Shown here: one piece after another, positions 1 to 64,000 of the stretch
Numbering within the stretch: the first letter of the stretch is position 1
Layout: each line of letters begins with the position of its first letter
Assembly (NCBI RefSeq): GCF_036507355.1
Contig: NZ_AP027877.1
Reading direction: 5' to 3' (one strand)
DNA from: Escherichia coli
Lineage (GTDB): Bacteria; Pseudomonadota; Gammaproteobacteria; Enterobacterales; Enterobacteriaceae
Length of the DNA: 64,000 nucleotides
Made by a program: the position numbers and the translations under genes
Notes under the pieces: model-generated
What the model was told of the DNA's origin: nothing
What the model saw: only the letters and a program-made list of their open reading frames with translations
Databases searched by the model: none

Positions 1-222
1 GCTATGGCTTAAGTTGAACCATAGCGGCGTTTCCGGCGCGAATGCAGGTTTGCCTTGTTCGCCATAGATGATCTCCGGTAGCGGGGAAAGCGTGTGCGAA
101 AGTAATGCACGCCCCGCCAGCCAGCGTTGGCGTCGTGGACCTTGCGGTGCTTGCTCGCGTAAACCTGGTGGCAGTGGAGCTGCGCTTAAGGTCGAAACTT
201 TCCCCAGAACTATCCGATACAT
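1..222 (-). CDS. acpT: Holo-ACP synthase AcpT, N-terminal 74 codons; gene runs off the window start
   Basis: Minus-strand translation from ATG at 222 reads MYRIVLGKVSTLSAGPLPPGLREQAP..., matching my memory of AcpT; in frame to position 1. Confidence 0.8.
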   Translation of the reverse strand, partial: MYRIVLGKVSTLSAAPLPPGLREQAPQGPRRQRWLAGRALLSHTLSPLPEIIYGEQGKPAFAPETPLWFNLSHS

Positions 223-276
223 ATCAGGGCCAACGTTTAATGGAAAATGAAAGTGCGTATCGTATCACTTGTCGCC

Positions 277-1326
277 TCATCCCGGTAACCGACTTTTCGG
301 TCTGCCCGGCCCCAGTAAAATCGCCAGTTTGCTGCCGCCTTTCGTCGTTTCCATCCAGATTTTACACACGCTGGTTAATGGCACCGAAAGTAGCATCCCT
401 ACCGGGCCGAGCAGCCATCCCCAAATTAACAATGAAAGAAATACCACCATGGTGGACATCCCCAGGCGATGGCCCATCATCCGTGGTTCTAAAATATTGC
501 CGATGACCATATGGACCACTAAAAACAATGCGCCGACCAGAATACATTCGTAAACACCATTAAACAGCAGCACCTGAATCATTGGCGGTACGGCGGAAAT
601 TACCGCGCCGATATTGGGCACGTAGTTGAGCAAAAACGCCAGTACTGCCCACATCAGCGCAAACTGCACCCCCATCAGCTCCAACCCCAGCCAGACGATG
701 ACACCTGTCCATAAACTGAGTAGCGTCTTTAACGCCAGATAATGCGAAACGCCTTTAAGTGCGCGGTGTAATCCTGCGATATGAATCTGTGGATTATTCA
801 ATGCAAAACGCATTTTGTAAGGGACGTGGCGCACTTCAAATAGCATGAAAACAACGGTCATCACCAGCAAAAGTACGCTTGCCATTGCTCCGGACAGCCC
901 GGTCATTAGCGCCGTGGTGAAGGTAACCACTTTTTCCGAGTCCATCCGCTGCAGCATTCGCTCCGGCGACATATGCAAATTAAGAAAAGGCAACATCTCC
1001 TGCAATTTAAAAAGTTTGCGCGTCAGCTCCTTATTAAACTTCGGCAGCATAGAGATAAATTCGTTAAACGATGCCGCCAGTACGCCGACCAGCGCGGTTA
1101 GTGCGATCAGCATCACCACCACTACAATCGTAATGGCAACGGGGCGTTGTACTCCCCGACGAATAAACCAGGTGACGAGCGGGTTGAGGACGATGGCAAA
1201 AAACAGCGCCAGTAACAGCTGCACAATGATATCTGCCGCTGCGTGAATGCCCGCGAGGATCACTACCAGCGAGGCCAGCTTGAGCAGAATGTGCATGCCC
1301 GTTTTATCGGGTTGAGGGGTTTCCAT
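277..1326 (-). CDS. yhhT: AI-2E family transporter YhhT (349 aa)
   Basis: ORF 277..1407; trimmed to the internal Met (METPQPDKTGMHILL...) giving 349 aa; multi-TM protein. Confidence 0.9.
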   Translation of the reverse strand: METPQPDKTGMHILLKLASLVVILAGIHAAADIIVQLLLALFFAIVLNPLVTWFIRRGVQRPVAITIVVVVMLIALTALVGVLAASFNEFISMLPKFNKELTRKLFKLQEMLPFLNLHMSPERMLQRMDSEKVVTFTTALMTGLSGAMASVLLLVMTVVFMLFEVRHVPYKMRFALNNPQIHIAGLHRALKGVSHYLALKTLLSLWTGVIVWLGLELMGVQFALMWAVLAFLLNYVPNIGAVISAVPPMIQVLLFNGVYECILVGALFLVVHMVIGNILEPRMMGHRLGMSTMVVFLSLLIWGWLLGPVGMLLSVPLTSVCKIWMETTKGGSKLAILLGPGRPKSRLPG

Positions 1327-1457
1327 TGGGGCTTCCTTGTGACTTTTTGTATTAAGTGTAGCGGGAGTCACGCCAGCAATATTCTGATTCTTACTGCTGA
1401 TTTTCACGTCAGCACGTGGTAAAAATGAAACACTGTTGTAAAAATGTGGTGATCCTC

Positions 1458-2675
1458 ATGCCCGAACCCGTAGCCGAACCCGCGCTAAACGGATTGCGCC
1501 TGAATTTGCGCATTGTCTCCATTGTCATGTTTAACTTCGCCAGCTACCTCACCATCGGGTTGCCGCTCGCTGTATTACCGGGCTATGTCCATGATGTGAT
1601 GGGCTTTAGCGCTTTCTGGGCAGGATTGGTTATCAGCCTGCAATACTTCGCCACCTTGCTGAGCCGCCCTCATGCCGGACGTTACGCCGATTTGCTGGGA
1701 CCCAAAAAGATTGTCGTCTTCGGTTTATGCGGCTGCTTTTTGAGCGGTCTGGGATATCTGACGGCAGGATTAACCGCCAGTCTGCCCGTCATCAGCCTGT
1801 TATTACTTTGCCTGGGACGCGTCATCCTTGGGATTGGGCAAAGTTTTGCCGGAACGGGATCGACCCTGTGGGGCGTTGGCGTGGTTGGCTCGCTGCATAT
1901 CGGGCGGGTGATTTCGTGGAACGGCATTGTCACTTATGGGGCGATGGCGATGGGTGCGCCGTTAGGCGTCGTGTTTTATCACTGGGGCGGCTTGCAGGCG
2001 TTAGCGTTAATCATTATGGCCGTGGCGCTGGTGGCCATTTTGTTGGCGCTCCCGCGTCCGACGGTAAAAGCCAGTAAAGGCAAACCGCTGCCGTTTCGCG
2101 CGGTGCTTGGGCGCGTCTGGCTGTACGGTATGGCGCTGGCACTGGCTTCCGCCGGGTTTGGCGTCATCGCCACCTTTATCACGCTGTTTTATGACGCTAA
2201 AGGTTGGGACGGTGCGGCTTTCGCGCTGACGCTGTTTAGCTGTGCGTTTGTCGGTACGCGTTTGTTATTCCCTAACGGCATTAACCGTATCGGCGGCTTA
2301 AACGTAGCGATGATTTGCTTTAGCGTTGAGATAATCGGCCTGCTACTGGTTGGCGTGGCGACTATGCCGTGGATGGCGAAAATCGGCGTCTTACTGGCGG
2401 GGGCCGGGTTTTCGCTGGTGTTCCCGGCATTGGGTGTAGTGGCGGTAAAAGCGGTTCCGCAGCAAAATCAGGGGGCGGCGCTGGCAACTTACACCGTATT
2501 TATGGATTTATCGCTTGGCGTGACCGGACCACTGGCTGGGCTGGTGATGAGCTGGGCGGGCGTACCGGTGATTTATCTGGCGGCGGCGGGACTGGTCGCA
2601 ATCGCGTTATTACTGACGTGGCGATTAAAAAAACGGCCTCCGGAACACGTCCCTGAGGCCGCCTCATCATCTTAA
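1458..2675 (+). CDS. yhhS: MFS transporter YhhS (405 aa)
   Basis: ORF 1416..2675; start set at MPEPVAEPALNG; hydrophobic 12-TM-like sequence. Confidence 0.9.
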   Translation: MPEPVAEPALNGLRLNLRIVSIVMFNFASYLTIGLPLAVLPGYVHDVMGFSAFWAGLVISLQYFATLLSRPHAGRYADLLGPKKIVVFGLCGCFLSGLGYLTAGLTASLPVISLLLLCLGRVILGIGQSFAGTGSTLWGVGVVGSLHIGRVISWNGIVTYGAMAMGAPLGVVFYHWGGLQALALIIMAVALVAILLALPRPTVKASKGKPLPFRAVLGRVWLYGMALALASAGFGVIATFITLFYDAKGWDGAAFALTLFSCAFVGTRLLFPNGINRIGGLNVAMICFSVEIIGLLLVGVATMPWMAKIGVLLAGAGFSLVFPALGVVAVKAVPQQNQGAALATYTVFMDLSLGVTGPLAGLVMSWAGVPVIYLAAAGLVAIALLLTWRLKKRPPEHVPEAASSS

Positions 2676-2678
2676 AAC

Positions 2679-3236
2679 TTACTGAATAACCAGCGTATTA
2701 ATGATGTTTTCTGCGGTTGTCTGCGCTTTTTGCTGATCGTCAGCTGGCAGCGTAATTTGCATGGTTAGCAGTTGATTACCCACGTTACCCAGAATAACGG
2801 AAGAGTACGCCGTCTGGCCTTTCGCGGAGATAATACTGTCTAACTGCTGCATTTTGTGACCTTTCAGCTCAATGGCTTTATTGGTTACCACTTGCAGCTG
2901 CGGATCGCGGCTACGTTGCTGATCTTCCAGACGCTTCGCCAGCACCGCCAGATCTTCTTTCGGATCATCGCCCATGATGACGATGACTGCTTTCTGCCCG
3001 GTGGCGTCGGACCAGACATGCATGTTATTGGCCTGCGTTCCCAGCTTACCGCTCTGGTCGGTCATATCCGCTGGCAGCGAGAAACTTAACTTGCCATCAA
3101 GCAGGTTGACGGGATTCCCGGTAGCGTTACTTTCCGCGACCGAACCCTGCGCCGTAGCGTTAGTGTCTTTATCATCACAGGCCGCAAGCCCCATAACCAG
3201 CAGGCCAATTCCGACATATTTAACCAGATTGCGCAT
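2679..3236 (-). CDS. dcrB: Periplasmic lipoprotein DcrB (185 aa)
   Basis: ORF 2679..3290 trimmed to [20 protein letters not shown] (lipobox). Confidence 0.9.
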
Positions 3237-3308
3237 TGACTTCTTCCTTTCGATAAACGGCCATAACGGCTCATTCATCCATCTTATCACAACTCTGATA
3301 ACGAACCT

Positions 3309-3974
3309 TTAACTCGCCTGCAAAGCGTTGATTTCGGATTTATCTGCCAGTCTTTTCAACAGCATATTGAGTAATACGCCATACATTGGCAGGAAGAAAA
3401 CGATACTGATTAACACTTTGAAACAGTAATCGACCAGCGCGATTTCCATCCAGTGTTCAGCCATAAAGGCATCCGGGCTACGCCAGAAGGCAATGAAGAA
3501 AAAGGCCAGCGTGTCGCTGACGTTACCGAACAGTGTGGACGCTGTCGGTGCCAGCCACCAGCGGCGACTCTGACGCAGGCGGTTAAAAACGTGCACGTCG
3601 AGGATCTGCCCCAGCGCGTAGGCCATGAAACTGGCGGTGGCGATACGGGCGACAAACAGGTTGAAGTGGGCGAGTGCGCCGAATCCCTGCCATGAACCCA
3701 TATAGAATAGCGACGAGATGACGTAGGAGATCAGCAACGCCGGGATCATCACCGCAAAGATGATACGACGGGCCAGCGGTGCGCCAAAAATACGCACGGT
3801 CAGGTCGGTAGCGAGAAAGATAAACGGAAAGCTAAACGCGCCCCAGGTGGTATGGAAACCAAAAATGGAGACGGGAAGCTGAACCAGATAGTTACTGGAG
3901 GTGATCACCAGCAGATGAAATAACGATAACCAGAACAACGCCTTATAGCGTTGAGTTTGCGAGAAAACGTTCAT
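3309..3974 (-). CDS. yhhQ: Queuosine precursor transporter YhhQ (221 aa)
   Basis: 221-aa multi-TM ORF in the conserved position. Confidence 0.9.
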   Translation of the reverse strand: MNVFSQTQRYKALFWLSLFHLLVITSSNYLVQLPVSIFGFHTTWGAFSFPFIFLATDLTVRIFGAPLARRIIFAVMIPALLISYVISSLFYMGSWQGFGALAHFNLFVARIATASFMAYALGQILDVHVFNRLRQSRRWWLAPTASTLFGNVSDTLAFFFIAFWRSPDAFMAEHWMEIALVDYCFKVLISIVFFLPMYGVLLNMLLKRLADKSEINALQAS

Positions 3975-4194
3975 ATTGTACCTTTTTGATTAACCATTGG
4001 GGTGAGGGAACCCAATACGTACGACACGTCTGTTACCTTAACATAATAACGTGCTTACCCTTTTTTCGAGCCGCCGCATGATACTGCTTTACGTTGACAA
4101 TGCAATGGTTAATTTTCACGCAATCGTTAACCTGATTTGCTTACGGACTCACAGGGCGTAAACTAGCGCCGTTTTTTTATGTGATGAGAAGAAA

Positions 4195-4440
4195 ATGACC
4201 GATCTCTTTTCCAGCCCTGACCACACACTCGACGCACTTGGCCTGCGCTGCCCGGAACCCGTAATGATGGTGCGCAAAACAGTGCGCAATATGCAGCCAG
4301 GTGAAACGTTGCTGATTATTGCTGACGATCCGGCGACGACCCGCGATATTCCTGGGTTTTGTACCTTTATGGAACACGAACTGGTTGCTAAAGAGACGGA
4401 TGGACTGCCTTATCGCTATTTGATTCGTAAAGGTGGTTAA
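4195..4440 (+). CDS. tusA: Sulfur carrier protein TusA (81 aa)
   Basis: [23 protein letters not shown]... with the CPxP motif. Confidence 0.95.
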
Positions 4441-4525
4441 GGTGGATCACGGACTGTTACCCTAACCCTCTCCCCAGAGGGGCGAGGGGACCGATCGCAC
4501 TCAATGTTGCTGCTTGAAACCGGTA

Positions 4526-4566
4526 CGTAGGACGGATAAGGCGTTCACGCCGCATCCGGCAAGCAA
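4526..4566. repeat. REP (repetitive extragenic palindrome) in the tusA-zntA spacer
   Basis: gtaggacggataaggcgttcacgccgcatccggcaagcaag, typical REP consensus. Confidence 0.7.
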
Positions 4567-4584
4567 GTGTAATGGAATACACAA

Positions 4585-4893
4585 ATGGATTATTTAATTC
4601 CTGTTTGCCTGGGATTGCTGGGATTGTTCGCGATGCTCGCCCCCAATTGGCTGATGCCTGTTTTAATCGCCGTGGGGGGATGGCTGGGGGTACTTGCCTG
4701 TGGTTGGCTCTGGCTAATGCTATTTTTACCTTTACTCAACGGCGTCGGGCTTGCTTATGCCCTGTGGTTGATGTTCAAAAGGCCATCATTCACGTCCCGC
4801 TTGGTTGCTACATGTTGTGTTATCTCCGTCATTCTGATGTTAGCGCTTTATTATGCTTTCCTGACCATGCCGCCGTTCCCGCCTCAGCACTAA
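4585..4893 (+). CDS. Hypothetical small membrane protein (102 aa)
   Basis: ATG-initiated ORF, strongly hydrophobic with 3 predicted TM helices, CTG-rich codon use; sits between convergent tusA and zntA; no recognised homolog. Confidence 0.35.
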   Translation: MDYLIPVCLGLLGLFAMLAPNWLMPVLIAVGGWLGVLACGWLWLMLFLPLLNGVGLAYALWLMFKRPSFTSRLVATCCVISVILMLALYYAFLTMPPFPPQH

Positions 4894-4925
4894 GCCTGAT
4901 AGCCAGAGGCTATCAGGCAACACCT

Positions 4926-7124
4926 TTACTTCCTGCGCAACAACCTTAACGCATTCGCCGTCACCAGCACCGTCGCACCCGTATCTGCCAGCACCGCCAG
5001 CCACAGTCCGGTCATCCCCAACAGCGTCGTGACGAGGAAGATCCCTTTCAGCCCCAGTGCAATAGTGATGTTCTGACGGATATTAGCGTGAGTGGCGCGC
5101 GCCAGTTCAACCATTTGCACCAGACCGCGCAGGTGGTTATGGGTTAATGCCGCGTCGGCGGTTTCCAGTGCGACGTCTGTGCCGCTACCCATTGCAATCC
5201 CAATGGCGGCAGCTTTCATCGCTGGCGCGTCGTTAATACCGTCCCCGACCATCGCCAGCGGCGCATGTTGATTCAGCTCGGTCACCGCTTTAACTTTATC
5301 TTCCGGCAACAGGCCCGCTTTAAATTCCAGCCCCAGTTCCCCGGCGATTGCCGCCGCGGCGCGTGGATTATCGCCGGTGAGGATCACTCCTTTGACGCCC
5401 AGCGCGTTCAGTTCACTGATGGCAGTTGCAGCATCGGCGCGCAGAGTATCCTGCAATGCAATGATACCCAGCACGTCATCGTTACGTACTACCAGCACTA
5501 CCGTTTGCCCGGCGCTTTCCAGCTCGTTAATTAAACCAGCAAATGCATCAGCGGGATGTTTCCCGGCAGCGCATATCAACACGCGCTCACCGTTAACCTG
5601 TGCTTCAATGCCAGACCCGACCAGCGCCCGCTGTGATTCGGCGGCGGGAATGGCGAGTGCAGCAACCTGTGCTTCGCGCACGATGGCCTGCGCCAGTGGA
5701 TGCGTCGCGCCTTGCTCGACCGCCGCCGCCAGTGTCAGCAGTTCAGATTCACTAATACCCGTTGCCGGATGAATCGCGGTAACGCGCGGTTTACCGACGG
5801 TCAGCGTACCGGTTTTATCAAACGCCACTTGGGTAACACGACCTAGCTGCTCCAGCGCCGCACCGCCTTTAATTAACGCCCCACGACGTGCCGCTGCTGC
5901 CAGCCCGGAGGTAATCGCCGCGGGCGTGGAGATAACTAACGCACACGGGCAGCCAATCAGCAGCAGCGTCAGCCCTTTATAAATCCACTCTTGCCAGCTG
6001 GCGGCAAACAGCAGCGGCGGCACCAGCGTTACCAGCAGGGCGACGGCCATAATCGCTGGCGTATAAATACGGCTGAAACGGTCGATAAACCGCTCAATGG
6101 GGGCGCGGCGCTCTTCGGCTTCTTCGATCAGTTTCAGAATCCGGTCAATGGCGCTGGCACCCGGTTCTGACAGCACTTCCAGCGTTACCAGACGGTCTAC
6201 GCTGGTGGCTCCTGCAGGAACTTTATCGCCCGTTGCGCGCTCCACCGGAATGGATTCGCCGGTCAGGGCGCTTTCATCAAAACTGGCAAAGGGCGAGAGC
6301 AGTTTACCGTCGGCAGGCAAACGCCCGCCCGCCGCAACTTCAATCACATCGCCAGGCCGCAGGCTGTTAATCGCCACCTCTTCCCGCTCACCGTTACGCA
6401 GGCGCGTGGCGGTTTCTGGTTTCAGCGCCATTAACGCGCTAACGCCCTGACGCGCGCGGCTGGCGGCCCAGCCTTCCAGTCGTTCACCAATCAAAAACAG
6501 CAGCAACACCATCGCAGCTTCAGCCGTTGCGCCAATAAACAGCGCACCAATAGCAGCTACGCTCATTAACGTTTCAATGGCGAAGTAACTGCCTGATTTG
6601 ATCAGCCGTAATGCCTGACGAGCAATCGGGTACAGCCCAACCAGCGTGGTCGCGATAAACGCCAGTTGCCCGAACGGATGATTGAACTGCTCCAGACCCC
6701 AGCTGATTACCATCATCACGATAAGCGTAATCAGCGACAAATTCTCTTTCAGGCGTGATGTTTGCGGTTCTTCGGCGGACTGTTCATCGCGCAGGGAATA
6801 GCCCGCTTTTTGCACCGCAGATTCAACTTGTGCACGGATGTCATTGTCGGCATCAACCACCAGTTTTTCGGTGGCGAACAGTACCTGCACCTGATTCACG
6901 CCTGCAAGCTGGCGCACGGCATTTTCTACCTTGCGCGCACAGGCGGCGCAGTCCATGCCGCTGACTTTCCAGCTATAGCGGGTGCCGGAGACGTTTTCAG
7001 AGAGCGTTGGCGTGCTGGAACATGCGCCGTCGCAGCAACAGTCGTTGGCGTTCTGTACCGTGGTTAGCGGTTTGAACGCAGCAAATTGAGGGGCTTTCTT
7101 GCCGTGATTGTCAGGAGTCGACAT
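4926..7124 (-). CDS. zntA: Zn/Cd/Pb-exporting P-type ATPase ZntA (732 aa)
   Basis: 732 aa; N-terminal metal-binding CxxC region, CPC transmembrane motif, DKTGT phosphorylation motif. Confidence 0.95.
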   Translation of the reverse strand: MSTPDNHGKKAPQFAAFKPLTTVQNANDCCCDGACSSTPTLSENVSGTRYSWKVSGMDCAACARKVENAVRQLAGVNQVQVLFATEKLVVDADNDIRAQVESAVQKAGYSLRDEQSAEEPQTSRLKENLSLITLIVMMVISWGLEQFNHPFGQLAFIATTLVGLYPIARQALRLIKSGSYFAIETLMSVAAIGALFIGATAEAAMVLLLFLIGERLEGWAASRARQGVSALMALKPETATRLRNGEREEVAINSLRPGDVIEVAAGGRLPADGKLLSPFASFDESALTGESIPVERATGDKVPAGATSVDRLVTLEVLSEPGASAIDRILKLIEEAEERRAPIERFIDRFSRIYTPAIMAVALLVTLVPPLLFAASWQEWIYKGLTLLLIGCPCALVISTPAAITSGLAAAARRGALIKGGAALEQLGRVTQVAFDKTGTLTVGKPRVTAIHPATGISESELLTLAAAVEQGATHPLAQAIVREAQVAALAIPAAESQRALVGSGIEAQVNGERVLICAAGKHPADAFAGLINELESAGQTVVLVVRNDDVLGIIALQDTLRADAATAISELNALGVKGVILTGDNPRAAAAIAGELGLEFKAGLLPEDKVKAVTELNQHAPLAMVGDGINDAPAMKAAAIGIAMGSGTDVALETADAALTHNHLRGLVQMVELARATHANIRQNITIALGLKGIFLVTTLLGMTGLWLAVLADTGATVLVTANALRLLRRK

Positions 7125-7166
7125 GGCATCCTCCGGTTAAGTTTTTTCTCATTAACCGAAGGATAC

Positions 7167-7188
7167 ACTCTGGAGTCGACTCCAGAGT
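7167..7188. promoter_or_regulatory. ZntR (MerR-family) operator palindrome in the zntA promoter
   Basis: Perfect inverted repeat actctggagtcgactccagagt directly upstream of the zntA start. Confidence 0.8.
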
Positions 7189-7197
7189 CAAGTTTTA

Positions 7198-7824
7198 TCA
7201 GAGATACAGCGAGCGGACGATGAGGAAGTGACCGGCAAAGTAGCAGGCCGCAGCAATCGCGTTATCCGCACGGAAGCGTCGGCGATAGTGGCTACCCAGC
7301 CAGACAAAGTTACTGATAAACAGCAACGAAGCGCCGACAAACGCAGAGAGTGCCGGAGCGGTCGGACGGAAGAACCACAGTTCACCTGCCAGCCACACCA
7401 TCACCAGCGTCATGCCGATAAACGTGCAGATGGGCCAACGATACTCTTCCAGCCGCGTCCAGATAATCGCCAGTAACAGCGCGCCCAGAACCAGCAACAC
7501 CAGTGGTAGAGGCCAGAAGAAAGAGAGCGTCATCTGACTGGCGAAATAGATGGTGTACAGCAGGTGCGAGAGGAAAAACGCGCCGATGGCGTACATCAGA
7601 CGTTGACGTGGCAACAGGGTTAGCGCATCGCCCAGCAGTGAGGCGCACAGCCCTGCCAGCACCAGATAGCTAATGGCGTCGAACATCGGCGCTTGCCAGG
7701 CCAGTAACAACAGGAGAAGAAGGGTTAACGGTTTAAACACCCAGCGTTGCCAGGTTGGCCCACGATACGATGCATCCACAGATAGCCATGCGGAAAGACA
7801 GACAGCGATAAACGACCAAAGCAT
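7198..7824 (-). CDS. yhhN: Inner membrane protein YhhN (208 aa)
   Basis: 208-aa multi-TM ORF in conserved position. Confidence 0.9.
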
Positions 7825-7964
7825 CTTAGTTCCTTGAATTCGTTATTTTTTCGTAAGCGGAATGCCTACGGTCTTGCTTCCAGTTTAGTGGCGAGGGTGG
7901 ACGGATGACAACACCATAACTGGCAGGGTATGCTTAATTCCGCATTTTCCGATGAGGGATAAAG

Positions 7965-8324
7965 ATGAGCAAACCACCTCTTTTCTTTATTGTTATCATT
8001 GGCTTAATCATCGTCGCCGCATCGTTTCGTTTTATGCAACAGCGACGGGAAAAAGCTGATAATGATATGGCACCGCTCCAGCAAAAGCTGGTGGTGGTGA
8101 GCAACAAGCGGGAAAAACCGATTAACGATCGCCGTTCGCGCCAGCAGGAAGTGACTCCGGCAGGCACCAGTATGCGCTATGAGGCAAGCTTCAAACCGCA
8201 AAGCGGAGGAATGGAGCAGACGTTTCGCCTCGACGCCCAGCAGTACCACGCCCTGACAGTGGGCGATAAAGGTACGCTGAGCTATAAAGGAACGCGCTTT
8301 GTTAGCTTTGTTGGCGAACAATAA
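7965..8324 (+). CDS. yhhM: DUF2500 protein YhhM (119 aa)
   Basis: 119-aa ORF with N-terminal TM segment, conserved position. Confidence 0.9.
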   Translation: MSKPPLFFIVIIGLIIVAASFRFMQQRREKADNDMAPLQQKLVVVSNKREKPINDRRSRQQEVTPAGTSMRYEASFKPQSGGMEQTFRLDAQQYHALTVGDKGTLSYKGTRFVSFVGEQ

Positions 8325-8326
8325 GG

Positions 8327-8596
8327 TTATTTTTTAACTTTAAATTTCTTCTGCCAGACCAGCAGTTCAAACACGCCGAAAAGGAAAATCCGCACCTTTT
8401 CGGCGGTGGTCATCTGCGGGCCATCTTTCGGTAAAGTGGATTTCAATAGCGCCAGCTGCATACCATGCATCAGCACGGTAAAAATCAGCGCCACGTTAAC
8501 GAAAATATTCAGCGGGCGCGGGAAGGGATGCACCAGGTTGAGGATTAAAAATCCCCAAACGCAGAGCATTAACAAACGACCAATATTAATCAGCAT
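8327..8596 (-). CDS. yhhL: DUF1145 membrane protein YhhL (89 aa)
   Basis: ORF 8327..8719 trimmed to MLINIGRLLMLCVWGF...; start overlaps the rsmD 3-prime end by 11 nt. Confidence 0.8.
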   Translation of the reverse strand: MLINIGRLLMLCVWGFLILNLVHPFPRPLNIFVNVALIFTVLMHGMQLALLKSTLPKDGPQMTTAEKVRIFLFGVFELLVWQKKFKVKK

Positions 8597-9182
8597 CACT
8601 TTCTCCTTGTGCTTCGCGTTGATATAGCCGATAAGCCACCTGACCCGCCACTTTTTCCCGATGTAATGACCAGTTTGCCGGAACAGTGGGCAGACCGTTT
8701 TCGACTTCGCTTTCGACATAAATCAGGGCTTCGTCAGCCAGCCAGCCGTTATCTTCCAGTAAATTTATCGTCTCTTCTAACAAGCCACGGCGGAACGGTG
8801 GATCGACAAACACGATATTATGCGGTGTGCCTTTTTGCGCCAGGAATGACATCGCGTTGCTGTTCACCACGCGTGCATTGCCTGCTTTTAGTGTCGCCAG
8901 ATTCTTAATTAACTGCTGAGAAACTGCACGATCCATCTCAATCAACGTGGCCCCCGCAGCGTAGCGTGATAACGCTTCCAGCCCCAGCGCGCCGCTTCCG
9001 GCGAAGCAATCCAGACATTGGGCGTCAACAATGACCGGAGCCAGCCAGTTAAATAACGTTTCGCGTACGCGGTCGGTGGTGGGGCGCAGACCTGGGCTAT
9101 CAGGAACCGGGAGTTTACGGCCTCGCCACTGCCCGCCAATAATGCGGATTTGGCCGCTGCCGGAATGATTCGGTTTTTTCAT
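8586..9182 (-). CDS. rsmD: 16S rRNA m2G966 methyltransferase RsmD (198 aa)
   Basis: MKKPNHSGSGQIRIIGGQWRGRKL...; SAM-methyltransferase motifs. Confidence 0.95.
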   Translation of the reverse strand: MKKPNHSGSGQIRIIGGQWRGRKLPVPDSPGLRPTTDRVRETLFNWLAPVIVDAQCLDCFAGSGALGLEALSRYAAGATLIEMDRAVSQQLIKNLATLKAGNARVVNSNAMSFLAQKGTPHNIVFVDPPFRRGLLEETINLLEDNGWLADEALIYVESEVENGLPTVPANWSLHREKVAGQVAYRLYQREAQGESDAD

Positions 9183-9331
9183 GATAAATTGCTCAATCCG
9201 CCAGATAACACATACTTGCAGGCGGTGATGTGAATTAAGTTAAGTGATAGACTATTTCATCATTTTTTTAGCTGCTATGTACATAGCGTTAACGCTGTGC
9301 CATGAAGCAACAGCGAGGAGTGTAGTCGCAA

Positions 9332-10828
9332 ATGGCGAAAGAAAAAAAACGTGGCTTTTTTTCCTGGCTGGGCTTTGGTCAAAAAGAGCAGACCCCGGAA
9401 AAAGAGACAGAAGTTCAGAATGAACAACCGGTTGTAGAAGAAATCGTTCAGGCGCAAGAGCCTGTGAAGGCTTCTGAACAAGCCGTTGAAGAGCAGCCGC
9501 AGGCGCATACTGAAGCCGAGGCGGAAACTTTTGCTGCCGAAGTTGTGGAAGTCACTGAACAGGTTGCTGAAAGTGAAAAAGCGCAGCCTGAAGCGGAAGT
9601 CGTTGCACAGCCGGAACCGGTCGTAGAAGAAACGCCGGAGCCAGTGGCTATCGAACGTGAAGAGCTGCCGTTGCCGGAAGACGTCAACGCCGAAGAGGTT
9701 TCGCCAGAAGAGTGGCAGGCTGAAGCGGAAACCGTAGAGATTGTCGAAGCGGCGGAAGAAGAAGCGGCTAAAGAAGAAATTACCGACGAAGAGCTGGAAA
9801 CACAGGCGCTGGCTGCCGAAGCGGCAGAAGAGGCGGTGATGGTGGTTCCTCCGGCAGAAGAAGAGCAGCCGGTGGAAGAAATCGCTCAGGAGCAGGAAAA
9901 ACCGACCAAAGAAGGTTTTTTCGCGCGCCTGAAACGCAGCCTGTTAAAAACCAAAGAAAATCTCGGTTCCGGATTTATCAGCCTGTTCCGCGGTAAAAAA
10001 ATCGACGATGATCTGTTTGAAGAGCTGGAAGAACAGCTTTTGATCGCCGATGTGGGTGTGGAAACCACACGTAAAATTATCACCAATCTGACGGAAGGCG
10101 CATCCCGCAAGCAGCTTCGTGATGCCGAGGCGCTCTATGGCCTGCTGAAAGAAGAGATGGGCGAGATTCTGGCGAAAGTCGATGAGCCGCTGAATGTTGA
10201 AGGCAAAGCGCCGTTTGTGATCCTGATGGTGGGCGTCAACGGTGTGGGTAAAACCACGACGATTGGTAAGCTGGCACGTCAGTTTGAGCAGCAGGGTAAA
10301 TCGGTGATGCTGGCGGCGGGCGATACTTTCCGTGCAGCAGCGGTTGAACAGCTTCAGGTCTGGGGTCAGCGCAACAATATTCCGGTGATTGCCCAGCATA
10401 CCGGTGCGGATTCCGCCTCTGTTATCTTCGACGCCATTCAGGCAGCTAAAGCGCGTAATATCGACGTCCTGATTGCCGATACCGCCGGACGTCTGCAGAA
10501 CAAATCGCATCTGATGGAAGAGTTGAAGAAAATCGTCCGCGTGATGAAGAAACTCGACGTTGAAGCGCCGCATGAAGTTATGCTGACTATTGATGCCAGC
10601 ACCGGGCAGAACGCGGTAAGCCAGGCCAAACTGTTCCACGAAGCTGTTGGCTTAACCGGCATCACGCTAACGAAACTGGACGGCACGGCGAAAGGCGGGG
10701 TAATTTTCTCGGTGGCTGACCAGTTTGGTATCCCTATCCGCTACATTGGTGTCGGCGAACGTATTGAGGATTTGCGTCCGTTTAAGGCGGACGACTTTAT
10801 AGAGGCACTTTTTGCCCGAGAGGATTAA
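9332..10828 (+). CDS. ftsY: Signal recognition particle receptor FtsY (498 aa)
   Basis: Acidic low-complexity N-terminal region followed by SRP GTPase domain (GVNGVGKTTT, DTAGR). Confidence 0.95.
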   Translation: MAKEKKRGFFSWLGFGQKEQTPEKETEVQNEQPVVEEIVQAQEPVKASEQAVEEQPQAHTEAEAETFAAEVVEVTEQVAESEKAQPEAEVVAQPEPVVEETPEPVAIEREELPLPEDVNAEEVSPEEWQAEAETVEIVEAAEEEAAKEEITDEELETQALAAEAAEEAVMVVPPAEEEQPVEEIAQEQEKPTKEGFFARLKRSLLKTKENLGSGFISLFRGKKIDDDLFEELEEQLLIADVGVETTRKIITNLTEGASRKQLRDAEALYGLLKEEMGEILAKVDEPLNVEGKAPFVILMVGVNGVGKTTTIGKLARQFEQQGKSVMLAAGDTFRAAAVEQLQVWGQRNNIPVIAQHTGADSASVIFDAIQAAKARNIDVLIADTAGRLQNKSHLMEELKKIVRVMKKLDVEAPHEVMLTIDASTGQNAVSQAKLFHEAVGLTGITLTKLDGTAKGGVIFSVADQFGIPIRYIGVGERIEDLRPFKADDFIEALFARED

Positions 10829-10830
10829 CA

Positions 10831-11499
10831 ATGATTCGCTTTGAACATGTCAGCAAGGCTTATCTCGGTGGGAGACAGGCGCTGCAGGGCGTTACGTTCC
10901 ATATGCAGCCGGGTGAGATGGCGTTTCTGACCGGTCATTCCGGCGCAGGGAAAAGTACCCTCCTGAAGCTGATCTGTGGGATTGAGCGGCCCAGCGCCGG
11001 GAAAATCTGGTTTAGCGGCCATGACATCACGCGTCTGAAAAACCGTGAAGTTCCGTTTCTGCGCCGCCAGATTGGCATGATTTTCCAGGATCACCATCTA
11101 CTGATGGACCGTACTGTCTACGATAACGTGGCGATCCCGCTGATTATCGCCGGTGCCAGCGGTGACGATATTCGTCGCCGGGTGTCGGCGGCGCTGGATA
11201 AAGTCGGGCTACTGGACAAAGCGAAGAACTTCCCTATTCAGCTTTCTGGCGGTGAACAACAGCGTGTTGGCATTGCCCGCGCGGTGGTGAATAAGCCCGC
11301 GGTACTGCTGGCGGACGAACCGACTGGTAACCTGGACGACGCGTTGTCGGAAGGGATTCTACGTCTGTTTGAAGAGTTTAACCGCGTTGGGGTAACCGTA
11401 TTGATGGCAACGCACGACATCAACCTGATTTCACGGCGTTCCTATCGCATGCTCACCCTGAGCGATGGTCACTTGCATGGAGGCGTGGGCCATGAATAA
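10831..11499 (+). CDS. ftsE: Cell division ABC ATPase FtsE (222 aa)
   Basis: Walker [10 protein letters not shown] and ABC signature LSGGEQQR. Confidence 0.95.
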
Positions 11500-12550
11500 G
11501 CGCGATGCAATCAATCATATTCGGCAGTTTGGCGGGCGTCTTGATCGCTTCCGTAAATCGGTCGGCGGCTCAGGCGACGGCGGTCGTAACGCGCCGAAAC
11601 GCGCGAAATCCTCGCCAAAACCGGTAAATCGCAAAACCAACGTTTTCAACGAACAGGTGCGCTATGCCTTCCACGGCGCATTGCAGGATCTGAAAAGCAA
11701 ACCGTTCGCCACGTTTTTAACGGTGATGGTTATCGCCATCTCTCTGACGCTGCCCAGCGTCTGTTATATGGTGTACAAAAACGTTAACCAGGCGGCGACG
11801 CAGTATTATCCGTCACCGCAAATCACTGTTTATCTGCAAAAAACGCTGGACGATGACGCTGCTGCGGGCGTGGTGGCACAGTTGCAGGCCGAGCAAGGCG
11901 TAGAGAAAGTGAATTATCTTTCTCGTGAAGACGCACTGGGCGAGTTCCGTAACTGGTCTGGTTTTGGTGGTGCGCTGGATATGCTGGAAGAAAACCCGCT
12001 TCCGGCAGTGGCGGTGGTGATCCCGAAACTCGATTTCCAGGGTACGGAATCACTCAATACGCTGCGTGATCGTATCACGCAGATTAACGGCATTGACGAA
12101 GTACGGATGGATGACAGCTGGTTTGCCCGTCTGGCGGCGTTGACCGGGCTGGTCGGGCGCGTTTCGGCGATGATCGGCGTGTTGATGGTGGCGGCAGTGT
12201 TCCTCGTCATCGGTAACAGTGTACGCCTGAGTATCTTTGCTCGTCGTGACTCCATTAACGTGCAGAAACTGATTGGTGCAACGGATGGTTTCATCCTGCG
12301 CCCGTTCCTGTACGGTGGCGCATTGCTGGGGTTTTCTGGCGCATTGTTGTCACTAATTTTGTCAGAAATTCTGGTACTGCGATTGTCATCGGCGGTTGCG
12401 GAAGTGGCACAGGTTTTCGGAACGAAGTTTGATATCAATGGCTTATCGTTCGATGAATGCCTGCTATTGCTGCTGGTATGCTCGATGATTGGCTGGGTGG
12501 CAGCGTGGCTTGCCACGGTACAACATTTACGCCACTTTACGCCTGAATAA
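11492..12550 (+). CDS. ftsX: Cell division permease-like protein FtsX (352 aa)
   Basis: ORF 11465..12550 trimmed to [15 protein letters not shown]; overlaps the ftsE stop. Confidence 0.9.
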
Positions 12551-12674
12551 TAAAAGCGTGTTATACTCTTTCCCTGCAATGGGTTCCGTAGCAGGGAAAG
12601 AGACCCCGTTGTCTCTTCCCGGTATTTCATCTCTATGTCACATTTTGTGCGTAATTTATTCACAAGCTTGCATT

Positions 12675-12701
12675 GAACTTGTGGATAAAATCACGGTCTG
12701 A
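12675..12701 (+). promoter_or_regulatory. Sigma-E-type promoter upstream of rpoH (P3-like)
   Basis: gaactt - 16 nt - tctga, matching the sigma-E -35/-10 consensus. Confidence 0.6.
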
Positions 12702-12794
12702 TAAAACAGTGAATGATAACCTCGTTGCTCTTAAGCTCTGGCACAGTTGTTGCTACCACTGAAGCGCCAGAAGATATCGATTGAGAGGATTTGA

Positions 12795-13649
12795 ATGACT
12801 GACAAAATGCAAAGTTTAGCTTTAGCCCCAGTTGGCAACCTGGATTCCTACATCCGGGCAGCTAACGCGTGGCCGATGTTGTCGGCTGACGAGGAGCGGG
12901 CGCTGGCTGAAAAGCTGCATTACCATGGCGATCTGGAAGCAGCTAAAACGCTGATCCTGTCTCACCTGCGGTTTGTTGTTCATATTGCTCGTAATTATGC
13001 GGGCTATGGCCTGCCACAGGCGGATTTGATTCAGGAAGGTAACATCGGCCTGATGAAAGCAGTGCGCCGTTTCAACCCGGAAGTGGGTGTGCGCCTGGTC
13101 TCCTTCGCCGTTCACTGGATCAAAGCAGAGATCCACGAATACGTTCTGCGTAACTGGCGTATCGTCAAAGTTGCGACCACCAAAGCGCAGCGCAAACTGT
13201 TCTTCAACCTGCGTAAAACCAAGCAGCGTTTGGGCTGGTTTAACCAGGATGAAGTCGAAATGGTGGCCCGTGAACTGGGCGTAACCAGCAAAGACGTACG
13301 TGAGATGGAATCACGTATGGCGGCACAGGACATGACCTTTGACCTGTCTTCCGACGACGATTCCGACAGCCAACCGATGGCACCGGTGCTCTATCTGCAG
13401 GATAAATCATCTAACTTTGCCGACGGCATTGAAGATGATAACTGGGAAGAGCAGGCAGCAAACCGTCTGACCGATGCGATGCAGGGTCTGGACGAACGCA
13501 GCCAGGACATCATCCGTGCGCGCTGGCTGGACGAAGACAACAAGTCCACGTTGCAGGAACTGGCTGACCGTTACGGTGTTTCCGCTGAGCGTGTGCGCCA
13601 GCTGGAAAAGAATGCGATGAAAAAACTGCGCGCTGCTATAGAAGCGTAA
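12795..13649 (+). CDS. rpoH: RNA polymerase sigma-32 heat-shock factor RpoH (284 aa)
   Basis: [24 protein letters not shown]...; sigma-70 family regions 2 and 4. Confidence 0.97.
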
Positions 13650-13670
13650 TTTCCGCTATTAAGCAGAGAA

Positions 13671-13702
13671 CCCTGGATGCGAGTCCGGGGTTTTTGTTTT
13701 TT
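13671..13702 (+). terminator. Rho-independent terminator after rpoH
   Basis: GC-rich hairpin ccctggatgcgagtccgggg followed by a T-tract. Confidence 0.75.
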
Positions 13703-13919
13703 GGGCCTCTACAATAATCAATTTCCCCTCCGGCAAAACGCCAATCCCCACGCAGATTGTTAATAAACTGTCAAAATAGCTATTCCAATATCATAAAAAT
13801 CGGGTATGTTTTAGCAGAGTATGCTGCTAAAGCACGGGTAGTCATGCATAAAATGAAATAAAGTGCTGAACAACAACATCACAACACACGTAATAACCAG
13901 AAGAATGGGGATTCTCAGG

Positions 13920-15023
13920 ATGAACATAAAGGGTAAAGCGTTACTGGCAGGATGTATCGCGCTGGCATTCAGCAATATGGCTCTGGCAGAAGATATTAAA
14001 GTCGCGGTCGTGGGCGCAATGTCCGGTCCGGTTGCGCAGTACGGTGACCAGGAGTTTACCGGCGCAGAGCAGGCGGTTGCGGATATCAACGCTAAAGGCG
14101 GCATTAAAGGCAACAAACTGCAAATCGTAAAATATGACGATGCCTGTGACCCGAAACAGGCGGTTGCGGTGGCGAACAAAGTCATTAACGACGGCATTAA
14201 ATATGTGATTGGTCACCTCTGTTCTTCATCAACGCAGCCTGCGTCTGACATCTACGAAGACGAAGGCATTTTAATGATCACCCCAGCGGCAACCGCGCCG
14301 GAGCTGACCGCCCGTGGCTATCAGCTGATCCTGCGCACCACCGGCCTGGACTCCGACCAGGGGCCGACGGCGGCGAAATATATTCTTGAGAAAGTGAAAC
14401 CGCAGCGTATTGCTATCGTTCACGACAAACAGCAATACGGCGAAGGTCTGGCGCGAGCGGTGCAGGACGGCCTGAAGAAAGGCAATGCTAACGTGGTGTT
14501 CTTTGATGGTATCACCGCCGGGGAAAAAGATTTCTCAACGCTGGTGGCGCGTCTGAAAAAAGAGAATATCGACTTCGTTTACTACGGCGGTTATCACCCG
14601 GAAATGGGGCAAATCCTGCGTCAGGCACGCGCGGCAGGGCTGAAAACTCAGTTTATGGGGCCGGAAGGTGTGGCTAACGTTTCGCTGTCTAACATTGCGG
14701 GCGAATCAGCGGAAGGGCTGCTGGTGACCAAGCCGAAGAACTACGATCAGGTTCCGGCGAACAAACCAATTGTTGACGCCATCAAAGCGAAAAAACAGGA
14801 CCCAAGCGGCGCATTCGTCTGGACCACCTACGCCGCGCTGCAATCTTTGCAGGCGGGCCTGAATCAGTCTGACGATCCGGCTGAAATCGCCAAATACCTG
14901 AAAGCGAACTCGGTTGATACCGTGATGGGGCCGCTGACGTGGGATGAGAAAGGCGATCTGAAAGGCTTTGAGTTCGGCGTATTTGACTGGCACGCCAACG
15001 GCACGGCGACCGATGCGAAGTAA
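13920..15023 (+). CDS. livJ: Leu/Ile/Val periplasmic binding protein LivJ (367 aa)
   Basis: ORF 13863..15023 trimmed to [18 protein letters not shown] (signal peptide); paralog of the livK product. Confidence 0.95.
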
Positions 15024-15043
15024 CGGATAGATAAATGAAAATG

Positions 15044-15076
15044 CCCGATGCGCTTAACGTCCATCGGGTTTTTTTA
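15044..15076 (+). terminator. Rho-independent terminator after livJ
   Basis: Stem cccgatg...catcggg followed by ttttttt. Confidence 0.75.
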
Positions 15077-15172
15077 TGTTTGTCGAAATGGTTGTAGAAA
15101 GATTAAACAATCCAGGATATGCTTATTGTACGGTGATATGCCGTACATATTATACGGAGCAGGAGAGTTCAC

Positions 15173-15439
15173 ATGTCTGCTGTTAAAAAGCAGCGTATCG
15201 ATCTGCGTTTAACTGACGATGACAAAAGTATGATTGAGGAAGCGGCAGCGATATCTAATCAGTCCGTCAGCCAATTTATGTTGAACAGCGCTTCGCAGCG
15301 GGCTGCGGAAGTGATTGAACAACATCGGCGGGTGATCCTCAATGAGGAATCCTGGACGCGGGTGATGGATGCGCTGAGTAATCCACCGTCACCAGGTGAA
15401 AAGCTAAAACGTGCGGCAAAACGTCTTCAGGGAATGTAA
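15173..15439 (+). CDS. DUF1778-family (RHH) antitoxin, TacA/AtaR-like (88 aa)
   Basis: Small protein, 7 nt upstream of a GNAT gene; SVSQFMLNSASQRAAEVIE resembles DUF1778 antitoxins. Confidence 0.75.
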   Translation: MSAVKKQRIDLRLTDDDKSMIEEAAAISNQSVSQFMLNSASQRAAEVIEQHRRVILNEESWTRVMDALSNPPSPGEKLKRAAKRLQGM

Positions 15440-15445
15440 TAATTT

Positions 15446-15973
15446 ATGGATGATCTGACGATAGAGATTCTGACCGATGATGCAGATTATGATCTACAGC
15501 GATTCGACTGCGGCGAGGAAGCGTTAAATCTCTTTCTGACGACACATCTGGTTCGTCAACATCGCAACAAAATTCTGCGAGCGTATATCCTTTGTCGCAA
15601 CACTCCAGAACGTCAGGTGCTGGGATATTACACATTATCCGGCAGTTGTTTTGAACGAGCCGCATTGCCCTCGAAATCGAAACAGAAAAAAATTCCCTAC
15701 AAAAATATTCCCAGCGTCACTCTTGGGCGTCTGGCAATTGATCATTCAATACAGGGGCAGGGATGGGGAGCAACACTGGTTGCTCATGCCATGAAAGTCG
15801 TCTGGTCAGCCTCTTTAGCGGTAGGTATTCACGGTCTTTTTGTCGAGGCGCTGAATGAAAAAGCCCATACGTTTTATCAGTCGCTGGGCTTTATCCCGTT
15901 AGTCGGGGAAAACGAAAATGCGTTATTTTTCCCAACGAAATCCATTGAACTGCTTTTTACACAGAGCGATTAA
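15446..15973 (+). CDS. GNAT-family acetyltransferase toxin, TacT/AtaT-like (175 aa)
   Basis: GNAT fold motif (QGQGWGATLVAHAM); paired with the upstream DUF1778 gene; 3-prime end overlaps convergent panZ by 4 nt. Confidence 0.75.
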   Translation: MDDLTIEILTDDADYDLQRFDCGEEALNLFLTTHLVRQHRNKILRAYILCRNTPERQVLGYYTLSGSCFERAALPSKSKQKKIPYKNIPSVTLGRLAIDHSIQGQGWGATLVAHAMKVVWSASLAVGIHGLFVEALNEKAHTFYQSLGFIPLVGENENALFFPTKSIELLFTQSD

Positions 15974-16353
15974 CGCTTCTCCCAGCCGCCCTGCTGTGCC
16001 GTAAATCCCAGTGCCTGCATAAACGCCGTCATCACACCGCGATCTTCCACGCCTGCATCCGCCATCCACCAGCATGAAACGCCAGGATTGTTACGCAAAA
16101 CCTCTTCCAGCAGATATTGCCCCACACCGCGACGTCGGGTGACTTCCCGCACGCGCAGGGAATCCAGTGCTCCCTCGGTGCCGCTTAAGGTTACCCGTAC
16201 GGCAGCGAGCAGGCGCTCGTTAAAACGCGCGGCGTAGATACGGTGGTTATCGTCAACCTGTAACGAGGAAGGGGAATACTCCGGCCAGATCTTTTGCAGG
16301 TCAATCCGGTCCTGGTCGCTAAATTTTTCTAATCGAATGATGGTCAGCTTCAT
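15970..16353 (-). CDS. panZ: PanD maturation factor PanZ/PanM (127 aa)
   Basis: MKLTIIRLEKFSDQDRIDLQKIWPEYSP...; GNAT-like. Confidence 0.9.
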   Translation of the reverse strand: MKLTIIRLEKFSDQDRIDLQKIWPEYSPSSLQVDDNHRIYAARFNERLLAAVRVTLSGTEGALDSLRVREVTRRRGVGQYLLEEVLRNNPGVSCWWMADAGVEDRGVMTAFMQALGFTAQQGGWEKR

Positions 16354-16776
16354 GGGTAACCCGTGTAAATCACAAAAGTGGAACCAGTGTAGCGAAATAA
16401 TTTAATCGGAGGCTTTCTCTTTTTTATTTCTTTTGGCAGGTGATTAATTTTTTAACAGCAATAATTACAAAGTTAAAACATTAGAGAATGAAAAATGTCC
16501 AGCATAATCCCCTGAATGATAGTGAATTATTCCGCCCTTTATGCCGTTATTTTATGCTGACAAAGGCACTTTTTTCTGTTTATCTATCAATAAATTCAGA
16601 ATATTATCTGTTCTTAATCGACTGAAAAATAGGGGTTTTAATCGCTATCATCACAAAATACTGCGCTAACCCCTTAATCAGACAGGCAAAAACAGTGCAG
16701 TATAAAAAAAGAACAGTCTGATTTGTTAACACATAAAAACAAAGCAACACAACATCACGAATGGGGATTTTTGACT

Positions 16777-17886
16777 ATGAAACGGAATGCGAAAACTATC
16801 ATCGCAGGGATGATTGCACTGGCAATTTCACACACCGCTATGGCTGACGATATTAAAGTCGCCGTTGTCGGCGCGATGTCCGGCCCGATTGCCCAGTGGG
16901 GCGATATGGAATTTAACGGCGCGCGTCAGGCGATTAAAGACATTAATGCCAAAGGGGGAATTAAGGGCGACAAGCTGGTTGGCGTGGAATATGACGACGC
17001 CTGCGACCCGAAACAAGCCGTTGCGGTCGCCAACAAAATCGTTAATGACGGCATTAAATACGTTATTGGTCATCTGTGTTCTTCTTCTACCCAACCTGCA
17101 TCAGATATCTATGAAGACGAAGGTATCCTGATGATCTCGCCGGGGGCGACCAACCCGGAGCTGACCCAACGCGGTTATCAACACATTATGCGTACTGCCG
17201 GGCTGGACTCTTCCCAGGGGCCTACAGCGGCAAAATACATTCTTGAGACGGTGAAGCCCCAGCGCATCGCCATCATTCACGACAAACAACAGTATGGCGA
17301 AGGGCTGGCACGTTCGGTGCAGGACGGGCTGAAAGCGGCTAACGCCAATGTTGTTTTCTTCGACGGTATTACCGCCGGGGAGAAAGATTTCTCTGCGCTG
17401 ATCGCCCGCCTGAAAAAAGAAAACATCGACTTCGTTTACTACGGCGGTTACTACCCGGAAATGGGGCAGATGCTGCGCCAGGCTCGTTCCGTCGGCCTGA
17501 AAACCCAGTTTATGGGGCCGGAAGGTGTGGGTAATGCGTCGCTGTCGAACATTGCTGGCGAAGCCGCTGAAGGCATGTTGGTCACTATGCCAAAACGCTA
17601 TGACCAGGATCCGGCAAACCAGGGCATCGTTGATGCGCTGAAAGCAGACAAGAAAGATCCGTCCGGGCCTTATGTCTGGATCACCTACGCGGCGGTGCAA
17701 TCTCTGGCAACTGCCCTTGAGCGTACCGGCAGCGATGAGCCGCTGGCGCTGGTGAAAGATTTAAAAGCTAACGGTGCAAACACCGTGATTGGGCCGCTGA
17801 ACTGGGATGAAAAAGGCGATCTTAAGGGATTTGATTTTGGTGTCTTCCAGTGGCACGCCGACGGTTCATCCACGGCAGCCAAGTGA
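16777..17886 (+). CDS. livK: Leucine-specific periplasmic binding protein LivK (369 aa)
   Basis: ORF 16723..17886 trimmed to [18 protein letters not shown]. Confidence 0.95.
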
Positions 17887-17933
17887 AAATCCCACCGCCC
17901 GTGAAATGCGGGCGGGTTTAGAAAGGTTACCTT

Positions 17934-18860
17934 ATGTCTGAGCAGTTTTTATATTTCTTGCAGCAGATGTTTAACGGCGTCACGCTGGGCAGTACCTACG
18001 CGCTGATAGCCATCGGCTACACCATGGTTTACGGCATTATCGGCATGATCAACTTCGCCCACGGCGAGGTTTACATGATCGGCAGCTACGTCTCATTTAT
18101 GATCATCGCCGCACTGATGATGATGGGCATTGATACCGGCTGGCTGCTGGTGGCGGCGGGATTCGTCGGCGCAATCGTCATTGCCAGCGCCTACGGCTGG
18201 AGTATCGAACGGATGGCCTATCGCCCGGTGCGTAACTCCAAGCGCCTGATTGCACTCATCTCGGCAATCGGTATGTCCATCTTCCTGCAAAACTACGTCA
18301 GCCTGACCGAAGGTTCGCGCGACGTGGCGCTGCCGAGCCTGTTTAACGGTCAGTGGGTGGTGGGCCATAGCGAAAACTTCTCTGCCTCTATTACTACCAT
18401 GCAGGCGGTGATCTGGATTGTTACTTTCCTCGCCATGCTGGCGCTGACGATTTTCATTCGCTATTCCCGCATGGGGCGCGCGTGTCGTGCCTGTGCGGAA
18501 GATCTGAAAATGGCGAGCCTGCTTGGCATTAACACTGACCGGGTGATTGCGCTGACCTTTGTGATTGGCGCGGCGATGGCAGCGGTGGCGGGCGTACTGC
18601 TCGGTCAGTTCTACGGCGTCATTAACCCCTATATCGGCTTTATGGCCGGGATGAAAGCCTTTACCGCTGCGGTGCTCGGTGGGATTGGCAGTATTCCGGG
18701 GGCGATGATTGGCGGGCTGATTCTGGGGATTGCGGAGGCGCTCTCTTCTGCCTATCTGAGTACAGAATATAAAGATGTGGTCTCATTTGCCCTGCTGATT
18801 CTGGTGCTGCTGGTGATGCCGACCGGTATTCTGGGTCGCCCGGAGGTAGAGAAAGTATGA
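17934..18860 (+). CDS. livH: Branched-chain amino acid ABC permease LivH (308 aa)
   Basis: 308-aa permease ORF. Confidence 0.95.
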
Positions 18861-20134
18861 AACCGATGCATATTGCAATGGCGTTGCTCTCTGCCGCGAT
18901 GTTCTTTGTCCTGGCAGGCGTTTTTATGGGCGTACAACTGGAGCTGGATGGCACCAAACTGGTGGTCGACACGGCTTCAGACATCCGTTGGCAGTGGGTG
19001 TTTATCGGCACGGCGGTGGTCTTTTTCTTCCAGATTTTGCGACCTGCTTTCCAGAAAGGGCTGAAAAGCGTTTCCGGACCGAAGTTTATTCTGCCCGCGA
19101 TTGATGGCTCCACGGTGAAGCAAAAGCTGTTTCTCGTGGCGCTGCTGGTGCTTGCGGTGGCGTGGCCGTTTATGGTGTCGCGTGGGACGGTGGATATCGC
19201 CACCCTGACCATGATCTACATTATTCTCGGCCTCGGGCTGAACGTGGTTGTTGGTCTTTCTGGTCTGCTGGTGCTGGGGTACGGCGGTTTTTACGCCATC
19301 GGCGCTTACACCTTTGCGCTGCTCAATCACTATTACGGCCTGGGCTTCTGGACCTGTCTGCCGATTGCCGGGTTAATGGCGGCGGCGGCGGGCTTCCTGC
19401 TCGGTTTTCCGGTGCTGCGCCTGCGCGGCGACTATCTGGCGATCGTTACCCTCGGTTTCGGCGAAATTGTGCGCATATTGCTGCTCAATAACACCGAAAT
19501 TACCGGCGGCCCGAATGGTATCAGTCAGATCCCGAAACCGACTTTCTTCGGCCTCGAGTTCAGCCGTACCGCCCGTGAAGGCGGCTGGGACACGTTCAGT
19601 AATTTCTTTGGCCTGAAATACGATCCCTCCGATCGCGTTATCTTCCTCTACCTGGTGGCGTTGCTGCTGGTGGTATTAAGCCTGTTTGTCATTAACCGCC
19701 TGCTGCGGATGCCGCTGGGTCGCGCCTGGGAAGCGTTGCGTGAAGACGAAATCGCCTGCCGTTCGCTGGGCTTAAGCCCGCGTCGTATCAAGCTGACCGC
19801 CTTTACCATCAGCGCCGCGTTTGCGGGTTTTGCCGGAACGCTGTTTGCGGCGCGTCAGGGCTTTGTCAGCCCGGAATCCTTCACCTTTGCTGAATCAGCC
19901 TTTGTACTGGCGATAGTGGTGCTCGGCGGTATGGGCTCGCAATTTGCGGTGATTCTGGCGGCTGTTCTGCTGGTGGTATCGCGCGAGTTGATGCGTGATT
20001 TCAACGAATACAGCATGTTAATGCTCGGTGGTTTGATGGTGCTGATGATGATCTGGCGTCCGCAGGGCTTGCTGCCCATGACGCGCCCGCAACTGAAGCT
20101 GAAAAACGGCGCAGCGAAAGGAGAGCAGGCATGA
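18857..20134 (+). CDS. livM: Branched-chain amino acid ABC permease LivM (425 aa)
   Basis: 425-aa permease; start overlaps the livH stop. Confidence 0.95.
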
Positions 20135-20898
20135 GTCAGCCATTATTATCTGTTAACGGCCTGATGATGCGCTTCGGCGGCCTGCTGGCGGTGAACAACG
20201 TCAATCTCGAACTGTACCCGCAGGAGATCGTCTCGTTAATCGGCCCTAACGGCGCCGGAAAAACCACGGTCTTTAACTGCCTGACCGGTTTCTACAAACC
20301 CACCGGCGGAACCATTTTACTGCGCGATCAGCATCTGGAAGGTTTGCCGGGGCAGCAAATTGCTCGCATGGGCGTGGTGCGTACCTTCCAGCATGTGCGT
20401 CTGTTCCGCGAAATGACGGTGATTGAAAACCTGCTGGTGGCGCAGCATCAGCAACTGAAAACCGGGCTGTTCTCTGGCCTGTTGAAAACGCCTTCTTTCC
20501 GTCGCGCCCAGAGCGAAGCGCTCGACCGTGCCGCCACCTGGCTTGAGCGCATTGGTTTGCTGGAACACGCCAACCGTCAGGCGAGTAACCTGGCCTACGG
20601 TGACCAGCGCCGTCTGGAGATCGCCCGCTGCATGGTTACGCAGCCGGAGATTTTAATGCTCGACGAACCTGCGGCAGGTCTTAACCCGAAAGAAACGAAA
20701 GAGCTGGATGAGCTGATTGCCGAACTGCGCAATCATCACAACACCACTATCTTGTTGATTGAACACGATATGAAGCTGGTGATGGGAATTTCGGACCGAA
20801 TTTACGTGGTCAATCAGGGGACGCCGCTGGCAAACGGTACGCCGGAGCAGATCCGTAATAACCCGGACGTGATCCGTGCCTATTTAGGTGAGGCATAA
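20131..20898 (+). CDS. livG: Branched-chain amino acid ABC ATPase LivG (255 aa)
   Basis: Walker [10 protein letters not shown]. Confidence 0.95.
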
Positions 20899-20899
20899 G

Positions 20900-21613
20900 A
20901 TGGAAAAAGTCATGTTGTCCTTTGACAAAGTCAGCGCCCACTACGGCAAAATCCAGGCGCTGCATGAGGTGAGCCTGCATATCAATCAGGGCGAGATTGT
21001 CACGCTGATTGGCGCGAACGGGGCGGGGAAAACCACCTTGCTTGGCACATTATGCGGCGATCCACGCGCCACCAGCGGGCGAATTGTGTTTGATGATAAA
21101 GACATTACCGACTGGCAGACGGCGAAAATCATGCGCGAAGCGGTAGCGATTGTCCCGGAAGGGCGTCGCGTCTTCTCGCGGATGACGGTGGAAGAGAACC
21201 TGGCGATGGGCGGCTTCTTTGCCGAACGCGACCAGTTCCAGGAGCGCATAAAGTGGGTGTATGAACTGTTCCCGCGTCTGCATGAGCGCCGTGTTCAGCG
21301 GGCAGGCACCATGTCCGGCGGTGAACAGCAGATGCTGGCGATTGGTCGCGCGCTGATGAGCAACCCGCGTTTGTTGTTGCTTGATGAGCCATCGCTCGGT
21401 CTTGCGCCGATTATCATCCAGCAAATTTTCGACACCATCGAGCAGCTGCGCGAGCAGGGGATGACTATCTTCCTCGTCGAGCAGAACGCCAACCAGGCGC
21501 TAAAGCTGGCGGATCGCGGCTACGTGCTGGAAAACGGTCATGTGGTGCTCTCCGATACTGGTGATGCACTACTGGCGAACGAAGCGGTGAGAAGTGCGTA
21601 TTTAGGCGGGTAA
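20900..21613 (+). CDS. livF: Branched-chain amino acid ABC ATPase LivF (237 aa)
   Basis: ORF 20888..21613 trimmed to MEKVMLSFDKV; Walker A GANGAGKTT. Confidence 0.93.
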   Translation: MEKVMLSFDKVSAHYGKIQALHEVSLHINQGEIVTLIGANGAGKTTLLGTLCGDPRATSGRIVFDDKDITDWQTAKIMREAVAIVPEGRRVFSRMTVEENLAMGGFFAERDQFQERIKWVYELFPRLHERRVQRAGTMSGGEQQMLAIGRALMSNPRLLLLDEPSLGLAPIIIQQIFDTIEQLREQGMTIFLVEQNANQALKLADRGYVLENGHVVLSDTGDALLANEAVRSAYLGG

Positions 21614-21731
21614 ATTATCGATAACCCGGCAGCTAAGTTCTGCCGGGCTCTTCGTCCGTATACAGACTTGTTTCAACTGACCGGGAGGATTAAAACCAGA
21701 CCACTTATTTGCCACGGAAAGGTTCACTCCC

Positions 21732-22478
21732 ATGCATTATGCCGTTGTTGTCATGCTTGAACTGCTTTGCTGTATTCACGCTTACCGTACCGGACAAGAG
21801 CGGTACTGGATTTTTATCATTTTCTGTTTTCCGGTGATTGGCTGCGTGGCGTATTTCGTCATAGTGATGCTGCCTGAAACGGGCGCTGACCGTCACGGGC
21901 ATACTTTGCTGATGCGCCTGCAGGACAAACTCAACCCTGAGCGCCACCTGCGCAAATTAACCGAAGAACTGGCGATTGCCGAGACGAATCAAAACCATTA
22001 TGCGTTGGCTAATGAACTGGCGCGTCTGGAGCGTTACCACGAAGCCGTTCCCCATTATCAGCAGGCGTTAAGCGGGATATTCGCCCATGAAGCGGCAATG
22101 ATGTTAAGCCTGGCGCAGGCACAGTTTGCTATTCAGGAGTTCGCCGCCTGTCAGCAGACGCTGGAAGATGTGATGCGTTATAACCCTGATTTTCAGTCGG
22201 CAGACGGGCATTTGTTATTTGCCAGAACGTTAGCCGCACAAGAAAAATACGCTGATGCGGAAAGCGAGTTTGAAGTATTGATTTCTTATTACCCCGGCCC
22301 GCAGGCGCGTATTTACTATGCGGAAATGTTGGCGAAAATGAGTCGGTTACGTGAAGCCAACGAGCAGTATGTTGCTGTAGTTGATACGGCTAAACGCTCA
22401 AGACCTCATTATAGAAAACACCACCGGGAATGGATTAAGACCGCCAATGAACGGCTGAAGCAGAGTGTGGTGCAATGA
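21732..22478 (+). CDS. Hypothetical protein: PLDc_N-like two-helix membrane anchor plus soluble helical (TPR-like) domain (248 aa)
   Basis: N-terminus IHAYRTGQERYWIFIIFCFPVIGCVAYFV resembles the PLD N-terminal membrane module; remainder predicted helical; not part of the K-12 livF-ugpB junction as I recall it. Confidence 0.6.
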   Translation: MHYAVVVMLELLCCIHAYRTGQERYWIFIIFCFPVIGCVAYFVIVMLPETGADRHGHTLLMRLQDKLNPERHLRKLTEELAIAETNQNHYALANELARLERYHEAVPHYQQALSGIFAHEAAMMLSLAQAQFAIQEFAACQQTLEDVMRYNPDFQSADGHLLFARTLAAQEKYADAESEFEVLISYYPGPQARIYYAEMLAKMSRLREANEQYVAVVDTAKRSRPHYRKHHREWIKTANERLKQSVVQ

Positions 22479-22701
22479 AAATCTTCTTTGCCGTTAGACC
22501 AGTGTCGCGGCAATCTTTTGTTAAAATTGAAAAATGTAGCTCTCATCGGGCAGCAAAACTGGACGCAGAATTTGCTGCCATTTTTGCTCTTCATGGTAAG
22601 GAGTTCTGGCGATTAGCTGGCCGTTAATCGCCTCTTTTCAGTGCATTCTCGGGATATCCGTGCCCCATCTCCCATTTTCCCTCACCCGTACCGTCACCGC
22701 C

Positions 22702-22719
22702 TTGTCATCTTTCTGACAC
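22702..22719 (+). promoter_or_regulatory. Putative Pho box (PhoB site) in the ugpB promoter region
   Basis: ttgtcatctttctgacac approximates the CTGTCAT-N4-CTGTCAC consensus, ~120 nt upstream of ugpB. Confidence 0.45.
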
Positions 22720-22837
22720 CTTACTATCTTACAAATGTAACAAAAAAGTTATTTTTCTGTAATTCGAGCATGTCATGTTACCCCGCGAGCATAAAACGCG
22801 TGAATTCGCGCATTCGGTACAACAAGAGAGATAAACG

Positions 22838-24154
22838 ATGAAACCGTTACATTATACAGCTTCAGCACTGGCGCTCGGACTGGCGTTAATGGGGAATGCA
22901 CAGGCAGTGACAACCATTCCGTTCTGGCATTCTATGGAAGGGGAACTGGGTAAAGAGGTGGATTCTCTGGCCCAACGTTTTAACGCCGAAAACCCGGATT
23001 ACAAAATTGTACCGACCTATAAAGGCAACTACGAACAGAATTTAAGCGCGGGGATTGCCGCATTTCGTACCGGCAATGCTCCGGCTATTTTGCAGGTTTA
23101 TGAAGTTGGCACCGCCACCATGATGGCGTCGAAAGCCATTAAACCGGTATATGACGTGTTTAAAGAGGCGGGGATTCAATTCGATGAGTCGCAGTTTGTG
23201 CCGACGGTTTCCGGTTACTACTCCGACAGCAAAACGGGCCACTTACTCTCCCAGCCATTCAACAGCTCGACCCCCGTTCTCTATTACAACAAAGACGCCT
23301 TCAAGAAAGCAGGATTAGACCCGGAACAGCCGCCGAAAACCTGGCAGGATCTGGCGGACTATTCTGCAAAACTGAAAGCCTCCGGAATGAAGTGCGGCTA
23401 CGCCAGCGGCTGGCAGGGCTGGATCCAACTGGAAAACTTTAGCGCCTGGAACGGTCTGCCGTTTGCCAGCAAAAACAACGGTTTTGACGGCACAGACGCG
23501 GTGCTTGAGTTCAACAAGCCGGAGCAGGTGAAACACATCGCCATGCTCGAAGAGATGAACAAGAAGGGCGATTTCAGCTACGTCGGGCGTAAGGATGAAT
23601 CCACCGAGAAGTTCTATAACGGTGATTGCGCGATGACCACCGCCTCTTCCGGTTCTCTCGCTAATATTCGTGAGTACGCCAAATTTAACTATGGCGTAGG
23701 CATGATGCCTTACGACGCCGATGCGAAAGATGCACCGCAAAACGCCATTATCGGCGGGGCCAGCCTGTGGGTGATGCAGGGCAAAGATAAAGAAACGTAT
23801 ACCGGCGTGGCGAAGTTCCTCGACTTCCTCGCGAAGCCAGAAAACGCTGCCGAGTGGCATCAGAAAACCGGTTATCTGCCAATCACCAAAGCGGCGTATG
23901 ACCTGACTCGTGAGCAGGGCTTTTACGAGAAAAACCCAGGTGCGGATACCGCGACGCGTCAGATGCTGAACAAGCCGCCGTTGCCGTTCACCAAAGGTCT
24001 ACGTCTGGGCAACATGCCGCAGATCCGCGTGATTGTGGATGAAGAGCTGGAGAGCGTGTGGACCGGTAAGAAGACACCACAGCAGGCACTGGATACCGCC
24101 GTTGAGCGTGGAAATCAGTTGCTGCGCCGCTTTGAGAAATCGACGAAGTCTTAA
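22838..24154 (+). CDS. ugpB: sn-glycerol-3-phosphate periplasmic binding protein UgpB (438 aa)
   Basis: 438 aa with signal peptide. Confidence 0.95.
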
Positions 24155-24165
24155 TCAGTGTAATG

Positions 24166-24232
24166 TCGGATGCGTTTCGCTTATCTGACCTGGCATCGCG
24201 TGTAGGCCGGATAAGCGAAGCGCATCCGGCAC
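24166..24232. repeat. REP pair (BIME-like) between ugpB and ugpA
   Basis: Inverted REP units gtcggatgcgtttcgcttatctgacc / gtaggccggataagcgaagcgcatccggca. Confidence 0.7.
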
Positions 24233-24251
24233 AGTTCAGGAATTAACCGTA

Positions 24252-25139
24252 ATGTCATCATCCCGTCCGGTGTTCCGCTCGCGCTGGCTGCCTTATCTGC
24301 TGGTCGCGCCGCAGCTCATCATCACCGTTATCTTTTTTATCTGGCCTGCGGGCGAAGCGTTGTGGTACTCGCTACAAAGCGTCGATCCGTTTGGTTTCTC
24401 CAGCCAGTTTGTCGGCCTGGATAACTTCGTCGCGCTGTTTCATGACAGCTACTATCTCGACTCCTTCTGGACGACGATAAAATTCAGCACCTTTGTCACC
24501 GTCAGCGGTTTGCTGGTATCGCTGTTCTTTGCGGCGCTGGTGGAGTACATCGTGCGCGGCAGTCGTTTCTATCAAACCTTGATGCTGCTGCCGTATGCCG
24601 TGGCTCCCGCCGTTGCCGCCGTATTGTGGATCTTCCTGTTTAACCCCGGTCGCGGGCTGATCACCCATTTTCTCGCTGAGTTCGGCTACGACTGGAACCA
24701 CGCGCAAAATAGCGGTCAGGCGATGTTTCTGGTGGTGTTTGCCTCAGTATGGAAGCAAATCAGCTACAACTTCCTGTTCTTCTATGCCGCGCTGCAATCC
24801 ATTCCCCGTTCGTTGATCGAAGCCGCAGCCATCGACGGTGCAGGGCCGATTCGCCGCTTCTTTAAGATTGCGCTGCCGCTTATCGCCCCGGTGAGTTTCT
24901 TCCTGCTGGTAGTGAACCTGGTGTATGCCTTCTTCGACACCTTCCCGGTGATCGACGCCGCCACGTCCGGCGGGCCGGTTCAGGCCACCACGACGCTGAT
25001 TTATAAGATCTACCGCGAAGGCTTTACCGGACTGGATCTGGCTTCGTCTGCCGCACAGTCGGTGGTGTTGATGTTCCTCGTCATCGTGCTGACGGTGGTG
25101 CAGTTCCGCTATGTTGAAAGCAAGGTGCGTTACCAATGA
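24252..25139 (+). CDS. ugpA: G3P ABC permease UgpA (295 aa)
   Basis: 295-aa permease. Confidence 0.95.
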
Positions 25140-25981
25140 TTGAGAACCGTCCGTGGCTGACGATATTCAGCCATACCATGCTGATCCTCGGGATCGCGGT
25201 GATCCTCTTCCCGCTGTACGTGGCGTTTGTCGCGGCGACGCTGGATAAACAAGCCGTCTACGCCGCGCCGATGACGCTCATCCCCGGCACGCATCTGCTG
25301 GAAAACATCCACAACATCTGGGTAAACGGGGTTGGCACGAATAGTGCGCCGTTCTGGCGGATGTTGCTTAACAGCTTTGTGATGGCGTTCAGCATTACGC
25401 TCGGCAAAATTACCGTCTCGATGCTCTCGGCATTTGCCATTGTCTGGTTTCGTTTTCCGCTACGTAACCTCTTCTTCTGGATGATTTTTATCACCCTGAT
25501 GCTGCCGGTTGAAGTGCGTATCTTCCCGACGGTGGAAGTCATCGCCAACCTGAAAATGCTCGACAGCTACGCAGGTTTAACGCTGCCGCTGATGGCCTCG
25601 GCGACCGCTACCTTCCTGTTCCGCCAGTTCTTTATGACGCTGCCGGATGAGCTGGTGGAAGCCGCGCGGATCGACGGCGCGTCGCCAATGCGCTTCTTTT
25701 GCGACATCGTTTTTCCGTTGTCCAAAACTAATCTGGCGGCGTTGTTTGTGATCACCTTTATTTACGGCTGGAACCAGTATTTGTGGCCGTTGTTGATTAT
25801 TACCGACGTGGATCTCGGCACCACCGTGGCAGGGATCAAAGGGATGATCGCCACTGGCGAAGGCACCACAGAATGGAACTCAGTGATGGCGGCGATGTTG
25901 TTAACCCTGATCCCACCAGTAGTGATTGTTTTAGTGATGCAGCGTGCCTTCGTGCGCGGCCTGGTCGATAGTGAGAAATAA
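25136..25981 (+). CDS. ugpE: G3P ABC permease UgpE (281 aa)
   Basis: 281-aa permease. Confidence 0.95.
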
Positions 25982-25982
25982 G

Positions 25983-27053
25983 ATGGCAGGACTGAAATTA
26001 CAGGCAGTAACCAAAAGCTGGGATGGCAAAACCCAGGTGATTAAACCGCTGACCCTTGATGTGGCGGATGGCGAATTTATCGTGATGGTCGGGCCGTCAG
26101 GCTGCGGGAAATCGACGCTGCTGCGCATGGTTGCCGGGCTGGAGCGGGTGACGGAAGGCGATATCTGGATCAACAACCAGCGGGTGACCGAAATGGAGCC
26201 GAAAGATCGCGGGATTGCGATGGTGTTCCAGAACTACGCGCTTTATCCGCATATGAGTGTTGAAGAAAACATGGCGTGGGGGCTGAAAATTCGCGGCATG
26301 GGCAAGCAGCAAATTGCCGAGCGCGTTAAAGAAGCGGCGCGCATTCTGGAACTGGACGGTCTGCTTAAGCGCCGCCCGCGCGAGCTTTCCGGCGGTCAGC
26401 GTCAGCGTGTGGCGATGGGCCGCGCGATTGTGCGCGATCCGGCGGTGTTCCTGTTTGATGAGCCACTCTCTAACCTCGATGCCAAGCTGCGCGTGCAGAT
26501 GCGCCTTGAATTGCAACAGTTACACCGTCGCCTGAAAACGACTTCACTCTACGTTACTCACGATCAGGTTGAGGCGATGACCCTCGCCCAGCGAGTAATG
26601 GTGATGAACGGCGGCGTTGCCGAACAGATTGGCACACCAGTTGAAGTCTACGAAAAGCCCGCCAGCCTGTTTGTGGCGAGTTTTATCGGCAGTCCGGCGA
26701 TGAACCTGCTGGCAGGCCGCGTGAATAACGATGGCACGCATTTCGAACTGGACGGCGGTATCGCGCTACCGCTAAACGGTGGCTACCGTCAGTATGCCGG
26801 GCGTAAAATGACTCTCGGCATTCGCCCGGAACATATAGCGTTAAGCTCGCAGGCAGAAGGCGGCGTACCGCTGGTGATGGACACGCTGGAGATCCTCGGC
26901 GCTGATAATCTGGCGCACGGACGATGGGGCGAACAGAAGCTGGTGGTGCGACTGGCGCATCAGGAGCGCCCGACGGCAGGCAGCACGCTGTGGCTGCATC
27001 TGGCGGAAAATCAGCTGCATCTTTTTGATGGTGAAACAGGACAACGAGTATGA
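25983..27053 (+). CDS. ugpC: G3P ABC ATPase UgpC (356 aa)
   Basis: ORF 25944..27053 trimmed to [13 protein letters not shown]; Walker [10 protein letters not shown]. Confidence 0.93.
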
Positions 27054-27793
27054 GTAACTGGCCTTATCCCCGCATCGTCGCACATCGTGGCGGCGGTAAG
27101 CTGGCCCCGGAAAACACCCTGGCGGCAATCGACGTCGGGGCAAAATACGGTCATAAGATGATCGAATTTGACGCGAAGTTATCGAAAGATGGCGAGATCT
27201 TTCTGCTCCATGACGACAATCTCGAACGTACCAGCAACGGCTGGGGCGTCGCGGGTGAACTGAACTGGCAGGATTTACTACGTGTGGATGCAGGCAGTTG
27301 GTACGGCAAAGCGTTTAAAGGTGAGCCGCTGCCGTTGCTTTCGCAGGTGGCGGAACGCTGTCGCGAACATGGGATGATGGCGAATATCGAAATCAAACCC
27401 ACCACTGGCACTGGGCCATTAACGGGCAAAATGGTGGCGCTGGCGGCACGCGAGCTGTGGGCCGGTATGACGCCGCCGCTACTGTCATCGTTTGAGATTG
27501 ATGCTTTAGAAGCCGCACAACAGGCAGTACCAGAACTGCCGCGCGGTTTGTTGCTGGATGAGTGGCGCGACGACTGGCGAGAACTGACCGCGCGGCTGGG
27601 CTGCGTCTCTATTCATCTCAATCATAAGTTGCTCGATAAAGCGCGAGTGATGCAGTTGAAAGACGCCGGATTACGGATTCTGGTTTATACCGTCAATAAA
27701 CCCCAGCGCGCGGCAGAGTTGCTGCGCTGGGGCGTGGATTGCATCTGTACCGATGCGATTGATGTGATTGGTCCGAACTTTACGGCCCAATAG
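27050..27793 (+). CDS. ugpQ: Glycerophosphodiester phosphodiesterase UgpQ (247 aa)
   Basis: [23 protein letters not shown] (GDPD motif). Confidence 0.95.
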
Positions 27794-28220
27794 TTTTCAA
27801 CGGAATGTCAGGCTGCGGCGTGCTGGGCTGATTCAGCATGTCGCCGTTTCTCCTCTCCGGCAGCATATGCTGCTGATTCAACGAACTATCCGGATTACGG
27901 TTGCTGTTTAACATCCCGCCGTTGGTGTTGGGCAGCATTTGCTGCCGGGCGGGATTTCGCTCCCCCGGCTGTGACTGCAACACCCGCTGAGAATTATTGT
28001 TTATCTGGTTTTCTAAATGCTGCTGTTGCAACTGAGTTTGCGTTTTCAGTTGCTGATTCAGCATCCCTTTTTGCTGGATTTGCTGCGTTTGCATTTGGGT
28101 TTGCATCCGCTGCTGACTGGGGATCTGATACCCCGGCTGGTTAGGGTTATTCAGAGTATTAATGGGCTGTGCAAAGCCGACAAACGGCAGGAGTGCCGTA
28201 AGAATCAGAAGTCGTTTCAT
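27780..28220 (-). CDS. yhhA: Gln-rich secreted protein YhhA (146 aa)
   Basis: Signal peptide then Q/N-rich low-complexity sequence; conserved position. Confidence 0.8.
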
Positions 28221-28339
28221 CGCGTATCCTCCTCTGAAGATATTCTTTAAGTTTACTCCTTTCCTGCAATCATCAGGATTAATTCAGAGTTATATACCAG
28301 GCTTAGCTGGGGTTGCCCCTTAATCTCTGGAGAATAACG

Positions 28340-30085
28340 ATGATAAAACCGACGTTTTTACGCCGGGTGGCCATTGCTGCTCTGTTCACAGGAAGTTGTT
28401 TTAGTACGGTAGCCGCGCCACCTGCGCCGTCTCCTGTTTCTTACGGCGTGGAGGAAGATGTCTTTCATCCGGTACGCGCGAAACAGGGGATGGTGGCGTC
28501 TGTCGATGCTACTGCCACTCAGGTGGGGGTGGATATCCTCAAGGAGGGCGGGAATGCCGTTGATGCCGCCGTGGCTGTGGGCTACGCGCTGGCGGTAACG
28601 CATCCGCAGGCAGGGAATCTGGGCGGTGGTGGTTTTATGCTGATCCGCTCGAAAAATGGCAATACCACCGCTATCGATTTCCGCGAAATGGCACCCGCCA
28701 AAGCGACCCGCGATATGTTCCTTGATGACCAGGGCAACCCGGACAGCAAAAAATCACTCACTTCGCATCTGGCTTCCGGCACGCCCGGTACGGTCGCTGG
28801 TTTCTCGCTGGCGTTGGATAAATACGGCACAATGCCGTTGAACAAAGTGGTGCAGCCAGCGTTTAAACTGGCACGCGATGGTTTTATCGTTAACGACGCA
28901 CTGGCTGACGATCTCAAAACCTACGGGAGCGAAGTGCTGCCGAATCACGAAAACAGCAAGGCTATCTTCTGGAAAGAGGGCGAGCCGCTGAAAAAGGGCG
29001 ACAAGCTGGTGCAGGCGAACCTGGCAAAGAGCCTGGAGATGATTGCCGAAAACGGCCCGGACGAATTCTACAAAGGCACGATAGCGGAACAGATTGCCCA
29101 GGAGATGCAGAAAAACGGTGGCCTGATCACTAAAGAAGATTTAGCGGCGTATAAAGCGGTCGAACGCACACCGATAAGCGGCGATTATCGCGGGTATCAG
29201 GTTTACTCCATGCCACCGCCATCCTCCGGCGGGATCCATATCGTACAAATCCTCAATATTCTGGAAAACTTCGATATGAAGAAATACGGTTTTGGCAGCG
29301 CCGACGCGATGCAGATCATGGCAGAAGCGGAGAAATATGCCTACGCTGACCGCTCGGAATATCTTGGCGACCCGGATTTTGTGAAAGTCCCGTGGCAGGC
29401 GCTGACCAATAAAGCCTATGCCAAATCTATTGCGGAGCAAATCGATATCAATAAAGCGAAACCGTCCAGCGAGATTCGCCCTGGCAAGCTTGCGCCTTAT
29501 GAGAGTAATCAAACTACCCATTACTCAGTGGTGGATAAAGACGGTAACGCCGTGGCGGTGACCTATACGCTGAACACCACCTTCGGTACGGGTATTGTCG
29601 CGGGCGAGAGCGGTATTCTGCTTAATAACCAGATGGATGATTTCTCCGCCAAACCGGGCGTACCGAACGTTTACGGGCTGGTGGGCGGTGATGCCAACGC
29701 GGTCGGGCCGAATAAACGCCCACTGTCGTCGATGTCACCAACCATTGTGGTGAAAGACGGTAAAACCTGGCTGGTTACCGGTAGCCCTGGCGGGAGTCGG
29801 ATTATTACCACCGTGCTGCAAATAGTGGTGAATAGCATCGATTATGGCATGAACGTCGCCGAAGCGACCAATGCGCCGCGTTTCCACCATCAGTGGTTGC
29901 CGGACGAGCTGCGTGTCGAAAAAGGGTTTAGCCCGGATACGCTCAAGCTGCTGGAAGCAAAAGGTCAGAAAGTGGCGCTGAAAGAGGCGATGGGCAGTAC
30001 ACAAAGCATTATGGTTGGGCCGGACGGTGAGTTGTACGGCGCATCCGACCCGCGCTCGGTGGATGATTTAACGGCGGGGTACTAA
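28340..30085 (+). CDS. ggt: Gamma-glutamyltranspeptidase Ggt
   Basis: ORF 28313..30085 trimmed to MIKPTFLRRVAIAALF; catalytic TTHYSVVD region present. Confidence 0.95.
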   Translation: MIKPTFLRRVAIAALFTGSCFSTVAAPPAPSPVSYGVEEDVFHPVRAKQGMVASVDATATQVGVDILKEGGNAVDAAVAVGYALAVTHPQAGNLGGGGFMLIRSKNGNTTAIDFREMAPAKATRDMFLDDQGNPDSKKSLTSHLASGTPGTVAGFSLALDKYGTMPLNKVVQPAFKLARDGFIVNDALADDLKTYGSEVLPNHENSKAIFWKEGEPLKKGDKLVQANLAKSLEMIAENGPDEFYKGTIAEQIAQEMQKNGGLITKEDLAAYKAVERTPISGDYRGYQVYSMPPPSSGGIHIVQILNILENFDMKKYGFGSADAMQIMAEAEKYAYADRSEYLGDPDFVKVPWQALTNKAYAKSIAEQIDINKAKPSSEIRPGKLAPYESNQTTHYSVVDKDGNAVAVTYTLNTTFGTGIVAGESGILLNNQMDDFSAKPGVPNVYGLVGGDANAVGPNKRPLSSMSPTIVVKDGKTWLVTGSPGGSRIITTVLQIVVNSIDYGMNVAEATNAPRFHHQWLPDELRVEKGFSPDTLKLLEAKGQKVALKEAMGSTQSIMVGPDGELYGASDPRSVDDLTAGY

Positions 30086-30093
30086 GGTTAGCG

Positions 30094-30124
30094 GCCCTCT
30101 TCGTGGGAAGAGGGCTATTTTGTC
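30094..30124. terminator. Bidirectional rho-independent terminator between ggt and yrhB
   Basis: Hairpin gccctcttc-gtgg-gaagagggc flanked by T/A tracts. Confidence 0.75.
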
Positions 30125-30407
30125 AGGGCAAGCCGAAGGTAGCCTTTTTTATTTCGTAATCCTGTAGATATTCTTCCAGCGGCTTTGCCGTTCCCAGAGA
30201 ATGAATTTCACCACTGTCTTTATCAATAATAAAAGGTGCGTTACCAGCTAAGCGCGCGGCCTCATCTCCAGTTTCGAGAAATTCTCGTGCTTCGAAACAG
30301 AAATACCAGCCCTGGCTAAAGCGTCCATGTAGAGTAATGACGACCGGGAGATCTGCATCATCAAGGTAATGGTTCGCTTTCGCGAATGCGTCGTGATAAG
30401 TAATTAT
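30123..30407 (-). CDS. yrhB: YrhB homolog (93 codons read from sequence); expected initiator position is ATA, not ATG
   Basis: Minus-strand translation ITYHDAFAKANHYLDDADLPVVITLHGRFSQGWYFCFEAREFLETGDEAARLAGNAPFIIDKDSGEIHSLGTAKPLEEYLQDYEIKKATFGLP; not in the ORF track because there is no ATG/GTG/TTG before the upstream in-frame stop. Confidence 0.55.
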   Translation of the reverse strand: MITYHDAFAKANHYLDDADLPVVITLHGRFSQGWYFCFEAREFLETGDEAARLAGNAPFIIDKDSGEIHSLGTAKPLEEYLQDYEIKKATFGLP

Positions 30408-30604
30408 AATTATAATAAATATTATTGTTGAGTGTTATATTATTATTCCTGTGTGATACATTGAGCAAAGGCGCGTTCATCTTCGTCAAAGATATTATTA
30501 AATGCTGGTTTTGAAAAAAGTTCATCGGATAAGATATAGTCACGAAATAAGTATCTGCTAATATTTTGTGATTTTTTTCAGAACGTCGAACGGGATTTTC
30601 TTAT

Positions 30605-30769
30605 TTAAGATATCAGAATCTTATGATTCGGGTAAAATTCTAAATAAATCAACATGTCACTAAAATCATCATAGCCATTAGCTATTTCGGCTAAAATAGA
30701 GACTACATGTCTTCGGTCCATCTCACTTAAGGAGTGTAGTTCCGTTGTAAGTTTTTCCATAGCTTGCAT
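30605..30769 (-). CDS. Possible small ORF (54 aa)
   Basis: ATG..TAA ORF read by hand: MQAMEKLTTELHSLSEMDRRHVVSILAEIANGYDDFSDMLIYLEFYPNHKILIS; AT-rich; below the track length cutoff. Confidence 0.25.
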   Translation of the reverse strand: MQAMEKLTTELHSLSEMDRRHVVSILAEIANGYDDFSDMLIYLEFYPNHKILIS

Positions 30770-30854
30770 TGCTAAATTTCGAACAAGGAATTTTCTGGTG
30801 GTAATCTCTAAAAAGATGGTATGGTTTACAATGATTTTTGTTTCCTTTTGATTA

Positions 30855-31349
30855 TTATGAACAACTGTCCATGATTTCGTTTAAGAATGAAGAGAAATCA
30901 CTAAACGAACTGAATATATTTTCTGTGCCAATATTATCTCTAATTTCAAAAAAGTTACTTTTAATGTCATAAGTAAATATTGAAATGCTATCATCCCCGA
31001 TCACTAACCGTTCTTGTAGATCAGGGTTTATGAAATCATCATTATTTCTATAAAATTCATTTACGGCAAAAAGGTTTTTAACTGAAGGTTCTGGAATCGA
31101 GAGGCTAAATAATCGTAATCCATTAACTTCGAATCCATCCATTGCTCTTAAAAAAGTAAGATAATCAGGTTGATTCTTAAAAAGAATACTAACTTCATTA
31201 CATAACTTCTCCAGGCAATTAGTTGAATTAGAATTAAATTCTATTTGGATTATACTTTCAATAAATGATTCCTTGAGCGGTGCTTCAAATGGATAGTCTA
31301 AATCATTCATCATTTTTATTAATTTGTTTATTTGGGTTTTAGTCATCAT
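30855..31349 (-). CDS. Putative immunity protein (YrhA-like), translationally coupled to the upstream Hcp-HNH gene (164 aa)
   Basis: Start ATG overlaps the stop of the HNH reading frame (ATGA); AT-rich, acidic small protein typical of immunity genes. Confidence 0.6.
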   Translation of the reverse strand: MMTKTQINKLIKMMNDLDYPFEAPLKESFIESIIQIEFNSNSTNCLEKLCNEVSILFKNQPDYLTFLRAMDGFEVNGLRLFSLSIPEPSVKNLFAVNEFYRNNDDFINPDLQERLVIGDDSISIFTYDIKSNFFEIRDNIGTENIFSSFSDFSSFLNEIMDSCS

Positions 31350-32524
31350 TTTGTGGGTTCCATAATATTTTTCATGGGAGGATAAATTGAGCCAGATGGA
31401 ATGGCCCAGGGAGTGATTTTACTTTCACCTACTAATATTCCCTTAGCTATTCGTGATTGCATGTTAGTAAAAACTTTATGATATGGTTCGTTTTCGATTA
31501 ATACTAAATTTTCGAAATCATTAGTACCACCATCATCTAGAGATAGTTTATGGTGAACATTATAATTTAGAGGAACATAGCCCTTTCTCATTCTTAAAAG
31601 GTCTTCGGCGTTGAATCTTCCAGATGCTTCGGAGGTTTTTGCAAGTTTGATAAGAAAATTTTTTCTTACAGTTTTGTTAAACTCCTTTCGTAAGTTAGCT
31701 AAGTCTTTTGAAGGTCTCTTAATGTATATTATTTATATTATGTCTATGCCATCAAGAAGTTTTTGTTGACCTCTAAGTTTGCCTAAGTAACTATTTATTT
31801 CTGTATATGTATCAACTCTAGAACGCTTTGTTAAAAGAATAGATGCTGTTGCTATCGCTATGCCCGCTGTTTTTTCATTTAGTATTTGATCATAGCCTTT
31901 GATTGCATCTCCACCCAGTTTTTCCGCAGTATCTCTGAATCCTTCAATGTTCCCATTGTATACGCCACCAGCAGCAAGTAGCCTGCCAACAGCTTTGCTG
32001 TTTAACGTTTTGAAACGATTATTTGTTTGGTTTTTTGAATTTGGTAAAAACAAACGGTTATAATTTTCAGGGAGTGCCAAATAGCTGAACTCGGTATTTG
32101 CGATAAGATGTTGACAGAGGATAAATTCATAACTAACAGTTATTGTTTCTGTATCCAGTTGATTTTCAATGATCTGATGATGAATAGCCGATAAAAAAGC
32201 GCCTCTTAGTTGTATATAATAATACTTTTCCCATCTGCCAAATCTATTGATTCTATAAAAGTCAAATCCCATAAATAATTGCTCATTATTGTTAATGGAA
32301 TTAATAAGTAATGGAGTGCTTTTATCAATTAATTTACAAAATGTTATACCCTGTAACTGTGAACCAAGCCCCGTATTAGTAATGCTATTTGCGAGTGAGA
32401 ATGTAAATATTTCATTCTCATGCCCGCTCTGCCAGCGATTACCTATAGATTCAGTAGTCCCACAACCTGCGGAGATGCTTCCTTGTTGTTCTCCCGTTAC
32501 TGTCAGGTAAACAATATTACTCAT
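31346..32524 (-). pseudogene. yhhZ: Hcp-domain protein with C-terminal HNH nuclease (YhhZ-like Hcp-ET toxin), interrupted by an in-frame TAA
   Basis: ORFs 31733..32524 (263 aa, Hcp-like N-terminus) and 31346..31591 (HNH motif NYNVHHKLSLDDGGTNDFENLVLIENEPYH) are in the same frame, separated by one TAA at 31733..31735; the full span is 393 codons. Confidence 0.7.
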
Positions 32525-32760
32525 CCCTGAAAAGTCCTTTTATGGCATGCTATTTTATCAATGGCACTATTATGCTTGTTAATTGTTATTTATTTACTCC
32601 AGGAAATTGTAGGCGTATATATTAAAAAATAAAATATTACACTTTAGGAAGTAATTATGAGGTAAATCTCAATATATTTATTGGGAAAATAAATATATTA
32701 AAGGAAGGTATGCCGATTTTGAATGACACCCTTTTTCCATCTCAGAAAAAGGGCACTATC

Positions 32761-33249
32761 TTACTTCACCCGCGCCATATAATACGCATCGACATATTCA
32801 CCATTACGCAATGCGTACTTCTTACCAGTCCCTTCAATTTCAAAGCCGTATTTTTTATAGACCTTAATTGCCGGGGCGTTATCGACAAACACGGTTAGTT
32901 CAATGCGATCTACCCGCAACCAGTTGTCGCACATTTCAATCATCTCTCGCATAAGGGCGCTGGCGACGCCGCGATTCTTCCAACGGGAGTCGACACAGAT
33001 ACCAAAATCGGCAACATGACTGCGGCGTGGGCGCTGTTGCACGTCAATGGTGAGATGACCCACGACGTCTCCATCAATACAGGCGACGAGTTGCTTGATG
33101 CCGGGACGATCGGCGAGTCGCTCCTGCCACATATGATCGGAAGGATGAGGCACCTGTAGTGTGTTGTAATACACCTCCGGCTGGGCGTGAATCTGCCTGA
33201 TGGCCTCGTAATCGCGCGTTTCAGCATGGCGTATCACTATCTCACTCAT
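32761..33249 (-). CDS. yhhY: GNAT N-acetyltransferase YhhY (162 aa)
   Basis: ORF 32761..33327 trimmed to MSEIVIRHAETRDYEAIRQIHA. Confidence 0.9.
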   Translation of the reverse strand: MSEIVIRHAETRDYEAIRQIHAQPEVYYNTLQVPHPSDHMWQERLADRPGIKQLVACIDGDVVGHLTIDVQQRPRRSHVADFGICVDSRWKNRGVASALMREMIEMCDNWLRVDRIELTVFVDNAPAIKVYKKYGFEIEGTGKKYALRNGEYVDAYYMARVK

Positions 33250-33346
33250 TCCTTTGTCCTCTTTGGGGGAAATGTCCCTTTCAACATCATTGACTTTCGA
33301 ATGCGAGTCAAATGCATTTTTTTGCAAAAAGTGTTGGACAAGTGCG

Positions 33347-33365
33347 AATGAGAATGATTATTATT
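33347..33365 (+). promoter_or_regulatory. Fur box overlapping the ryhB promoter
   Basis: aatgagaatgattattatt resembles the Fur consensus GATAATGATAATCATTATC, immediately upstream of the RyhB start. Confidence 0.6.
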
Positions 33366-33370
33366 GTCTC

Positions 33371-33466
33371 GCGATCAGGAAGACCCTCGCGGAGAACCTG
33401 AAAGCACGACATTGCTCACATTGCTTCCAGTATTACTTAGCCAGCCGGGTGCTGGCTTTTTTTTTT
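33371..33466 (+). ncRNA. ryhB: RyhB iron-responsive small RNA
   Basis: gcgatcaggaagaccctcgcggagaacctgaaagcacgacattgctcacattgcttccag...gccagccgggtgctggc plus T-tract terminator, matching my memory of RyhB; in the yhhY-yhhX spacer. Confidence 0.9.
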
Positions 33467-33582
33467 GATCTTTCGTTCTCAATTTATCCACGGGAGTGCT
33501 TGTGTTCGTTATGCGCACTCCAGTAGGAACCACGCCCGCTTTGCGCTAAGGTGTAAATAACCACCTTAAAAAGGACGAAATT

Positions 33583-34620
33583 ATGGTCATCAACTGCGCC
33601 TTTATTGGCTTCGGCAAAAGCACCACCCGTTACCATCTGCCGTATGTACTTAACCGCAAGGATAGCTGGCATGTCGCGCATATTTTTCGTCGCCATGCGA
33701 AGCCGGAAGAACAGGCTCCCATTTATTCCCATATCCATTTCACCAGCGATCTCGACGAAGTGCTAAACGATCCCGATGTTAAGCTGGTTGTTGTCTGCAC
33801 CCATGCGGATAGCCACTTCGAGTACGCGAAGCGCGCGCTGGAAGCCGGGAAAAATGTGCTGGTCGAAAAACCGTTCACTCCGACGCTTGCGCAGGCGAAA
33901 GAGCTGTTTGCTCTGGCGAAAAGTAAAGGGCTGACCGTCACGCCATATCAGAATCGTCGCTTTGATTCCTGCTTCCTGACGGCGAAAAAAGCGATTGAAA
34001 GCGGCAAGCTGGGAGAGATTGTCGAAGTGGAAAGCCATTTTGACTATTACCGCCCGGTGGCAGAAACCAAACCTGGGCTGCCGCAGGATGGCGCGTTCTA
34101 TGGCCTTGGTGTGCATACGATGGACCAGATTATTTCTCTATTCGGTCGCCCGGATCACGTCGCTTATGACATCCGCAGCCTGCGCAATAAAGCCAATCCT
34201 GACGATACTTTCGAAGCGCAACTGTTTTATGGCGATCTAAAAGCCATCGTCAAAACCAGCCATCTGGTGAAAATCGATTATCCGAAATTTATCGTTCACG
34301 GTAAGAAAGGTTCGTTTATTAAATACGGTATCGACCAGCAGGAAACCAGCCTGAAGGCTAATATTATGCCGGGCGAACCGGGATTCGCAGCGGATGATTC
34401 GGTCGGTGTGCTGGAGTATGTCAATGACGAGGGCGTGACGGTCAGAGAAGAGATGAAGCCGGAGATGGGCGATTACGGGCGCGTTTATGATGCGTTGTAT
34501 CAAACCATCACCCACGGTGCGCCAAATTACGTCAAGGAATCTGAAGTTCTTACGAATCTGGAAATCCTTGAACGCGGATTCGAGCAAGCCTCTCCCTCCA
34601 CAGTGATTCTCGCGAAGTAA
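33583..34620 (+). CDS. yhhX: Gfo/Idh/MocA-family oxidoreductase YhhX (345 aa)
   Basis: 345 aa; N-terminal Rossmann motif. Confidence 0.92.
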   Translation: MVINCAFIGFGKSTTRYHLPYVLNRKDSWHVAHIFRRHAKPEEQAPIYSHIHFTSDLDEVLNDPDVKLVVVCTHADSHFEYAKRALEAGKNVLVEKPFTPTLAQAKELFALAKSKGLTVTPYQNRRFDSCFLTAKKAIESGKLGEIVEVESHFDYYRPVAETKPGLPQDGAFYGLGVHTMDQIISLFGRPDHVAYDIRSLRNKANPDDTFEAQLFYGDLKAIVKTSHLVKIDYPKFIVHGKKGSFIKYGIDQQETSLKANIMPGEPGFAADDSVGVLEYVNDEGVTVREEMKPEMGDYGRVYDALYQTITHGAPNYVKESEVLTNLEILERGFEQASPSTVILAK

Positions 34621-34742
34621 GTTTGATGGCCCCTCGAATAGTTCAATTTTTTTGAACAGAGGGGTCAATTTTCACCCTCTATCATCCCAGGCAGATCGGG
34701 TCCACACTAAGCCCATCGAAATCATTCAGGGGGCGAATACAA

Positions 34743-35438
34743 ATGATCTACTTACGCAAAGCAAATGAACGTGGTCATGCAAATCATGGCTGGCTGGACT
34801 CCTGGCATACTTTCTCTTTTGCCAACTATTACGATCCGAACTTTATGGGCTTCTCCGCGCTGCGCGTGATTAACGACGACGTGATTGAAGCAGGGCAGGG
34901 CTTCGGCACTCACCCGCATAAAGATATGGAAATTTTGACCTACGTGCTGGAAGGTACTGTTGAGCACCAGGACAGCATGGGCAATAAAGAGCAGGTTCCG
35001 GCGGGTGAGTTCCAGATTATGAGTGCTGGTACGGGTATTCGTCACTCAGAGTACAACCCAAGCAGCACCGAGCGTCTGCATCTGTATCAGATCTGGATCA
35101 TGCCTGAAGAAAACGGTATTACGCCGCGTTATGAACAGCGTCGCTTCGATGCCGTACAGGGCAAACAGCTGGTGCTCTCGCCGGATGCGCGAGATGGTTC
35201 ATTGAAAGTGCACCAGGATATGGAACTGTACCGCTGGGCGTTGCTGAAAGATGAGCAGTCGGTGCATCAGATTGCCGCTGAACGCCGCGTCTGGATCCAG
35301 GTGGTGAAAGGCAATGTCACCATTAACGGCGTGAAAGCCTCGACCAGCGATGGTCTGGCAATCTGGGATGAGCAGGCAATCTCCATCCATGCGGATAGCG
35401 ACAGCGAAGTGTTACTGTTCGATCTGCCGCCGGTTTAA
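34743..35438 (+). CDS. yhhW: Pirin-like quercetin 2,3-dioxygenase YhhW (231 aa)
   Basis: 231 aa; cupin His motifs (HPHKDMEIL). Confidence 0.92.
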   Translation: MIYLRKANERGHANHGWLDSWHTFSFANYYDPNFMGFSALRVINDDVIEAGQGFGTHPHKDMEILTYVLEGTVEHQDSMGNKEQVPAGEFQIMSAGTGIRHSEYNPSSTERLHLYQIWIMPEENGITPRYEQRRFDAVQGKQLVLSPDARDGSLKVHQDMELYRWALLKDEQSVHQIAAERRVWIQVVKGNVTINGVKASTSDGLAIWDEQAISIHADSDSEVLLFDLPPV

Positions 35439-35661
35439 AGCTCAACGGCATCTTTGAAGCCTGCCTTTTTGCAGGCTTCCTCGCTCGCTCCGGTCGCGTG
35501 CTGATGTACGCTTCCGGGGGGTTGCCGCGTCGTTAGCACAATGCGATACAATTGATTTAGTGTATATCTAATAATTGTAAACAAGCACTGTTTTCCCCGG
35601 GAAGGTTCTGATGCGTCCGTGTTAAACTAAGAGAATCTATCTCTTTTGTACCTTCAGGACG

Positions 35662-36657
35662 ATGAAAAAGAAAAGACCCGTACTTCAGGATGTGGCTGAC
35701 CGTGTAGGCGTGACCAAAATGACGGTCAGCCGTTTTTTACGCAACCCGGAGCAGGTTTCCGTCGCTCTACGCGGCAAGATTGCCGCGGCTCTTGATGAAC
35801 TGGGCTATATTCCCAATCGTGCGCCCGATATCCTCTCTAACGCCACCAGCCGGGCGATTGGCGTCCTGTTACCTTCTCTCACCAACCAGGTTTTCGCGGA
35901 AGTATTACGCGGAATCGAAAGCGTCACCGACGCGCACGGTTATCAGACCATGCTGGCGCACTACGGTTATAAACCGGAAATGGAGCAAGAACGCCTCGAA
36001 TCCATGCTCTCCTGGAATATCGACGGACTTATCCTCACCGAACGTACGCACACGCCGCGCACCTTAAAGATGATTGAAGTGGCGGGGATCCCGGTGGTGG
36101 AGTTGATGGACAGCCAGTCGCCGTGTCTCGATATCGCCGTCGGTTTTGATAACTTTGAAGCGGCACGCCAGATGACCACAGCCATTATTGCTCGCGGGCA
36201 TCGCCACATTGCCTATCTCGGCGCACGTCTCGACGAACGTACTATCATCAAACAGAAGGGATACGAACAGGCGATGCTGGATGCAGGCCTGGTGCCATAT
36301 AGCGTGATGGTTGAGCAATCTTCTTCTTACTCTTCCGGTATTGAACTGATTCGCCAGGCACGGCGGGAATATCCGCAGCTGGATGGCGTGTTCTGTACTA
36401 ATGATGATCTGGCGGTCGGCGCGGCGTTTGAATGTCAGCGTCTGGGGTTGAAAGTTCCTGACGATATGGCGATTGCCGGTTTCCACGGTCATGACATTGG
36501 CCAGGTGATGGAGCCACGGTTGGCGAGCGTGCTGACGCCGCGTGAGCGGATGGGCAGTATTGGCGCTGAACGCCTGCTGGCGCGTATTCGTGGCGAATCT
36601 GTGACACCGAAAATGTTAGATTTAGGTTTCACCTTGTCACCGGGCGGATCTATTTAA
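35662..36657 (+). CDS. gntR: Gluconate repressor GntR, LacI family (331 aa)
   Basis: N-terminal HTH (VTKMTVSRFL), LacI-type periplasmic-binding fold. Confidence 0.95.
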   Translation: MKKKRPVLQDVADRVGVTKMTVSRFLRNPEQVSVALRGKIAAALDELGYIPNRAPDILSNATSRAIGVLLPSLTNQVFAEVLRGIESVTDAHGYQTMLAHYGYKPEMEQERLESMLSWNIDGLILTERTHTPRTLKMIEVAGIPVVELMDSQSPCLDIAVGFDNFEAARQMTTAIIARGHRHIAYLGARLDERTIIKQKGYEQAMLDAGLVPYSVMVEQSSSYSSGIELIRQARREYPQLDGVFCTNDDLAVGAAFECQRLGLKVPDDMAIAGFHGHDIGQVMEPRLASVLTPRERMGSIGAERLLARIRGESVTPKMLDLGFTLSPGGSI

Positions 36658-36736
36658 GCCCACAAATTTGAAGTAGCTCACACTTATACACTTAAGGCAC
36701 GGATGGATATTGCTTCTGATATTGTCCGGTCGGACA

Positions 36737-36765
36737 ATGTTACCGATAACAGTTACCCGTAACAT
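36737..36765 (+). promoter_or_regulatory. Putative GntR operator upstream of gntK
   Basis: Inverted repeat atgttaccgataacagttacccgtaacat. Confidence 0.6.
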
Positions 36766-36795
36766 TTTTAATTCTTGTATTGTGGGGGCACCACT

Positions 36796-37323
36796 TTGAG
36801 CACGACTAACCATGATCACCACATTTACGTCTTGATGGGCGTATCGGGCAGCGGCAAATCTGCGGTCGCCAGTGAAGTGGCGCATCAACTTCATGCCGCG
36901 TTTCTTGATGGCGATTTCCTCCATCCACGGCGCAATATCGAAAAAATGGCGTCTGGCGAACCACTGAATGACGACGATCGCAAACCGTGGTTGCAGGCGC
37001 TGAACGACGCCGCGTTTGCTATGCAGCGCACTAATAAAGTGTCGCTGATCGTCTGTTCTGCATTGAAAAAACACTATCGCGACTTGCTGCGTGAAGGTAA
37101 TCCGAATCTCTCTTTCATCTACCTGAAAGGCGATTTTGATGTGATTGAAAGCCGCCTGAAAGCGCGCAAAGGCCATTTCTTTAAAACCCAAATGTTGGTA
37201 ACGCAGTTTGAAACGCTGCAGGAGCCGGGTGCGGACGAAACCGATGTACTGGTGGTAGATATCGATCAACCGCTGGAAGGTGTTGTGGCAAGCACCATTG
37301 AGGTTATTAAAAAAGGCAAATAA
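36796..37323 (+). CDS. gntK: Gluconokinase GntK (175 aa, probable TTG start)
   Basis: ORF 36775..37323; start set at TTG giving MSTTNHDHHIYVLMGVSGSGKSAV (P-loop). Confidence 0.88.
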   Translation: MSTTNHDHHIYVLMGVSGSGKSAVASEVAHQLHAAFLDGDFLHPRRNIEKMASGEPLNDDDRKPWLQALNDAAFAMQRTNKVSLIVCSALKKHYRDLLREGNPNLSFIYLKGDFDVIESRLKARKGHFFKTQMLVTQFETLQEPGADETDVLVVDIDQPLEGVVASTIEVIKKGK

Positions 37324-37326
37324 GTA

Positions 37327-38667
37327 GTGACTACATTAACGCTTGTTTTAACAGCAGTAGGGTCTGTTTTACTGCTGCTGTTTTTAGTCATGAAGGCGCG
37401 TATGCACGCTTTCCTGGCTTTGATGGTGGTGTCCATGGGGGCTGGCCTTTTTTCTGGTATGCCGCTCGATAAAATCGCAGCGACGATGGAAAAAGGGATG
37501 GGAGGCACCCTCGGCTTCCTGGCGGTGGTTGTCGCCCTGGGAGCCATGTTTGGCAAGATCTTACATGAAACCGGCGCAGTCGATCAGATTGCCGTCAAAA
37601 TGCTCAAATCCTTCGGTCACAGCCGCGCGCATTATGCCATCGGCCTTGCGGGGCTGGTCTGTGCGCTACCGCTGTTCTTTGAAGTGGCGATTGTTCTGCT
37701 GATTAGCGTTGCTTTCTCAATGGCGCGCCACACCGGTACGAACCTGGTGAAGCTGGTAATCCCATTATTCGCAGGCGTGGCGGCAGCGGCGGCGTTCCTG
37801 GTGCCAGGGCCAGCGCCAATGCTGCTGGCATCGCAGATGAACGCCGATTTTGGCTGGATGATCCTGATTGGCCTGTGTGCGGCAATTCCGGGAATGATTA
37901 TTGCCGGGCCGCTGTGGGGTAACTTCATCAGCCGTTACGTTGAGCTGCATATTCCTGACGACATCAGCGAGCCGCATCTCGGCGAAGGCAAAATGCCGTC
38001 CTTCGGATTCAGCCTGTCGCTGATCCTGCTGCCGCTGGTGCTGGTGGGGCTGAAAACCATTGCCGCGCGTTTTGTGCCGGAAGGCTCTACCGCTTACGAA
38101 TGGTTCGAGTTTATTGGTCATCCGTTTACCGCGATTCTGGTTGCTTGTCTGGTAGCGATTTATGGCCTGGCAATGCGTCAGGGCATGCCAAAAGACAAAG
38201 TGATGGAGATTTGCGGTCACGCGCTGCAACCGGCGGGGATCATTCTGCTGGTGATTGGTGCGGGCGGCGTGTTCAAACAGGTGCTGGTTGACTCTGGCGT
38301 AGGTCCGGCACTGGGCGAAGCGTTAACCGGCATGGGCCTGCCGATTGCTATCACCTGCTTCGTGCTGGCCGCTGCAGTGCGCATCATTCAGGGGTCTGCC
38401 ACCGTTGCCTGTTTAACGGCGGTGGGGCTGGTGATGCCGGTCATTGAACAACTGAACTATTCCGGTGCGCAAATGGCGGCGCTGTCGATTTGTATCGCCG
38501 GTGGTTCAATTGTTGTCAGCCACGTTAACGATGCCGGTTTCTGGTTGTTCGGTAAATTTACCGGCGCGACCGAAGCCGAAACGCTGAAAACCTGGACCAT
38601 GATGGAAACCATCCTCGGCACTGTCGGTGCCATCGTTGGGATGATTGCGTTCCAGCTGTTGAGTTAA
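37327..38667 (+). CDS. gntU: Low-affinity gluconate transporter GntU (446 aa)
   Basis: 446-aa GntP-family permease. Confidence 0.95.
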   Translation: MTTLTLVLTAVGSVLLLLFLVMKARMHAFLALMVVSMGAGLFSGMPLDKIAATMEKGMGGTLGFLAVVVALGAMFGKILHETGAVDQIAVKMLKSFGHSRAHYAIGLAGLVCALPLFFEVAIVLLISVAFSMARHTGTNLVKLVIPLFAGVAAAAAFLVPGPAPMLLASQMNADFGWMILIGLCAAIPGMIIAGPLWGNFISRYVELHIPDDISEPHLGEGKMPSFGFSLSLILLPLVLVGLKTIAARFVPEGSTAYEWFEFIGHPFTAILVACLVAIYGLAMRQGMPKDKVMEICGHALQPAGIILLVIGAGGVFKQVLVDSGVGPALGEALTGMGLPIAITCFVLAAAVRIIQGSATVACLTAVGLVMPVIEQLNYSGAQMAALSICIAGGSIVVSHVNDAGFWLFGKFTGATEAETLKTWTMMETILGTVGAIVGMIAFQLLS

Positions 38668-38723
38668 GTTTGTTCGCCCGGTAGTTGTGACGCTACCGGG
38701 CTCTTTTCGAAAAACTCTCCTCG

Positions 38724-39317
38724 TTACCCCTTCATCCACATTCGAATGCCGTCGAGGAACATCTGGGTTGCCATCATCACCAGAATCAATCCCATCAGGC
38801 GTTCAAGTGCGTTCACCCCTTTCTCGCCCAGCAGACGTAAAAATAGCGAAGACTGTAGCAGGATGACAAAGGTGCCGCCCCAGGCCAGCAGCAGAGCAAT
38901 CACCAGATGTCCCATCTGATTCGGGTACTGATGAGACAACAACATCAGCGTGGCGAGAATAGTTGGCCCGGCGACCAGCGGAATTGCCAGCGGCACGATA
39001 AATGGCTCTTCACCTGCCGGAAGCCCGCTGCTATTTCCTGAAGCGCTGGGGAAAATCATCTTAATGGCAATTAGAAACAGAATGATGCCGCCAGAAATGG
39101 AGACGGTTTCTGCTCGTAGGCTGAGAAATGCCAGAATTTTCTCACCCGCAAACAGGAACACCAGCATCACCAGGAGAGCAATAAGCAACTCTCGCACCAT
39201 GATTGCCCGCCGTCTTTTCGGTTCAGTATGTTTCAGTACGGACATGAAAATAGGTAGGTTTCCGAGCGGATCCATAATCAGGATCAATAAAACTGCTGCA
39301 GAAATGATTTCATTCAT
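38724..39317 (-). CDS. yhgN: MarC-family membrane protein YhgN (197 aa)
   Basis: 197-aa multi-TM ORF. Confidence 0.9.
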   Translation of the reverse strand: MNEIISAAVLLILIMDPLGNLPIFMSVLKHTEPKRRRAIMVRELLIALLVMLVFLFAGEKILAFLSLRAETVSISGGIILFLIAIKMIFPSASGNSSGLPAGEEPFIVPLAIPLVAGPTILATLMLLSHQYPNQMGHLVIALLLAWGGTFVILLQSSLFLRLLGEKGVNALERLMGLILVMMATQMFLDGIRMWMKG

Positions 39318-39508
39318 AACTCAAATTCCCTGATAATTGCCGCGGACTTTCTGCGTGCTAACAAAGCAGGATAAGTCGCATTACTGATGGCTTCGCTATC
39401 ATTGATTAATTTCACTTGCGACTTTGGCTGCTTTTTGTATGGTGAAAGATGTGCCAAGAGGAGACCGGCACATTTATACAGCACACATCTTTGCAGGAAA
39501 AAACGCTT

Positions 39509-40612
39509 ATGAAAAATGTTGGTTTTATCGGCTGGCGCGGTATGGTCGGCTCCGTTCTCATGCAACGCATGGTTGAAGAGCGCGACTTCGACGCCATTCG
39601 CCCTGTCTTCTTTTCTACTTCTCAGCTTGGTCAGGCTGCGCCGTCTTTTGGCGGAACCACTGGCACACTTCAGGATGCCTTTGATCTGGAGGCGCTAAAG
39701 GCCCTCGATATCATTGTGACCTGTCAGGGCGGCGATTATACCAACGAAATCTATTCAAAGCTTCGTGAAAGCGGATGGCAGGGTTACTGGATTGACGCAG
39801 CATCGTCTCTGCGCATGAAAGATGACGCCATCATCATTCTTGACCCCGTCAATCAGGACGTCATTACCGACGGATTAAATAATGGCATCAGGACTTTTGT
39901 TGGCGGTAACTGTACCGTAAGCCTGATGTTGATGTCGTTGGGTGGTTTATTCGCCAATGATCTTGTTGATTGGGTGTCCGTTGCAACCTACCAGGCCGCT
40001 TCCGGCGGTGGTGCGCGACATATGCGTGAGTTATTAACCCAGATGGGCCATCTGTATGGCCATGTAGCAGATGAACTCGCGACCCCGTCCTCTGCTATTC
40101 TCGATATCGAACGCAAAGTCACAACCTTAACCCGTAGCGGTGAGCTGCCGGTGGATAACTTTGGCGTGCCGCTGGCAGGTAGCCTGATTCCGTGGATCGA
40201 CAAACAGCTCGATAACGGTCAGAGCCGCGAAGAGTGGAAAGGGCAGGCGGAAACCAACAAGATCCTCAACACATCTTCCGTAATTCCGGTAGATGGTTTA
40301 TGTGTGCGTGTCGGGGCATTGCGCTGCCACAGCCAGGCATTCACTATTAAATTGAAAAAAGATGTGTCTATTCCGACCGTGGAAGAACTGCTGGCTGCGC
40401 ACAATCCGTGGGCGAAAGTCGTTCCGAACGATCGGGAAATCACTATGCGTGAGCTAACCCCAGCTGCCGTTACCGGCACGCTGACCACGCCGGTAGGCCG
40501 CCTGCGTAAGCTGAATATGGGACCAGAGTTCCTGTCAGCCTTTACCGTGGGCGACCAGCTGCTGTGGGGGGCCGCGGAGCCGCTGCGTCGGATGCTTCGT
40601 CAACTGGCGTAA
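39509..40612 (+). CDS. asd: Aspartate-semialdehyde dehydrogenase Asd (367 aa)
   Basis: ORF 39449..40612 trimmed to [16 protein letters not shown]. Confidence 0.95.
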
Positions 40613-40884
40613 TCTTTATTCATTAAATCTGGGGCGCGATGCCGCCCCTGTTAGTGCGTAATACAGGAGTAAGCGCAGATGTTTCATGATTTACCGGGAG
40701 TTAAATAGAGCATTGGCTATTCTTTAAGGGTGGCTGAATACATGAGTATTCACAGCCTTACCTGAAGTGAGGACGACGCAGAGAGGATGCACAGAGTGCT
40801 GCGCCGTTCAGGTCAAAAAAATGTCACAACCAGAAGTCAAAAATCCAATTGGATGGGGTGACACAATAAAACAGGAAGACAAGC

Positions 40885-43071
40885 ATGTCCGATCGTATCG
40901 ATAGAGACGTGATTAACGCGCTAATTGCAGGCCATTTTGCGGATCCTTTTTCCGTACTGGGAATGCATAAAACCACCGCGGGACTGGAAGTCCGTGCCCT
41001 TTTACCCGACGCTACCGATGTGTGGGTGATTGAACCGAAAACCGGGCGCAAACTCGCAAAACTGGAGTGTCTCGACTCACGGGGATTCTTTAGCGGCGTC
41101 ATTCCGCGACGTAAGAATTTTTTCCGCTATCAGTTGGCTGTTGTCTGGCATGGTCAGCAAAACCTGATTGATGATCCTTACCGTTTTGGTCCGCTAATCC
41201 AGGAAATGGATGCCTGGCTATTATCTGAAGGTACTCACCTGCGCCCGTATGAAACCTTAGGCGCGCATTCAGATACTATGGATGGCGTCACAGGTACGCG
41301 TTTCTCTGTCTGGGCTCCAAACGCCCGTCGGGTCTCGGTGGTTGGGCAATTCAACTACTGGGACGGTCGCCGTCACCCGATGCGCCTGCGTAAAGAGAGC
41401 GGCATCTGGGAACTGTTTATCCCTGGGGCGCATAACGGTCAGCTCTATAAATACGAGATGATTGATGCCAATGGCAACTTGCGTCTGAAGTCCGACCCTT
41501 ATGCCTTCGAAGCGCAAATGCGCCCGGAAACCGCGTCTCTTATTTGCGGGCTGCCGGAAAAGGTTGTACAGACTGAAGAGCGCAAAAAAGCGAATCAGTT
41601 TGATGCGCCAATCTCTATATATGAAGTTCACCTGGGCTCCTGGCGTCGCCACACCGACAACAATTTCTGGTTGAGCTACCGCGAGCTGGCCGATCAACTG
41701 GTGCCTTATGCTAAATGGATGGGCTTTACTCACCTCGAACTACTGCCCGTTAACGAGCATCCCTTCGATGGCAGTTGGGGTTATCAGCCAACCGGCCTGT
41801 ATGCACCGACCCGCCGTTTTGGTACTCGCGACGACTTCCGTTATTTCATTGATGCCGCACACGCAGCTGGTCTGAACGTGATTCTCGACTGGGTGCCAGG
41901 TCACTTCCCGACTGATGACTTTGCGCTTGCCGAATTTGATGGCACGAACTTGTATGAACACAGCGATCCGCGTGAAGGCTATCATCAGGACTGGAACACG
42001 CTGATCTACAACTATGGTCGCCGTGAAGTCAGTAACTTCCTTGTCGGTAACGCGCTTTACTGGATTGAACGTTTTGGTATTGATGCGCTGCGCGTCGATG
42101 CGGTGGCGTCGATGATTTATCGTGACTACAGCCGTAAAGAGGGGGAGTGGATCCCGAACGAATTTGGCGGGCGCGAGAATCTTGAAGCGATTGAATTCTT
42201 GCGTAATACCAACCGTATTCTTGGTGAGCAGGTTTCCGGTGCGGTGACAATGGCTGAGGAGTCTACCGATTTCCCTGGCGTTTCTCGTCCGCAGGATATG
42301 GGCGGTCTGGGCTTCTGGTACAAGTGGAACCTCGGCTGGATGCATGACACCCTGGACTACATGAAGCTCGACCCGGTTTATCGTCAGTATCATCACGATA
42401 AACTGACTTTTGGGATGCTCTACAACTACACTGAAAACTTCGTCCTGCCGTTGTCGCATGATGAAGTGGTCCACGGTAAAAAATCGATTCTCGACCGGAT
42501 GCCGGGCGACGCATGGCAGAAATTCGCTAACCTGCGCGCCTACTATGGCTGGATGTGGGCATTCCCGGGCAAGAAACTGCTGTTCATGGGGAACGAATTT
42601 GCCCAGGGCCGCGAGTGGAACCATGACGCCAGCCTCGACTGGCATCTGTTGGAAGGCGGCGATAACTGGCACCACGGTGTCCAGCGTCTGGTGCGCGATC
42701 TGAACCTCACCTACCGCCACCATAAAGCGATGCATGAACTGGATTTTGACCCGTACGGCTTTGAATGGCTGGTGGTGGATGACAAAGAACGCTCGGTGCT
42801 TATCTTTGTGCGTCGCGATAAAGAGGGTAACGAAATCATCGTTGCCAGTAACTTTACGCCGGTGCCGCGTCATGATTATCGCTTCGGCATTAATCAGCCG
42901 GGCAAATGGCGTGAGATCCTCAATACCGATTCCATGCACTATCACGGCAGTAATGCAGGCAATGGCGGCACGGTACACAGCGATGAGATTGCCAGCCACG
43001 GTCGTCAGCATTCACTAAGCCTGACGCTACCACCGCTGGCCACTATCTGGCTGGTTCGGGAGGCAGAATGA
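40885..43071 (+). CDS. glgB: 1,4-alpha-glucan branching enzyme GlgB (728 aa)
   Basis: 728 aa; GH13 family. Confidence 0.97.
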
Positions 43072-45041
43072 CACAACTCGCCATTGGCAAACCCACTCCC
43101 CTCGGCGCGCATTACGACGGTCAGGGCGTCAACTTCACACTTTTCTCCGCTCATGCCGAGCGGGTAGAGCTGTGTGTCTTTGACGCCAATGGCCAGGAAC
43201 ATCGCTATGACTTGCCAGGGCACAGTGGCGACATTTGGCACGGTTATCTGCCGGATGCGCGCCCGGGTTTGCGTTATGGTTATCGCGTTCATGGCCCCTG
43301 GCAACCCGCCGAGGGGCATCGCTTTAACCCGGCGAAGTTGTTGATTGATCCTTGCGCGCGGCAAATTGACGGGGAATTTAAAGATAACCCGCTGCTGCAC
43401 GCCGGTCATAATGAACCTGACTATCGCGACAACGCCGCCATTGCGCCGAAATGCGTAGTGGTGGTTGATCACTATGACTGGGAAGATGATGCTCCGCCGC
43501 GCACGCCGTGGGGCAGCACCATCATTTATGAAGCCCATGTCAAAGGATTAACGTACCTGCACCCGGAGATCCCGGTCGAGATCCGTGGCACTTATAAAGC
43601 CCTCGGGCATCCAGTGATGATCAACTATTTGAAACAGTTGGGCATTACCGCGCTGGAACTGCTGCCGGTGGCGCAGTTTGCCAGTGAACCACGTCTGCAA
43701 CGCATGGGACTAAGTAACTACTGGGGTTACAACCCGGTGGCGATGTTTGCGCTGCATCCGGCGTATGCCTGCTCGCCAGAAACGGCGCTGGATGAGTTTC
43801 GCGATGCAATCAAAGCACTGCATAAAGCGGGTATCGAAGTCATTCTTGATATCGTGCTCAACCATAGTGCGGAACTGGACCTCGACGGCCCGTTATTCTC
43901 GCTGCGTGGGATCGACAACCGTAGCTATTATTGGATAAGAGAAGACGGCGATTATCACAACTGGACCGGTTGTGGCAACACGCTCAATTTGAGTCACCCG
44001 GCGGTGGTGGATTATGCCAGCGCCTGCCTGCGTTATTGGGTAGAAACCTGCCACGTCGATGGTTTCCGCTTTGATCTGGCGGCAGTCATGGGCCGTACGC
44101 CAGAGTTCCGTCAGGATGCGCCGTTGTTTACCGCTATCCAGAACTGCCCGGTGCTCTCGCAGGTGAAGTTAATTGCTGAACCGTGGGATATCGCTCCTGG
44201 TGGTTATCAGGTGGGAAATTTCCCGCCGCTGTTTGCCGAGTGGAACGATCATTTCCGCGATGCTGCCCGTCGTTTCTGGCTGCATTATGATTTGCCTCTG
44301 GGGGCGTTTGCCGGGCGTTTTGCTGCCTCCAGCGATGTTTTTAAACGTAATGGTCGTCTGCCGAGTGCCGCGATTAATCTCGTCACCGCGCATGACGGTT
44401 TTACGCTTCGCGACTGCGTTTGTTTCAACCATAAACACAATGAAGCAAACGGAGAAGAAAATCGCGACGGGACCAACAACAATTACAGTAACAATCATGG
44501 TAAAGAAGGGTTAGGCGGTTCTCTTGACCTGGTTGAACGGCGGCGCGACAGCATTCATGCCCTGTTAACAACGTTGTTGCTCTCCCAGGGTACGCCGATG
44601 TTACTGGCCGGTGACGAACATGGTCACAGCCAGCATGGCAATAACAATGCCTACTGTCAGGATAACCAATTAACCTGGTTGGACTGGTCGCAGGCAAGCA
44701 GTGGTTTAACCGCATTTACCGCCGCGTTAATCCATCTGCGCAAGCGTATTCCCGCTTTGGTGGAGAATCGCTGGTGGGAAGAAGGCGACGGCAATGTCCG
44801 TTGGCTAAATCGATATGCTCAACCCTTAAGCACGGATGAGTGGCAAAACGGGCCGAAACAGCTGCAAATTCTGCTCTCGGATCGCTTTTTGATCGCAATT
44901 AACGCCACGCTTGAGGTAACAGAGATTGTTTTACCTGCTGGGGAGTGGCACGCCATTCCCCCATTCGCTGGAGAGGATAACCCAGTGATTACGGCTGTCT
45001 GGCAGGGACCTGCACACGGATTGTGTGTGTTCCAGAGATGA
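43068..45041 (+). CDS. glgX: Glycogen debranching enzyme GlgX (657 aa)
   Basis: 657 aa; overlaps the glgB stop. Confidence 0.97.
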
Positions 45042-45058
45042 TAAAAAAGGAGTTAGTC

Positions 45059-46354
45059 ATGGTTAGTTTAGAGAAGAACGATCACTTAATGTTGGCGCGC
45101 CAGCTGCCATTGAAATCTGTTGCCCTGATACTGGCGGGAGGACGTGGTACCCGCCTGAAGGATTTAACCAATAAGCGAGCAAAACCGGCCGTACACTTCG
45201 GCGGTAAGTTCCGCATTATCGACTTTGCGCTGTCTAACTGCATCAACTCCGGGATCCGTCGTATGGGCGTGATCACCCAGTACCAGTCTCACACTCTGGT
45301 GCAGCACATTCAGCGCGGCTGGTCATTCTTCAATGAAGAAATGAACGAGTTTGTCGATCTGCTGCCAGCGCAGCAGAGAATGAAAGGGGAAAACTGGTAT
45401 CGCGGCACCGCAGATGCTGTCACCCAAAACCTCGACATTATCCGTCGTTATAAAGCGGAATACGTGGTGATCCTGGCGGGCGACCATATCTACAAGCAAG
45501 ACTACTCGCGTATGCTTATCGATCACGTCGAAAAAGGCGCACGTTGCACCGTTGCTTGTATGCCAGTACCGATTGAAGAAGCCTCCGCATTTGGCGTTAT
45601 GGCGGTTGATGAGAACGATAAAATTATCGAATTCGTTGAAAAACCTGCTAACCCACCGTCAATGCCGAACGATCCGAGCAAATCTCTGGCGAGTATGGGT
45701 ATCTACGTCTTTGACGCCGACTATCTGTATGAACTGCTGGAAGAAGACGATCGCGATGAGAACTCCAGCCATGACTTTGGCAAAGATTTGATTCCCAAGA
45801 TCACCGAAGCCGGTCTGGCCTATGCGCACCCGTTTCCGCTCTCTTGCGTACAATCCGACCCGGATGCCGAGCCGTACTGGCGCGATGTGGGTACGCTGGA
45901 AGCTTACTGGAAAGCGAACCTCGATCTGGCCTCTGTGGTGCCGGAGCTGGATATGTACGATCGCAATTGGCCAATTCGCACCTACAATGAATCATTACCG
46001 CCAGCGAAATTCGTGCAGGATCGCTCCGGTAGCCACGGGATGACCCTTAACTCACTGGTTTCCGGCGGTTGTGTGATCTCCGGTTCGGTGGTGGTGCAGT
46101 CCGTTCTGTTCTCGCGCGTTCGCGTGAATTCATTCTGCAACATTGATTCCGCCGTATTGTTACCGGAAGTATGGGTAGGTCGCTCGTGCCGTCTGCGCCG
46201 CTGCGTCATTGATCGTGCTTGTGTTATTCCGGAAGGCATGGTGATTGGTGAAAACGCAGAGGAAGATGCACGTCGTTTCTATCGTTCAGAAGAAGGCATC
46301 GTGCTGGTAACGCGCGAAATGCTACGGAAGTTAGGGCATAAACAGGAGCGATAA
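45059..46354 (+). CDS. glgC: Glucose-1-phosphate adenylyltransferase GlgC (431 aa)
   Basis: ORF 45023..46354 trimmed to [33 protein letters not shown]. Confidence 0.95.
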
Positions 46355-47787
46355 TGCAGGTTTTACATGTATGTTCAGAGATGTTCCCGCTGCTTAAAAC
46401 CGGCGGTCTGGCTGATGTTATTGGGGCATTACCCGCAGCACAAATCGCAGACGGCGTTGACGCTCGCGTACTGTTGCCTGCATTTCCCGATATTCGCCGT
46501 GGCGTGACCGATGCGCAGGTAGTATCCCGTCGTGATACCTTCGCCGGGCATATCACGCTGTTGTTCGGTCATTACAACGGGGTTGGCATATACCTGATTG
46601 ACGCGCCGCATCTCTATGATCGTCCGGGAAGCCCGTATCACGATACCAACTTATTTGCCTATACCGACAACGTATTGCGTTTTGCGCTACTGGGGTGGGT
46701 TGGGGCAGAAATGGCCAGTGGGCTTGACCCATTCTGGCGTCCTGATGTGGTGCATGCGCACGACTGGCATGCAGGCCTTGCGCCTGCGTATCTGGCGGCG
46801 CGCGGGCGTCCGGCGAAGTCGGTGTTTACTGTGCACAACCTGGCCTATCAAGGCATGTTTTATGCACATCACATGAATGACATCCAATTGCCATGGTCAT
46901 TCTTTAATATTCATGGGCTGGAATTCAACGGACAAATCTCTTTCCTGAAGGCCGGTCTGTACTATGCCGATCACATTACGGCGGTCAGTCCAACCTACGC
47001 TCGCGAGATCACCGAACCGCAGTTTGCCTACGGTATGGAAGGTCTGTTGCAACAGCGTCACCGTGAAGGGCGTCTTTCCGGCGTACTGAACGGCGTGGAC
47101 GAGAAAATCTGGAGTCCAGAGACGGACTTACTATTGGCCTCGCGTTACACCCGCGATACGTTGGAAGATAAAGCGGAAAATAAGCGCCAGTTACAAATCG
47201 CAATGGGGCTTAAGGTTGACGATAAAGTGCCGCTTTTTGCAGTGGTGAGCCGTCTGACCAGCCAGAAAGGCCTCGACCTGGTGCTGGAGGCCTTACCGGG
47301 TCTTCTGGAGCAGGGCGGGCAGCTGGCGCTACTCGGCGCGGGCGATCCGGTGCTGCAGGAAGGTTTCCTTGCGGCGGCAGCGGAATACCCCGGCCAGGTG
47401 GGCGTTCAGATTGGCTATCACGAAGCATTTTCGCATCGCATTATGGGCGGTGCGGACGTCATTCTGGTGCCCAGCCGTTTTGAACCGTGCGGCTTAACGC
47501 AACTTTATGGATTGAAGTACGGTACGCTGCCGTTAGTGCGGCGCACCGGTGGGCTTGCTGATACGGTTTCTGACTGTTCTCTTGAGAACCTTGCAGATGG
47601 CGTCGCCAGTGGGTTTGTCTTTGAAGATAGTAATGCCTGGTCGCTGTTACGGGCTATTCGACGTGCTTTTGTACTGTGGTCCCGTCCTTCACTGTGGCGG
47701 TTTGTGCAACGTCAGGCTATGGCAATGGATTTTAGCTGGCAGGTCGCGGCGAAGTCGTACCGTGAGCTTTACTATCGCTTGAAATAG
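46354..47787 (+). CDS. glgA: Glycogen synthase GlgA (477 aa)
   Basis: [22 protein letters not shown]. Confidence 0.97.
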
Positions 47788-50253
<2,466 letters not shown>

Positions 50254-50270
50254 TTTCACCAATAAATAGA

Positions 50271-50298
50271 ACGGGGCCAAAGGGTCCCGTTTTTTTTC
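50271..50298 (+). terminator. Rho-independent terminator after glgP
   Basis: Hairpin acggggcc-aaag-ggtcccgt then tttttttt. Confidence 0.75.
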
Positions 50299-50369
50299 GC
50301 CATCATTTCGGAAAAGTGTCCAGAAGGGGCAAGGGGACTCGGGGAGTATAATTTCGCCATTCAGAAAGA

Positions 50370-51887
50370 ATGGAAAGAATAATGCAAAACAGAAAATGGA
50401 TTTTGTCCTCGCTGGTAATGACTTTTTTCGGCATCCCCATACTGACGCAATTTTTGGCGGCGGTTGTTGCTATGCTGGGTGTCGGACTTGCCGGTATTAT
50501 TGAAGTTTGTAATATCCTTATCACGCCAACAATTTACCTTCTGCTCAACATTTTTATGCTGGCGCTGGGCGCATTAATGCTATTTTTCTCGGGGCGAGTA
50601 TGGGCAGGCGATAGTGCACCAGAAAAAAGAGAAATAGCCGTCTGGCGGCAATGCTTTTTTCTCTTACCCGCGCTATTAACCCTGGTTGGCTGGATAATCA
50701 CGCTACATCTGGCAGATTATCAATTTCGCCAGATGGGAGCTGGTTGGTTGGCAAACCTTATGCTTCCCTGGTTGGGCGTTTTTTTAGTCTCATTAGTGGG
50801 TGGTGAGTACTGGTGGATGGTCATTATTCCCGTTGGGGCGCATATCAGTTTTTCGCTGGGATACGCCTGGCCGACCAGATATCCTTTATCCGGCACGTCC
50901 GGACTACGTTGCCGTAACTTACTCCTGTTTCTACTTCTCTTACTTGGTATTGTCGCCGGGTATCAGGCCCATTTATATAAGCAGCAAAATCCTGGTGTCG
51001 GTGTACGCGAAAATATTGATATCTGGGCCTGGCGACCCGATAAACTCAATAATCGACTGACGCCGCTGCGTGGCAAACCGCAAATTCAGTTTAGGCAAAA
51101 CTGGCCGCGAATCGATGGCGCCACGGCTGCGTACCCAATTTATGCTTCTGCATTTTATGCATTAAGCGTAATACCAGAGGATTTTCACGTTTGGGATTAT
51201 CTGGAAAACTCTCGTACGCCAGAAGCATATAACAAAATCGTTAAGGGCGATGCTGATATTATTTTCGTGGCGCAACCTTCTGGTGGGCAAAAAAAACGTG
51301 CAAAGGAATCTGGTGTCACTTTGCTGTACACCCCCTTTGCCCGTGAAGCATTCGTTTTCATCGTCAATGCGGATAATCCGGTTAATTCCCTGACTGAACA
51401 ACAGGTGCGTGACATTTTCAGTGGTGCAATTACCAATTGGCGTACTGTTGGCGGTAACGATCAGGAGATCCAGACCTGGCAGCGCCCGGAAGACTCTGGC
51501 AGCCAGACAGTGATGCAATCACAGGTCATGAAAAATGTCCGCATGATCTCGCCGCAGGAAACGGAAGTGGCAAGCGTGATGGAGGGAATGATTAAAGTCG
51601 TTGCCGAATACCGTAATACAAACAACGCAATAGGCTATACCTTCCGCTATTACGCGACGCAAATGAATGCTGATAAAAATATAAAATTGCTAGCGATTAA
51701 CGATATTACACCGACGGCGGAAAACATTCGCAACGGCAAATATGCGTACATCGTCGATGCATTTATGGTAACGAGGGAAAATACGACGTCAGAGACACAA
51801 AAATTGGTGGAATGGTTTTTAACGCCGCAGGGGCAGAGTTTGGTGGAAGATGTGGGATATGTGCCGATGTATCCAACAATGGAATAA
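50370..51887 (+). CDS. Polytopic membrane domain fused to a PstS-like (PBP_like_2) substrate-binding domain (505 aa)
   Basis: About 200 aa with ~6 hydrophobic helices, then GATAAYPIYASAFYAL...SGSQTVM...IGYTFRYYA, which resembles PstS motifs. Confidence 0.7.
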   Translation: MERIMQNRKWILSSLVMTFFGIPILTQFLAAVVAMLGVGLAGIIEVCNILITPTIYLLLNIFMLALGALMLFFSGRVWAGDSAPEKREIAVWRQCFFLLPALLTLVGWIITLHLADYQFRQMGAGWLANLMLPWLGVFLVSLVGGEYWWMVIIPVGAHISFSLGYAWPTRYPLSGTSGLRCRNLLLFLLLLLGIVAGYQAHLYKQQNPGVGVRENIDIWAWRPDKLNNRLTPLRGKPQIQFRQNWPRIDGATAAYPIYASAFYALSVIPEDFHVWDYLENSRTPEAYNKIVKGDADIIFVAQPSGGQKKRAKESGVTLLYTPFAREAFVFIVNADNPVNSLTEQQVRDIFSGAITNWRTVGGNDQEIQTWQRPEDSGSQTVMQSQVMKNVRMISPQETEVASVMEGMIKVVAEYRNTNNAIGYTFRYYATQMNADKNIKLLAINDITPTAENIRNGKYAYIVDAFMVTRENTTSETQKLVEWFLTPQGQSLVEDVGYVPMYPTME

Positions 51888-52905
51888 CGCTCGAGAGAAA
51901 GGAATCAGCGAGACGAATAAATTCACCGGTGTTTTACTATTAGGCACGGCGTTACTGGCGGGATGTGTCGACCGGGAAGGGTACTATAACAGCGTCAGGG
52001 AAGAAGAGAGCCATGGACTGACGTCTCTGCGGGGGCAACCTGCATTACGTTACAGCGATGATTGGTCAAGATGGCCGAGAGTGTACGGCGCTACAGCCTT
52101 ATACCCGCTGTATGCCTCCGCGTATTATAAATTAGTACCCGAGCCAAAAGATAAGGATCGAACCTCGCTGGCCTGGCAGGCGTATGGTTTGCAGCAAACC
52201 CGAACAGCTGAAGCCTACGATAGTCTGATTAAAGGTTCCGCGACGGTTATTTTTGTTGCACAACCGTCGGAAGGACAGAAAAAACGTGCAGAAGAAGCGG
52301 GTGTTAAACTGAAATATACCGCTTTCGCCCGCGAAGCCTTTGTCTTTATCGTTGATATTAATAACCCGGTAAATTCTCTCTCTGAGCACCAGGTTAAAGA
52401 TATTTTTAGCGGCAAAACTAGCCGCTGGAATAAAGTAGGTGGTAGTGACGAACATATAAAAGTCTGGCAGCGCCCTGAAGATTCTGGAAGCCAAACGATT
52501 ATGAAGGGGTTGGTTATGCAAGACACCCCAATGCTGCCAGCTAAAAAATCCACTGTGATTGATCTTATGGGCGGTTTAATTACTGAAGTTGCCGACTATC
52601 AAAACACGCCATCTTCCATTGGGTACACCTTCCACTATTACGTCACTCGTATGAATGACAATATGCTCAAAATGCGCAAGCAGATTAAACTTTTGGCTAT
52701 AAATGGCGTTGCGCCTACCGAGGAAAATATCCGCAACGGCACTTATCCATACATTGTGGATGCCTATATGGTGACGCGTGAAAATCCCACGCCGGAAACG
52801 CAGAAATTTGTTGACTGGTTTATAAGTCAGCAGGGGCAACAGTTGGTAGAGGATGTGGGGTATGTGCCGCTGTATGAAGCATCCCCCGAATCATCAGGAC
52901 AATAA
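51850..52905 (+). CDS. PstS-like substrate-binding lipoprotein, paralog of the upstream gene's C-terminal domain (351 aa; start uncertain)
   Basis: Lipobox LLAGC; domain collinear with the 505-aa protein; start overlaps the upstream gene by 38 nt. Confidence 0.7.
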   Translation: MWDMCRCIQQWNNAREKGISETNKFTGVLLLGTALLAGCVDREGYYNSVREEESHGLTSLRGQPALRYSDDWSRWPRVYGATALYPLYASAYYKLVPEPKDKDRTSLAWQAYGLQQTRTAEAYDSLIKGSATVIFVAQPSEGQKKRAEEAGVKLKYTAFAREAFVFIVDINNPVNSLSEHQVKDIFSGKTSRWNKVGGSDEHIKVWQRPEDSGSQTIMKGLVMQDTPMLPAKKSTVIDLMGGLITEVADYQNTPSSIGYTFHYYVTRMNDNMLKMRKQIKLLAINGVAPTEENIRNGTYPYIVDAYMVTRENPTPETQKFVDWFISQQGQQLVEDVGYVPLYEASPESSGQ

Positions 52906-53442
52906 TGATGAATATAATCAGACTTTATATTTATCCGTTATTTCTCGGCTTTGTTATTGTGCCGTTGTTGGTGTGGCCGATGGTGGTTGCGCTGGCTGCT
53001 TGTATTATCACGCTGAGTTTTCTGGGGGAAATGCTGTTCTCAATCCCGCTCATGATCAGGCGTATTTCACTTCTGCAATTACAACTTTGGTTATCGGCTG
53101 AATATGCGCTTTTCTTCTGTGTAATGTGTTGCGTTGGTTGGCAATTTACTCGTAGAACTCAATCTGAATTGAAAAGCAGGCTCCATTGTTGGTTGGTATT
53201 CGCACCGGTCTATTTATGGTTGATCCTCTGGAATATCATTTTTTACATCGCGCCAGCGAAAATTGCGTTGCTGGAAAGTATCCGCAATTTCTTTCTGCTT
53301 GTTGTCTGGCTACCCCTGAATTTTTCGCCATTTTGGCCTCAGCCGTGGACGGATTTTATCGGTCCAATAAGCGCACAGTGAGGTAGCCTGAGTTTAACGG
53401 ACACTCCTTCCTGAAATAGAATGGCATCAGAAGGAGCTAATA

Positions 53443-53745
53443 ATGAGCAGAAAAACCCAACGTTACTCTAAAGAGTTCAAAGCCGAAGCTGTCAGAACGG
53501 TTCTTGAAAATCAACTTTCGATCAGTGAAGGCGCTTCCCGATTATCTCTTCCTGAAGGCACTTTAGGACAATGGGTTACCGCCGCCAGAAAAGGGCTCGG
53601 TACTCCTGGTTCCCGCACGGTGGCTGAACTGGAATCTGAAATTCTGCAACTGCGTAAGGCGTTAAATGAAGCTCGCCTTGAGCGAGATATATTAAAAAAA
53701 GCAACAGCGTATTTTGCACAGGAGTCGCTGAAAAATACGCGTTAA
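53443..53745 (+). CDS. IS3-family transposase OrfA (HTH, 100 aa)
   Basis: MSRKTQRYSKEFKAEAVRTV...; typical IS3 OrfA with leucine zipper. Confidence 0.85.
   Translation: MSRKTQRYSKEFKAEAVRTVLENQLSISEGASRLSLPEGTLGQWVTAARKGLGTPGSRTVAELESEILQLRKALNEARLERDILKKATAYFAQESLKNTR
53694..53701 (+). promoter_or_regulatory. Probable -1 programmed frameshift site (A6G) for the OrfAB transposase
   Basis: aaaaaaag near the 3-prime end of orfA, upstream of the orfB frame. Confidence 0.55.
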
Positions 53746-53780
53746 TCGAACAATGGCGACAACAATTTCCCATTGAAGCG

Positions 53781-54599
53781 ATGTGTCAGGTATTTGGTGT
53801 ATCCAGGAGCGGTTATTACAACTGGGTACAGCATGAACCCTCAGACAGAAAACAAAGTGATGAGCGGCTAAAACTGGAGATTAAGGTGGCACATATCCGC
53901 ACTCGCGAAACATATGGAACCCGGCGGCTCCAGACGGAGCTGGCAGAGAATGGCATCATCGTTGGTCGTGACCGACTGGCACGTCTTCGTAAGGAGCTAA
54001 GGCTACGCTGTAAGCAGAAACGCAAGTTCAGAGCGACTACGAACTCGAACCACAATCTGCCAGTTGCGCCAAATCTGCTGAACCAGACGTTCGCTCCTAC
54101 AGCACCAAATCAGGTCTGGGTGGCGGACCTGACGTATGTTGCCACACAGGAGGGATGGTTGTACCTCGCTGGCATCAAAGATGTTTATACGTGCGAAATT
54201 GTCGGCTACGCCATGGGAGAGCGCATGACAAAAGAGCTGACAGGTAAAGCCCTGTTTATGGCGCTCAGGAGCCAGCGCCCACCTGCCGGGCTAATCCACC
54301 ACTCTGATCGAGGTTCACAGTACTGCGCATACGATTACCGGGTCATACAGGAGCAGTTTGGTCTGAAAACATCAATGTCGCGTAAAGGTAACTGTTACGA
54401 CAACGCTCCGATGGAAAGCTTCTGGGGAACGCTGAAAAATGAGAGCCTGAGCCACTATCGTTTTAATAACCGGGATGAAGCCATCTCAGTAATACGGGAA
54501 TACATTGAGATTTTCTACAATCGTCAGCGTCGTCACTCTCGTCTGGGGAATATCTCCCCGGCAGCCTTCAGGGAAAAATATCATCAGATGGCTGCTTAA
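53781..54599 (+). CDS. IS3-family transposase OrfB (DDE integrase core); the true N-terminus is probably fused to OrfA by frameshifting
   Basis: 272-aa ORF with an rve-type integrase core. Confidence 0.85.
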   Translation: MCQVFGVSRSGYYNWVQHEPSDRKQSDERLKLEIKVAHIRTRETYGTRRLQTELAENGIIVGRDRLARLRKELRLRCKQKRKFRATTNSNHNLPVAPNLLNQTFAPTAPNQVWVADLTYVATQEGWLYLAGIKDVYTCEIVGYAMGERMTKELTGKALFMALRSQRPPAGLIHHSDRGSQYCAYDYRVIQEQFGLKTSMSRKGNCYDNAPMESFWGTLKNESLSHYRFNNRDEAISVIREYIEIFYNRQRRHSRLGNISPAAFREKYHQMAA

Positions 54600-54827
54600 A
54601 AAAAGAACAAATGGTAGTGTCCGCTATTGCCAGTACACCTCACAGCTTGGTTTTGCGTTGGGATATTATTGCCAGTGGCGCAGCAAAAATAGATGCCAGA
54701 TACGGAAGTGGAGTGAGTGGGGAACGTGCTTAAGTTTTGTTACGTTGGGTATGATGGCGTGGGCTTTGCGGTAATTCCCTGAATCAAAAAGTAGGTCAGA
54801 TTGTTGACAACGTGGCACTTTGTTCAT

Positions 54828-54930
54828 GCCTGATGCGGCGTGAATGCCTTCTCAGGCCTACAAAATCATGCAAATTCAATATATTGCATAAACCACGTAG
54901 GCCTGATAAGCGTAGCGCATCAGGCAATTT
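54828..54930. repeat. REP pair downstream of glpD
   Basis: gcctgatgcggcgtgaatgccttctcaggccta and gtaggcctgataagcgtagcgcatcaggca. Confidence 0.7.
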
Positions 54931-54988
54931 TGTGTTTGTCATCAGTCTCAGGCCAGATTGAAATCTGACCTGATCACCTTACGTTAAT

Positions 54989-56494
54989 TTACGACGCCAG
55001 CGACAACTTCTGCTGCGTATACTCCACCAGCCACTGACTCACACGAGATTGTTGATCCGCATTCAGCCACATGCCTTGTTTTGTGCGACGCCACAGGGCA
55101 TCGTCGGCGCGGCGGACCCATTCGTGATCCACCAGGTATTTCAGCTCCGCTTCGTAGAACTCATGACCGAAATCTTCCCCGAGATCGCTTACCGTCCCCG
55201 CATTGCCGAGCAGCAACTCGCTGTTGCTGCCGTAAGTGCGCGCGTAGTGACGTGCCAGCGATTCGGTCAGGAACGGGTAGCGGCGGCGCAGGCGGGCGGC
55301 ATAATCGTCGCGGTCGCCTTCAATGGCACCACCCGGCAGCACGCTCTCTTTCGTCCATGCCGGGCCAATGCCCTGATAATACGGCGTTAGTTTTTCCAGC
55401 GCGTGCTCCGCCAGTTTGCGGTAGGTGGTCAGCTTACCGCCGAATACCGACAGCAGCGGTGCTTTGCCGTTTTCATCATGGATATCAAGGGTGTAATCAC
55501 GGGTAATGGCCTGCGGCGAGTCGGACTCATCATCACACAGCGGACGCACACCGGAGTAAGTCCAGACGATATCGTCACGGCTTAACTGCTTTTTAAAGTG
55601 CGCGTTATACACTTTCAGCAGGTAATTGATTTCACTCTCTTCAATCTTCACCGCTTTCGGATCGCCTTTGTATTCCACATCGGTGGTGCCGATGATGGAA
55701 AACTCATCCATCCACGGGATCACGAACACAATGCGTTTATCTTCGTTTTGCAGAATGTAGGCTTGCTTCTGGGTATGCACACGCGGCACCACAATATGGC
55801 TGCCTTTGATCAGGCGAATGCCATAAGGCGAAGGCAGATGCATGCCGTCGTCGAAGAACTGTTTCACCCACGGGCCGGTAGCATTCACCAGGCCGCGCGC
55901 CTGCCAGCGGTATTTTTTGCCGGTGTCGATATCTTCCGCTTCCACAATCCACAAGCCGTTTTCGCGGCGAGCAGAGGTGGCGCGAGTGCGGGTAAGCACT
56001 TCGCCGCCTTTACGCACCACCATCTGAGCGTTGGCGAGTACCAGACGGGCGTCGTCTACCCAACAGTCGGAATATTCGAATCCGCGCTTGATTTCCGGTT
56101 TTAACACTGAGTTTGCGCCAAAACGCAAGCCGGTTGATCCCGGCAGGCTGGTGCGTTTACCCAGATGATCGTACATAAACAGACCAATCCGAATCATCCA
56201 CGCCGGGCGCAGATGCGGACGATGTGGCAGGCGAAAACGCATCGGGAAGGCGATATGCGGGGCCATTTTCAGCAGCACTTCACGTTCAGCCAGCGCCTCG
56301 CTGACCAGGCGGAATTCATAGTGCTCAAGGTAGCGCAGGCCACCGTGAATGAGTTTTGAACTAGCGGAAGAGGTCGCGCAAGCGAGATCCTGCGCCTCCA
56401 GCATCAGCACGGATAAACCGCGTCCAGCGGCGTCTGCCGCGATACCAGCACCATTGATGCCGCCCCCTATCACAATCAGATCTTTGGTTTCCAT
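54989..56494 (-). CDS. glpD: Aerobic glycerol-3-phosphate dehydrogenase GlpD (501 aa)
   Basis: ORF trimmed to METKDLIVIGGGINGAGIAADAAGRG (FAD-binding motif). Confidence 0.95.
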   Translation of the reverse strand: METKDLIVIGGGINGAGIAADAAGRGLSVLMLEAQDLACATSSASSKLIHGGLRYLEHYEFRLVSEALAEREVLLKMAPHIAFPMRFRLPHRPHLRPAWMIRIGLFMYDHLGKRTSLPGSTGLRFGANSVLKPEIKRGFEYSDCWVDDARLVLANAQMVVRKGGEVLTRTRATSARRENGLWIVEAEDIDTGKKYRWQARGLVNATGPWVKQFFDDGMHLPSPYGIRLIKGSHIVVPRVHTQKQAYILQNEDKRIVFVIPWMDEFSIIGTTDVEYKGDPKAVKIEESEINYLLKVYNAHFKKQLSRDDIVWTYSGVRPLCDDESDSPQAITRDYTLDIHDENGKAPLLSVFGGKLTTYRKLAEHALEKLTPYYQGIGPAWTKESVLPGGAIEGDRDDYAARLRRRYPFLTESLARHYARTYGSNSELLLGNAGTVSDLGEDFGHEFYEAELKYLVDHEWVRRADDALWRRTKQGMWLNADQQSRVSQWLVEYTQQKLSLAS

Positions 56495-56605
56495 GCTGCC
56501 CTCATTCACTTTCGTTAAAGCTCATAAATGTTCGTTATCGAACATATTAGCAAAGAATTGCGCTTTAGGTAACATTGAAAAAACATTTTAGAGTGATATG
56601 TATAA

Positions 56606-57010
<405 letters not shown>

Positions 57011-57042
57011 CGCTTTATACTGTCCCCTTTTGTGTGGAATAA

Positions 57043-57885
<843 letters not shown>

Positions 57886-57901
57886 TTCCAGGGATTTAGA
57901 A

Positions 57902-58660
57902 ATGAAACAAACACAACGTCACAACGGTATTATCGAACTGGTTAAACAGCAGGGTTATGTCAGTACCGAAGAGCTGGTAGAGCATTTCTCCGTCAGCCCG
58001 CAGACTATTCGCCGCGACCTCAATGAGCTGGCGGAGCAAAACCTGATCCTGCGCCATCACGGCGGTGCGGCGCTGCCTTCCAGTTCGGTTAACACGCCGT
58101 GGCACGATCGCAAGGCCACCCAGACCGAAGAAAAAGAGCGCATCGCCCGTAAAGTGGCGGAGCAAATCCCCAACGGCTCGACGCTGTTTATCGATATTGG
58201 CACCACGCCGGAAGCGGTGGCGCACGCGCTGCTTAATCACAGCAATTTGCGTATTGTCACCAACAATCTCAATGTTGCTAACACGTTGATGGTAAAAGAA
58301 GATTTCCGCATTATTCTCGCCGGTGGCGAATTACGCAGCCGCGATGGCGGGATCATTGGCGAAGCGACGCTCGATTTTATCTCCCAGTTCCGCCTTGATT
58401 TCGGCATTCTGGGGATAAGCGGCATCGATAGCGACGGCTCGCTGCTGGAGTTCGATTACCACGAAGTTCGCACCAAACGCGCCATTATTGAGAACTCGCG
58501 CCACGTTATGCTGGTGGTCGATCACTCGAAATTTGGCCGTAACGCGATGGTCAATATGGGCAGCATCAGCATGGTAGATGCCGTCTACACCGACGCCCCG
58601 CCGCCAGTAAGCGTGATGCAGGTGCTGACGGACCACCATATTCAACTGGAGCTGTGCTGA
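57902..58660 (+). CDS. glpR: Glycerol-3-phosphate regulon repressor GlpR, DeoR family (252 aa)
   Basis: ORF 57851..58660 trimmed to MKQTQRHNGIIELVKQQGYVSTEEL. Confidence 0.93.
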   Translation: MKQTQRHNGIIELVKQQGYVSTEELVEHFSVSPQTIRRDLNELAEQNLILRHHGGAALPSSSVNTPWHDRKATQTEEKERIARKVAEQIPNGSTLFIDIGTTPEAVAHALLNHSNLRIVTNNLNVANTLMVKEDFRIILAGGELRSRDGGIIGEATLDFISQFRLDFGILGISGIDSDGSLLEFDYHEVRTKRAIIENSRHVMLVVDHSKFGRNAMVNMGSISMVDAVYTDAPPPVSVMQVLTDHHIQLELC

Positions 58661-60240
58661 TCCTGCACGGCTTCCCACGTCAGACCAAAACGCGCCAGGT
58701 ATTTGCGTAGCCGATCCGCGTCATTGACGCTGGCTTTGCCCTGGCGCGAAACGTCAAAAAGCTGGCGTCCGGCTGCGGAAAGCGACTTTGCCTGGCGGCA
58801 GATTGCGATAACGTGTTCCAGTTGCATACGGTCGAAGAGATCGATGTTTTCTGCCTCTGCGCCCAGCAACGCCGTAAGCGCGGAGGGGCGGCTCTCCTGC
58901 CAGTTATAGCGCAGACGGTTTATCTCATCTTCAACCACGTCCAGAGTAATGCGTCCGCTAGAGGCAAAGGTTGCCATTCGCGTGACGCTGGCAGAAAGCT
59001 CGCGAAAGTTACCGCGCCATGTTGCCTGGGGAGATGTCGCAAAGGCCAGCCAGGCGCGCCGCGCTTCGGTGTTAAAACGCACGCTGTCGCCGGTGAGTGA
59101 AGCGTGGCGCTCCACTTCATAATCCAGGTTAGGTTCAATATCTTCCTGACGCTGGCGTAGCCCCGGCAGGGTGAAGGTCCAGAGATTGATCCGCGCGTAT
59201 AGATCTTCGCGGAATTTGCCATCGGCAACCAACTGGCGTAAATCGCGCACCGTTCCGGCGATGAGCTGAAAATCACTGCTCACCTGGCGATCGCTGCCAA
59301 ACGGGTAAAAGTTTTTCTCTTCAATGGCTTTCAGCAGCATTGCCTGTTCGTCTGCGCCCAGTTCGCCAATCTCATCAAGAAACAACATCCCACCGTTGGC
59401 GCTACGTAATAATCCTTCACGGGATTCCCGCGCCCCGGTAAACGCGCCTTTTACATGACCAAACAGCGTCGACATGGCGGTATCGCCACGCAAGGTAGCG
59501 CAGTTCACTTCCACAAACGCGCCGCTAAACTGATGCCGCGCCTGTTTTAATTCGAAAATGCGTCGTGCCAGAAACGACTTACCCGCACCGGTCGGGCCGT
59601 TAAGCAGGATCGGTGCGCGGGATTTAATCGCCACTTTTTCAATCTGCTCAATCATGCGGTTGAAGTGGGGGTTACGCGTGGCAATGCCGGACTTAAGAAA
59701 ATCAAGCGTTTGCTGGCGTTCCTCGGCAAAGCGGCTGGCGATGGCGTTATAACGGCTTAGATCGAGATCGATAATCGTCACTTCACCTGAGCCGCGCGGT
59801 TGTTCTTTTTTGCGCGGAGGTGAAGATTGTATCAACCGGGCGGGTAGATAACGCGCTTCCGCCAGCAGAAACCAGCAAATCTGCGCGACGTGGGTGCCGG
59901 TGGTGATGTGAATTAAATAGTCTTCTTTTTCTGGCTGAAACTCGTAACCACGGGCGAAATCATGCAGGCAGGCGTAAACCTCTTCGAAATCCCACGGGTT
60001 ATGCAGTTCAATCTCAACGCTCACCACTTCTGTTTCTGGCGAAACGCTGGCGATATCGCGTTTAAGCGTTTCAAATAGCGAGCGCGAGCGGGCGTCATGC
60101 AATAATTCCAGTCGATCGATGACCAACGATTCTTGCTGGCATAAACAAAGCGTCGGACGCCATTTCGACCAGCGCTGACTGCCGCGCCCGGCATAATCCA
60201 GCACCGTTCCGACAAAGCCAAAAGCCACTGTTTTACGCAT
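58642..60240 (-). CDS. rtcR: Sigma-54-dependent transcriptional activator RtcR (532 aa)
   Basis: ORF 58642..60408 trimmed to [23 protein letters not shown]+ sigma-54 interaction domain (GAFTGA). Confidence 0.93.
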
Positions 60241-60374
60241 CTTAGATATCCTTATAAAAGACGATATTTCATTATCGGTAAATCGGCTTTGCGGGAAATC
60301 TCCGGTTACGGACGTAAAGATATAATCTTTTTTAAAACAATGAGTTAAAAAATTAATCTGCTTATTTAATTTTC

Positions 60375-60390
60375 TGGCACGACGGTTGCA
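60375..60390 (+). promoter_or_regulatory. Sigma-54 promoter of rtcBA
   Basis: tggcac-N5-ttgca with the conserved GG and GC, ~37 nt upstream of rtcB. Confidence 0.85.
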
Positions 60391-60426
60391 ATTATCAGGA
60401 CATACCAACGAAAAGAGAAAAACAAA

Positions 60427-61653
60427 ATGAATTACGAATTACTGACCACTGAAAATGCCCCGGTAAAAATGTGGACCAAAGGCGTGCCGGTAGAAGCCGA
60501 TGCGCGTCAGCAACTTATTAATACGGCGAAGATGCCGTTTATTTTCAAACATATTGCGGTAATGCCTGATGTACACCTGGGTAAAGGTTCCACCATTGGT
60601 AGCGTGATCCCGACCAAAGGGGCGATTATTCCGGCGGCGGTGGGCGTGGATATCGGTTGTGGAATGAACGCACTACGTACCGCTTTAACGGCGGCAGATC
60701 TGCCTGAAAACCTGGCGGAGCTGCGTCAGGCGATTGAAACGGCCGTGCCGCACGGGCGTACTACCGGACGTTGTAAACGTGATAAAGGCGCATGGGAAAA
60801 CCCGCCTGTTAACGTCGATGCGAAATGGGCTGAGCTGGAGGCCGGTTATCAGTGGTTAACGCAAAAATATCCGCGTTTCCTTAACACTAACAACTATAAA
60901 CACCTGGGAACGCTGGGAACGGGTAACCACTTTATTGAAATCTGCCTTGATGGGTCGGACCAGGTGTGGATTATGCTGCACTCCGGTTCACGCGGAATTG
61001 GTAACGCTATCGGGACTTACTTTATCGATCTGGCGCAAAAAGAGATGCAGGACCAACTTGAGACGTTGCCGTCGCGTGATCTGGCGTACTTTATGGAAGG
61101 TACGGAATACTTTGATGATTACCTAAGAGCCGTGGCCTGGGCGCAGCTTTTCGCCAGCCTTAACCGCGATGCGATGATGGAAAACGTGGTAACGGCGTTG
61201 CAGAGCATTACGCAGAAAACGGTCAGACAGCCACAAACGCTGGCGATGGAAGAGATCAACTGTCACCACAACTATGTGCAAAAAGAACAGCACTTTGGTG
61301 AAGAGATCTATGTGACGCGTAAAGGCGCGGTGTCTGCGCGTGCTGGTCAATATGGAATTATTCCAGGGTCGATGGGAGCGAAAAGCTTTATCGTCCGTGG
61401 GCTGGGAAATGAAGAGTCGTTCTGTTCGTGCAGCCACGGTGCCGGGCGGGTTATGAGCCGTACTAAAGCGAAAAAAATGTTCAGCGTGGAAGATCAAATT
61501 CGTGCCACCGCGCATGTGGAATGCCGTAAAGATGCCGAAGTGATCGACGAAATCCCGATGGCGTATAAAGATATTGATGCGGTGATGGCGGCACAAAGCG
61601 ATCTGGTGGAAGTTATCTATACCCTGCGTCAGGTGGTGTGCGTAAAAGGATAA
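60427..61653 (+). CDS. rtcB: RNA-splicing ligase RtcB (408 aa)
   Basis: 408 aa; conserved metal-binding His and Cys residues. Confidence 0.95.
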   Translation: MNYELLTTENAPVKMWTKGVPVEADARQQLINTAKMPFIFKHIAVMPDVHLGKGSTIGSVIPTKGAIIPAAVGVDIGCGMNALRTALTAADLPENLAELRQAIETAVPHGRTTGRCKRDKGAWENPPVNVDAKWAELEAGYQWLTQKYPRFLNTNNYKHLGTLGTGNHFIEICLDGSDQVWIMLHSGSRGIGNAIGTYFIDLAQKEMQDQLETLPSRDLAYFMEGTEYFDDYLRAVAWAQLFASLNRDAMMENVVTALQSITQKTVRQPQTLAMEEINCHHNYVQKEQHFGEEIYVTRKGAVSARAGQYGIIPGSMGAKSFIVRGLGNEESFCSCSHGAGRVMSRTKAKKMFSVEDQIRATAHVECRKDAEVIDEIPMAYKDIDAVMAAQSDLVEVIYTLRQVVCVKG

Positions 61654-62673
<1,020 letters not shown>

Positions 62674-62715
62674 TATAAAGATGTAAGCCGGATCCAATGC
62701 ATTATCCGGCTAAAC

Positions 62716-64000
<1,285 letters not shown>

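Follow-up and report, generated by a model that had tools for sequence, protein, structure and literature searches.

Is the reading frame of yhhZ in this Escherichia coli genome broken, or does the stop codon within it separate two genes that are translated independently? The window, by which we mean the whole stretch of 64,000 nucleotides analyzed here (contig NZ_AP027877.1), carries on its minus strand an open reading frame of 263 amino acids (31733..32524) upstream of a TAA, and another of 81 amino acids (31346..31591) downstream of it, which according to the ORF list are in the identical frame. Translated conceptually, the full span (31346..32524) comprises 393 codons, interrupted once by an internal TAA at 31735..31733, where the coding strand reads ...GGC ATA GAC ATA ATA TAA ATA ATA TAC ATT AAG.... 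An earlier note on this DNA had taken the span for a yhhZ-like Hcp-HNH gene that a single in-frame stop interrupts. Its coordinates, the shared frame, and the 393-codon span all agree with the ORF list and the translation, and the reading itself is supported by domain matches and by alignment to orthologues. As set out below, yhhZ is here very probably a loss-of-function nonsense allele of an orphan Hcp-HNH (Hcp-ET1-type) T6SS toxin gene, produced by a single G-to-T change. The features referred to in the text are the following, with their basis in brackets.

31346..32524, minus strand: yhhZ (tssD/Hcp-ET1-type Hcp-HNH toxin gene), a pseudogene here (translation, identity to PapM-32-1, K-12 b3442 at the same locus)
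31733..31735, minus strand: premature stop TAA, from GAA (Glu264), by G>T at 31735 (alignments, allele counts)
31736..32524, minus strand: coding part still translated, comprising the Hcp domain, a conserved helical extension, and the first toxin-domain strands, 263 aa (ORF list)
32084..32524, minus strand: Hcp (TssD) domain, residues 1-147 (TIGR03344, Pfam T6SS_HCP, PDB sequence and fold matches)
31832..32083, minus strand: conserved extension, residues ~148-231 (homologue alignment; helices 176-231 predicted at low confidence)
31370..31792, minus strand: predicted C-terminal toxin domain, residues ~245-385, interrupted at residue 264 (AlphaFold model, Foldseek)
31445..31564, minus strand: predicted beta-beta-alpha-Me (HNH) catalytic core, residues 321-360, now untranslated (invariant residues, predicted strands and helix)
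31346..31591, minus strand: 81-aa in-frame ORF from Met312, probably not expressed (Shine-Dalgarno match, position after the stop)
31724..31741, minus strand: tandem imperfect 9-nt repeat, codons 262-267 (sequence)
30855..31349, minus strand: yrhA, 164-aa putative immunity gene, intact (NCBIfam NF038335)
30605..30760, minus strand: yrhD, small gene in the AT-rich islet, open here (ORF list; position inferred from annotated relatives)
30123..30407, minus strand: yrhB (Imm35-family), with ATA replacing the ATG start (comparison with other strains)

The locus is arranged in the order yhhY - yhhZ - yrhA - yrhD - yrhB - ggt, and both sequence and order match K-12 MG1655, in which the orthologous genes for YhhZ and YrhA (b3442/b3443) also lie between yhhY and ggt, with ~97% nucleotide identity. 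The four small genes lie in an AT-rich islet (~30250..32750) whose GC content is 30-36%, compared with 50-55% on either side. In K-12, yhhZ (b3442) encodes a 392-aa 'putative endonuclease', and the intact gene of strain PapM-32-1, which carries the annotation Hcp1 family T6SS effector, is 99.6% identical to that of the window. The two ORFs of the window are jointly colinear with the single 392-aa protein of intact orthologues, and the exact sequence of the 263-aa product is public as BED20520.1. Farther out, the RyhB small RNA lies at 33400..33464 (+) between yhhX and yhhY, as in K-12 (Rfam RF00057, 83.1 bits), and a match to the ES036/CssrF sRNA was found at 54862..54904 (+).

The N-terminal part of the protein is readily recognized. 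The NCBIfam Hcp profile TIGR03344 matches residues 1-147 of the 263-aa product with 122.7 bits against a cutoff of 58.9, Pfam T6SS_HCP (PF05638) matches the N-terminus with E=1.8e-12, and Hcp sequences in the PDB match it with E-values down to 5.6e-12. Foldseek retrieved the Hcp crystal structures 6a2v, 3he1, and 4hkh at a probability of 1.0, from an N-terminal model of low pLDDT. No T6SS cluster was found within the 64-kb window. Homologues of the 263-aa product from Citrobacter, Salmonella, and Enterobacter have residues 1-~230 in common and then continue into unlike C-termini. Indeed, conservation in the alignment of Hcp-ET homologues ends near residue 230, beyond which HNH, PF15644, PF11429, PF21814, and other domains are found. 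Judged by its sequence, yhhZ thus has the architecture of a polymorphic-toxin Hcp-ET, in which a conserved Hcp module is joined to an interchangeable toxin domain. By the same measure the window copy is a pseudogene of this family rather than a functional member, residues 264-392 having been removed.

The conceptual unbroken protein contains a beta-beta-alpha-metal His...Asn...His motif and is predicted to be a nuclease. An AlphaFold model of its residues 236-392 (pLDDT 90.1, pTM 0.84) consists of a three-stranded sheet (245-268), helices (272-313), the HNH core (321-360, with predicted strands 321-325 and 340-344 and a helix at 345-360), and a final strand (368-376). Foldseek matched the model to DNase domains of the pyocins S2 and AP41 and of colicins E7 and E9 at a probability of 1.0 over ~80 residues, with an rmsd of 2.5-3.0 Å. 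The helical-plus-HNH fold and the catalytic His/Asn pattern are shared with these enzymes, whereas sequence identity is only 16-28%, the extra N-terminal three-stranded sheet is peculiar to YhhZ, and delivery is via Hcp instead of a colicin translocation domain. The Pfam HNH profile gave a weak match (E=0.015) and Col-Pyo_DNase no significant match to the toxin domain (E=1.7); the yhhZ protein has been classed in group 32 of the His-Me finger proteins (PMC5714182). H324, H325, N335, N339, and H349 are invariant in 11 divergent homologues, and all five lie downstream of the stop.

In the models, residue 264 falls within strand 260-268, the third of the toxin domain's first sheet, and coincides with neither the end of Hcp nor the junction at ~230. 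The 263-aa product therefore keeps Hcp, the extension, and ~20 residues of the toxin domain, and is devoid of any catalytic residue. The earlier note had translation ending after the Hcp domain, with the nuclease domain untranslated. The HNH core is indeed left untranslated, but the stop lies ~115 residues past Hcp (1-147), inside the first beta-sheet of the toxin.

How the stop arose is directly visible in the alignment. Codon 264 is GAA (Glu264) in intact orthologues and TAA in the window, a G-to-T difference without a gap. Of the two origins that had been proposed for it, a point change or a short duplication, the latter is ruled out: one base differs, and the length of the gene is unchanged. 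Alleles were counted with 55-nt queries in which the variable base is central, so that every 28-nt megablast word must include it. Among 5,426 complete E. coli genomes, yhhZ was found in 3,805; the G allele is present in 3,514 and the T allele in two, A30 (NZ_CP028745) and GPT24-02 (NZ_OZ282453), in both of which RefSeq marks yhhZ as pseudo with an 'internal stop'. Since the two ORFs are colinear with one 392-aa orthologue, and since the sense base predominates so strongly over T, we regard the split as a real disruption of a gene rather than a chance stop. A30 and GPT24-02 have the identical GAA>TAA at codon 264, at the same locus and next to an intact yrhA; they differ from the window at the flanking sites 755 and 916 and are 98.7% identical to it over 24 kb.

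Could the TAA nevertheless be a sequencing or assembly error in a genome whose real yhhZ is intact? The best match to window positions 20000..44000 among the 5,426 complete genomes reaches 98.7-98.8% over 24 kb, so that there is no second complete RefSeq genome of the same strain with which to compare the base, and a private change in the start codon of yrhB might hint at base errors. However, assemblies of two further sequencing runs, SRR32181686 and SRR17480487, contain contigs that encode the 263-aa protein. These carry the TAA on the same haplotype; the first differs from the window at 1 of 4,059 bases and the second at none of 1,820. Both contigs (L010 1-27 and L011 1-25) start with 25-27 nt of the IS1 terminal repeat (ACTAAATCAGTAAGTTGGCAGCATCACC) joined to the 3' end of yhhY, a junction which maps to ~32791 of the window, where the window itself has no IS1. 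This junction, together with the difference of one contig at the yrhB start, identifies the two runs as separate isolates of the window's lineage, and a sequencing error that recurs in both of them is very unlikely. The identical substitution in two complete genomes speaks against an error as well, and we consider this explanation extremely improbable. The substitution, its rarity, and its presence in independent isolates are direct observations, as is the domain anatomy given above.

The lineage of the window is thinly represented among public genomes. Its closest relatives are the baboon isolates PapRG-04-4, PapM-32-1, and A30, together with the O145:H28 group, and its sister isolates have IS1 in yhhY. 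The reading frame remains open over the 128 codons 3' of the stop, in which one synonymous change is private, and the stop therefore looks like a recent, lineage-specific event.

Two other sources of apparent truncation were considered and set aside. The names 'tube protein TssD' and 'Hcp1 family effector' are of no use as proxies for a pseudogene, because both occur on intact genes, and the public truncated proteins of 244-274 aa do not represent further stops at this site, since all those examined end at contig ends. A Logan contig (L027, SRR1122530; positions 2213-2262, corresponding to ~31693..31792) passes from gene position 737 into the reverse-complemented stretch 832..803 at an inverted microhomology of 5 nt (AGTTA), which yields a 245-aa product that is present on 12 contigs. 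Not one of the 3,787 complete genomes matched has this inversion-like junction, which was treated as an artefact or a minor variant rather than as a real allele. Many short-read contigs also stop between gene positions 736 and 824. Candidate causes of the junction and of these contig ends are a library artefact, poor coverage where the DNA is AT-rich, and a minor inversion.

If the two ORFs were genuine genes, the locus would encode a stand-alone Hcp-like protein and a small HNH nuclease translated separately from Met312 (31591). The 81-aa ORF is indeed open, holds the whole beta-beta-alpha-Me motif, and was called by an automatic gene caller on one Logan contig. It lacks a Shine-Dalgarno sequence, however, the best match being 3/6, and its start lies 47 codons (141 nt) past the TAA. 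Moreover, the absence of residues 245-311 deprives it of half of the predicted toxin domain, the stop falls within a beta-strand rather than at a domain boundary, and the locus encodes one continuous protein in 3,514 genomes, with no conserved two-gene arrangement among the orthologues of the kind that the earlier note had named as the contrary outcome. Reinitiation at the internal Met, which that note had also raised, is unlikely for want of a Shine-Dalgarno sequence. A promoter created by the G>T change was considered as another route to expression of the downstream part: a -35/-10-like match does span the site, but matches in the region number 10 against 11.9 expected, and both promoter-like and terminator-like matches in the yhhZ region are at chance level. 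All in all, two separate genes have hardly any probability, and the preferred reading remains that of a single gene disrupted by a nonsense mutation.

The same locus has suffered different damage in other lineages, although yhhZ is intact in 7 of the 9 genomes of a spread sample. The states of the two genes are as follows.

K-12 MG1655: yhhZ intact; yrhA split by IS1E
O145:H28: yhhZ with a Glu25 stop and a 4-bp insertion; yrhA intact
C10: 3' part of yhhZ deleted, next to IS1; yrhA deleted
PMV-1: yhhZ with a Tyr267 stop; yrhA frameshifted
UTI89, ATCC 11775: yhhZ with a Tyr267 stop; yrhA intact
Window, A30, GPT24-02: yhhZ with the Glu264 stop; yrhA intact

In the Tyr267 allele, yhhZ is cut three codons later than in the window, leaving a 266-aa product. 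It is another allele, generated by another mutation (TAC>TAA, window 31724..31726; loci L019, L024, L025), and it is common, occurring in 130 of the 5,426 complete genomes, including UTI89, S88, IHE3034, APEC O1, and the type strain ATCC 11775. K-12 MG1655 shows the opposite damage, with an apparently complete toxin gene beside a putative immunity gene that is broken by IS1E (L004 5864-8310). In O145:H28 strains (RM12761, L003 2537-3719 and 4660-4943), the Glu25 codon is changed from GAA to TAA, TTGG is inserted after gene position 444, and yrhB is frameshifted.

A published pair with which the locus can be compared is Hcp-ET1/ETI1 of STEC. According to PMC6730261, PMC6099711, and bioRxiv 10.1101/2024.03.05.583533, which report the work of Ma et al. 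2017, Hcp-ET1 (AAF13_24945) is an orphan Hcp-HNH protein of O104:H4 that acts as a T6SS2-delivered DNase and is neutralised by the downstream ETI1. Unlike the truncated copy of the window, Hcp-ET1 is a full-length protein with reported activity in T6SS2-dependent killing. HUSEC2011 (O104:H4) has exactly one copy of yhhZ, located at this locus and followed by yrhA, and we infer that Hcp-ET1/ETI1 is equivalent to YhhZ/YrhA.

That two stops lie so close together draws attention to the sequence in which they occur. As the earlier note had observed, the coding strand contains an imperfect repeat at the stop, ATAATATAA (31741..31733) followed by ATAATATAC (31732..31724), i.e., ATAATA-TAA / ATAATA-TAC, the ancestral form being ATAATAGAA / ATAATATAC. 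The repeat is of low complexity, each unit consisting of (ATA)2 and one further codon in a region of ~30% GC, and it was not reported by a repeat-finding search of the window. An in-frame 9-bp duplication at the same repeat (GAAATAATA, Glu-Ile-Ile twice) is found in 4 complete genomes on at least 2 backgrounds, for example in A29 (L020). One may therefore ask if the repeat is a mutational hotspot at which misalignment between the imperfect copies templated the stop. The G>T change does match copy 1 to copy 2 at that base, the C>A change at Tyr267 matches copy 2 to copy 1, and the 9-bp duplication indicates slippage at the very same repeat. Yet GAA becomes a stop by G>T alone, so that the match is forced by the way in which the site was discovered. 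The reciprocal missense chimeras, with GAC at codon 264 or 267 (E264D, Y267D), occur in 0 complete genomes, and repeat-templated conversion was rejected on this ground; as an explanation of the stop, templated misalignment seems to us unlikely.

The truncation might instead be adaptive rather than the outcome of neutral decay, with the HNH toxin disarmed again and again near codons 264-267 in lineages that retain Hcp and immunity. The independent Tyr267 stop in 130 genomes, among them UTI89 and ATCC 11775 with intact yrhA, is in line with this idea, as are the presence of the Glu264 stop on two local haplotypes and the lack of E264D and Y267D chimeras. However, among 174 possible nonsense changes and three independent events, two would fall within three codons with P ~0.07, which is not significant and comes from a post hoc comparison. 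The two haplotypes can likewise be accounted for by recombination alone: gene positions 755 and 916, the sites at which the window and A30 differ, fail the four-gamete test with each other, so that one Glu264 mutation suffices. Lesions are also found elsewhere in yhhZ, namely the Glu25 stop and 4-bp insertion of O145:H28 and the IS1-associated deletion of C10, and PMV-1 has lost yrhA as well. Adaptive truncation is accordingly quite improbable in our estimation. A broader proposal makes codons 262-267 a site of recurrent disarming, at which several lineages (that of the window, possibly A30/GPT24-02 independently, and the UTI89 type) have lost the toxin and kept immunity, either through selection for an immune, unarmed state or through local misalignment mutagenesis; this we hold to be distinctly unlikely. 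We therefore return to the nonsense allele as a plain loss of function, and turn to what it leaves behind.

The claim that the immunity gene is retained is borne out: yrhA (30855..31349) is intact. Its product matches the YrhA family NF038335 of NCBIfam with 125.5 bits, and the exact sequence is present on at least 1,000 public contigs; it is the common allele. YrhA has no match in Pfam, the four islet proteins have none in PADLOC, and YrhA is unrelated to the Im proteins by any test applied. Its putative role as an immunity protein is suggested by its position and by the Hcp-ET1/ETI1 literature. The ATG of yrhA, a gene with a weak ribosome-binding site of its own (TATGGAACCCACAAAATG), overlaps the natural TGA of yhhZ (ATGA). 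Because translation of yhhZ now ends 384 nt upstream of this overlap, translation of yrhA has probably lost its coupling to that of yhhZ, and yrhA may be expressed less. The untranslated stretch past the TAA has a mild excess of C over G (C/G 1.2), which is not decisive for Rho-dependent polarity. Next in the islet, yrhB, whose product belongs to the Imm35 family (PF15567), has ATA at its start (30405..30407, minus strand) in the window and ATG in six other strains as well as in the otherwise identical Logan contig L010, which represents either a private loss of the start codon or an erroneous base in the genome of the window.

Taken together, these results suggest the following course of events. 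A G-to-T transversion turned Glu264 (GAA) into TAA, so that translation stops after 263 residues, and what remains is the Hcp tube-protein fold, the extension, and ~20 residues from the start of the toxin domain. Gone are all later parts of this colicin/pyocin-like DNase domain, every catalytic residue among them, and a cell making only this product could presumably no longer deploy the toxin. With yrhA intact, such a cell could still withstand the toxin when sister strains deploy it, perhaps at a lower level of yrhA expression, since the start of yrhA overlaps the natural yhhZ stop and coupling has probably been lost. Low-level readthrough of the TAA is possible. Furthermore, the toxin may in any case be silent in many strains, as the combination of an intact yhhZ with an IS1-disrupted yrhA in K-12 suggests, and in that case the stop would have little phenotypic effect.

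The yhhZ gene of the window is thus an ordinary strain-level pseudogene in a well-characterized polymorphic toxin gene, and the identical allele is already flagged in the public annotation of two genomes. The correct annotation is a single yhhZ/tssD pseudogene with an internal stop rather than two genes; the strain is to be recorded as being without the yhhZ T6SS DNase effector and as having retained yrhA. Toxin and immunity genes at this locus break in different combinations, with immunity lost in K-12, the toxin in the window and UTI89, and both in PMV-1. The locus is a small example of the decay of an orphan polymorphic toxin which, while not surprising, could interest those who model the turnover of toxin and immunity genes.

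Follow-up and report, generated by a model that had tools for sequence, protein, structure and literature searches.

The ryhB small RNA gene between yhhY and yhhX in a 64-kb stretch of Escherichia coli DNA

In Escherichia coli K-12 MG1655, the small RNA (sRNA) gene ryhB (b4451) lies on the minus strand at NC_000913.3 3580922..3581016, flanked by yhhX on the same strand, past which lies yhhW, and by yhhY on the plus strand. In K-12, the yhhX-yhhY spacer has a cluster of predicted Fur sites (25.2 bits) "right in front of" ryhB, and binding of Fur to this site was shown by gel shift (PMC2189734). An in vivo Fur-titration selection had at first led to the site being assigned to yhhX, and it was reassigned to ryhB in the same study that reported the gel shift (PMC2189734). 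At its 3' end, K-12 RyhB has a poly-U of 9 and a hairpin of -10.7 kcal/mol; read-through of the terminator was ~20% during normal growth on a plasmid construct, and the read-through products lose Hfq binding (PMC4509938). G44 and C45, which lie within the seed, are critical for pairing (PMC6191717). The terminator, the binding of Hfq, and the circuit of Fur, sodB, and sdhCDAB have all been described for the exact sequence considered here (PMC4509938, PMC6191717). A functional analogue of RyhB, the Fur-repressed and iron-sparing sRNA PrrF, occurs in Pseudomonas.

Here, we compare these described systems with a locus near the middle of the window, by which we mean the whole 64-kb stretch of DNA that was analysed. 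The sequence points to the chromosomal ryhB of an Escherichia coli-type genome, encoding the ~90-95-nt Hfq-dependent sRNA RyhB, and we give this reading a probability of about 97%. It is carried by an Rfam match, identity to K-12, the anatomy of the promoter, operator, and terminator, synteny, and complementarity to sodB. The gene is intact and in its usual place; it is already known, and there is nothing new about it. Its value is that of a landmark fixing the ~77-min region, and it opens no new biological question.

Identity and anatomy of the RNA gene

The features of the locus and its two neighbours are as follows.

32761..33249, minus strand: yhhY (GNAT N-acetyltransferase), the divergent left neighbour; an open reading frame (ORF) with Pfam Acetyltransf_1 at 1.4e-18, annotated yhhY in matching genomes
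33335..33340, plus strand: -35 hexamer TGGACA of the ryhB promoter, from a consensus scan; the same in K-12
33350..33368, no strand assigned: Fur box (Fe2+-Fur operator) of 19 bp, agreeing with GATAATGATAATCATTATC at 16 of 19 positions
33359..33364, plus strand: -10 hexamer TATTAT, from a consensus scan; within the Fur box
33371..33466, plus strand: RyhB sRNA transcript, 95 nt in the K-12 annotation and up to 96 nt here, with an extra T
33408..33416, plus strand: seed, RyhB nt 38-46 (GACAUUGCU), pairing partner of the region around the sodB start codon
33439..33466, plus strand: Rho-independent terminator and Hfq-binding 3' end, with the hairpin at 33439-33457 and the T-run at 33457-33466
33583..34620, plus strand: yhhX (GFO/IDH/MocA oxidoreductase), the co-directional right neighbour; an ORF with Pfam GFO_IDH_MocA_C at 4.8e-47, annotated yhhX in matching genomes

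By searching the whole window against Rfam 15, with gathering cut-offs applied, we obtained a single match to the RyhB family (RF00057), at 33400-33464 on the plus strand, which spans model positions 1-67 of 67 and scores 83.1 bits (gathering score 55; E 3.6e-14). A permissive local scan of 32700-34000 returned the match at the same coordinates (E 7.3e-16). Besides RyhB, both strands of that interval gave only PrrF (RF00444, 21.2 bits vs. a gathering score of 90) and Esr41 (RF02676, 19 bits vs. 102), two weak matches over the RyhB interval that score so far under gathering that the RNA is a member of neither family. The RF00057 model spans just the 3' 65 nt of RyhB, its conserved 3' two-thirds. 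Because the match therefore stops short of the 5' 29 nt, we checked these by alignment to K-12, and they were confirmed by identity. Over its full length, 33371-33465 is identical to the 95-nt K-12 ryhB (b4451) at 95 of 95 positions, by alignment and by script, and this identity sets the 5' end of RyhB at 33371 (G). From 33300 to 33480, the window reads ...TTGGACAAGTGCGAATGAGAATGATTATTATTGTCTC, then GCGATCAGGAAGACCC...GCCAGCCGGGTGCTGGC(T)10 GAT.

These results support an initial annotation of this DNA, which had placed a full RyhB with its terminator at 33340-33466 and had named an Rfam covariance-model search and an alignment to K-12 ryhB as ways to check it. Both were run, and RyhB was called well above the gathering score, with the alignment showing the same promoter, Fur box, spacer, and relative orientation as in K-12. 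The proposed end at 33466 is exact, as this is the last T of the terminator, whereas the proposed start at 33340 falls on the final base of the -35 hexamer and so slightly clips the promoter. The annotation had also described the gene as a known feature, in line with the match to the annotated K-12 sequence.

To compare the surroundings, window positions 33240-33600 were aligned to the reverse complement of the corresponding NC_000913.3 region. The two loci sit in the same place between yhhY and yhhX, and they are identical in the 95-nt transcript, the -35 and -10 hexamers, the Fur operator, the sodB seed, and the stem-loop of the terminator. They differ by one extra terminator T and by spacer SNPs at 33269, 33299, 33535, and 33582, all of which spare the promoter, operator, RNA body, and terminator stem. 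Across the 120 bases upstream of the ryhB start, 118 are identical to K-12, including the whole promoter and Fur box.

The seed GACAUUGCU is the exact reverse complement of K-12 sodB from -4 to +5 (AGCAAUGUC), spanning the start codon, and it corresponds to the pairing between RyhB nt 38-46 and sodB that Geissmann and Touati reportedly mapped in 2004. The target sequence in this comparison was that of K-12, with the source strain's own fur, hfq, and sodB lying outside the window. An unrestricted RNAduplex prediction between full RyhB and 100 nt of sodB was uninformative, giving an unrealistic 86-nt duplex that 71 of 500 shuffles equaled. We therefore used a search for the longest perfect complement against a 60-nt sodB target instead, which recovered the published 9-bp seed; a perfect run as long as this 9-nt seed arose in 19 of 1000 RyhB shuffles. 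The seed also holds the first copy of a tandem 8-nt repeat (ACATTGCT twice, at 33409-33416 and 33418-33425).

At the 3' end, a terminator scan found a hairpin with a 7-bp stem, five G-C pairs, and a 5-nt loop, with an AU-rich AGUAUUACUU directly 5' of it. The predicted layout of an Hfq-binding module is present, with AU-rich sequence leading into the hairpin and a long poly-U behind it, as described for RyhB (PMC4509938). In a single-sequence fold of the RNA, the minimum free energy structure (-24.1 kcal/mol) reproduced the terminator hairpin plus a 5' hairpin, although with z = -0.67 it was matched in stability by 48 of 200 shuffles, and thermodynamics by itself therefore lends no support. 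As short sRNAs usually behave in this way, the weak fold and duplex statistics do not speak against the identity of RyhB.

Two mechanical ORFs also cover this interval, and nothing supports either of them. The first is a 34-codon TTG frame at 33364-33468 (plus strand) whose start codon precedes the transcription start, and the other is a 52-codon GTG frame at 33375-33533 (minus strand), antisense to ryhB.

Genomic context and conservation among E. coli genomes

Both flanking ORFs are those that the initial annotation had claimed when it assigned ryhB to the yhhY-yhhX spacer. The yhhX frame begins 116 nt past the T-run, and the yhhY start lies 122 nt from ryhB on the opposite strand. This synteny matches K-12 and E. 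coli PapM-32-1, with yhhY divergent, ryhB and yhhX co-directional, and yhhW next. Among 5426 complete E. coli genomes, PapM-32-1 (baboon, Gambia) is the closest over window positions 22000-46000 (24 kb), at 99.0% identity and with collinear sequence. The shared gene order runs ugpBAECQ, yhhA, ggt, yrhB, yrhD, yrhA, tssD/yhhZ, yhhY, yhhX, yhhW, gntRKU, yhgN, asd, and glgBXC. Because even the closest genome is only 99.0% identical over these 24 kb, the source lineage, judged by this sequence, is unrepresented among the 5426 complete genomes and stands ~1% from any of them. Three of the best four matches over 22000-46000 were baboon isolates, and the fourth had no stated host.

The window as a whole is the ~77-min region of E. 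coli (zntA ... liv ... ugp ... ggt ... yhhY-ryhB-yhhX ... gnt ... glg ... glpD), and it runs opposite to K-12 coordinates. The earlier suggestion that ryhB confirms the identity and orientation of the region thus holds.

The 451-nt yhhY-yhhX spacer was found in 5424 of the 5426 complete E. coli genomes, every time on the chromosome. The 151-nt segment made up of promoter plus gene was likewise found in 5424, at ≥99% identity in 3608 of these. The ryhB region is altogether absent from the other two genomes. We aligned six sequences chosen across the identity range, and the promoter and operator were invariant in all six, with SNPs falling at -1, in one strain, and past the terminator. Of the five genomes aligned with the window, four had the RNA body unchanged, and the fifth, picked as the outlier, had a 9-nt seed duplication. 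RefSeq/PGAP records have no feature annotated beneath the ryhB matches, whereas the curated K-12 record carries the ncRNA. This is a matter of annotation practice and not of gene absence.

A natural seed variant occurs in the clinical E. coli isolate 23AR0151 (NZ_CP195448.1, New Zealand), the sole genome of the 5424 in the 90-95% identity band. Its RyhB seed contains a 9-nt tandem duplication, ACATTGCTC, aligned with 33409-33417, so that the ACAUUGCU motif occurs three times rather than twice, and this could alter target pairing.

By script, the terminator T-run counts 10 T in the window vs. 9 in K-12. Nine T is the state in K-12 and most E. coli, and the 10-T run is also present in E. coli O157:H7 PV15-279 (NZ_AP018488.1). 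There, the 151-nt promoter-plus-gene segment is 100% identical to ours, 10-T run included, and the differences in the ryhB region all lie past the terminator, one of them at the position aligned with 33491. A longer run might shift the efficiency of ryhB termination and so change how much functional, Hfq-binding RyhB is made compared with transcripts that read through into yhhX, in which case the 10-T lineage would have a slightly different iron-sparing set-point. We consider this particular effect very doubtful, and any functional consequence of the run unlikely. The additional T could equally be a homopolymer sequencing error.

Regulation by Fur and alternative readings of the locus

A consensus scan of 33100-33700 found one promoter-like site, a sigma-70-like TGGACA-18-TATTAT with 10 of 12 consensus matches and 6 nt between the -10 hexamer and the K-12 5' end at 33371. 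A Fur-like box over this promoter had been noted initially, and it was recovered at 33350-33368, spanning the -10 hexamer. Read on the minus strand, the box has three mismatches to GATAATGATAATCATTATC, and it is the one match at ≤3 mismatches in the 64-kb window, where shuffles gave an expectation of 0.01 by chance. It extends from the promoter spacer through the whole -10 hexamer and on to -3 (-21 to -3 from the ryhB start), and this predicted geometry is that expected for repression through promoter occlusion. Since the operator sequence is identical to the K-12 site, the evidence for Fur binding in K-12 transfers to the window. From this identity and the literature, we infer that Fur would also repress ryhB in the source strain.

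Under this model, when iron is plentiful, Fe2+-Fur would sit on the 19-bp operator (33350-33368), overlapping the -10 hexamer and spacer, and block RNA polymerase. When iron is scarce, Fur would leave, and transcription would start at 33371 and stop at 33439-33466, where the hairpin is followed by the U-tail. Hfq would then bind the U-tail together with the AU-rich sequence ahead of the hairpin, and the single-stranded core (nt ~38-60) would pair, around the site of translation initiation, with mRNAs such as those of sodB and sdhCDAB, which encode non-essential iron proteins. This pairing would block translation of the targets and trigger their decay by RNase E, sparing iron. Dependence on Hfq and decay of targets in the source strain are likewise expected from identity to K-12 and published work (PMC4509938, PMC2189734, PMC6191717). 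As read from its sequence, the iron-sparing RyhB circuit thus appears to be intact in this strain.

We weighed whether the Fur box might instead mainly serve the protein-coding neighbours, either yhhX by read-through from ryhB or the divergent yhhY, with the sRNA incidental. The history of the site lends this some weight, as the in vivo Fur-titration selection first assigned it to yhhX (PMC2189734), and so does the ~20% of polymerases that, in a plasmid construct, continued past the ryhB terminator (PMC4509938). In addition, yhhX is on the same strand, just 116 nt downstream, and the 33100-33700 scan offered it no other promoter-like site. However, the operator lies at -21 to -3 of the ryhB start, the study that discusses the yhhX assignment itself moves the site to ryhB (PMC2189734), and ryhB ends in a canonical terminator whose 7-bp stem is rich in G+C and is followed by 10 T. 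As for yhhY, its start is 122 nt off on the other strand, too far for an obvious occlusion of its promoter by the Fur box. Primary control of the neighbours is therefore unlikely, and control of yhhX or yhhY by the Fur box would at most be an effect in addition to control of ryhB, not an alternative to it.

A further possibility is that the locus does not hold the functional orthologue but a copy that has decayed or fallen silent, or else a paralogue, as RyhB-2/IsrE is in Salmonella. The one-base difference in the T-run is the sole point in favor of this, yet the same 10-T run is shared with O157:H7 PV15-279, and K-12 shows no difference in promoter, operator, seed, or terminator stem. The locus is also syntenic, and the window contains one RyhB match, leaving a degenerate or second copy highly improbable. 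Lower still, and in our view negligible, is the probability of a chance resemblance with no real feature behind it, given the Rfam E value of 3.6e-14, the complete match (100%) to an annotated gene, and a Fur box for which chance predicts 0.01 occurrences in the window. A functional chromosomal ryhB remains our reading of the locus.

Other features of the window

Between ryhB and yhhX, the spacer contains a 10-nt inverted repeat at 33490-33524 (plus strand; ACGGGAGTGC and GCACTCCAGT, 90% complementary, 15-nt loop), and at 33489-33504 a scan picked up a hairpin that weakly resembles a terminator. Each of these may form a structure in read-through RNA or in the leader of yhhX.

On the other side of ryhB, beside yhhY, the Hcp-HNH effector gene yhhZ/tssD (31346-32524, minus strand) carries a GAA-to-TAA nonsense change at codon 264, with the stop at 31733-31735. 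This splits the Hcp part (263-aa ORF; Pfam T6SS_HCP, 3.7e-12) from the C-terminal HNH nuclease (81-aa ORF; weak HNH match). The gene is uninterrupted, at 392 codons, in K-12 and PapM-32-1. Downstream of yhhZ, a yrhA-like ORF without a Pfam match (30855-31349) is retained.

Farther out, a 248-aa TPR-repeat ORF (21732-22478, plus strand) lies just upstream of ugpB and after the ORF at 20888-21613, which we take to be livF; its counterpart in the closest genome is annotated only as "hypothetical protein." At the opposite end of the window, four ORFs occupy 50370-54599, between an 815-codon ORF at 47806-50253, presumably glgP, and a 506-codon minus-strand ORF at 54989-56509 that we assume to be glpD. 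Two of the four encode periplasmic-binding-type proteins (PBP_like_2, 505 and 351 aa) with overlapping ends; the others are a 158-aa ORF without a Pfam match and an IS3-type transposase orfB (rve, HTH_21).

Rfam also reported the sRNA ES036/CssrF at 54862-54904 (plus strand), with 43.6 bits against a gathering score of 37.6. The match lies between two REP-like palindromes, downstream of the transposase ORF and just past the 3' end of the 54989-56509 ORF. Its 56-nt core recurs at up to five different chromosomal places per E. coli genome, suggesting that the match is the middle of a dispersed BIME/RIP-type repeat and not an sRNA gene in its own right.

Follow-up and report, generated by a model that had tools for sequence, protein, structure and literature searches.

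A putative membrane-tethered periplasmic oxyanion receptor encoded in a partly decayed accessory locus next to glgP in Escherichia coli

Gene content and strain variation of the locus

The 64,000-nucleotide stretch of E. coli chromosome analysed here (the window) carries an accessory locus of three plus-strand genes, designated g1, g2 and g3, between the glycogen and glycerol genes. The gene for glycogen phosphorylase, glgP (47806..50253, plus strand), is an 815-aa ORF annotated at the same place in O157:H7 and is the conserved upstream neighbour. IS600 and glpD lie downstream of g1 and g2, and glpD (54989..56509, minus strand), identified from its ORF and from annotation in related genomes, is the conserved downstream neighbour. 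As originally predicted, the locus directly follows glgP and contains two neighbouring plus-strand ORFs, 50370-51887 and 51850-52905, with no ABC-type permease or ATPase genes near g1 and g2 among the ORFs of the window or in the O157:H7 annotation. A role in anti-phage defence was considered and rejected, as PADLOC gave no match for g1, g2, g3 or the proteins of the alternative cassettes described below.

A likely intrinsic terminator, which consists of a hairpin and a T-run, can be read from the sequence after glgP (50272..50297, plus strand), suggesting that transcription of g1 starts separately, within the spacer of about 85 nt. A simple terminator scan of 50150-55000 did not list this hairpin, and a promoter scan of the region upstream of g1 gave only chance-level matches. 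No Pho box is recognisable by eye in 50298-50381, and no riboswitch or other cis-acting RNA that might give a clue to the ligand was found upstream of g1 or in 11 family loci from Bacillota.

g1 (50382..51887, plus strand) is an intact 501-aa gene in which a membrane domain is fused to a PstS-like domain, as judged from its ORF, Pfam and orthologues. The longest ORF opens at 50370, but the ATG at 50382 (MQNRKW) is the likelier start since it is the one found in orthologues; RefSeq models begin one codon before 50382. A protein identical to that of the window is present in NCBI E. coli records.

g2 (51913..52905, plus strand), which has 330 codons in other strains, encodes a lipoprotein-type PstS-like paralogue of g1, as indicated by Pfam and alignment. 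Its start codon is an ATG located 26 nt past the g1 stop codon in O157:H7 and in a 98.7%-identical strain, and alignment with O157:H7 and strain 2022CK-00450 places an ACG at this site in the window (51913..51915), 9 nt downstream of an AAAGGA Shine-Dalgarno-like motif. The change from ATG to ACG is the sole non-synonymous difference from the O157 allele. The only in-frame ATGs available to g2 in the window, at 51850 and 51859, lie inside g1 in a poor ribosome-binding context. Because its start codon is mutated, g2 of the window is probably poorly translated or silent. The overlap that the original prediction placed at the g1/g2 junction, which measures 38 nt on the ORF coordinates, is a longest-ORF artefact, since the ATG in other strains lies after the g1 stop. 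The two genes are not pieces of one frameshifted gene either, as each has a complete binding domain.

The lipobox predicted for g2 (L-A-G-C, 51955..51966, plus strand) is found in the translations, and g2 orthologues match the pattern [LVI][ASTVI][GAS]C as well (MNKFTGVLLLGTALLAGC). The residue following the lipobox Cys is Val. Lipoprotein sorting follows the established +2 rule, by which g2 would be directed to the outer membrane. Apart from its binding domain, g2 retains nothing but this lipoprotein signal peptide, which probably originated as the last membrane helix.

The third gene, for a membrane protein, does begin at 52905 as predicted, sharing one base with the g2 stop codon, but it is incomplete in the window because it is split by an insertion sequence. 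Codons 1-158 of g3 form an ORF (52905..53378, plus strand) followed by IS600 (53379..54642, plus strand), a 1264-bp member of the IS3 family with 99.5-99.8% identity to annotated IS600 copies. The element shows the expected length of about 1.26 kb, orfA and orfB ORFs, terminal inverted repeats starting TGAGGT and a 3-bp target duplication (CAG at 53376-53378 and 54643-54645). The last 42 codons and the stop codon of g3 lie beyond it (54646..54774, plus strand), as identified from the sequence and from comparison with O157:H7. A 200-aa protein is recovered when 52905-53378 is joined to 54646-54774, and like its O157:H7 counterpart it ends in MMAWALR. The truncated g3 protein is also present in NCBI E. 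coli records, and the loci examined in Salmonella and Klebsiella have no g3. Comparison of g3 with the membrane domain of g1 in hhalign gave a probability of 98.5% (E 3.9e-15, 171 columns) and a score of 104, where controls scored 34.5 or less; this profile comparison makes g3 a paralogue of that domain, with no binding domain attached.

The original statement that only the short remnant yzgL occupies this position in K-12 was borne out in K-12-type genomes. The first 218 nt of yzgL are 97% identical to the 5' end of g1, and yzgL joins codons 1-74 of g1 to the final 60 nt of g3. Its sequence thus identifies it as a g1-g3 deletion fusion, which lies at the same chromosomal position as g1 but lacks the binding domain that intact g1 retains. 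In other strains, different cassettes occur between g1 and g3. Precomputed faint matches to DUF4279 and YbbD_head in neighbours from Klebsiella and Salmonella had hinted at immunity proteins; this lead was dropped because the E. coli type B cassette proteins (236 aa and 255 aa) have no Pfam match at all. PADLOC did detect a Mokosh-like helicase, but in a cassette from Superficieibacter that the window does not contain.

Intact g1 occurs in 3340 of 5426 genomes and is missing from about 38% of complete E. coli genomes, and IS1 interrupts it in the closest genome. The frequency of this loss, together with IS insertions in g1 and g3, indicates that the locus is dispensable. Where they are present, g1 (both domains) and g3 are under purifying selection. 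Between E. coli alleles, dN/dS is 0.10-0.15 for g1 as a whole, 0.17-0.24 for its membrane domain, 0.055-0.096 for its binding domain and 0.24-0.38 for g3. The locus in the window is an ordinary strain-variable island in which two of three genes are damaged, g2 by the ATG-to-ACG change, which probably inactivates it, and g3 by its splitting, with g1 alone intact.

Binding and membrane domains of g1

The PstS-like binding domain of g1 (aa ~226-501; 51057..51884, plus strand) was delimited from PF12849, Foldseek and residue mapping to E. coli PstS. Both ORFs match Pfam PBP_like_2 (PF12849), as the original prediction held, with E 2.4e-29 over aa 247-485 for the first and E 9.6e-30 over aa 115-327 for the second, and the paralogy it proposed is evident from 58% identity between the g1 and g2 binding domains over 286 aa. 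When an AlphaFold2 model (pLDDT 85.8) was used to examine the fold, the top 38 Foldseek matches in the PDB were phosphate-binding proteins of the PstS or DING type (best E about 1e-14). The closest relatives are proteins of TIGR02136 (PstS_2), with a profile E of 1e-25 and TM-scores of 0.76-0.79 on target for the examples compared (Clostridium perfringens 4GD5/4Q8R, Vibrio cholerae 1TWY and Synechocystis Sll0540 9L8J). These proteins have the motifs NPV..LT..Q[IV]..I[FY][ST]G.I.NW..VGG and R..[DG]SG[ST] in common with g1 and g2. They differ from the g1 family in that the latter has signatures of its own (WPRLDGATA, AQPS, [WFY]QRPxxSGSQ and FRYYAT), a membrane domain and no linked transporter genes. 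The TIGR02136 scores of g1 and g2 (121.2 and 118.8 bits) are both below the curated cut-off of 206.6, and the TIGR00975 score is 15.6 bits against a cut-off of 205.

E. coli PstS of the PstSCAB system (PDB 1IXH/2ABH) shares the type II periplasmic binding fold with g1 (Foldseek E about 1e-8), and equivalents of its Thr10, Ser38, Arg135, Asp137 and Ser139-Gly140-Thr141, as well as the AIGY motif, can be recognised in g1. Alignment with hhalign pairs S38 with T279, R135 with R368, D137 with E370, S139-G140-T141 with S372-G373-S374 and D56 with A297; T10 was assigned to T248 by a gapless re-reading of the G-A-T motif, where hhalign had paired it with the adjacent Ala. This mapping is a sequence-profile alignment and not a superposition of coordinates. 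From the PstS ligating set (T10, F11, S38, D56, R135, S139, G140 and T141), the two Thr positions, the Arg and the Ser-Gly-Ser are kept and D56 is changed. Across phyla, the D56 position in the g1 family is occupied by Ala or Gly, followed by x-P-S. Asp56 allows PstS to select protonated phosphate, and its replacement suggests that the ligand of g1 may not be plain orthophosphate. PstS proteins of the TIGR02136 type, such as 4GD5 with phosphate bound, also deviate from E. coli PstS around Asp56, however, and the lost Asp may thus be a poorer guide to specificity than it seems. Unlike PstS, with which it has only about 16% identity, g1 is encoded outside the pst operon and has a polytopic membrane domain in place of a cleavable signal peptide.

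The membrane domain comprises aa 1-202 (50382..50987, plus strand). The N-terminal ~200 aa are hydrophobic, and the predicted six helices are modelled by AlphaFold2 (pLDDT 89.3, pTM 0.86) at residues 2-43, 49-75, 83-110, 115-140 (broken), 145-165 and 173-202. No solved structure in the PDB matched this fold in Foldseek (best E 1.4), matches in AFDB50 were members of its own family only, and Pfam has no domain, including BPD_transp_1, in aa 1-240 of g1. When used alone as a query, the domain returned only 46 matches among 1.84 billion representatives. It is a previously undescribed domain with a fold specific to the g1 family. With hhalign probabilities of 0.2-0.3% against PstC and PstA, the domain is unrelated to these permeases. 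ABC importers with fused substrate-binding proteins (SBPs), of the OpuA and GlnPQ type, likewise tie a binding domain covalently to a polytopic membrane domain; they differ from g1, whose membrane domain has no permease homology, whose gene has no adjacent ATPase gene and whose binding domain is C-terminal.

A strict six-crossing topology fits the positive-inside rule poorly and was replaced by a model with five crossings and a short helix 4. The N-terminal tail, loop 2-3 and loop 5-6 have a family average of 6.9 Lys and Arg residues, versus 0.5 for the other three loops. AlphaFold2 splits helix 4 into short pieces of at most 13 aa each, which fits an N-in/C-out arrangement with five crossings. 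Members from Bacillales, with three helices, fit an N-in/C-out arrangement cleanly, the last helix being preceded by a +4 loop. Based on loop charge, the modelled helix 4, the Bacillales pattern and the export signal of g2, the g1 binding domain is predicted to be periplasmic. The cytoplasmic loops of g1 are under about 20 aa, and the polypeptide ends with the binding domain.

Distribution and gene neighbourhood of the g1 family

The combination of membrane and PstS-like domains was found at no fewer than 582 loci (a lower bound) among 100,044 species genomes. The genomes that have it span about ten phyla, and nearly all of the loci encode an N-terminal domain of 3-7 predicted membrane helices. 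Versions from Bacillales have about three helices in a membrane domain of about 125 aa. Most E. coli and Salmonella have a member of the family, as do many Bacillota, Actinomycetota, Campylobacterota and representatives of other phyla. An HMM of the enterobacterial membrane domain matches members from Bacillota, Actinomycetota, Spirochaetota, Synergistota and Burkholderiales with E 1e-23 to 1e-9, which argues that the fusion is ancient. An Opitutaceae locus that had been taken for a split pair of binding protein and membrane-only protein is actually a degenerate tandem repeat.

To survey gene neighbourhoods, ORFs within five genes on either side of 80 family loci from about ten phyla were clustered. 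No neighbour was conserved among the 80 loci; only generic families recurred, in no fixed position. No PstC homologue was found in these loci, where two weak matches to generic PstA-like permeases were obtained. A true pstB gene was nearby in one locus, and the other 79 were not near pst genes. The view that this is not an ABC transporter layout thus holds both in the window and across the family sample. Histidine kinases similar to PhoR or PnpS were encoded in 5 of the 80 loci, directly upstream in three cases, and GGDEF proteins likewise in 5 of the 80.

Databases give g1-type proteins generic names, either PstS family or PstS-family ABC transporter subunit. Searches of the literature on the g1 family, yzgL and STM3527/3528 found no report on function. 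STM3527 and Z4789 are named in expression tables, from which no tie to g1-family genes was established.

Possible functions of g1

That g1 may be a sensor or an uptake module, as originally suggested, is a reasonable hypothesis and not a result. The reading favoured here, with a probability of roughly one half, is that g1 is a stand-alone, membrane-tethered periplasmic receptor for an oxyanion, encoded in a partly decayed accessory locus, and does not belong to an ABC importer. In such a mechanism the binding domain would close on a tetrahedral oxyanion or phosphoryl group through the conserved Thr248, Thr279, Arg368 and Ser372-Gly-Ser374. Once loaded, it would then act on the membrane domain of the same protein, perhaps within a hetero-oligomer that includes g3, leading to ATP-independent capture, retention or hand-over of the ligand at the membrane instead of passing it to a Pst-type transporter. 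Weighing against this reading are the scarcity of conserved polar residues in the membrane domain, the roughly three helices of Bacillales versions, the deviation of TIGR02136-type proteins around Asp56, the dispensability of the locus and the lack of g3 in the Salmonella and Klebsiella loci. With a conserved membrane domain and pst genes near only 1 of 80 loci, the label of PstS-family ABC subunit is at best half right. Identifying the ligand and what the membrane domain does would correct thousands of annotations and would reveal a new bacterial use of the binding-protein fold at the membrane.

A broader proposal, which is possible but tentative, is that the g1 family forms a distinct and ancient stand-alone class in which a domain of 3-6 helices and a PstS-derived outer domain mediate ATP-independent uptake or transmembrane signalling, with g3-like paralogues as subunits and, as the ligand, a phosphate-type oxyanion that is not plain orthophosphate. 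Example ligands are a phosphomonoester, a phosphonate or another tetrahedral anion. TRAP and TTT secondary transporters, in which an SBP and a membrane component operate without ATP, provide a working analogy for the transport version. They differ from g1, which resembles neither DctQM nor TctA in sequence or fold and whose family has a much smaller membrane domain (about 200 aa). Few polar residues are conserved in that domain, so that support for a translocation path is weak.

It is also conceivable, though somewhat unlikely, that g1 and g2 act as additional phosphate-binding proteins, tethered to the membrane, which supply orthophosphate to the unlinked PstCAB transporter, with the membrane domain as a mere anchor. 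Multiple PstS paralogues occur in mycobacteria and cyanobacteria and serve as a model for this arrangement. The clear homology to PstS with most ligand residues kept, the presence of pstSCAB elsewhere in E. coli and the database name are all consistent with it. Against it are scores (121 and 119 bits) far under the curated cut-off of 206.6, the family-wide loss of the Asp56 equivalent and the distance from pst genes in 79 of 80 loci; moreover, a multi-helix domain that is conserved from phylum to phylum, has distinctive motifs and possesses a stand-alone paralogue evolving under purifying selection exceeds what an anchor needs.

Alternatively, g1 could be a ligand sensor or co-receptor whose loaded binding domain would change the state of the membrane domain, and this in turn would signal to an unlinked partner, for example a histidine kinase, diguanylate cyclase or chemoreceptor. 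SBPs are known to work through receptors (PMC8050422), and PstS acting on CtpL in Pseudomonas offers a model. The PhoR/PnpS-like kinases and GGDEF proteins noted above fit this scheme, but each accounts for only about 6% of loci and both belong to very common families. The scheme is unlikely given that no partner is conserved among the 80 loci and that the g1 polypeptide has short cytoplasmic loops and no cytoplasmic output domain.

Finally, the loss of the g2 start codon, the IS600 insertion in g3, the IS1 insertion in g1 of the closest genome, the fusion remnant that is all K-12 retains and the absence or partial state of the locus in many genomes would suit a functionless leftover of tandem PstS-like duplicates that are being lost in the window strain, which is nevertheless quite improbable since g1 is intact in the window as well as in 3340 of 5426 genomes, has a dN/dS of 0.10-0.15 and belongs to a family conserved across phyla, and since g2 of the window is a single base away from a functional allele, which points to a recent loss.

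Organization of the locus between glgP and glpD

The locus is flanked by glgP (47806-50253, +) and glpD (54989-56509, -). The G+C content falls from approximately 0.51 in glgP to 0.44-0.48 over three ORFs, called in their longest forms at 50370-51887 (g1), 51850-52905 (g2) and 52905-53381 (5' part of g3), all on the + strand, and an IS3-family element follows them before glpD. The g1 and g2 products match Pfam PBP_like_2 (E 2.4e-29 and 9.6e-30) and NCBIfam TIGR02136 (121 and 119 bits, both well under the curated cut-off of 206.6). Over 286 residues the two binding domains share 58% identity, so the adjacent genes are paralogues with PstS-type domains, as originally predicted, and not fragments of one frameshifted gene.

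The reported overlap of g1 and g2 disappears on inspection, since it arises from taking an in-frame ATG at 51850, inside g1, as the start of g2. That ATG occurs because the paralogous coding sequence for ...EDVGYVP[LM]Y holds an ATG in another frame, giving short alternative-frame ORFs at the 3' ends of both g1 (MWDMCRC, 51850) and g2 (MWGMCRC, 52853). In the RefSeq annotation of O157:H7, the genes encode proteins of 502 aa (g1), 330 aa (g2) and 200 aa (g3, a hypothetical protein), and g2 starts 26 nt past the g1 stop. The g2 initiator position in the window is ACG (51913-51915, +), in place of the ATG found in O157:H7 and in the closest genome. This is the sole non-synonymous difference from the O157 g2 allele, and since the protein is otherwise identical, inactivation of g2 looks recent. 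RefSeq models of g1 (502 aa) begin one codon 5' of the ATG of MQNRKW/MPNRKW (comparison loci L001, 4124; L009, 2625; L011, 2125), and the start codon so assigned is ATA in two strains; the ATG at 50382 is the more plausible start.

The third, membrane-protein gene predicted after g2 is present (+), with the correction that it is not whole. IS600 (53379-54642) is inserted after codon 158 of g3 with duplication of a CAG target, and the last 42 codons lie downstream at 54646-54774. The element is 99.5-99.8% identical to annotated IS600 copies. The closest complete genome, NZ_CP104681.1, has an IS1 within g1 instead, and IS elements have therefore inserted independently into this locus among related strains. 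With g2 and g3 decayed, g1 is the only intact gene of the three in the window. The exact g1 protein and the exact truncated g3 protein of the window occur in NCBI E. coli records; the databases hold these genes already, under a generic name that is probably misleading. Rfam matches the ES036 (CssrF) sRNA in the spacer that separates the end of g3 from glpD, which is rich in REP elements (54862-54904, +; 43.6 bits, gathering score 37.6); this match is adjoined by a sub-threshold naRNA4 match (54822-54858, -).

The binding and membrane domains

The best structural matches of the g1 binding domain in the PDB (Foldseek) are all phosphate-binding proteins (9L8J, 4GD5, 1TWY and 4EXL), which, with the Pfam and TIGR02136 matches, bears out the predicted PstS-like fold; E. 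coli PstS is also matched, lower down. Ligand-site residues were mapped by sequence, aligning the family profile with PstS of MG1655 (hhalign). PstS residues T10, S38, R135, D137 and S139-G140-T141 correspond to g1 T248, T279, R368, E370 and S372-G373-S374, the first pair being a manual gapless reading of a common G-A-T motif where hhalign itself set T10 on the adjacent Ala, without confidence in that stretch. The domain is PstS-derived, and by this mapping its anion site is largely intact. Asp56 of PstS takes the phosphate proton and keeps out sulfate. Its equivalent is A297 in g1, and across phyla an Ala or Gly occupies this position, with x-P-S after it. Absence of this Asp suggests that binding specificity in the family is altered relative to PstS, although the mapping is by sequence and the nearest solved PstS proteins likewise diverge around the Asp56 segment.

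The AlphaFold2 model of full-length g1 (61 homologues; pLDDT 85.8, pTM 0.72) has helices at residues 2-43, 49-75, 83-110, 145-165 and 173-202, a broken stretch at 115-140, and a C-terminal PstS-type alpha/beta domain, in agreement with the predicted fusion of several TM helices to a PstS-like domain. Modelled alone, the membrane domain reached pLDDT 89.3 and pTM 0.86. It has no match in Pfam or, by Foldseek, in the PDB (best E 1.4, TM-score <=0.3), is unrelated to PstC and PstA (hhalign probability <1%), and in AFDB50 matches only g1-family proteins; it is conserved and specific to the family. In the 61 homologues, Lys+Arg residues are concentrated in the N-tail (mean count 1.9), loop 2-3 (2.0) and loop 5-6 (3.0), versus 0.1, 0.3 and 0.1 in the remaining loops. 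If all three positive segments are cytoplasmic, helices 4 and 5 must give one net crossing. Helix 4 of g1 is modelled in pieces of at most 13 residues, the Bacillales versions are three-helix domains in which the loop ahead of the last helix carries +4, and g2 bears a lipoprotein export signal. Taken together, these features favour an N-in/C-out topology with a periplasmic binding domain. The g2 signal peptide has a hydrophobic core similar to the last g1 helix, and in a truncated g1 of Superficieibacter electus that helix bears an LSGC motif, which suggests that lipoprotein versions arose through loss of the first helices.

Profiles built from g3 homologues and from g1 membrane domains align in colinear fashion over 171 columns (hhalign probability 98.5%, E 3.9e-15). 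A second run, used for controls, scored 104, against 23 for reversed, at most 19 for column-shuffled and at most 34.5 for block-shuffled profiles. On this profile evidence, g3 is a membrane-only paralogue of the g1 membrane domain.

Distribution of the family

Among 5426 complete E. coli genomes (megablast, coverage >=80%), g1 is present in 3340, g3 in at least 2054 and the whole three-gene region in 885, and plasmid copies of the locus were never seen. In other E. coli strains g1 and g3 are separated by unrelated cassettes, one type encoding 236-aa and 255-aa proteins and another a 258-aa protein, none of which matches Pfam or PADLOC. The g1-g3 interval resembles a hot spot of cassette exchange. 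Differing cassettes of unknown cytoplasmic proteins lie there in other E. coli strains and in Superficieibacter (L009, 4148-6236; L011, 3736-5114; L018, 7552-13019), with a 935-aa helicase that matches Mokosh MkoA (E 3e-44) in Superficieibacter. Cassette families across the two genera include proteins of 236/252 aa and 255/258/274 aa, and the last ~10 codons ahead of g3 are common to cassettes (..ASPE[SQ]SGQ). K-12 keeps only the short remnant yzgL, as predicted, a deletion fusion in which the first 218 nt of g1 (codons 1-74) run into the final 60 nt of g3 (K-12-type genomes; L010, 2125-2420) and which may have been born of recombination between these homologous membrane-domain genes. Salmonella and Klebsiella oxytoca carry g1 at the same position, followed by a small PRK09781/YbbD_head-type lipoprotein gene, not g3. 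A second S. enterica member (498 aa, 455 cluster members; L006, 8001-9497) is also solitary, between ruvC and yebB/ruvA.

A search of one genome per species with the motifs [WFY]QRPx[DGN]SGSQ and P[FIV][AG][RK]EAFVF found at least 582 family loci, in phyla including Pseudomonadota, Campylobacterota, Bacillota, Actinomycetota, Planctomycetota, Spirochaetota, Synergistota, Bacteroidota, Verrucomicrobiota and Chloroflexota. The best 80 loci yielded 61 target ORFs, nearly all with an N-terminal domain of 125-270 aa and 3-7 hydrophobic segments. Since the enterobacterial membrane-domain HMM matches proteins of distant phyla (E 1e-23 to 1e-9), the fusion is old rather than convergent. Family copies recur in tandem, with four in a single Helicobacteraceae MAG and pairs in others; these tandems, from gut metagenomes (L032, 241-7164; L026, 5230-8336), parallel the E. 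coli g1/g2 duplication. No riboswitch was found 5' of the family gene in 11 Bacillota loci.

Possible roles of the g1 family

The binding domain, predicted to be periplasmic, would recognize an oxyanion or phosphoryl group, possibly other than plain phosphate. The membrane domain would work as its partner, receiving the ligand from it or undergoing a change of state, and may act together with g3. Alternatively, g1 and g2 could be accessory binding proteins for PstCAB, a reading that the PstS-like fold supports but the lack of transporter linkage opposes: in the 80 family loci, an E. coli PstC query found no homologue, and PstA, PstB and PstS queries found two weak permease matches and one true pstB. 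The view that this is not a standard ABC transporter layout is thus upheld. A further possibility is that g1 serves as co-receptor to a signalling protein encoded elsewhere; neighbour clustering of the same loci gave no conserved partner gene, the largest clusters being generic ABC ATPases, histidine kinases and GGDEF proteins, each in 5-10 of the 80. That the locus is a non-functional remnant has to be weighed, beside its decay in this strain, with purifying selection on g1 (dN/dS 0.10-0.15 for the whole gene, 0.17-0.24 for the membrane domain and 0.055-0.096 for the binding domain) and g3 (0.24-0.38).

The original prediction was thus of a real feature, mostly rightly described. Because the locus is partly inactivated here, the window itself is ordinary; the g1 family, on which we found no experimental literature, is a reasonable target for experiments. 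In Leclercia, a same-strand gene for polyphosphate kinase 2 (PPK2) follows a family member, with a CcdB toxin gene next after it (L013/L014, 8001-10449), this single case being the only phosphate-related neighbour seen.

Follow-up and report, generated by a model that had tools for sequence, protein, structure and literature searches.

The insertion sequence IS600, originally reported from Shigella sonnei, belongs to the IS3 group of the IS3 family, whose members transpose by a copy-out/paste-in route via a circular intermediate and typically leave target duplications of 3 bp. Disruption of accessory genes by IS600 is routine in Escherichia coli and Shigella. By megablast, an IS600 match that is at least partial is present in 3,486 of 5,426 complete genomes, with a median of two and a maximum of 43 places per E. 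coli genome. Here we describe a single copy, the only one within a 64-kb stretch of E. coli DNA (hereafter the window), which interrupts a gene in the interval between glgP and glpD.

The initial annotation had proposed an IS600-like element of the IS3 family, 1264 bp long, at positions 53379..54642 on the plus strand. It turns out to be IS600 itself: all 1264 bases match at 100% identity copies that RefSeq labels 'IS3-like element IS600 family transposase', and a single nucleotide (position 873) separates the window copy from two copies in O26 strains (L025 and L026). Read from the sequence, the termini are 53379 TGAGG... and ...CCTCA 54642. The left terminal inverted repeat (IRL, 53379..53405, plus strand) starts with TG, the right one (IRR, 54616..54642, plus strand) ends with CA, and the two ends correspond as TGAGGT... 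and ...ACCTCA. Ungapped alignment of the IRL with the reverse-complemented right end matches 19 of the first 27 positions, in the stretches TGAGGT, CTG, TA and CGGACACT, so that the imperfect terminal repeats noted earlier hold on exact alignment. A putative promoter-like sequence, TTAACG-17-TAGAAT, lies within the left end. Of the traits by which IS600 and the IS3 family are recognised, full-length near-identity, TG...CA ends, the orfA/orfB architecture and a 3-bp duplication were found. Compared with IS600, the window copy has the same 1264 bp, nucleotide sequence, ends, 385-aa DDE transposase and duplication length; the element itself shows no differences, and its only particular feature is the insertion site, which it has in common with a few draft assemblies.

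Both transposase frames are present on the plus strand. The first, orfA (53443..53745), encodes 100 aa with an HTH_Tnp_1 domain (Pfam PF01527, E=1.5e-20), and orfB (53781..54599) encodes the integrase core (Pfam rve, E=3e-26). An A6G slippery site had been reported in orfA, which needs correction: the run is A7G (TTA AAA AAA G, positions 53694..53701, plus strand; TTA AAA AAA GCA in the orfA frame), which gives the zero-frame heptamer A_AAA_AAA followed by G. The expectation of OrfAB frameshifting from this run fares better, as the product predicted after a -1 shift would comprise 385 aa and matches the NCBIfam model NF033516 transpos_IS3 (E=4e-124; 414 bits, cut-off 160). The predicted OrfAB contains the DDE residues D229, D289 and E325, and the motifs WVAD, HSDRG and NAPME are all present. 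Its amino acid sequence is identical to the product of two O26/EHEC copies, in which RefSeq annotates a 'programmed frameshift' over the same CDS span, and a hairpin is predicted 3' of the slippery site (z=-2.1). IS600 is complete in the window, its transposase OrfAB is intact, and the element is apparently functional.

Exact alignment confirms that the element is flanked by the direct repeat CAG that had been noted before, with a left copy at 53376..53378, which forms codon Q158 of the target gene, and a right copy at 54643..54645, exactly where one draft contig (L029) begins; an empty site (L001) contains CAG only once. The chance expectation for a bare 3-bp repeat is 1 in 64, and excision was taken as the decisive test. 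The 5' part of the target gene (52905..53381, plus strand) consists of 158 codons and a stop that the element provides, its first three bases (TGA, 53379-81) terminating a 158-aa frame in the ORF list just as the initial annotation had read it. The orphaned 3' part (54646..54774, plus strand) holds 42 codons and a stop and is conserved across Escherichia. In-silico excision, joining 52905..53378 to 54646..54774, restores an ORF of 603 nt and 200 aa. The proposed length of about 200 aa therefore stands, but the gene does not simply continue past the element: the insertion adds 1267 nt, a number not divisible by 3, and only excision brings the downstream remnant back into frame. At least 15 complete E. 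coli chromosomes carry an annotated CDS that matches the restored ORF at 100% from end to end. It encodes the 200-aa RefSeq 'hypothetical protein' WP_021578030.1 and is placed after two 'PstS family' genes in the glgP-glpD interval. With the intact allele of E. coli EC1515, for example, the excised gene is 100% identical in DNA. That allele lacks the IS, and the second gene of its cluster starts with ATG, whereas the window has ACG.

The IS600 copy in L026 is flanked by a different 3-bp duplication, CCT, and when the sequences beside two further IS600 copies were compared, they had no target sequence in common; our search for literature on IS600 target sites returned nothing useful. Some O26 copies match 13-16 nt into the flank, a candidate shared target that direct comparison showed to be chance.

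The restored protein matches no family in Pfam, NCBIfam or PADLOC. Only Escherichia has homologues of it, namely in E. coli, E. albertii, E. marmotae and the cryptic clades, and their full-length forms have 196-200 aa. When a profile was searched against 1.84 billion representative proteins, 41 matches were obtained, nearly all of them fragments of this same Escherichia family; the only distant relative among them was one metagenome protein with 37% identity, which keeps the motif spanning the insertion point. Joined to the upstream part, the flank beyond IS600 completes a protein conserved at 196-200 aa in E. coli, E. albertii and E. marmotae. This conservation includes the 42 C-terminal residues (LGFALGYYCQW...CLSFVTLGMMAWALR), which are retained among alleles that are about 80% identical overall. 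Because of this C-terminal conservation and of pairwise dN/dS values of 0.22-0.41, the gene is real and under moderate purifying selection. Shorter natural alleles of 182 aa, in which the last ~20 residues are missing, are common (P0075, 503 member sequences). Kyte-Doolittle means over 19 residues reach at least 1.6 around residues 10-42, 68-70, 102-115 and 129, and this hydropathy profile suggests several membrane segments, most of which the 158-aa truncated product would keep. An AlphaFold2 model from a 13-sequence alignment is all-helical, but too poor for use (pLDDT 46, pTM 0.28).

The two upstream genes lie on the plus strand. PstS-like gene 1 (50370..51887) combines an N-terminal membrane domain with a PBP_like_2 domain (Pfam PF12849, E=2e-29, residues 247-485), and PstS-like gene 2 (51850..52905) encodes a lipoprotein-type protein that also matches PF12849. 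Only this general Pfam domain passes its cut-off in the two genes; against the PstS model TIGR02136 they score 121 and 119 bits, below the cut-off of 206.6. 'PstS-like' is thus meant as a resemblance for both, and phosphate binding is putative. In gene 2 the canonical start codon at 51913 has changed from ATG to ACG, both in the window and in one of the draft assemblies that carry the insertion (L004).

In order to assess paralogy between the target protein and these neighbours, Smith-Waterman alignments with shuffle controls (1000 shuffles) were used. The 200-aa protein of the window aligns with a domain of a 375-aa protein of E. albertii at z = 7.0, a score that 0 of 1000 shuffles reached, and with PstS-like protein 1 at only z = 2.8 (15 of 1000 shuffles). 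The distant relative P0129 scores z = 21.6 with the 375-aa domain and z = 8.1 with PstS-like protein 1 (0 of 1000 in each case). These alignments indicate that the target family is a collinear, free-standing paralogue of the N-terminal membrane domains of PstS-like protein 1 and of the E. albertii 375-aa protein. The common motif reads P-x-[SG]-[AS]-[QH]-x-x-F-x-L-G-Y-[YA] and is followed by a basic stretch and then by a hydrophobic segment. It is the best-conserved motif of the domain, and IS600 cuts it in the middle (GPISAQ | LGFALGYY).

The interrupted gene belongs to a cluster that is eroding piecemeal across Escherichia. In E. albertii the cluster comprises seven genes, in which two PstS-like genes are followed by genes of 375, 236, 262 and 258 aa and then by one of 199 aa; the four extra genes gave no meaningful match in Pfam, NCBIfam or PADLOC. 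Relative to this arrangement the window lacks 3.48 kb, with a breakpoint near 52868, so that PstS-like gene 2 has a deletion fusion as its 3' end and takes its final codons (...EASPESSGQ) from the end of the 258-aa gene. The three-gene cluster seen here is, on this comparison, a deletion remnant of the seven-gene cluster. The initial annotation was right that the third gene of a PstS-like cluster is truncated, but that cluster is itself what remains of a larger one. Another decay product occupies the same glgP-glpD locus in E. coli K-12: yzgL (b3427), on which nothing useful was found in the literature, consists of codons 1-77 of PstS-like gene 1 fused to the out-of-frame tail of the 200-aa gene. 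The equivalent of window positions 50600-54714 has been deleted in K-12, whereas the window keeps three genes, one of them hit by the IS. Frameshift, nonsense and short alleles of the 200-aa gene occur in other isolates. Among them is a separate E. coli lineage (L012-L017) in which codon 158 itself has changed from CAG to TAG (Q158*) and which carries no IS; this allele was found in 0 of 5,426 complete genomes.

Likewise, no genome among the 5,426 complete ones of E. coli in RefSeq has the left junction. About 24 public draft or metagenome contigs are on record with exactly the 158-aa truncated product, which marks the insertion because its stop codon exists only through the IS. In three independent assemblies (L004, L009 and L010), IS600 bases follow directly after CAG with no mismatch. 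The contig of L004 extends 75 nt into the IS and shows one mismatch across 4474 nt upstream, that of L010 contains 26 nt of IS600 after CAG, and in L009 a single contig covers the target gene together with the entire IS600. Since at least three independent public assemblies carry a junction that is missing from all 5,426 complete genomes, the insertion is young, lineage-restricted and confined to one small lineage. The earlier description of the insertion as clean and probably recent agrees with this, given the perfect duplication, the identity of the IS to other copies, the match of the restored gene to empty-site alleles and the missing junction in complete genomes. Over 12 kb, the nearest complete genome shares only about 99.0% identity with the window. 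Collinearity with E. coli extends from yhhS to malT, every housekeeping ORF in the 64 kb is full-length, and IS600 is the sole IS-sized interruption relative to E. coli EC1515. The full-length ORFs and the lack of other interruptions speak against a Shigella source, and an E. coli strain is the more likely one.

That the insertion might be an artefact of assembly has to be considered, as many E. coli genomes hold several copies of IS600 and repeats are often collapsed or misplaced by assemblers. A perfect 3-bp duplication and the exact reconstitution of the empty site would hardly result from such an error, nor would an identical left junction in three independent assemblies, one of which bridges the gene and the whole IS on one contig; we regard an artefact as next to inconceivable. 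The position within the gene raises a different question, namely whether codon 158 has been hit repeatedly and independently, by IS600, by the CAG to TAG change and perhaps by additional insertions no more than 5 nt away, either because truncation is selected or because a local hot spot exists. We consider such recurrence unlikely. If it were true, either the C-terminal motif and helix would be removed by selection from a free-standing 'anchor' domain, a paralogue of the one in the neighbouring PstS-like protein, or a local hot spot would exist.

In its adaptive form, this idea holds that selection favours losing the C-terminal 42 residues or the whole protein, IS600 being one of several convergent routes. 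It could draw on the IS-free Q158* allele of a separate lineage at the very same codon, on the frameshift alleles in other backgrounds and on contigs of several allelic backgrounds that stop no more than 5 nt away from it. Yet both truncated alleles are rare, each being missing from all 5,426 complete genomes, and three Escherichia species keep the full-length form, at dN/dS values below 0.5. Given about ten known truncations in 200 codons, one of them would fall beside the IS site in an estimated 15% or so of cases, and the wholesale deletion of the locus in K-12 is equally compatible with relaxed selection. Adaptive truncation therefore seems very unlikely. A preference of IS600, or of insertion sequences generally, for this target would instead explain the location, and draft and metagenome contigs that are 96.8-99.9% identical upstream do end at GCGCA, GCGCAC (as in GCA_031229145.1), GCGCACA, CAG or CAGC (as in GCA_014787025.1), the 'CAGC' ends being incompatible with IS600 at the CAG site. 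Most of these ends, however, can be explained by assembler trimming and by forks in mixed samples, caused by the C/T polymorphism of Q158* or by the coexistence of IS-bearing and empty alleles. IS600 bases themselves are seen only in L004, L009 and L010, at one identical position, and the flanks of the two other copies point to no shared target. Moreover, the gene lies in two separated places in at most 2 of the 3,471 complete genomes that carry it. We hence consider it unlikely that target preference, as opposed to chance, placed the element here.

We therefore favour, with high confidence, an account in which IS600 recently entered codon 158/159 of one gene of a decaying cluster, truncating its product with probable loss of function and likely without selective consequence. 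According to this account, a complete IS600 would have transposed into the 200-codon gene, the last of the accessory cluster between glgP and glpD, and generated the CAG duplication in doing so; the route of transposition is taken from what is known of the IS3 family. The product loses its last 42 residues, because the IS supplies TGA directly after Q158, and with them the second half of the signature motif (GPISAQ|LGFALGYYCQW), the basic stretch and the terminal hydrophobic segment. Loss of function of the interrupted gene is most likely, because IS600 sits in the middle of a motif common to the paralogous domains. Gene inactivation, as originally stated, agrees with the split motif and the 42 missing residues but is an inference, as the part ahead of the stop still encodes 79% of the protein. 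The extreme C-terminus may be dispensable, because 182-aa alleles without the last ~20 residues are common. The insertion itself was most likely selectively neutral, and would represent one more lesion in a dispensable cluster that was already eroding: this allele type lacks four genes, this lineage has lost the start codon of gene 2, and in K-12 nearly the whole cluster is gone.

Altogether, the insertion is already known in kind and adds no new mechanism to what has been described for IS600. Since none of the 5,426 complete RefSeq genomes of E. coli contains the junction, it is of modest use for marking the lineage, and the insertion provides a further data point for the piecemeal loss of the glgP-glpD cluster in Escherichia. 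More interesting than the IS is the uncharacterised cluster that it has entered, in which two PstS-like binding proteins stand together with orphans that carry a novel membrane domain.

The 'PstS-like cluster' of the window (50370-52905 and 54646-54774) is, by sequence comparison, the remnant of a larger cluster. At the same locus in E. albertii (L022, 1-5600) there are seven genes, in which two PstS-like binding proteins are followed by genes for proteins of 375, 236, 262 and 258 aa and then by a 199-aa gene. No family was matched by any of the 375-, 236-, 262- and 258-aa proteins, of which the last two are paralogous to each other at 38% identity. A membrane domain of roughly 190 aa is present three times in the cluster, once joined to a PBP domain, once joined to an unknown domain, and once free-standing. 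Relative to E. albertii, the window carries a 3.48-kb deletion, whose breakpoint lies at about 52868, within a short TGTATGA-like microhomology; at its 3' end, PstS-like gene 2 reads …YEASPESSGQ, a sequence that comes from the terminal part of the 258-aa gene.

The start of PstS-like gene 2 is also altered. Its annotated start codon at 51913-51915 is ACG, as it is in L004, a public assembly that carries the same IS600 insertion; in E. coli EC1515, which has the intact 200-aa gene, and in E. albertii this codon is ATG. The sole remaining start is an in-frame ATG upstream, at 51850, the use of which would place 21 extra residues before the lipoprotein signal peptide.

Several further features were observed elsewhere in the window. 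The RyhB sRNA (33400-33464; Rfam, 83 bits) is in its usual place between yhhX and yhhY. A variable island at 30121-32761, the counterpart of which is absent from EC1515, encodes a protein of 263 aa whose N-terminal domain is Hcp (T6SS). Behind it lies an ORF of 164 aa, for which there was no family match; together the two could form an orphan Hcp-effector/immunity pair of the yhhZ type. Missing from the window, but present in EC1515, are a 3.5-kb RecQ-family helicase/DprA island adjoining gntU (at 38667-38724) and a GNAT/DUF1778 toxin-antitoxin pair adjoining malT (at 62662-62712). At the right end of IS600, a predicted 89-codon ORF with a TTG start (54505-54774) runs out of the element into the orphaned 3' remnant of the interrupted 200-aa gene, with which it is in frame. 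The REP-like palindromic stretch that separates this gene from the 3' end of glpD contains an Rfam match to the ES036 (CssrF) sRNA (54862-54904; 43.6 bits, cut-off 37.6).

A natural nonsense allele of the 200-aa gene, Q158* (CAG to TAG), is found in E. coli contigs L012-L017 (e.g., GCA_027673655.1) and in 0 of 5,426 complete genomes; it is equivalent to window position 53376 and affects the same codon as the IS600 target duplication. In K-12 MG1655, the locus holds yzgL (L028, 3563724-3564005). This is no independent gene but a deletion fusion, in which ~77 codons from the start of PstS-like gene 1 are joined to the 3' tail of the 200-aa gene, read out of frame.
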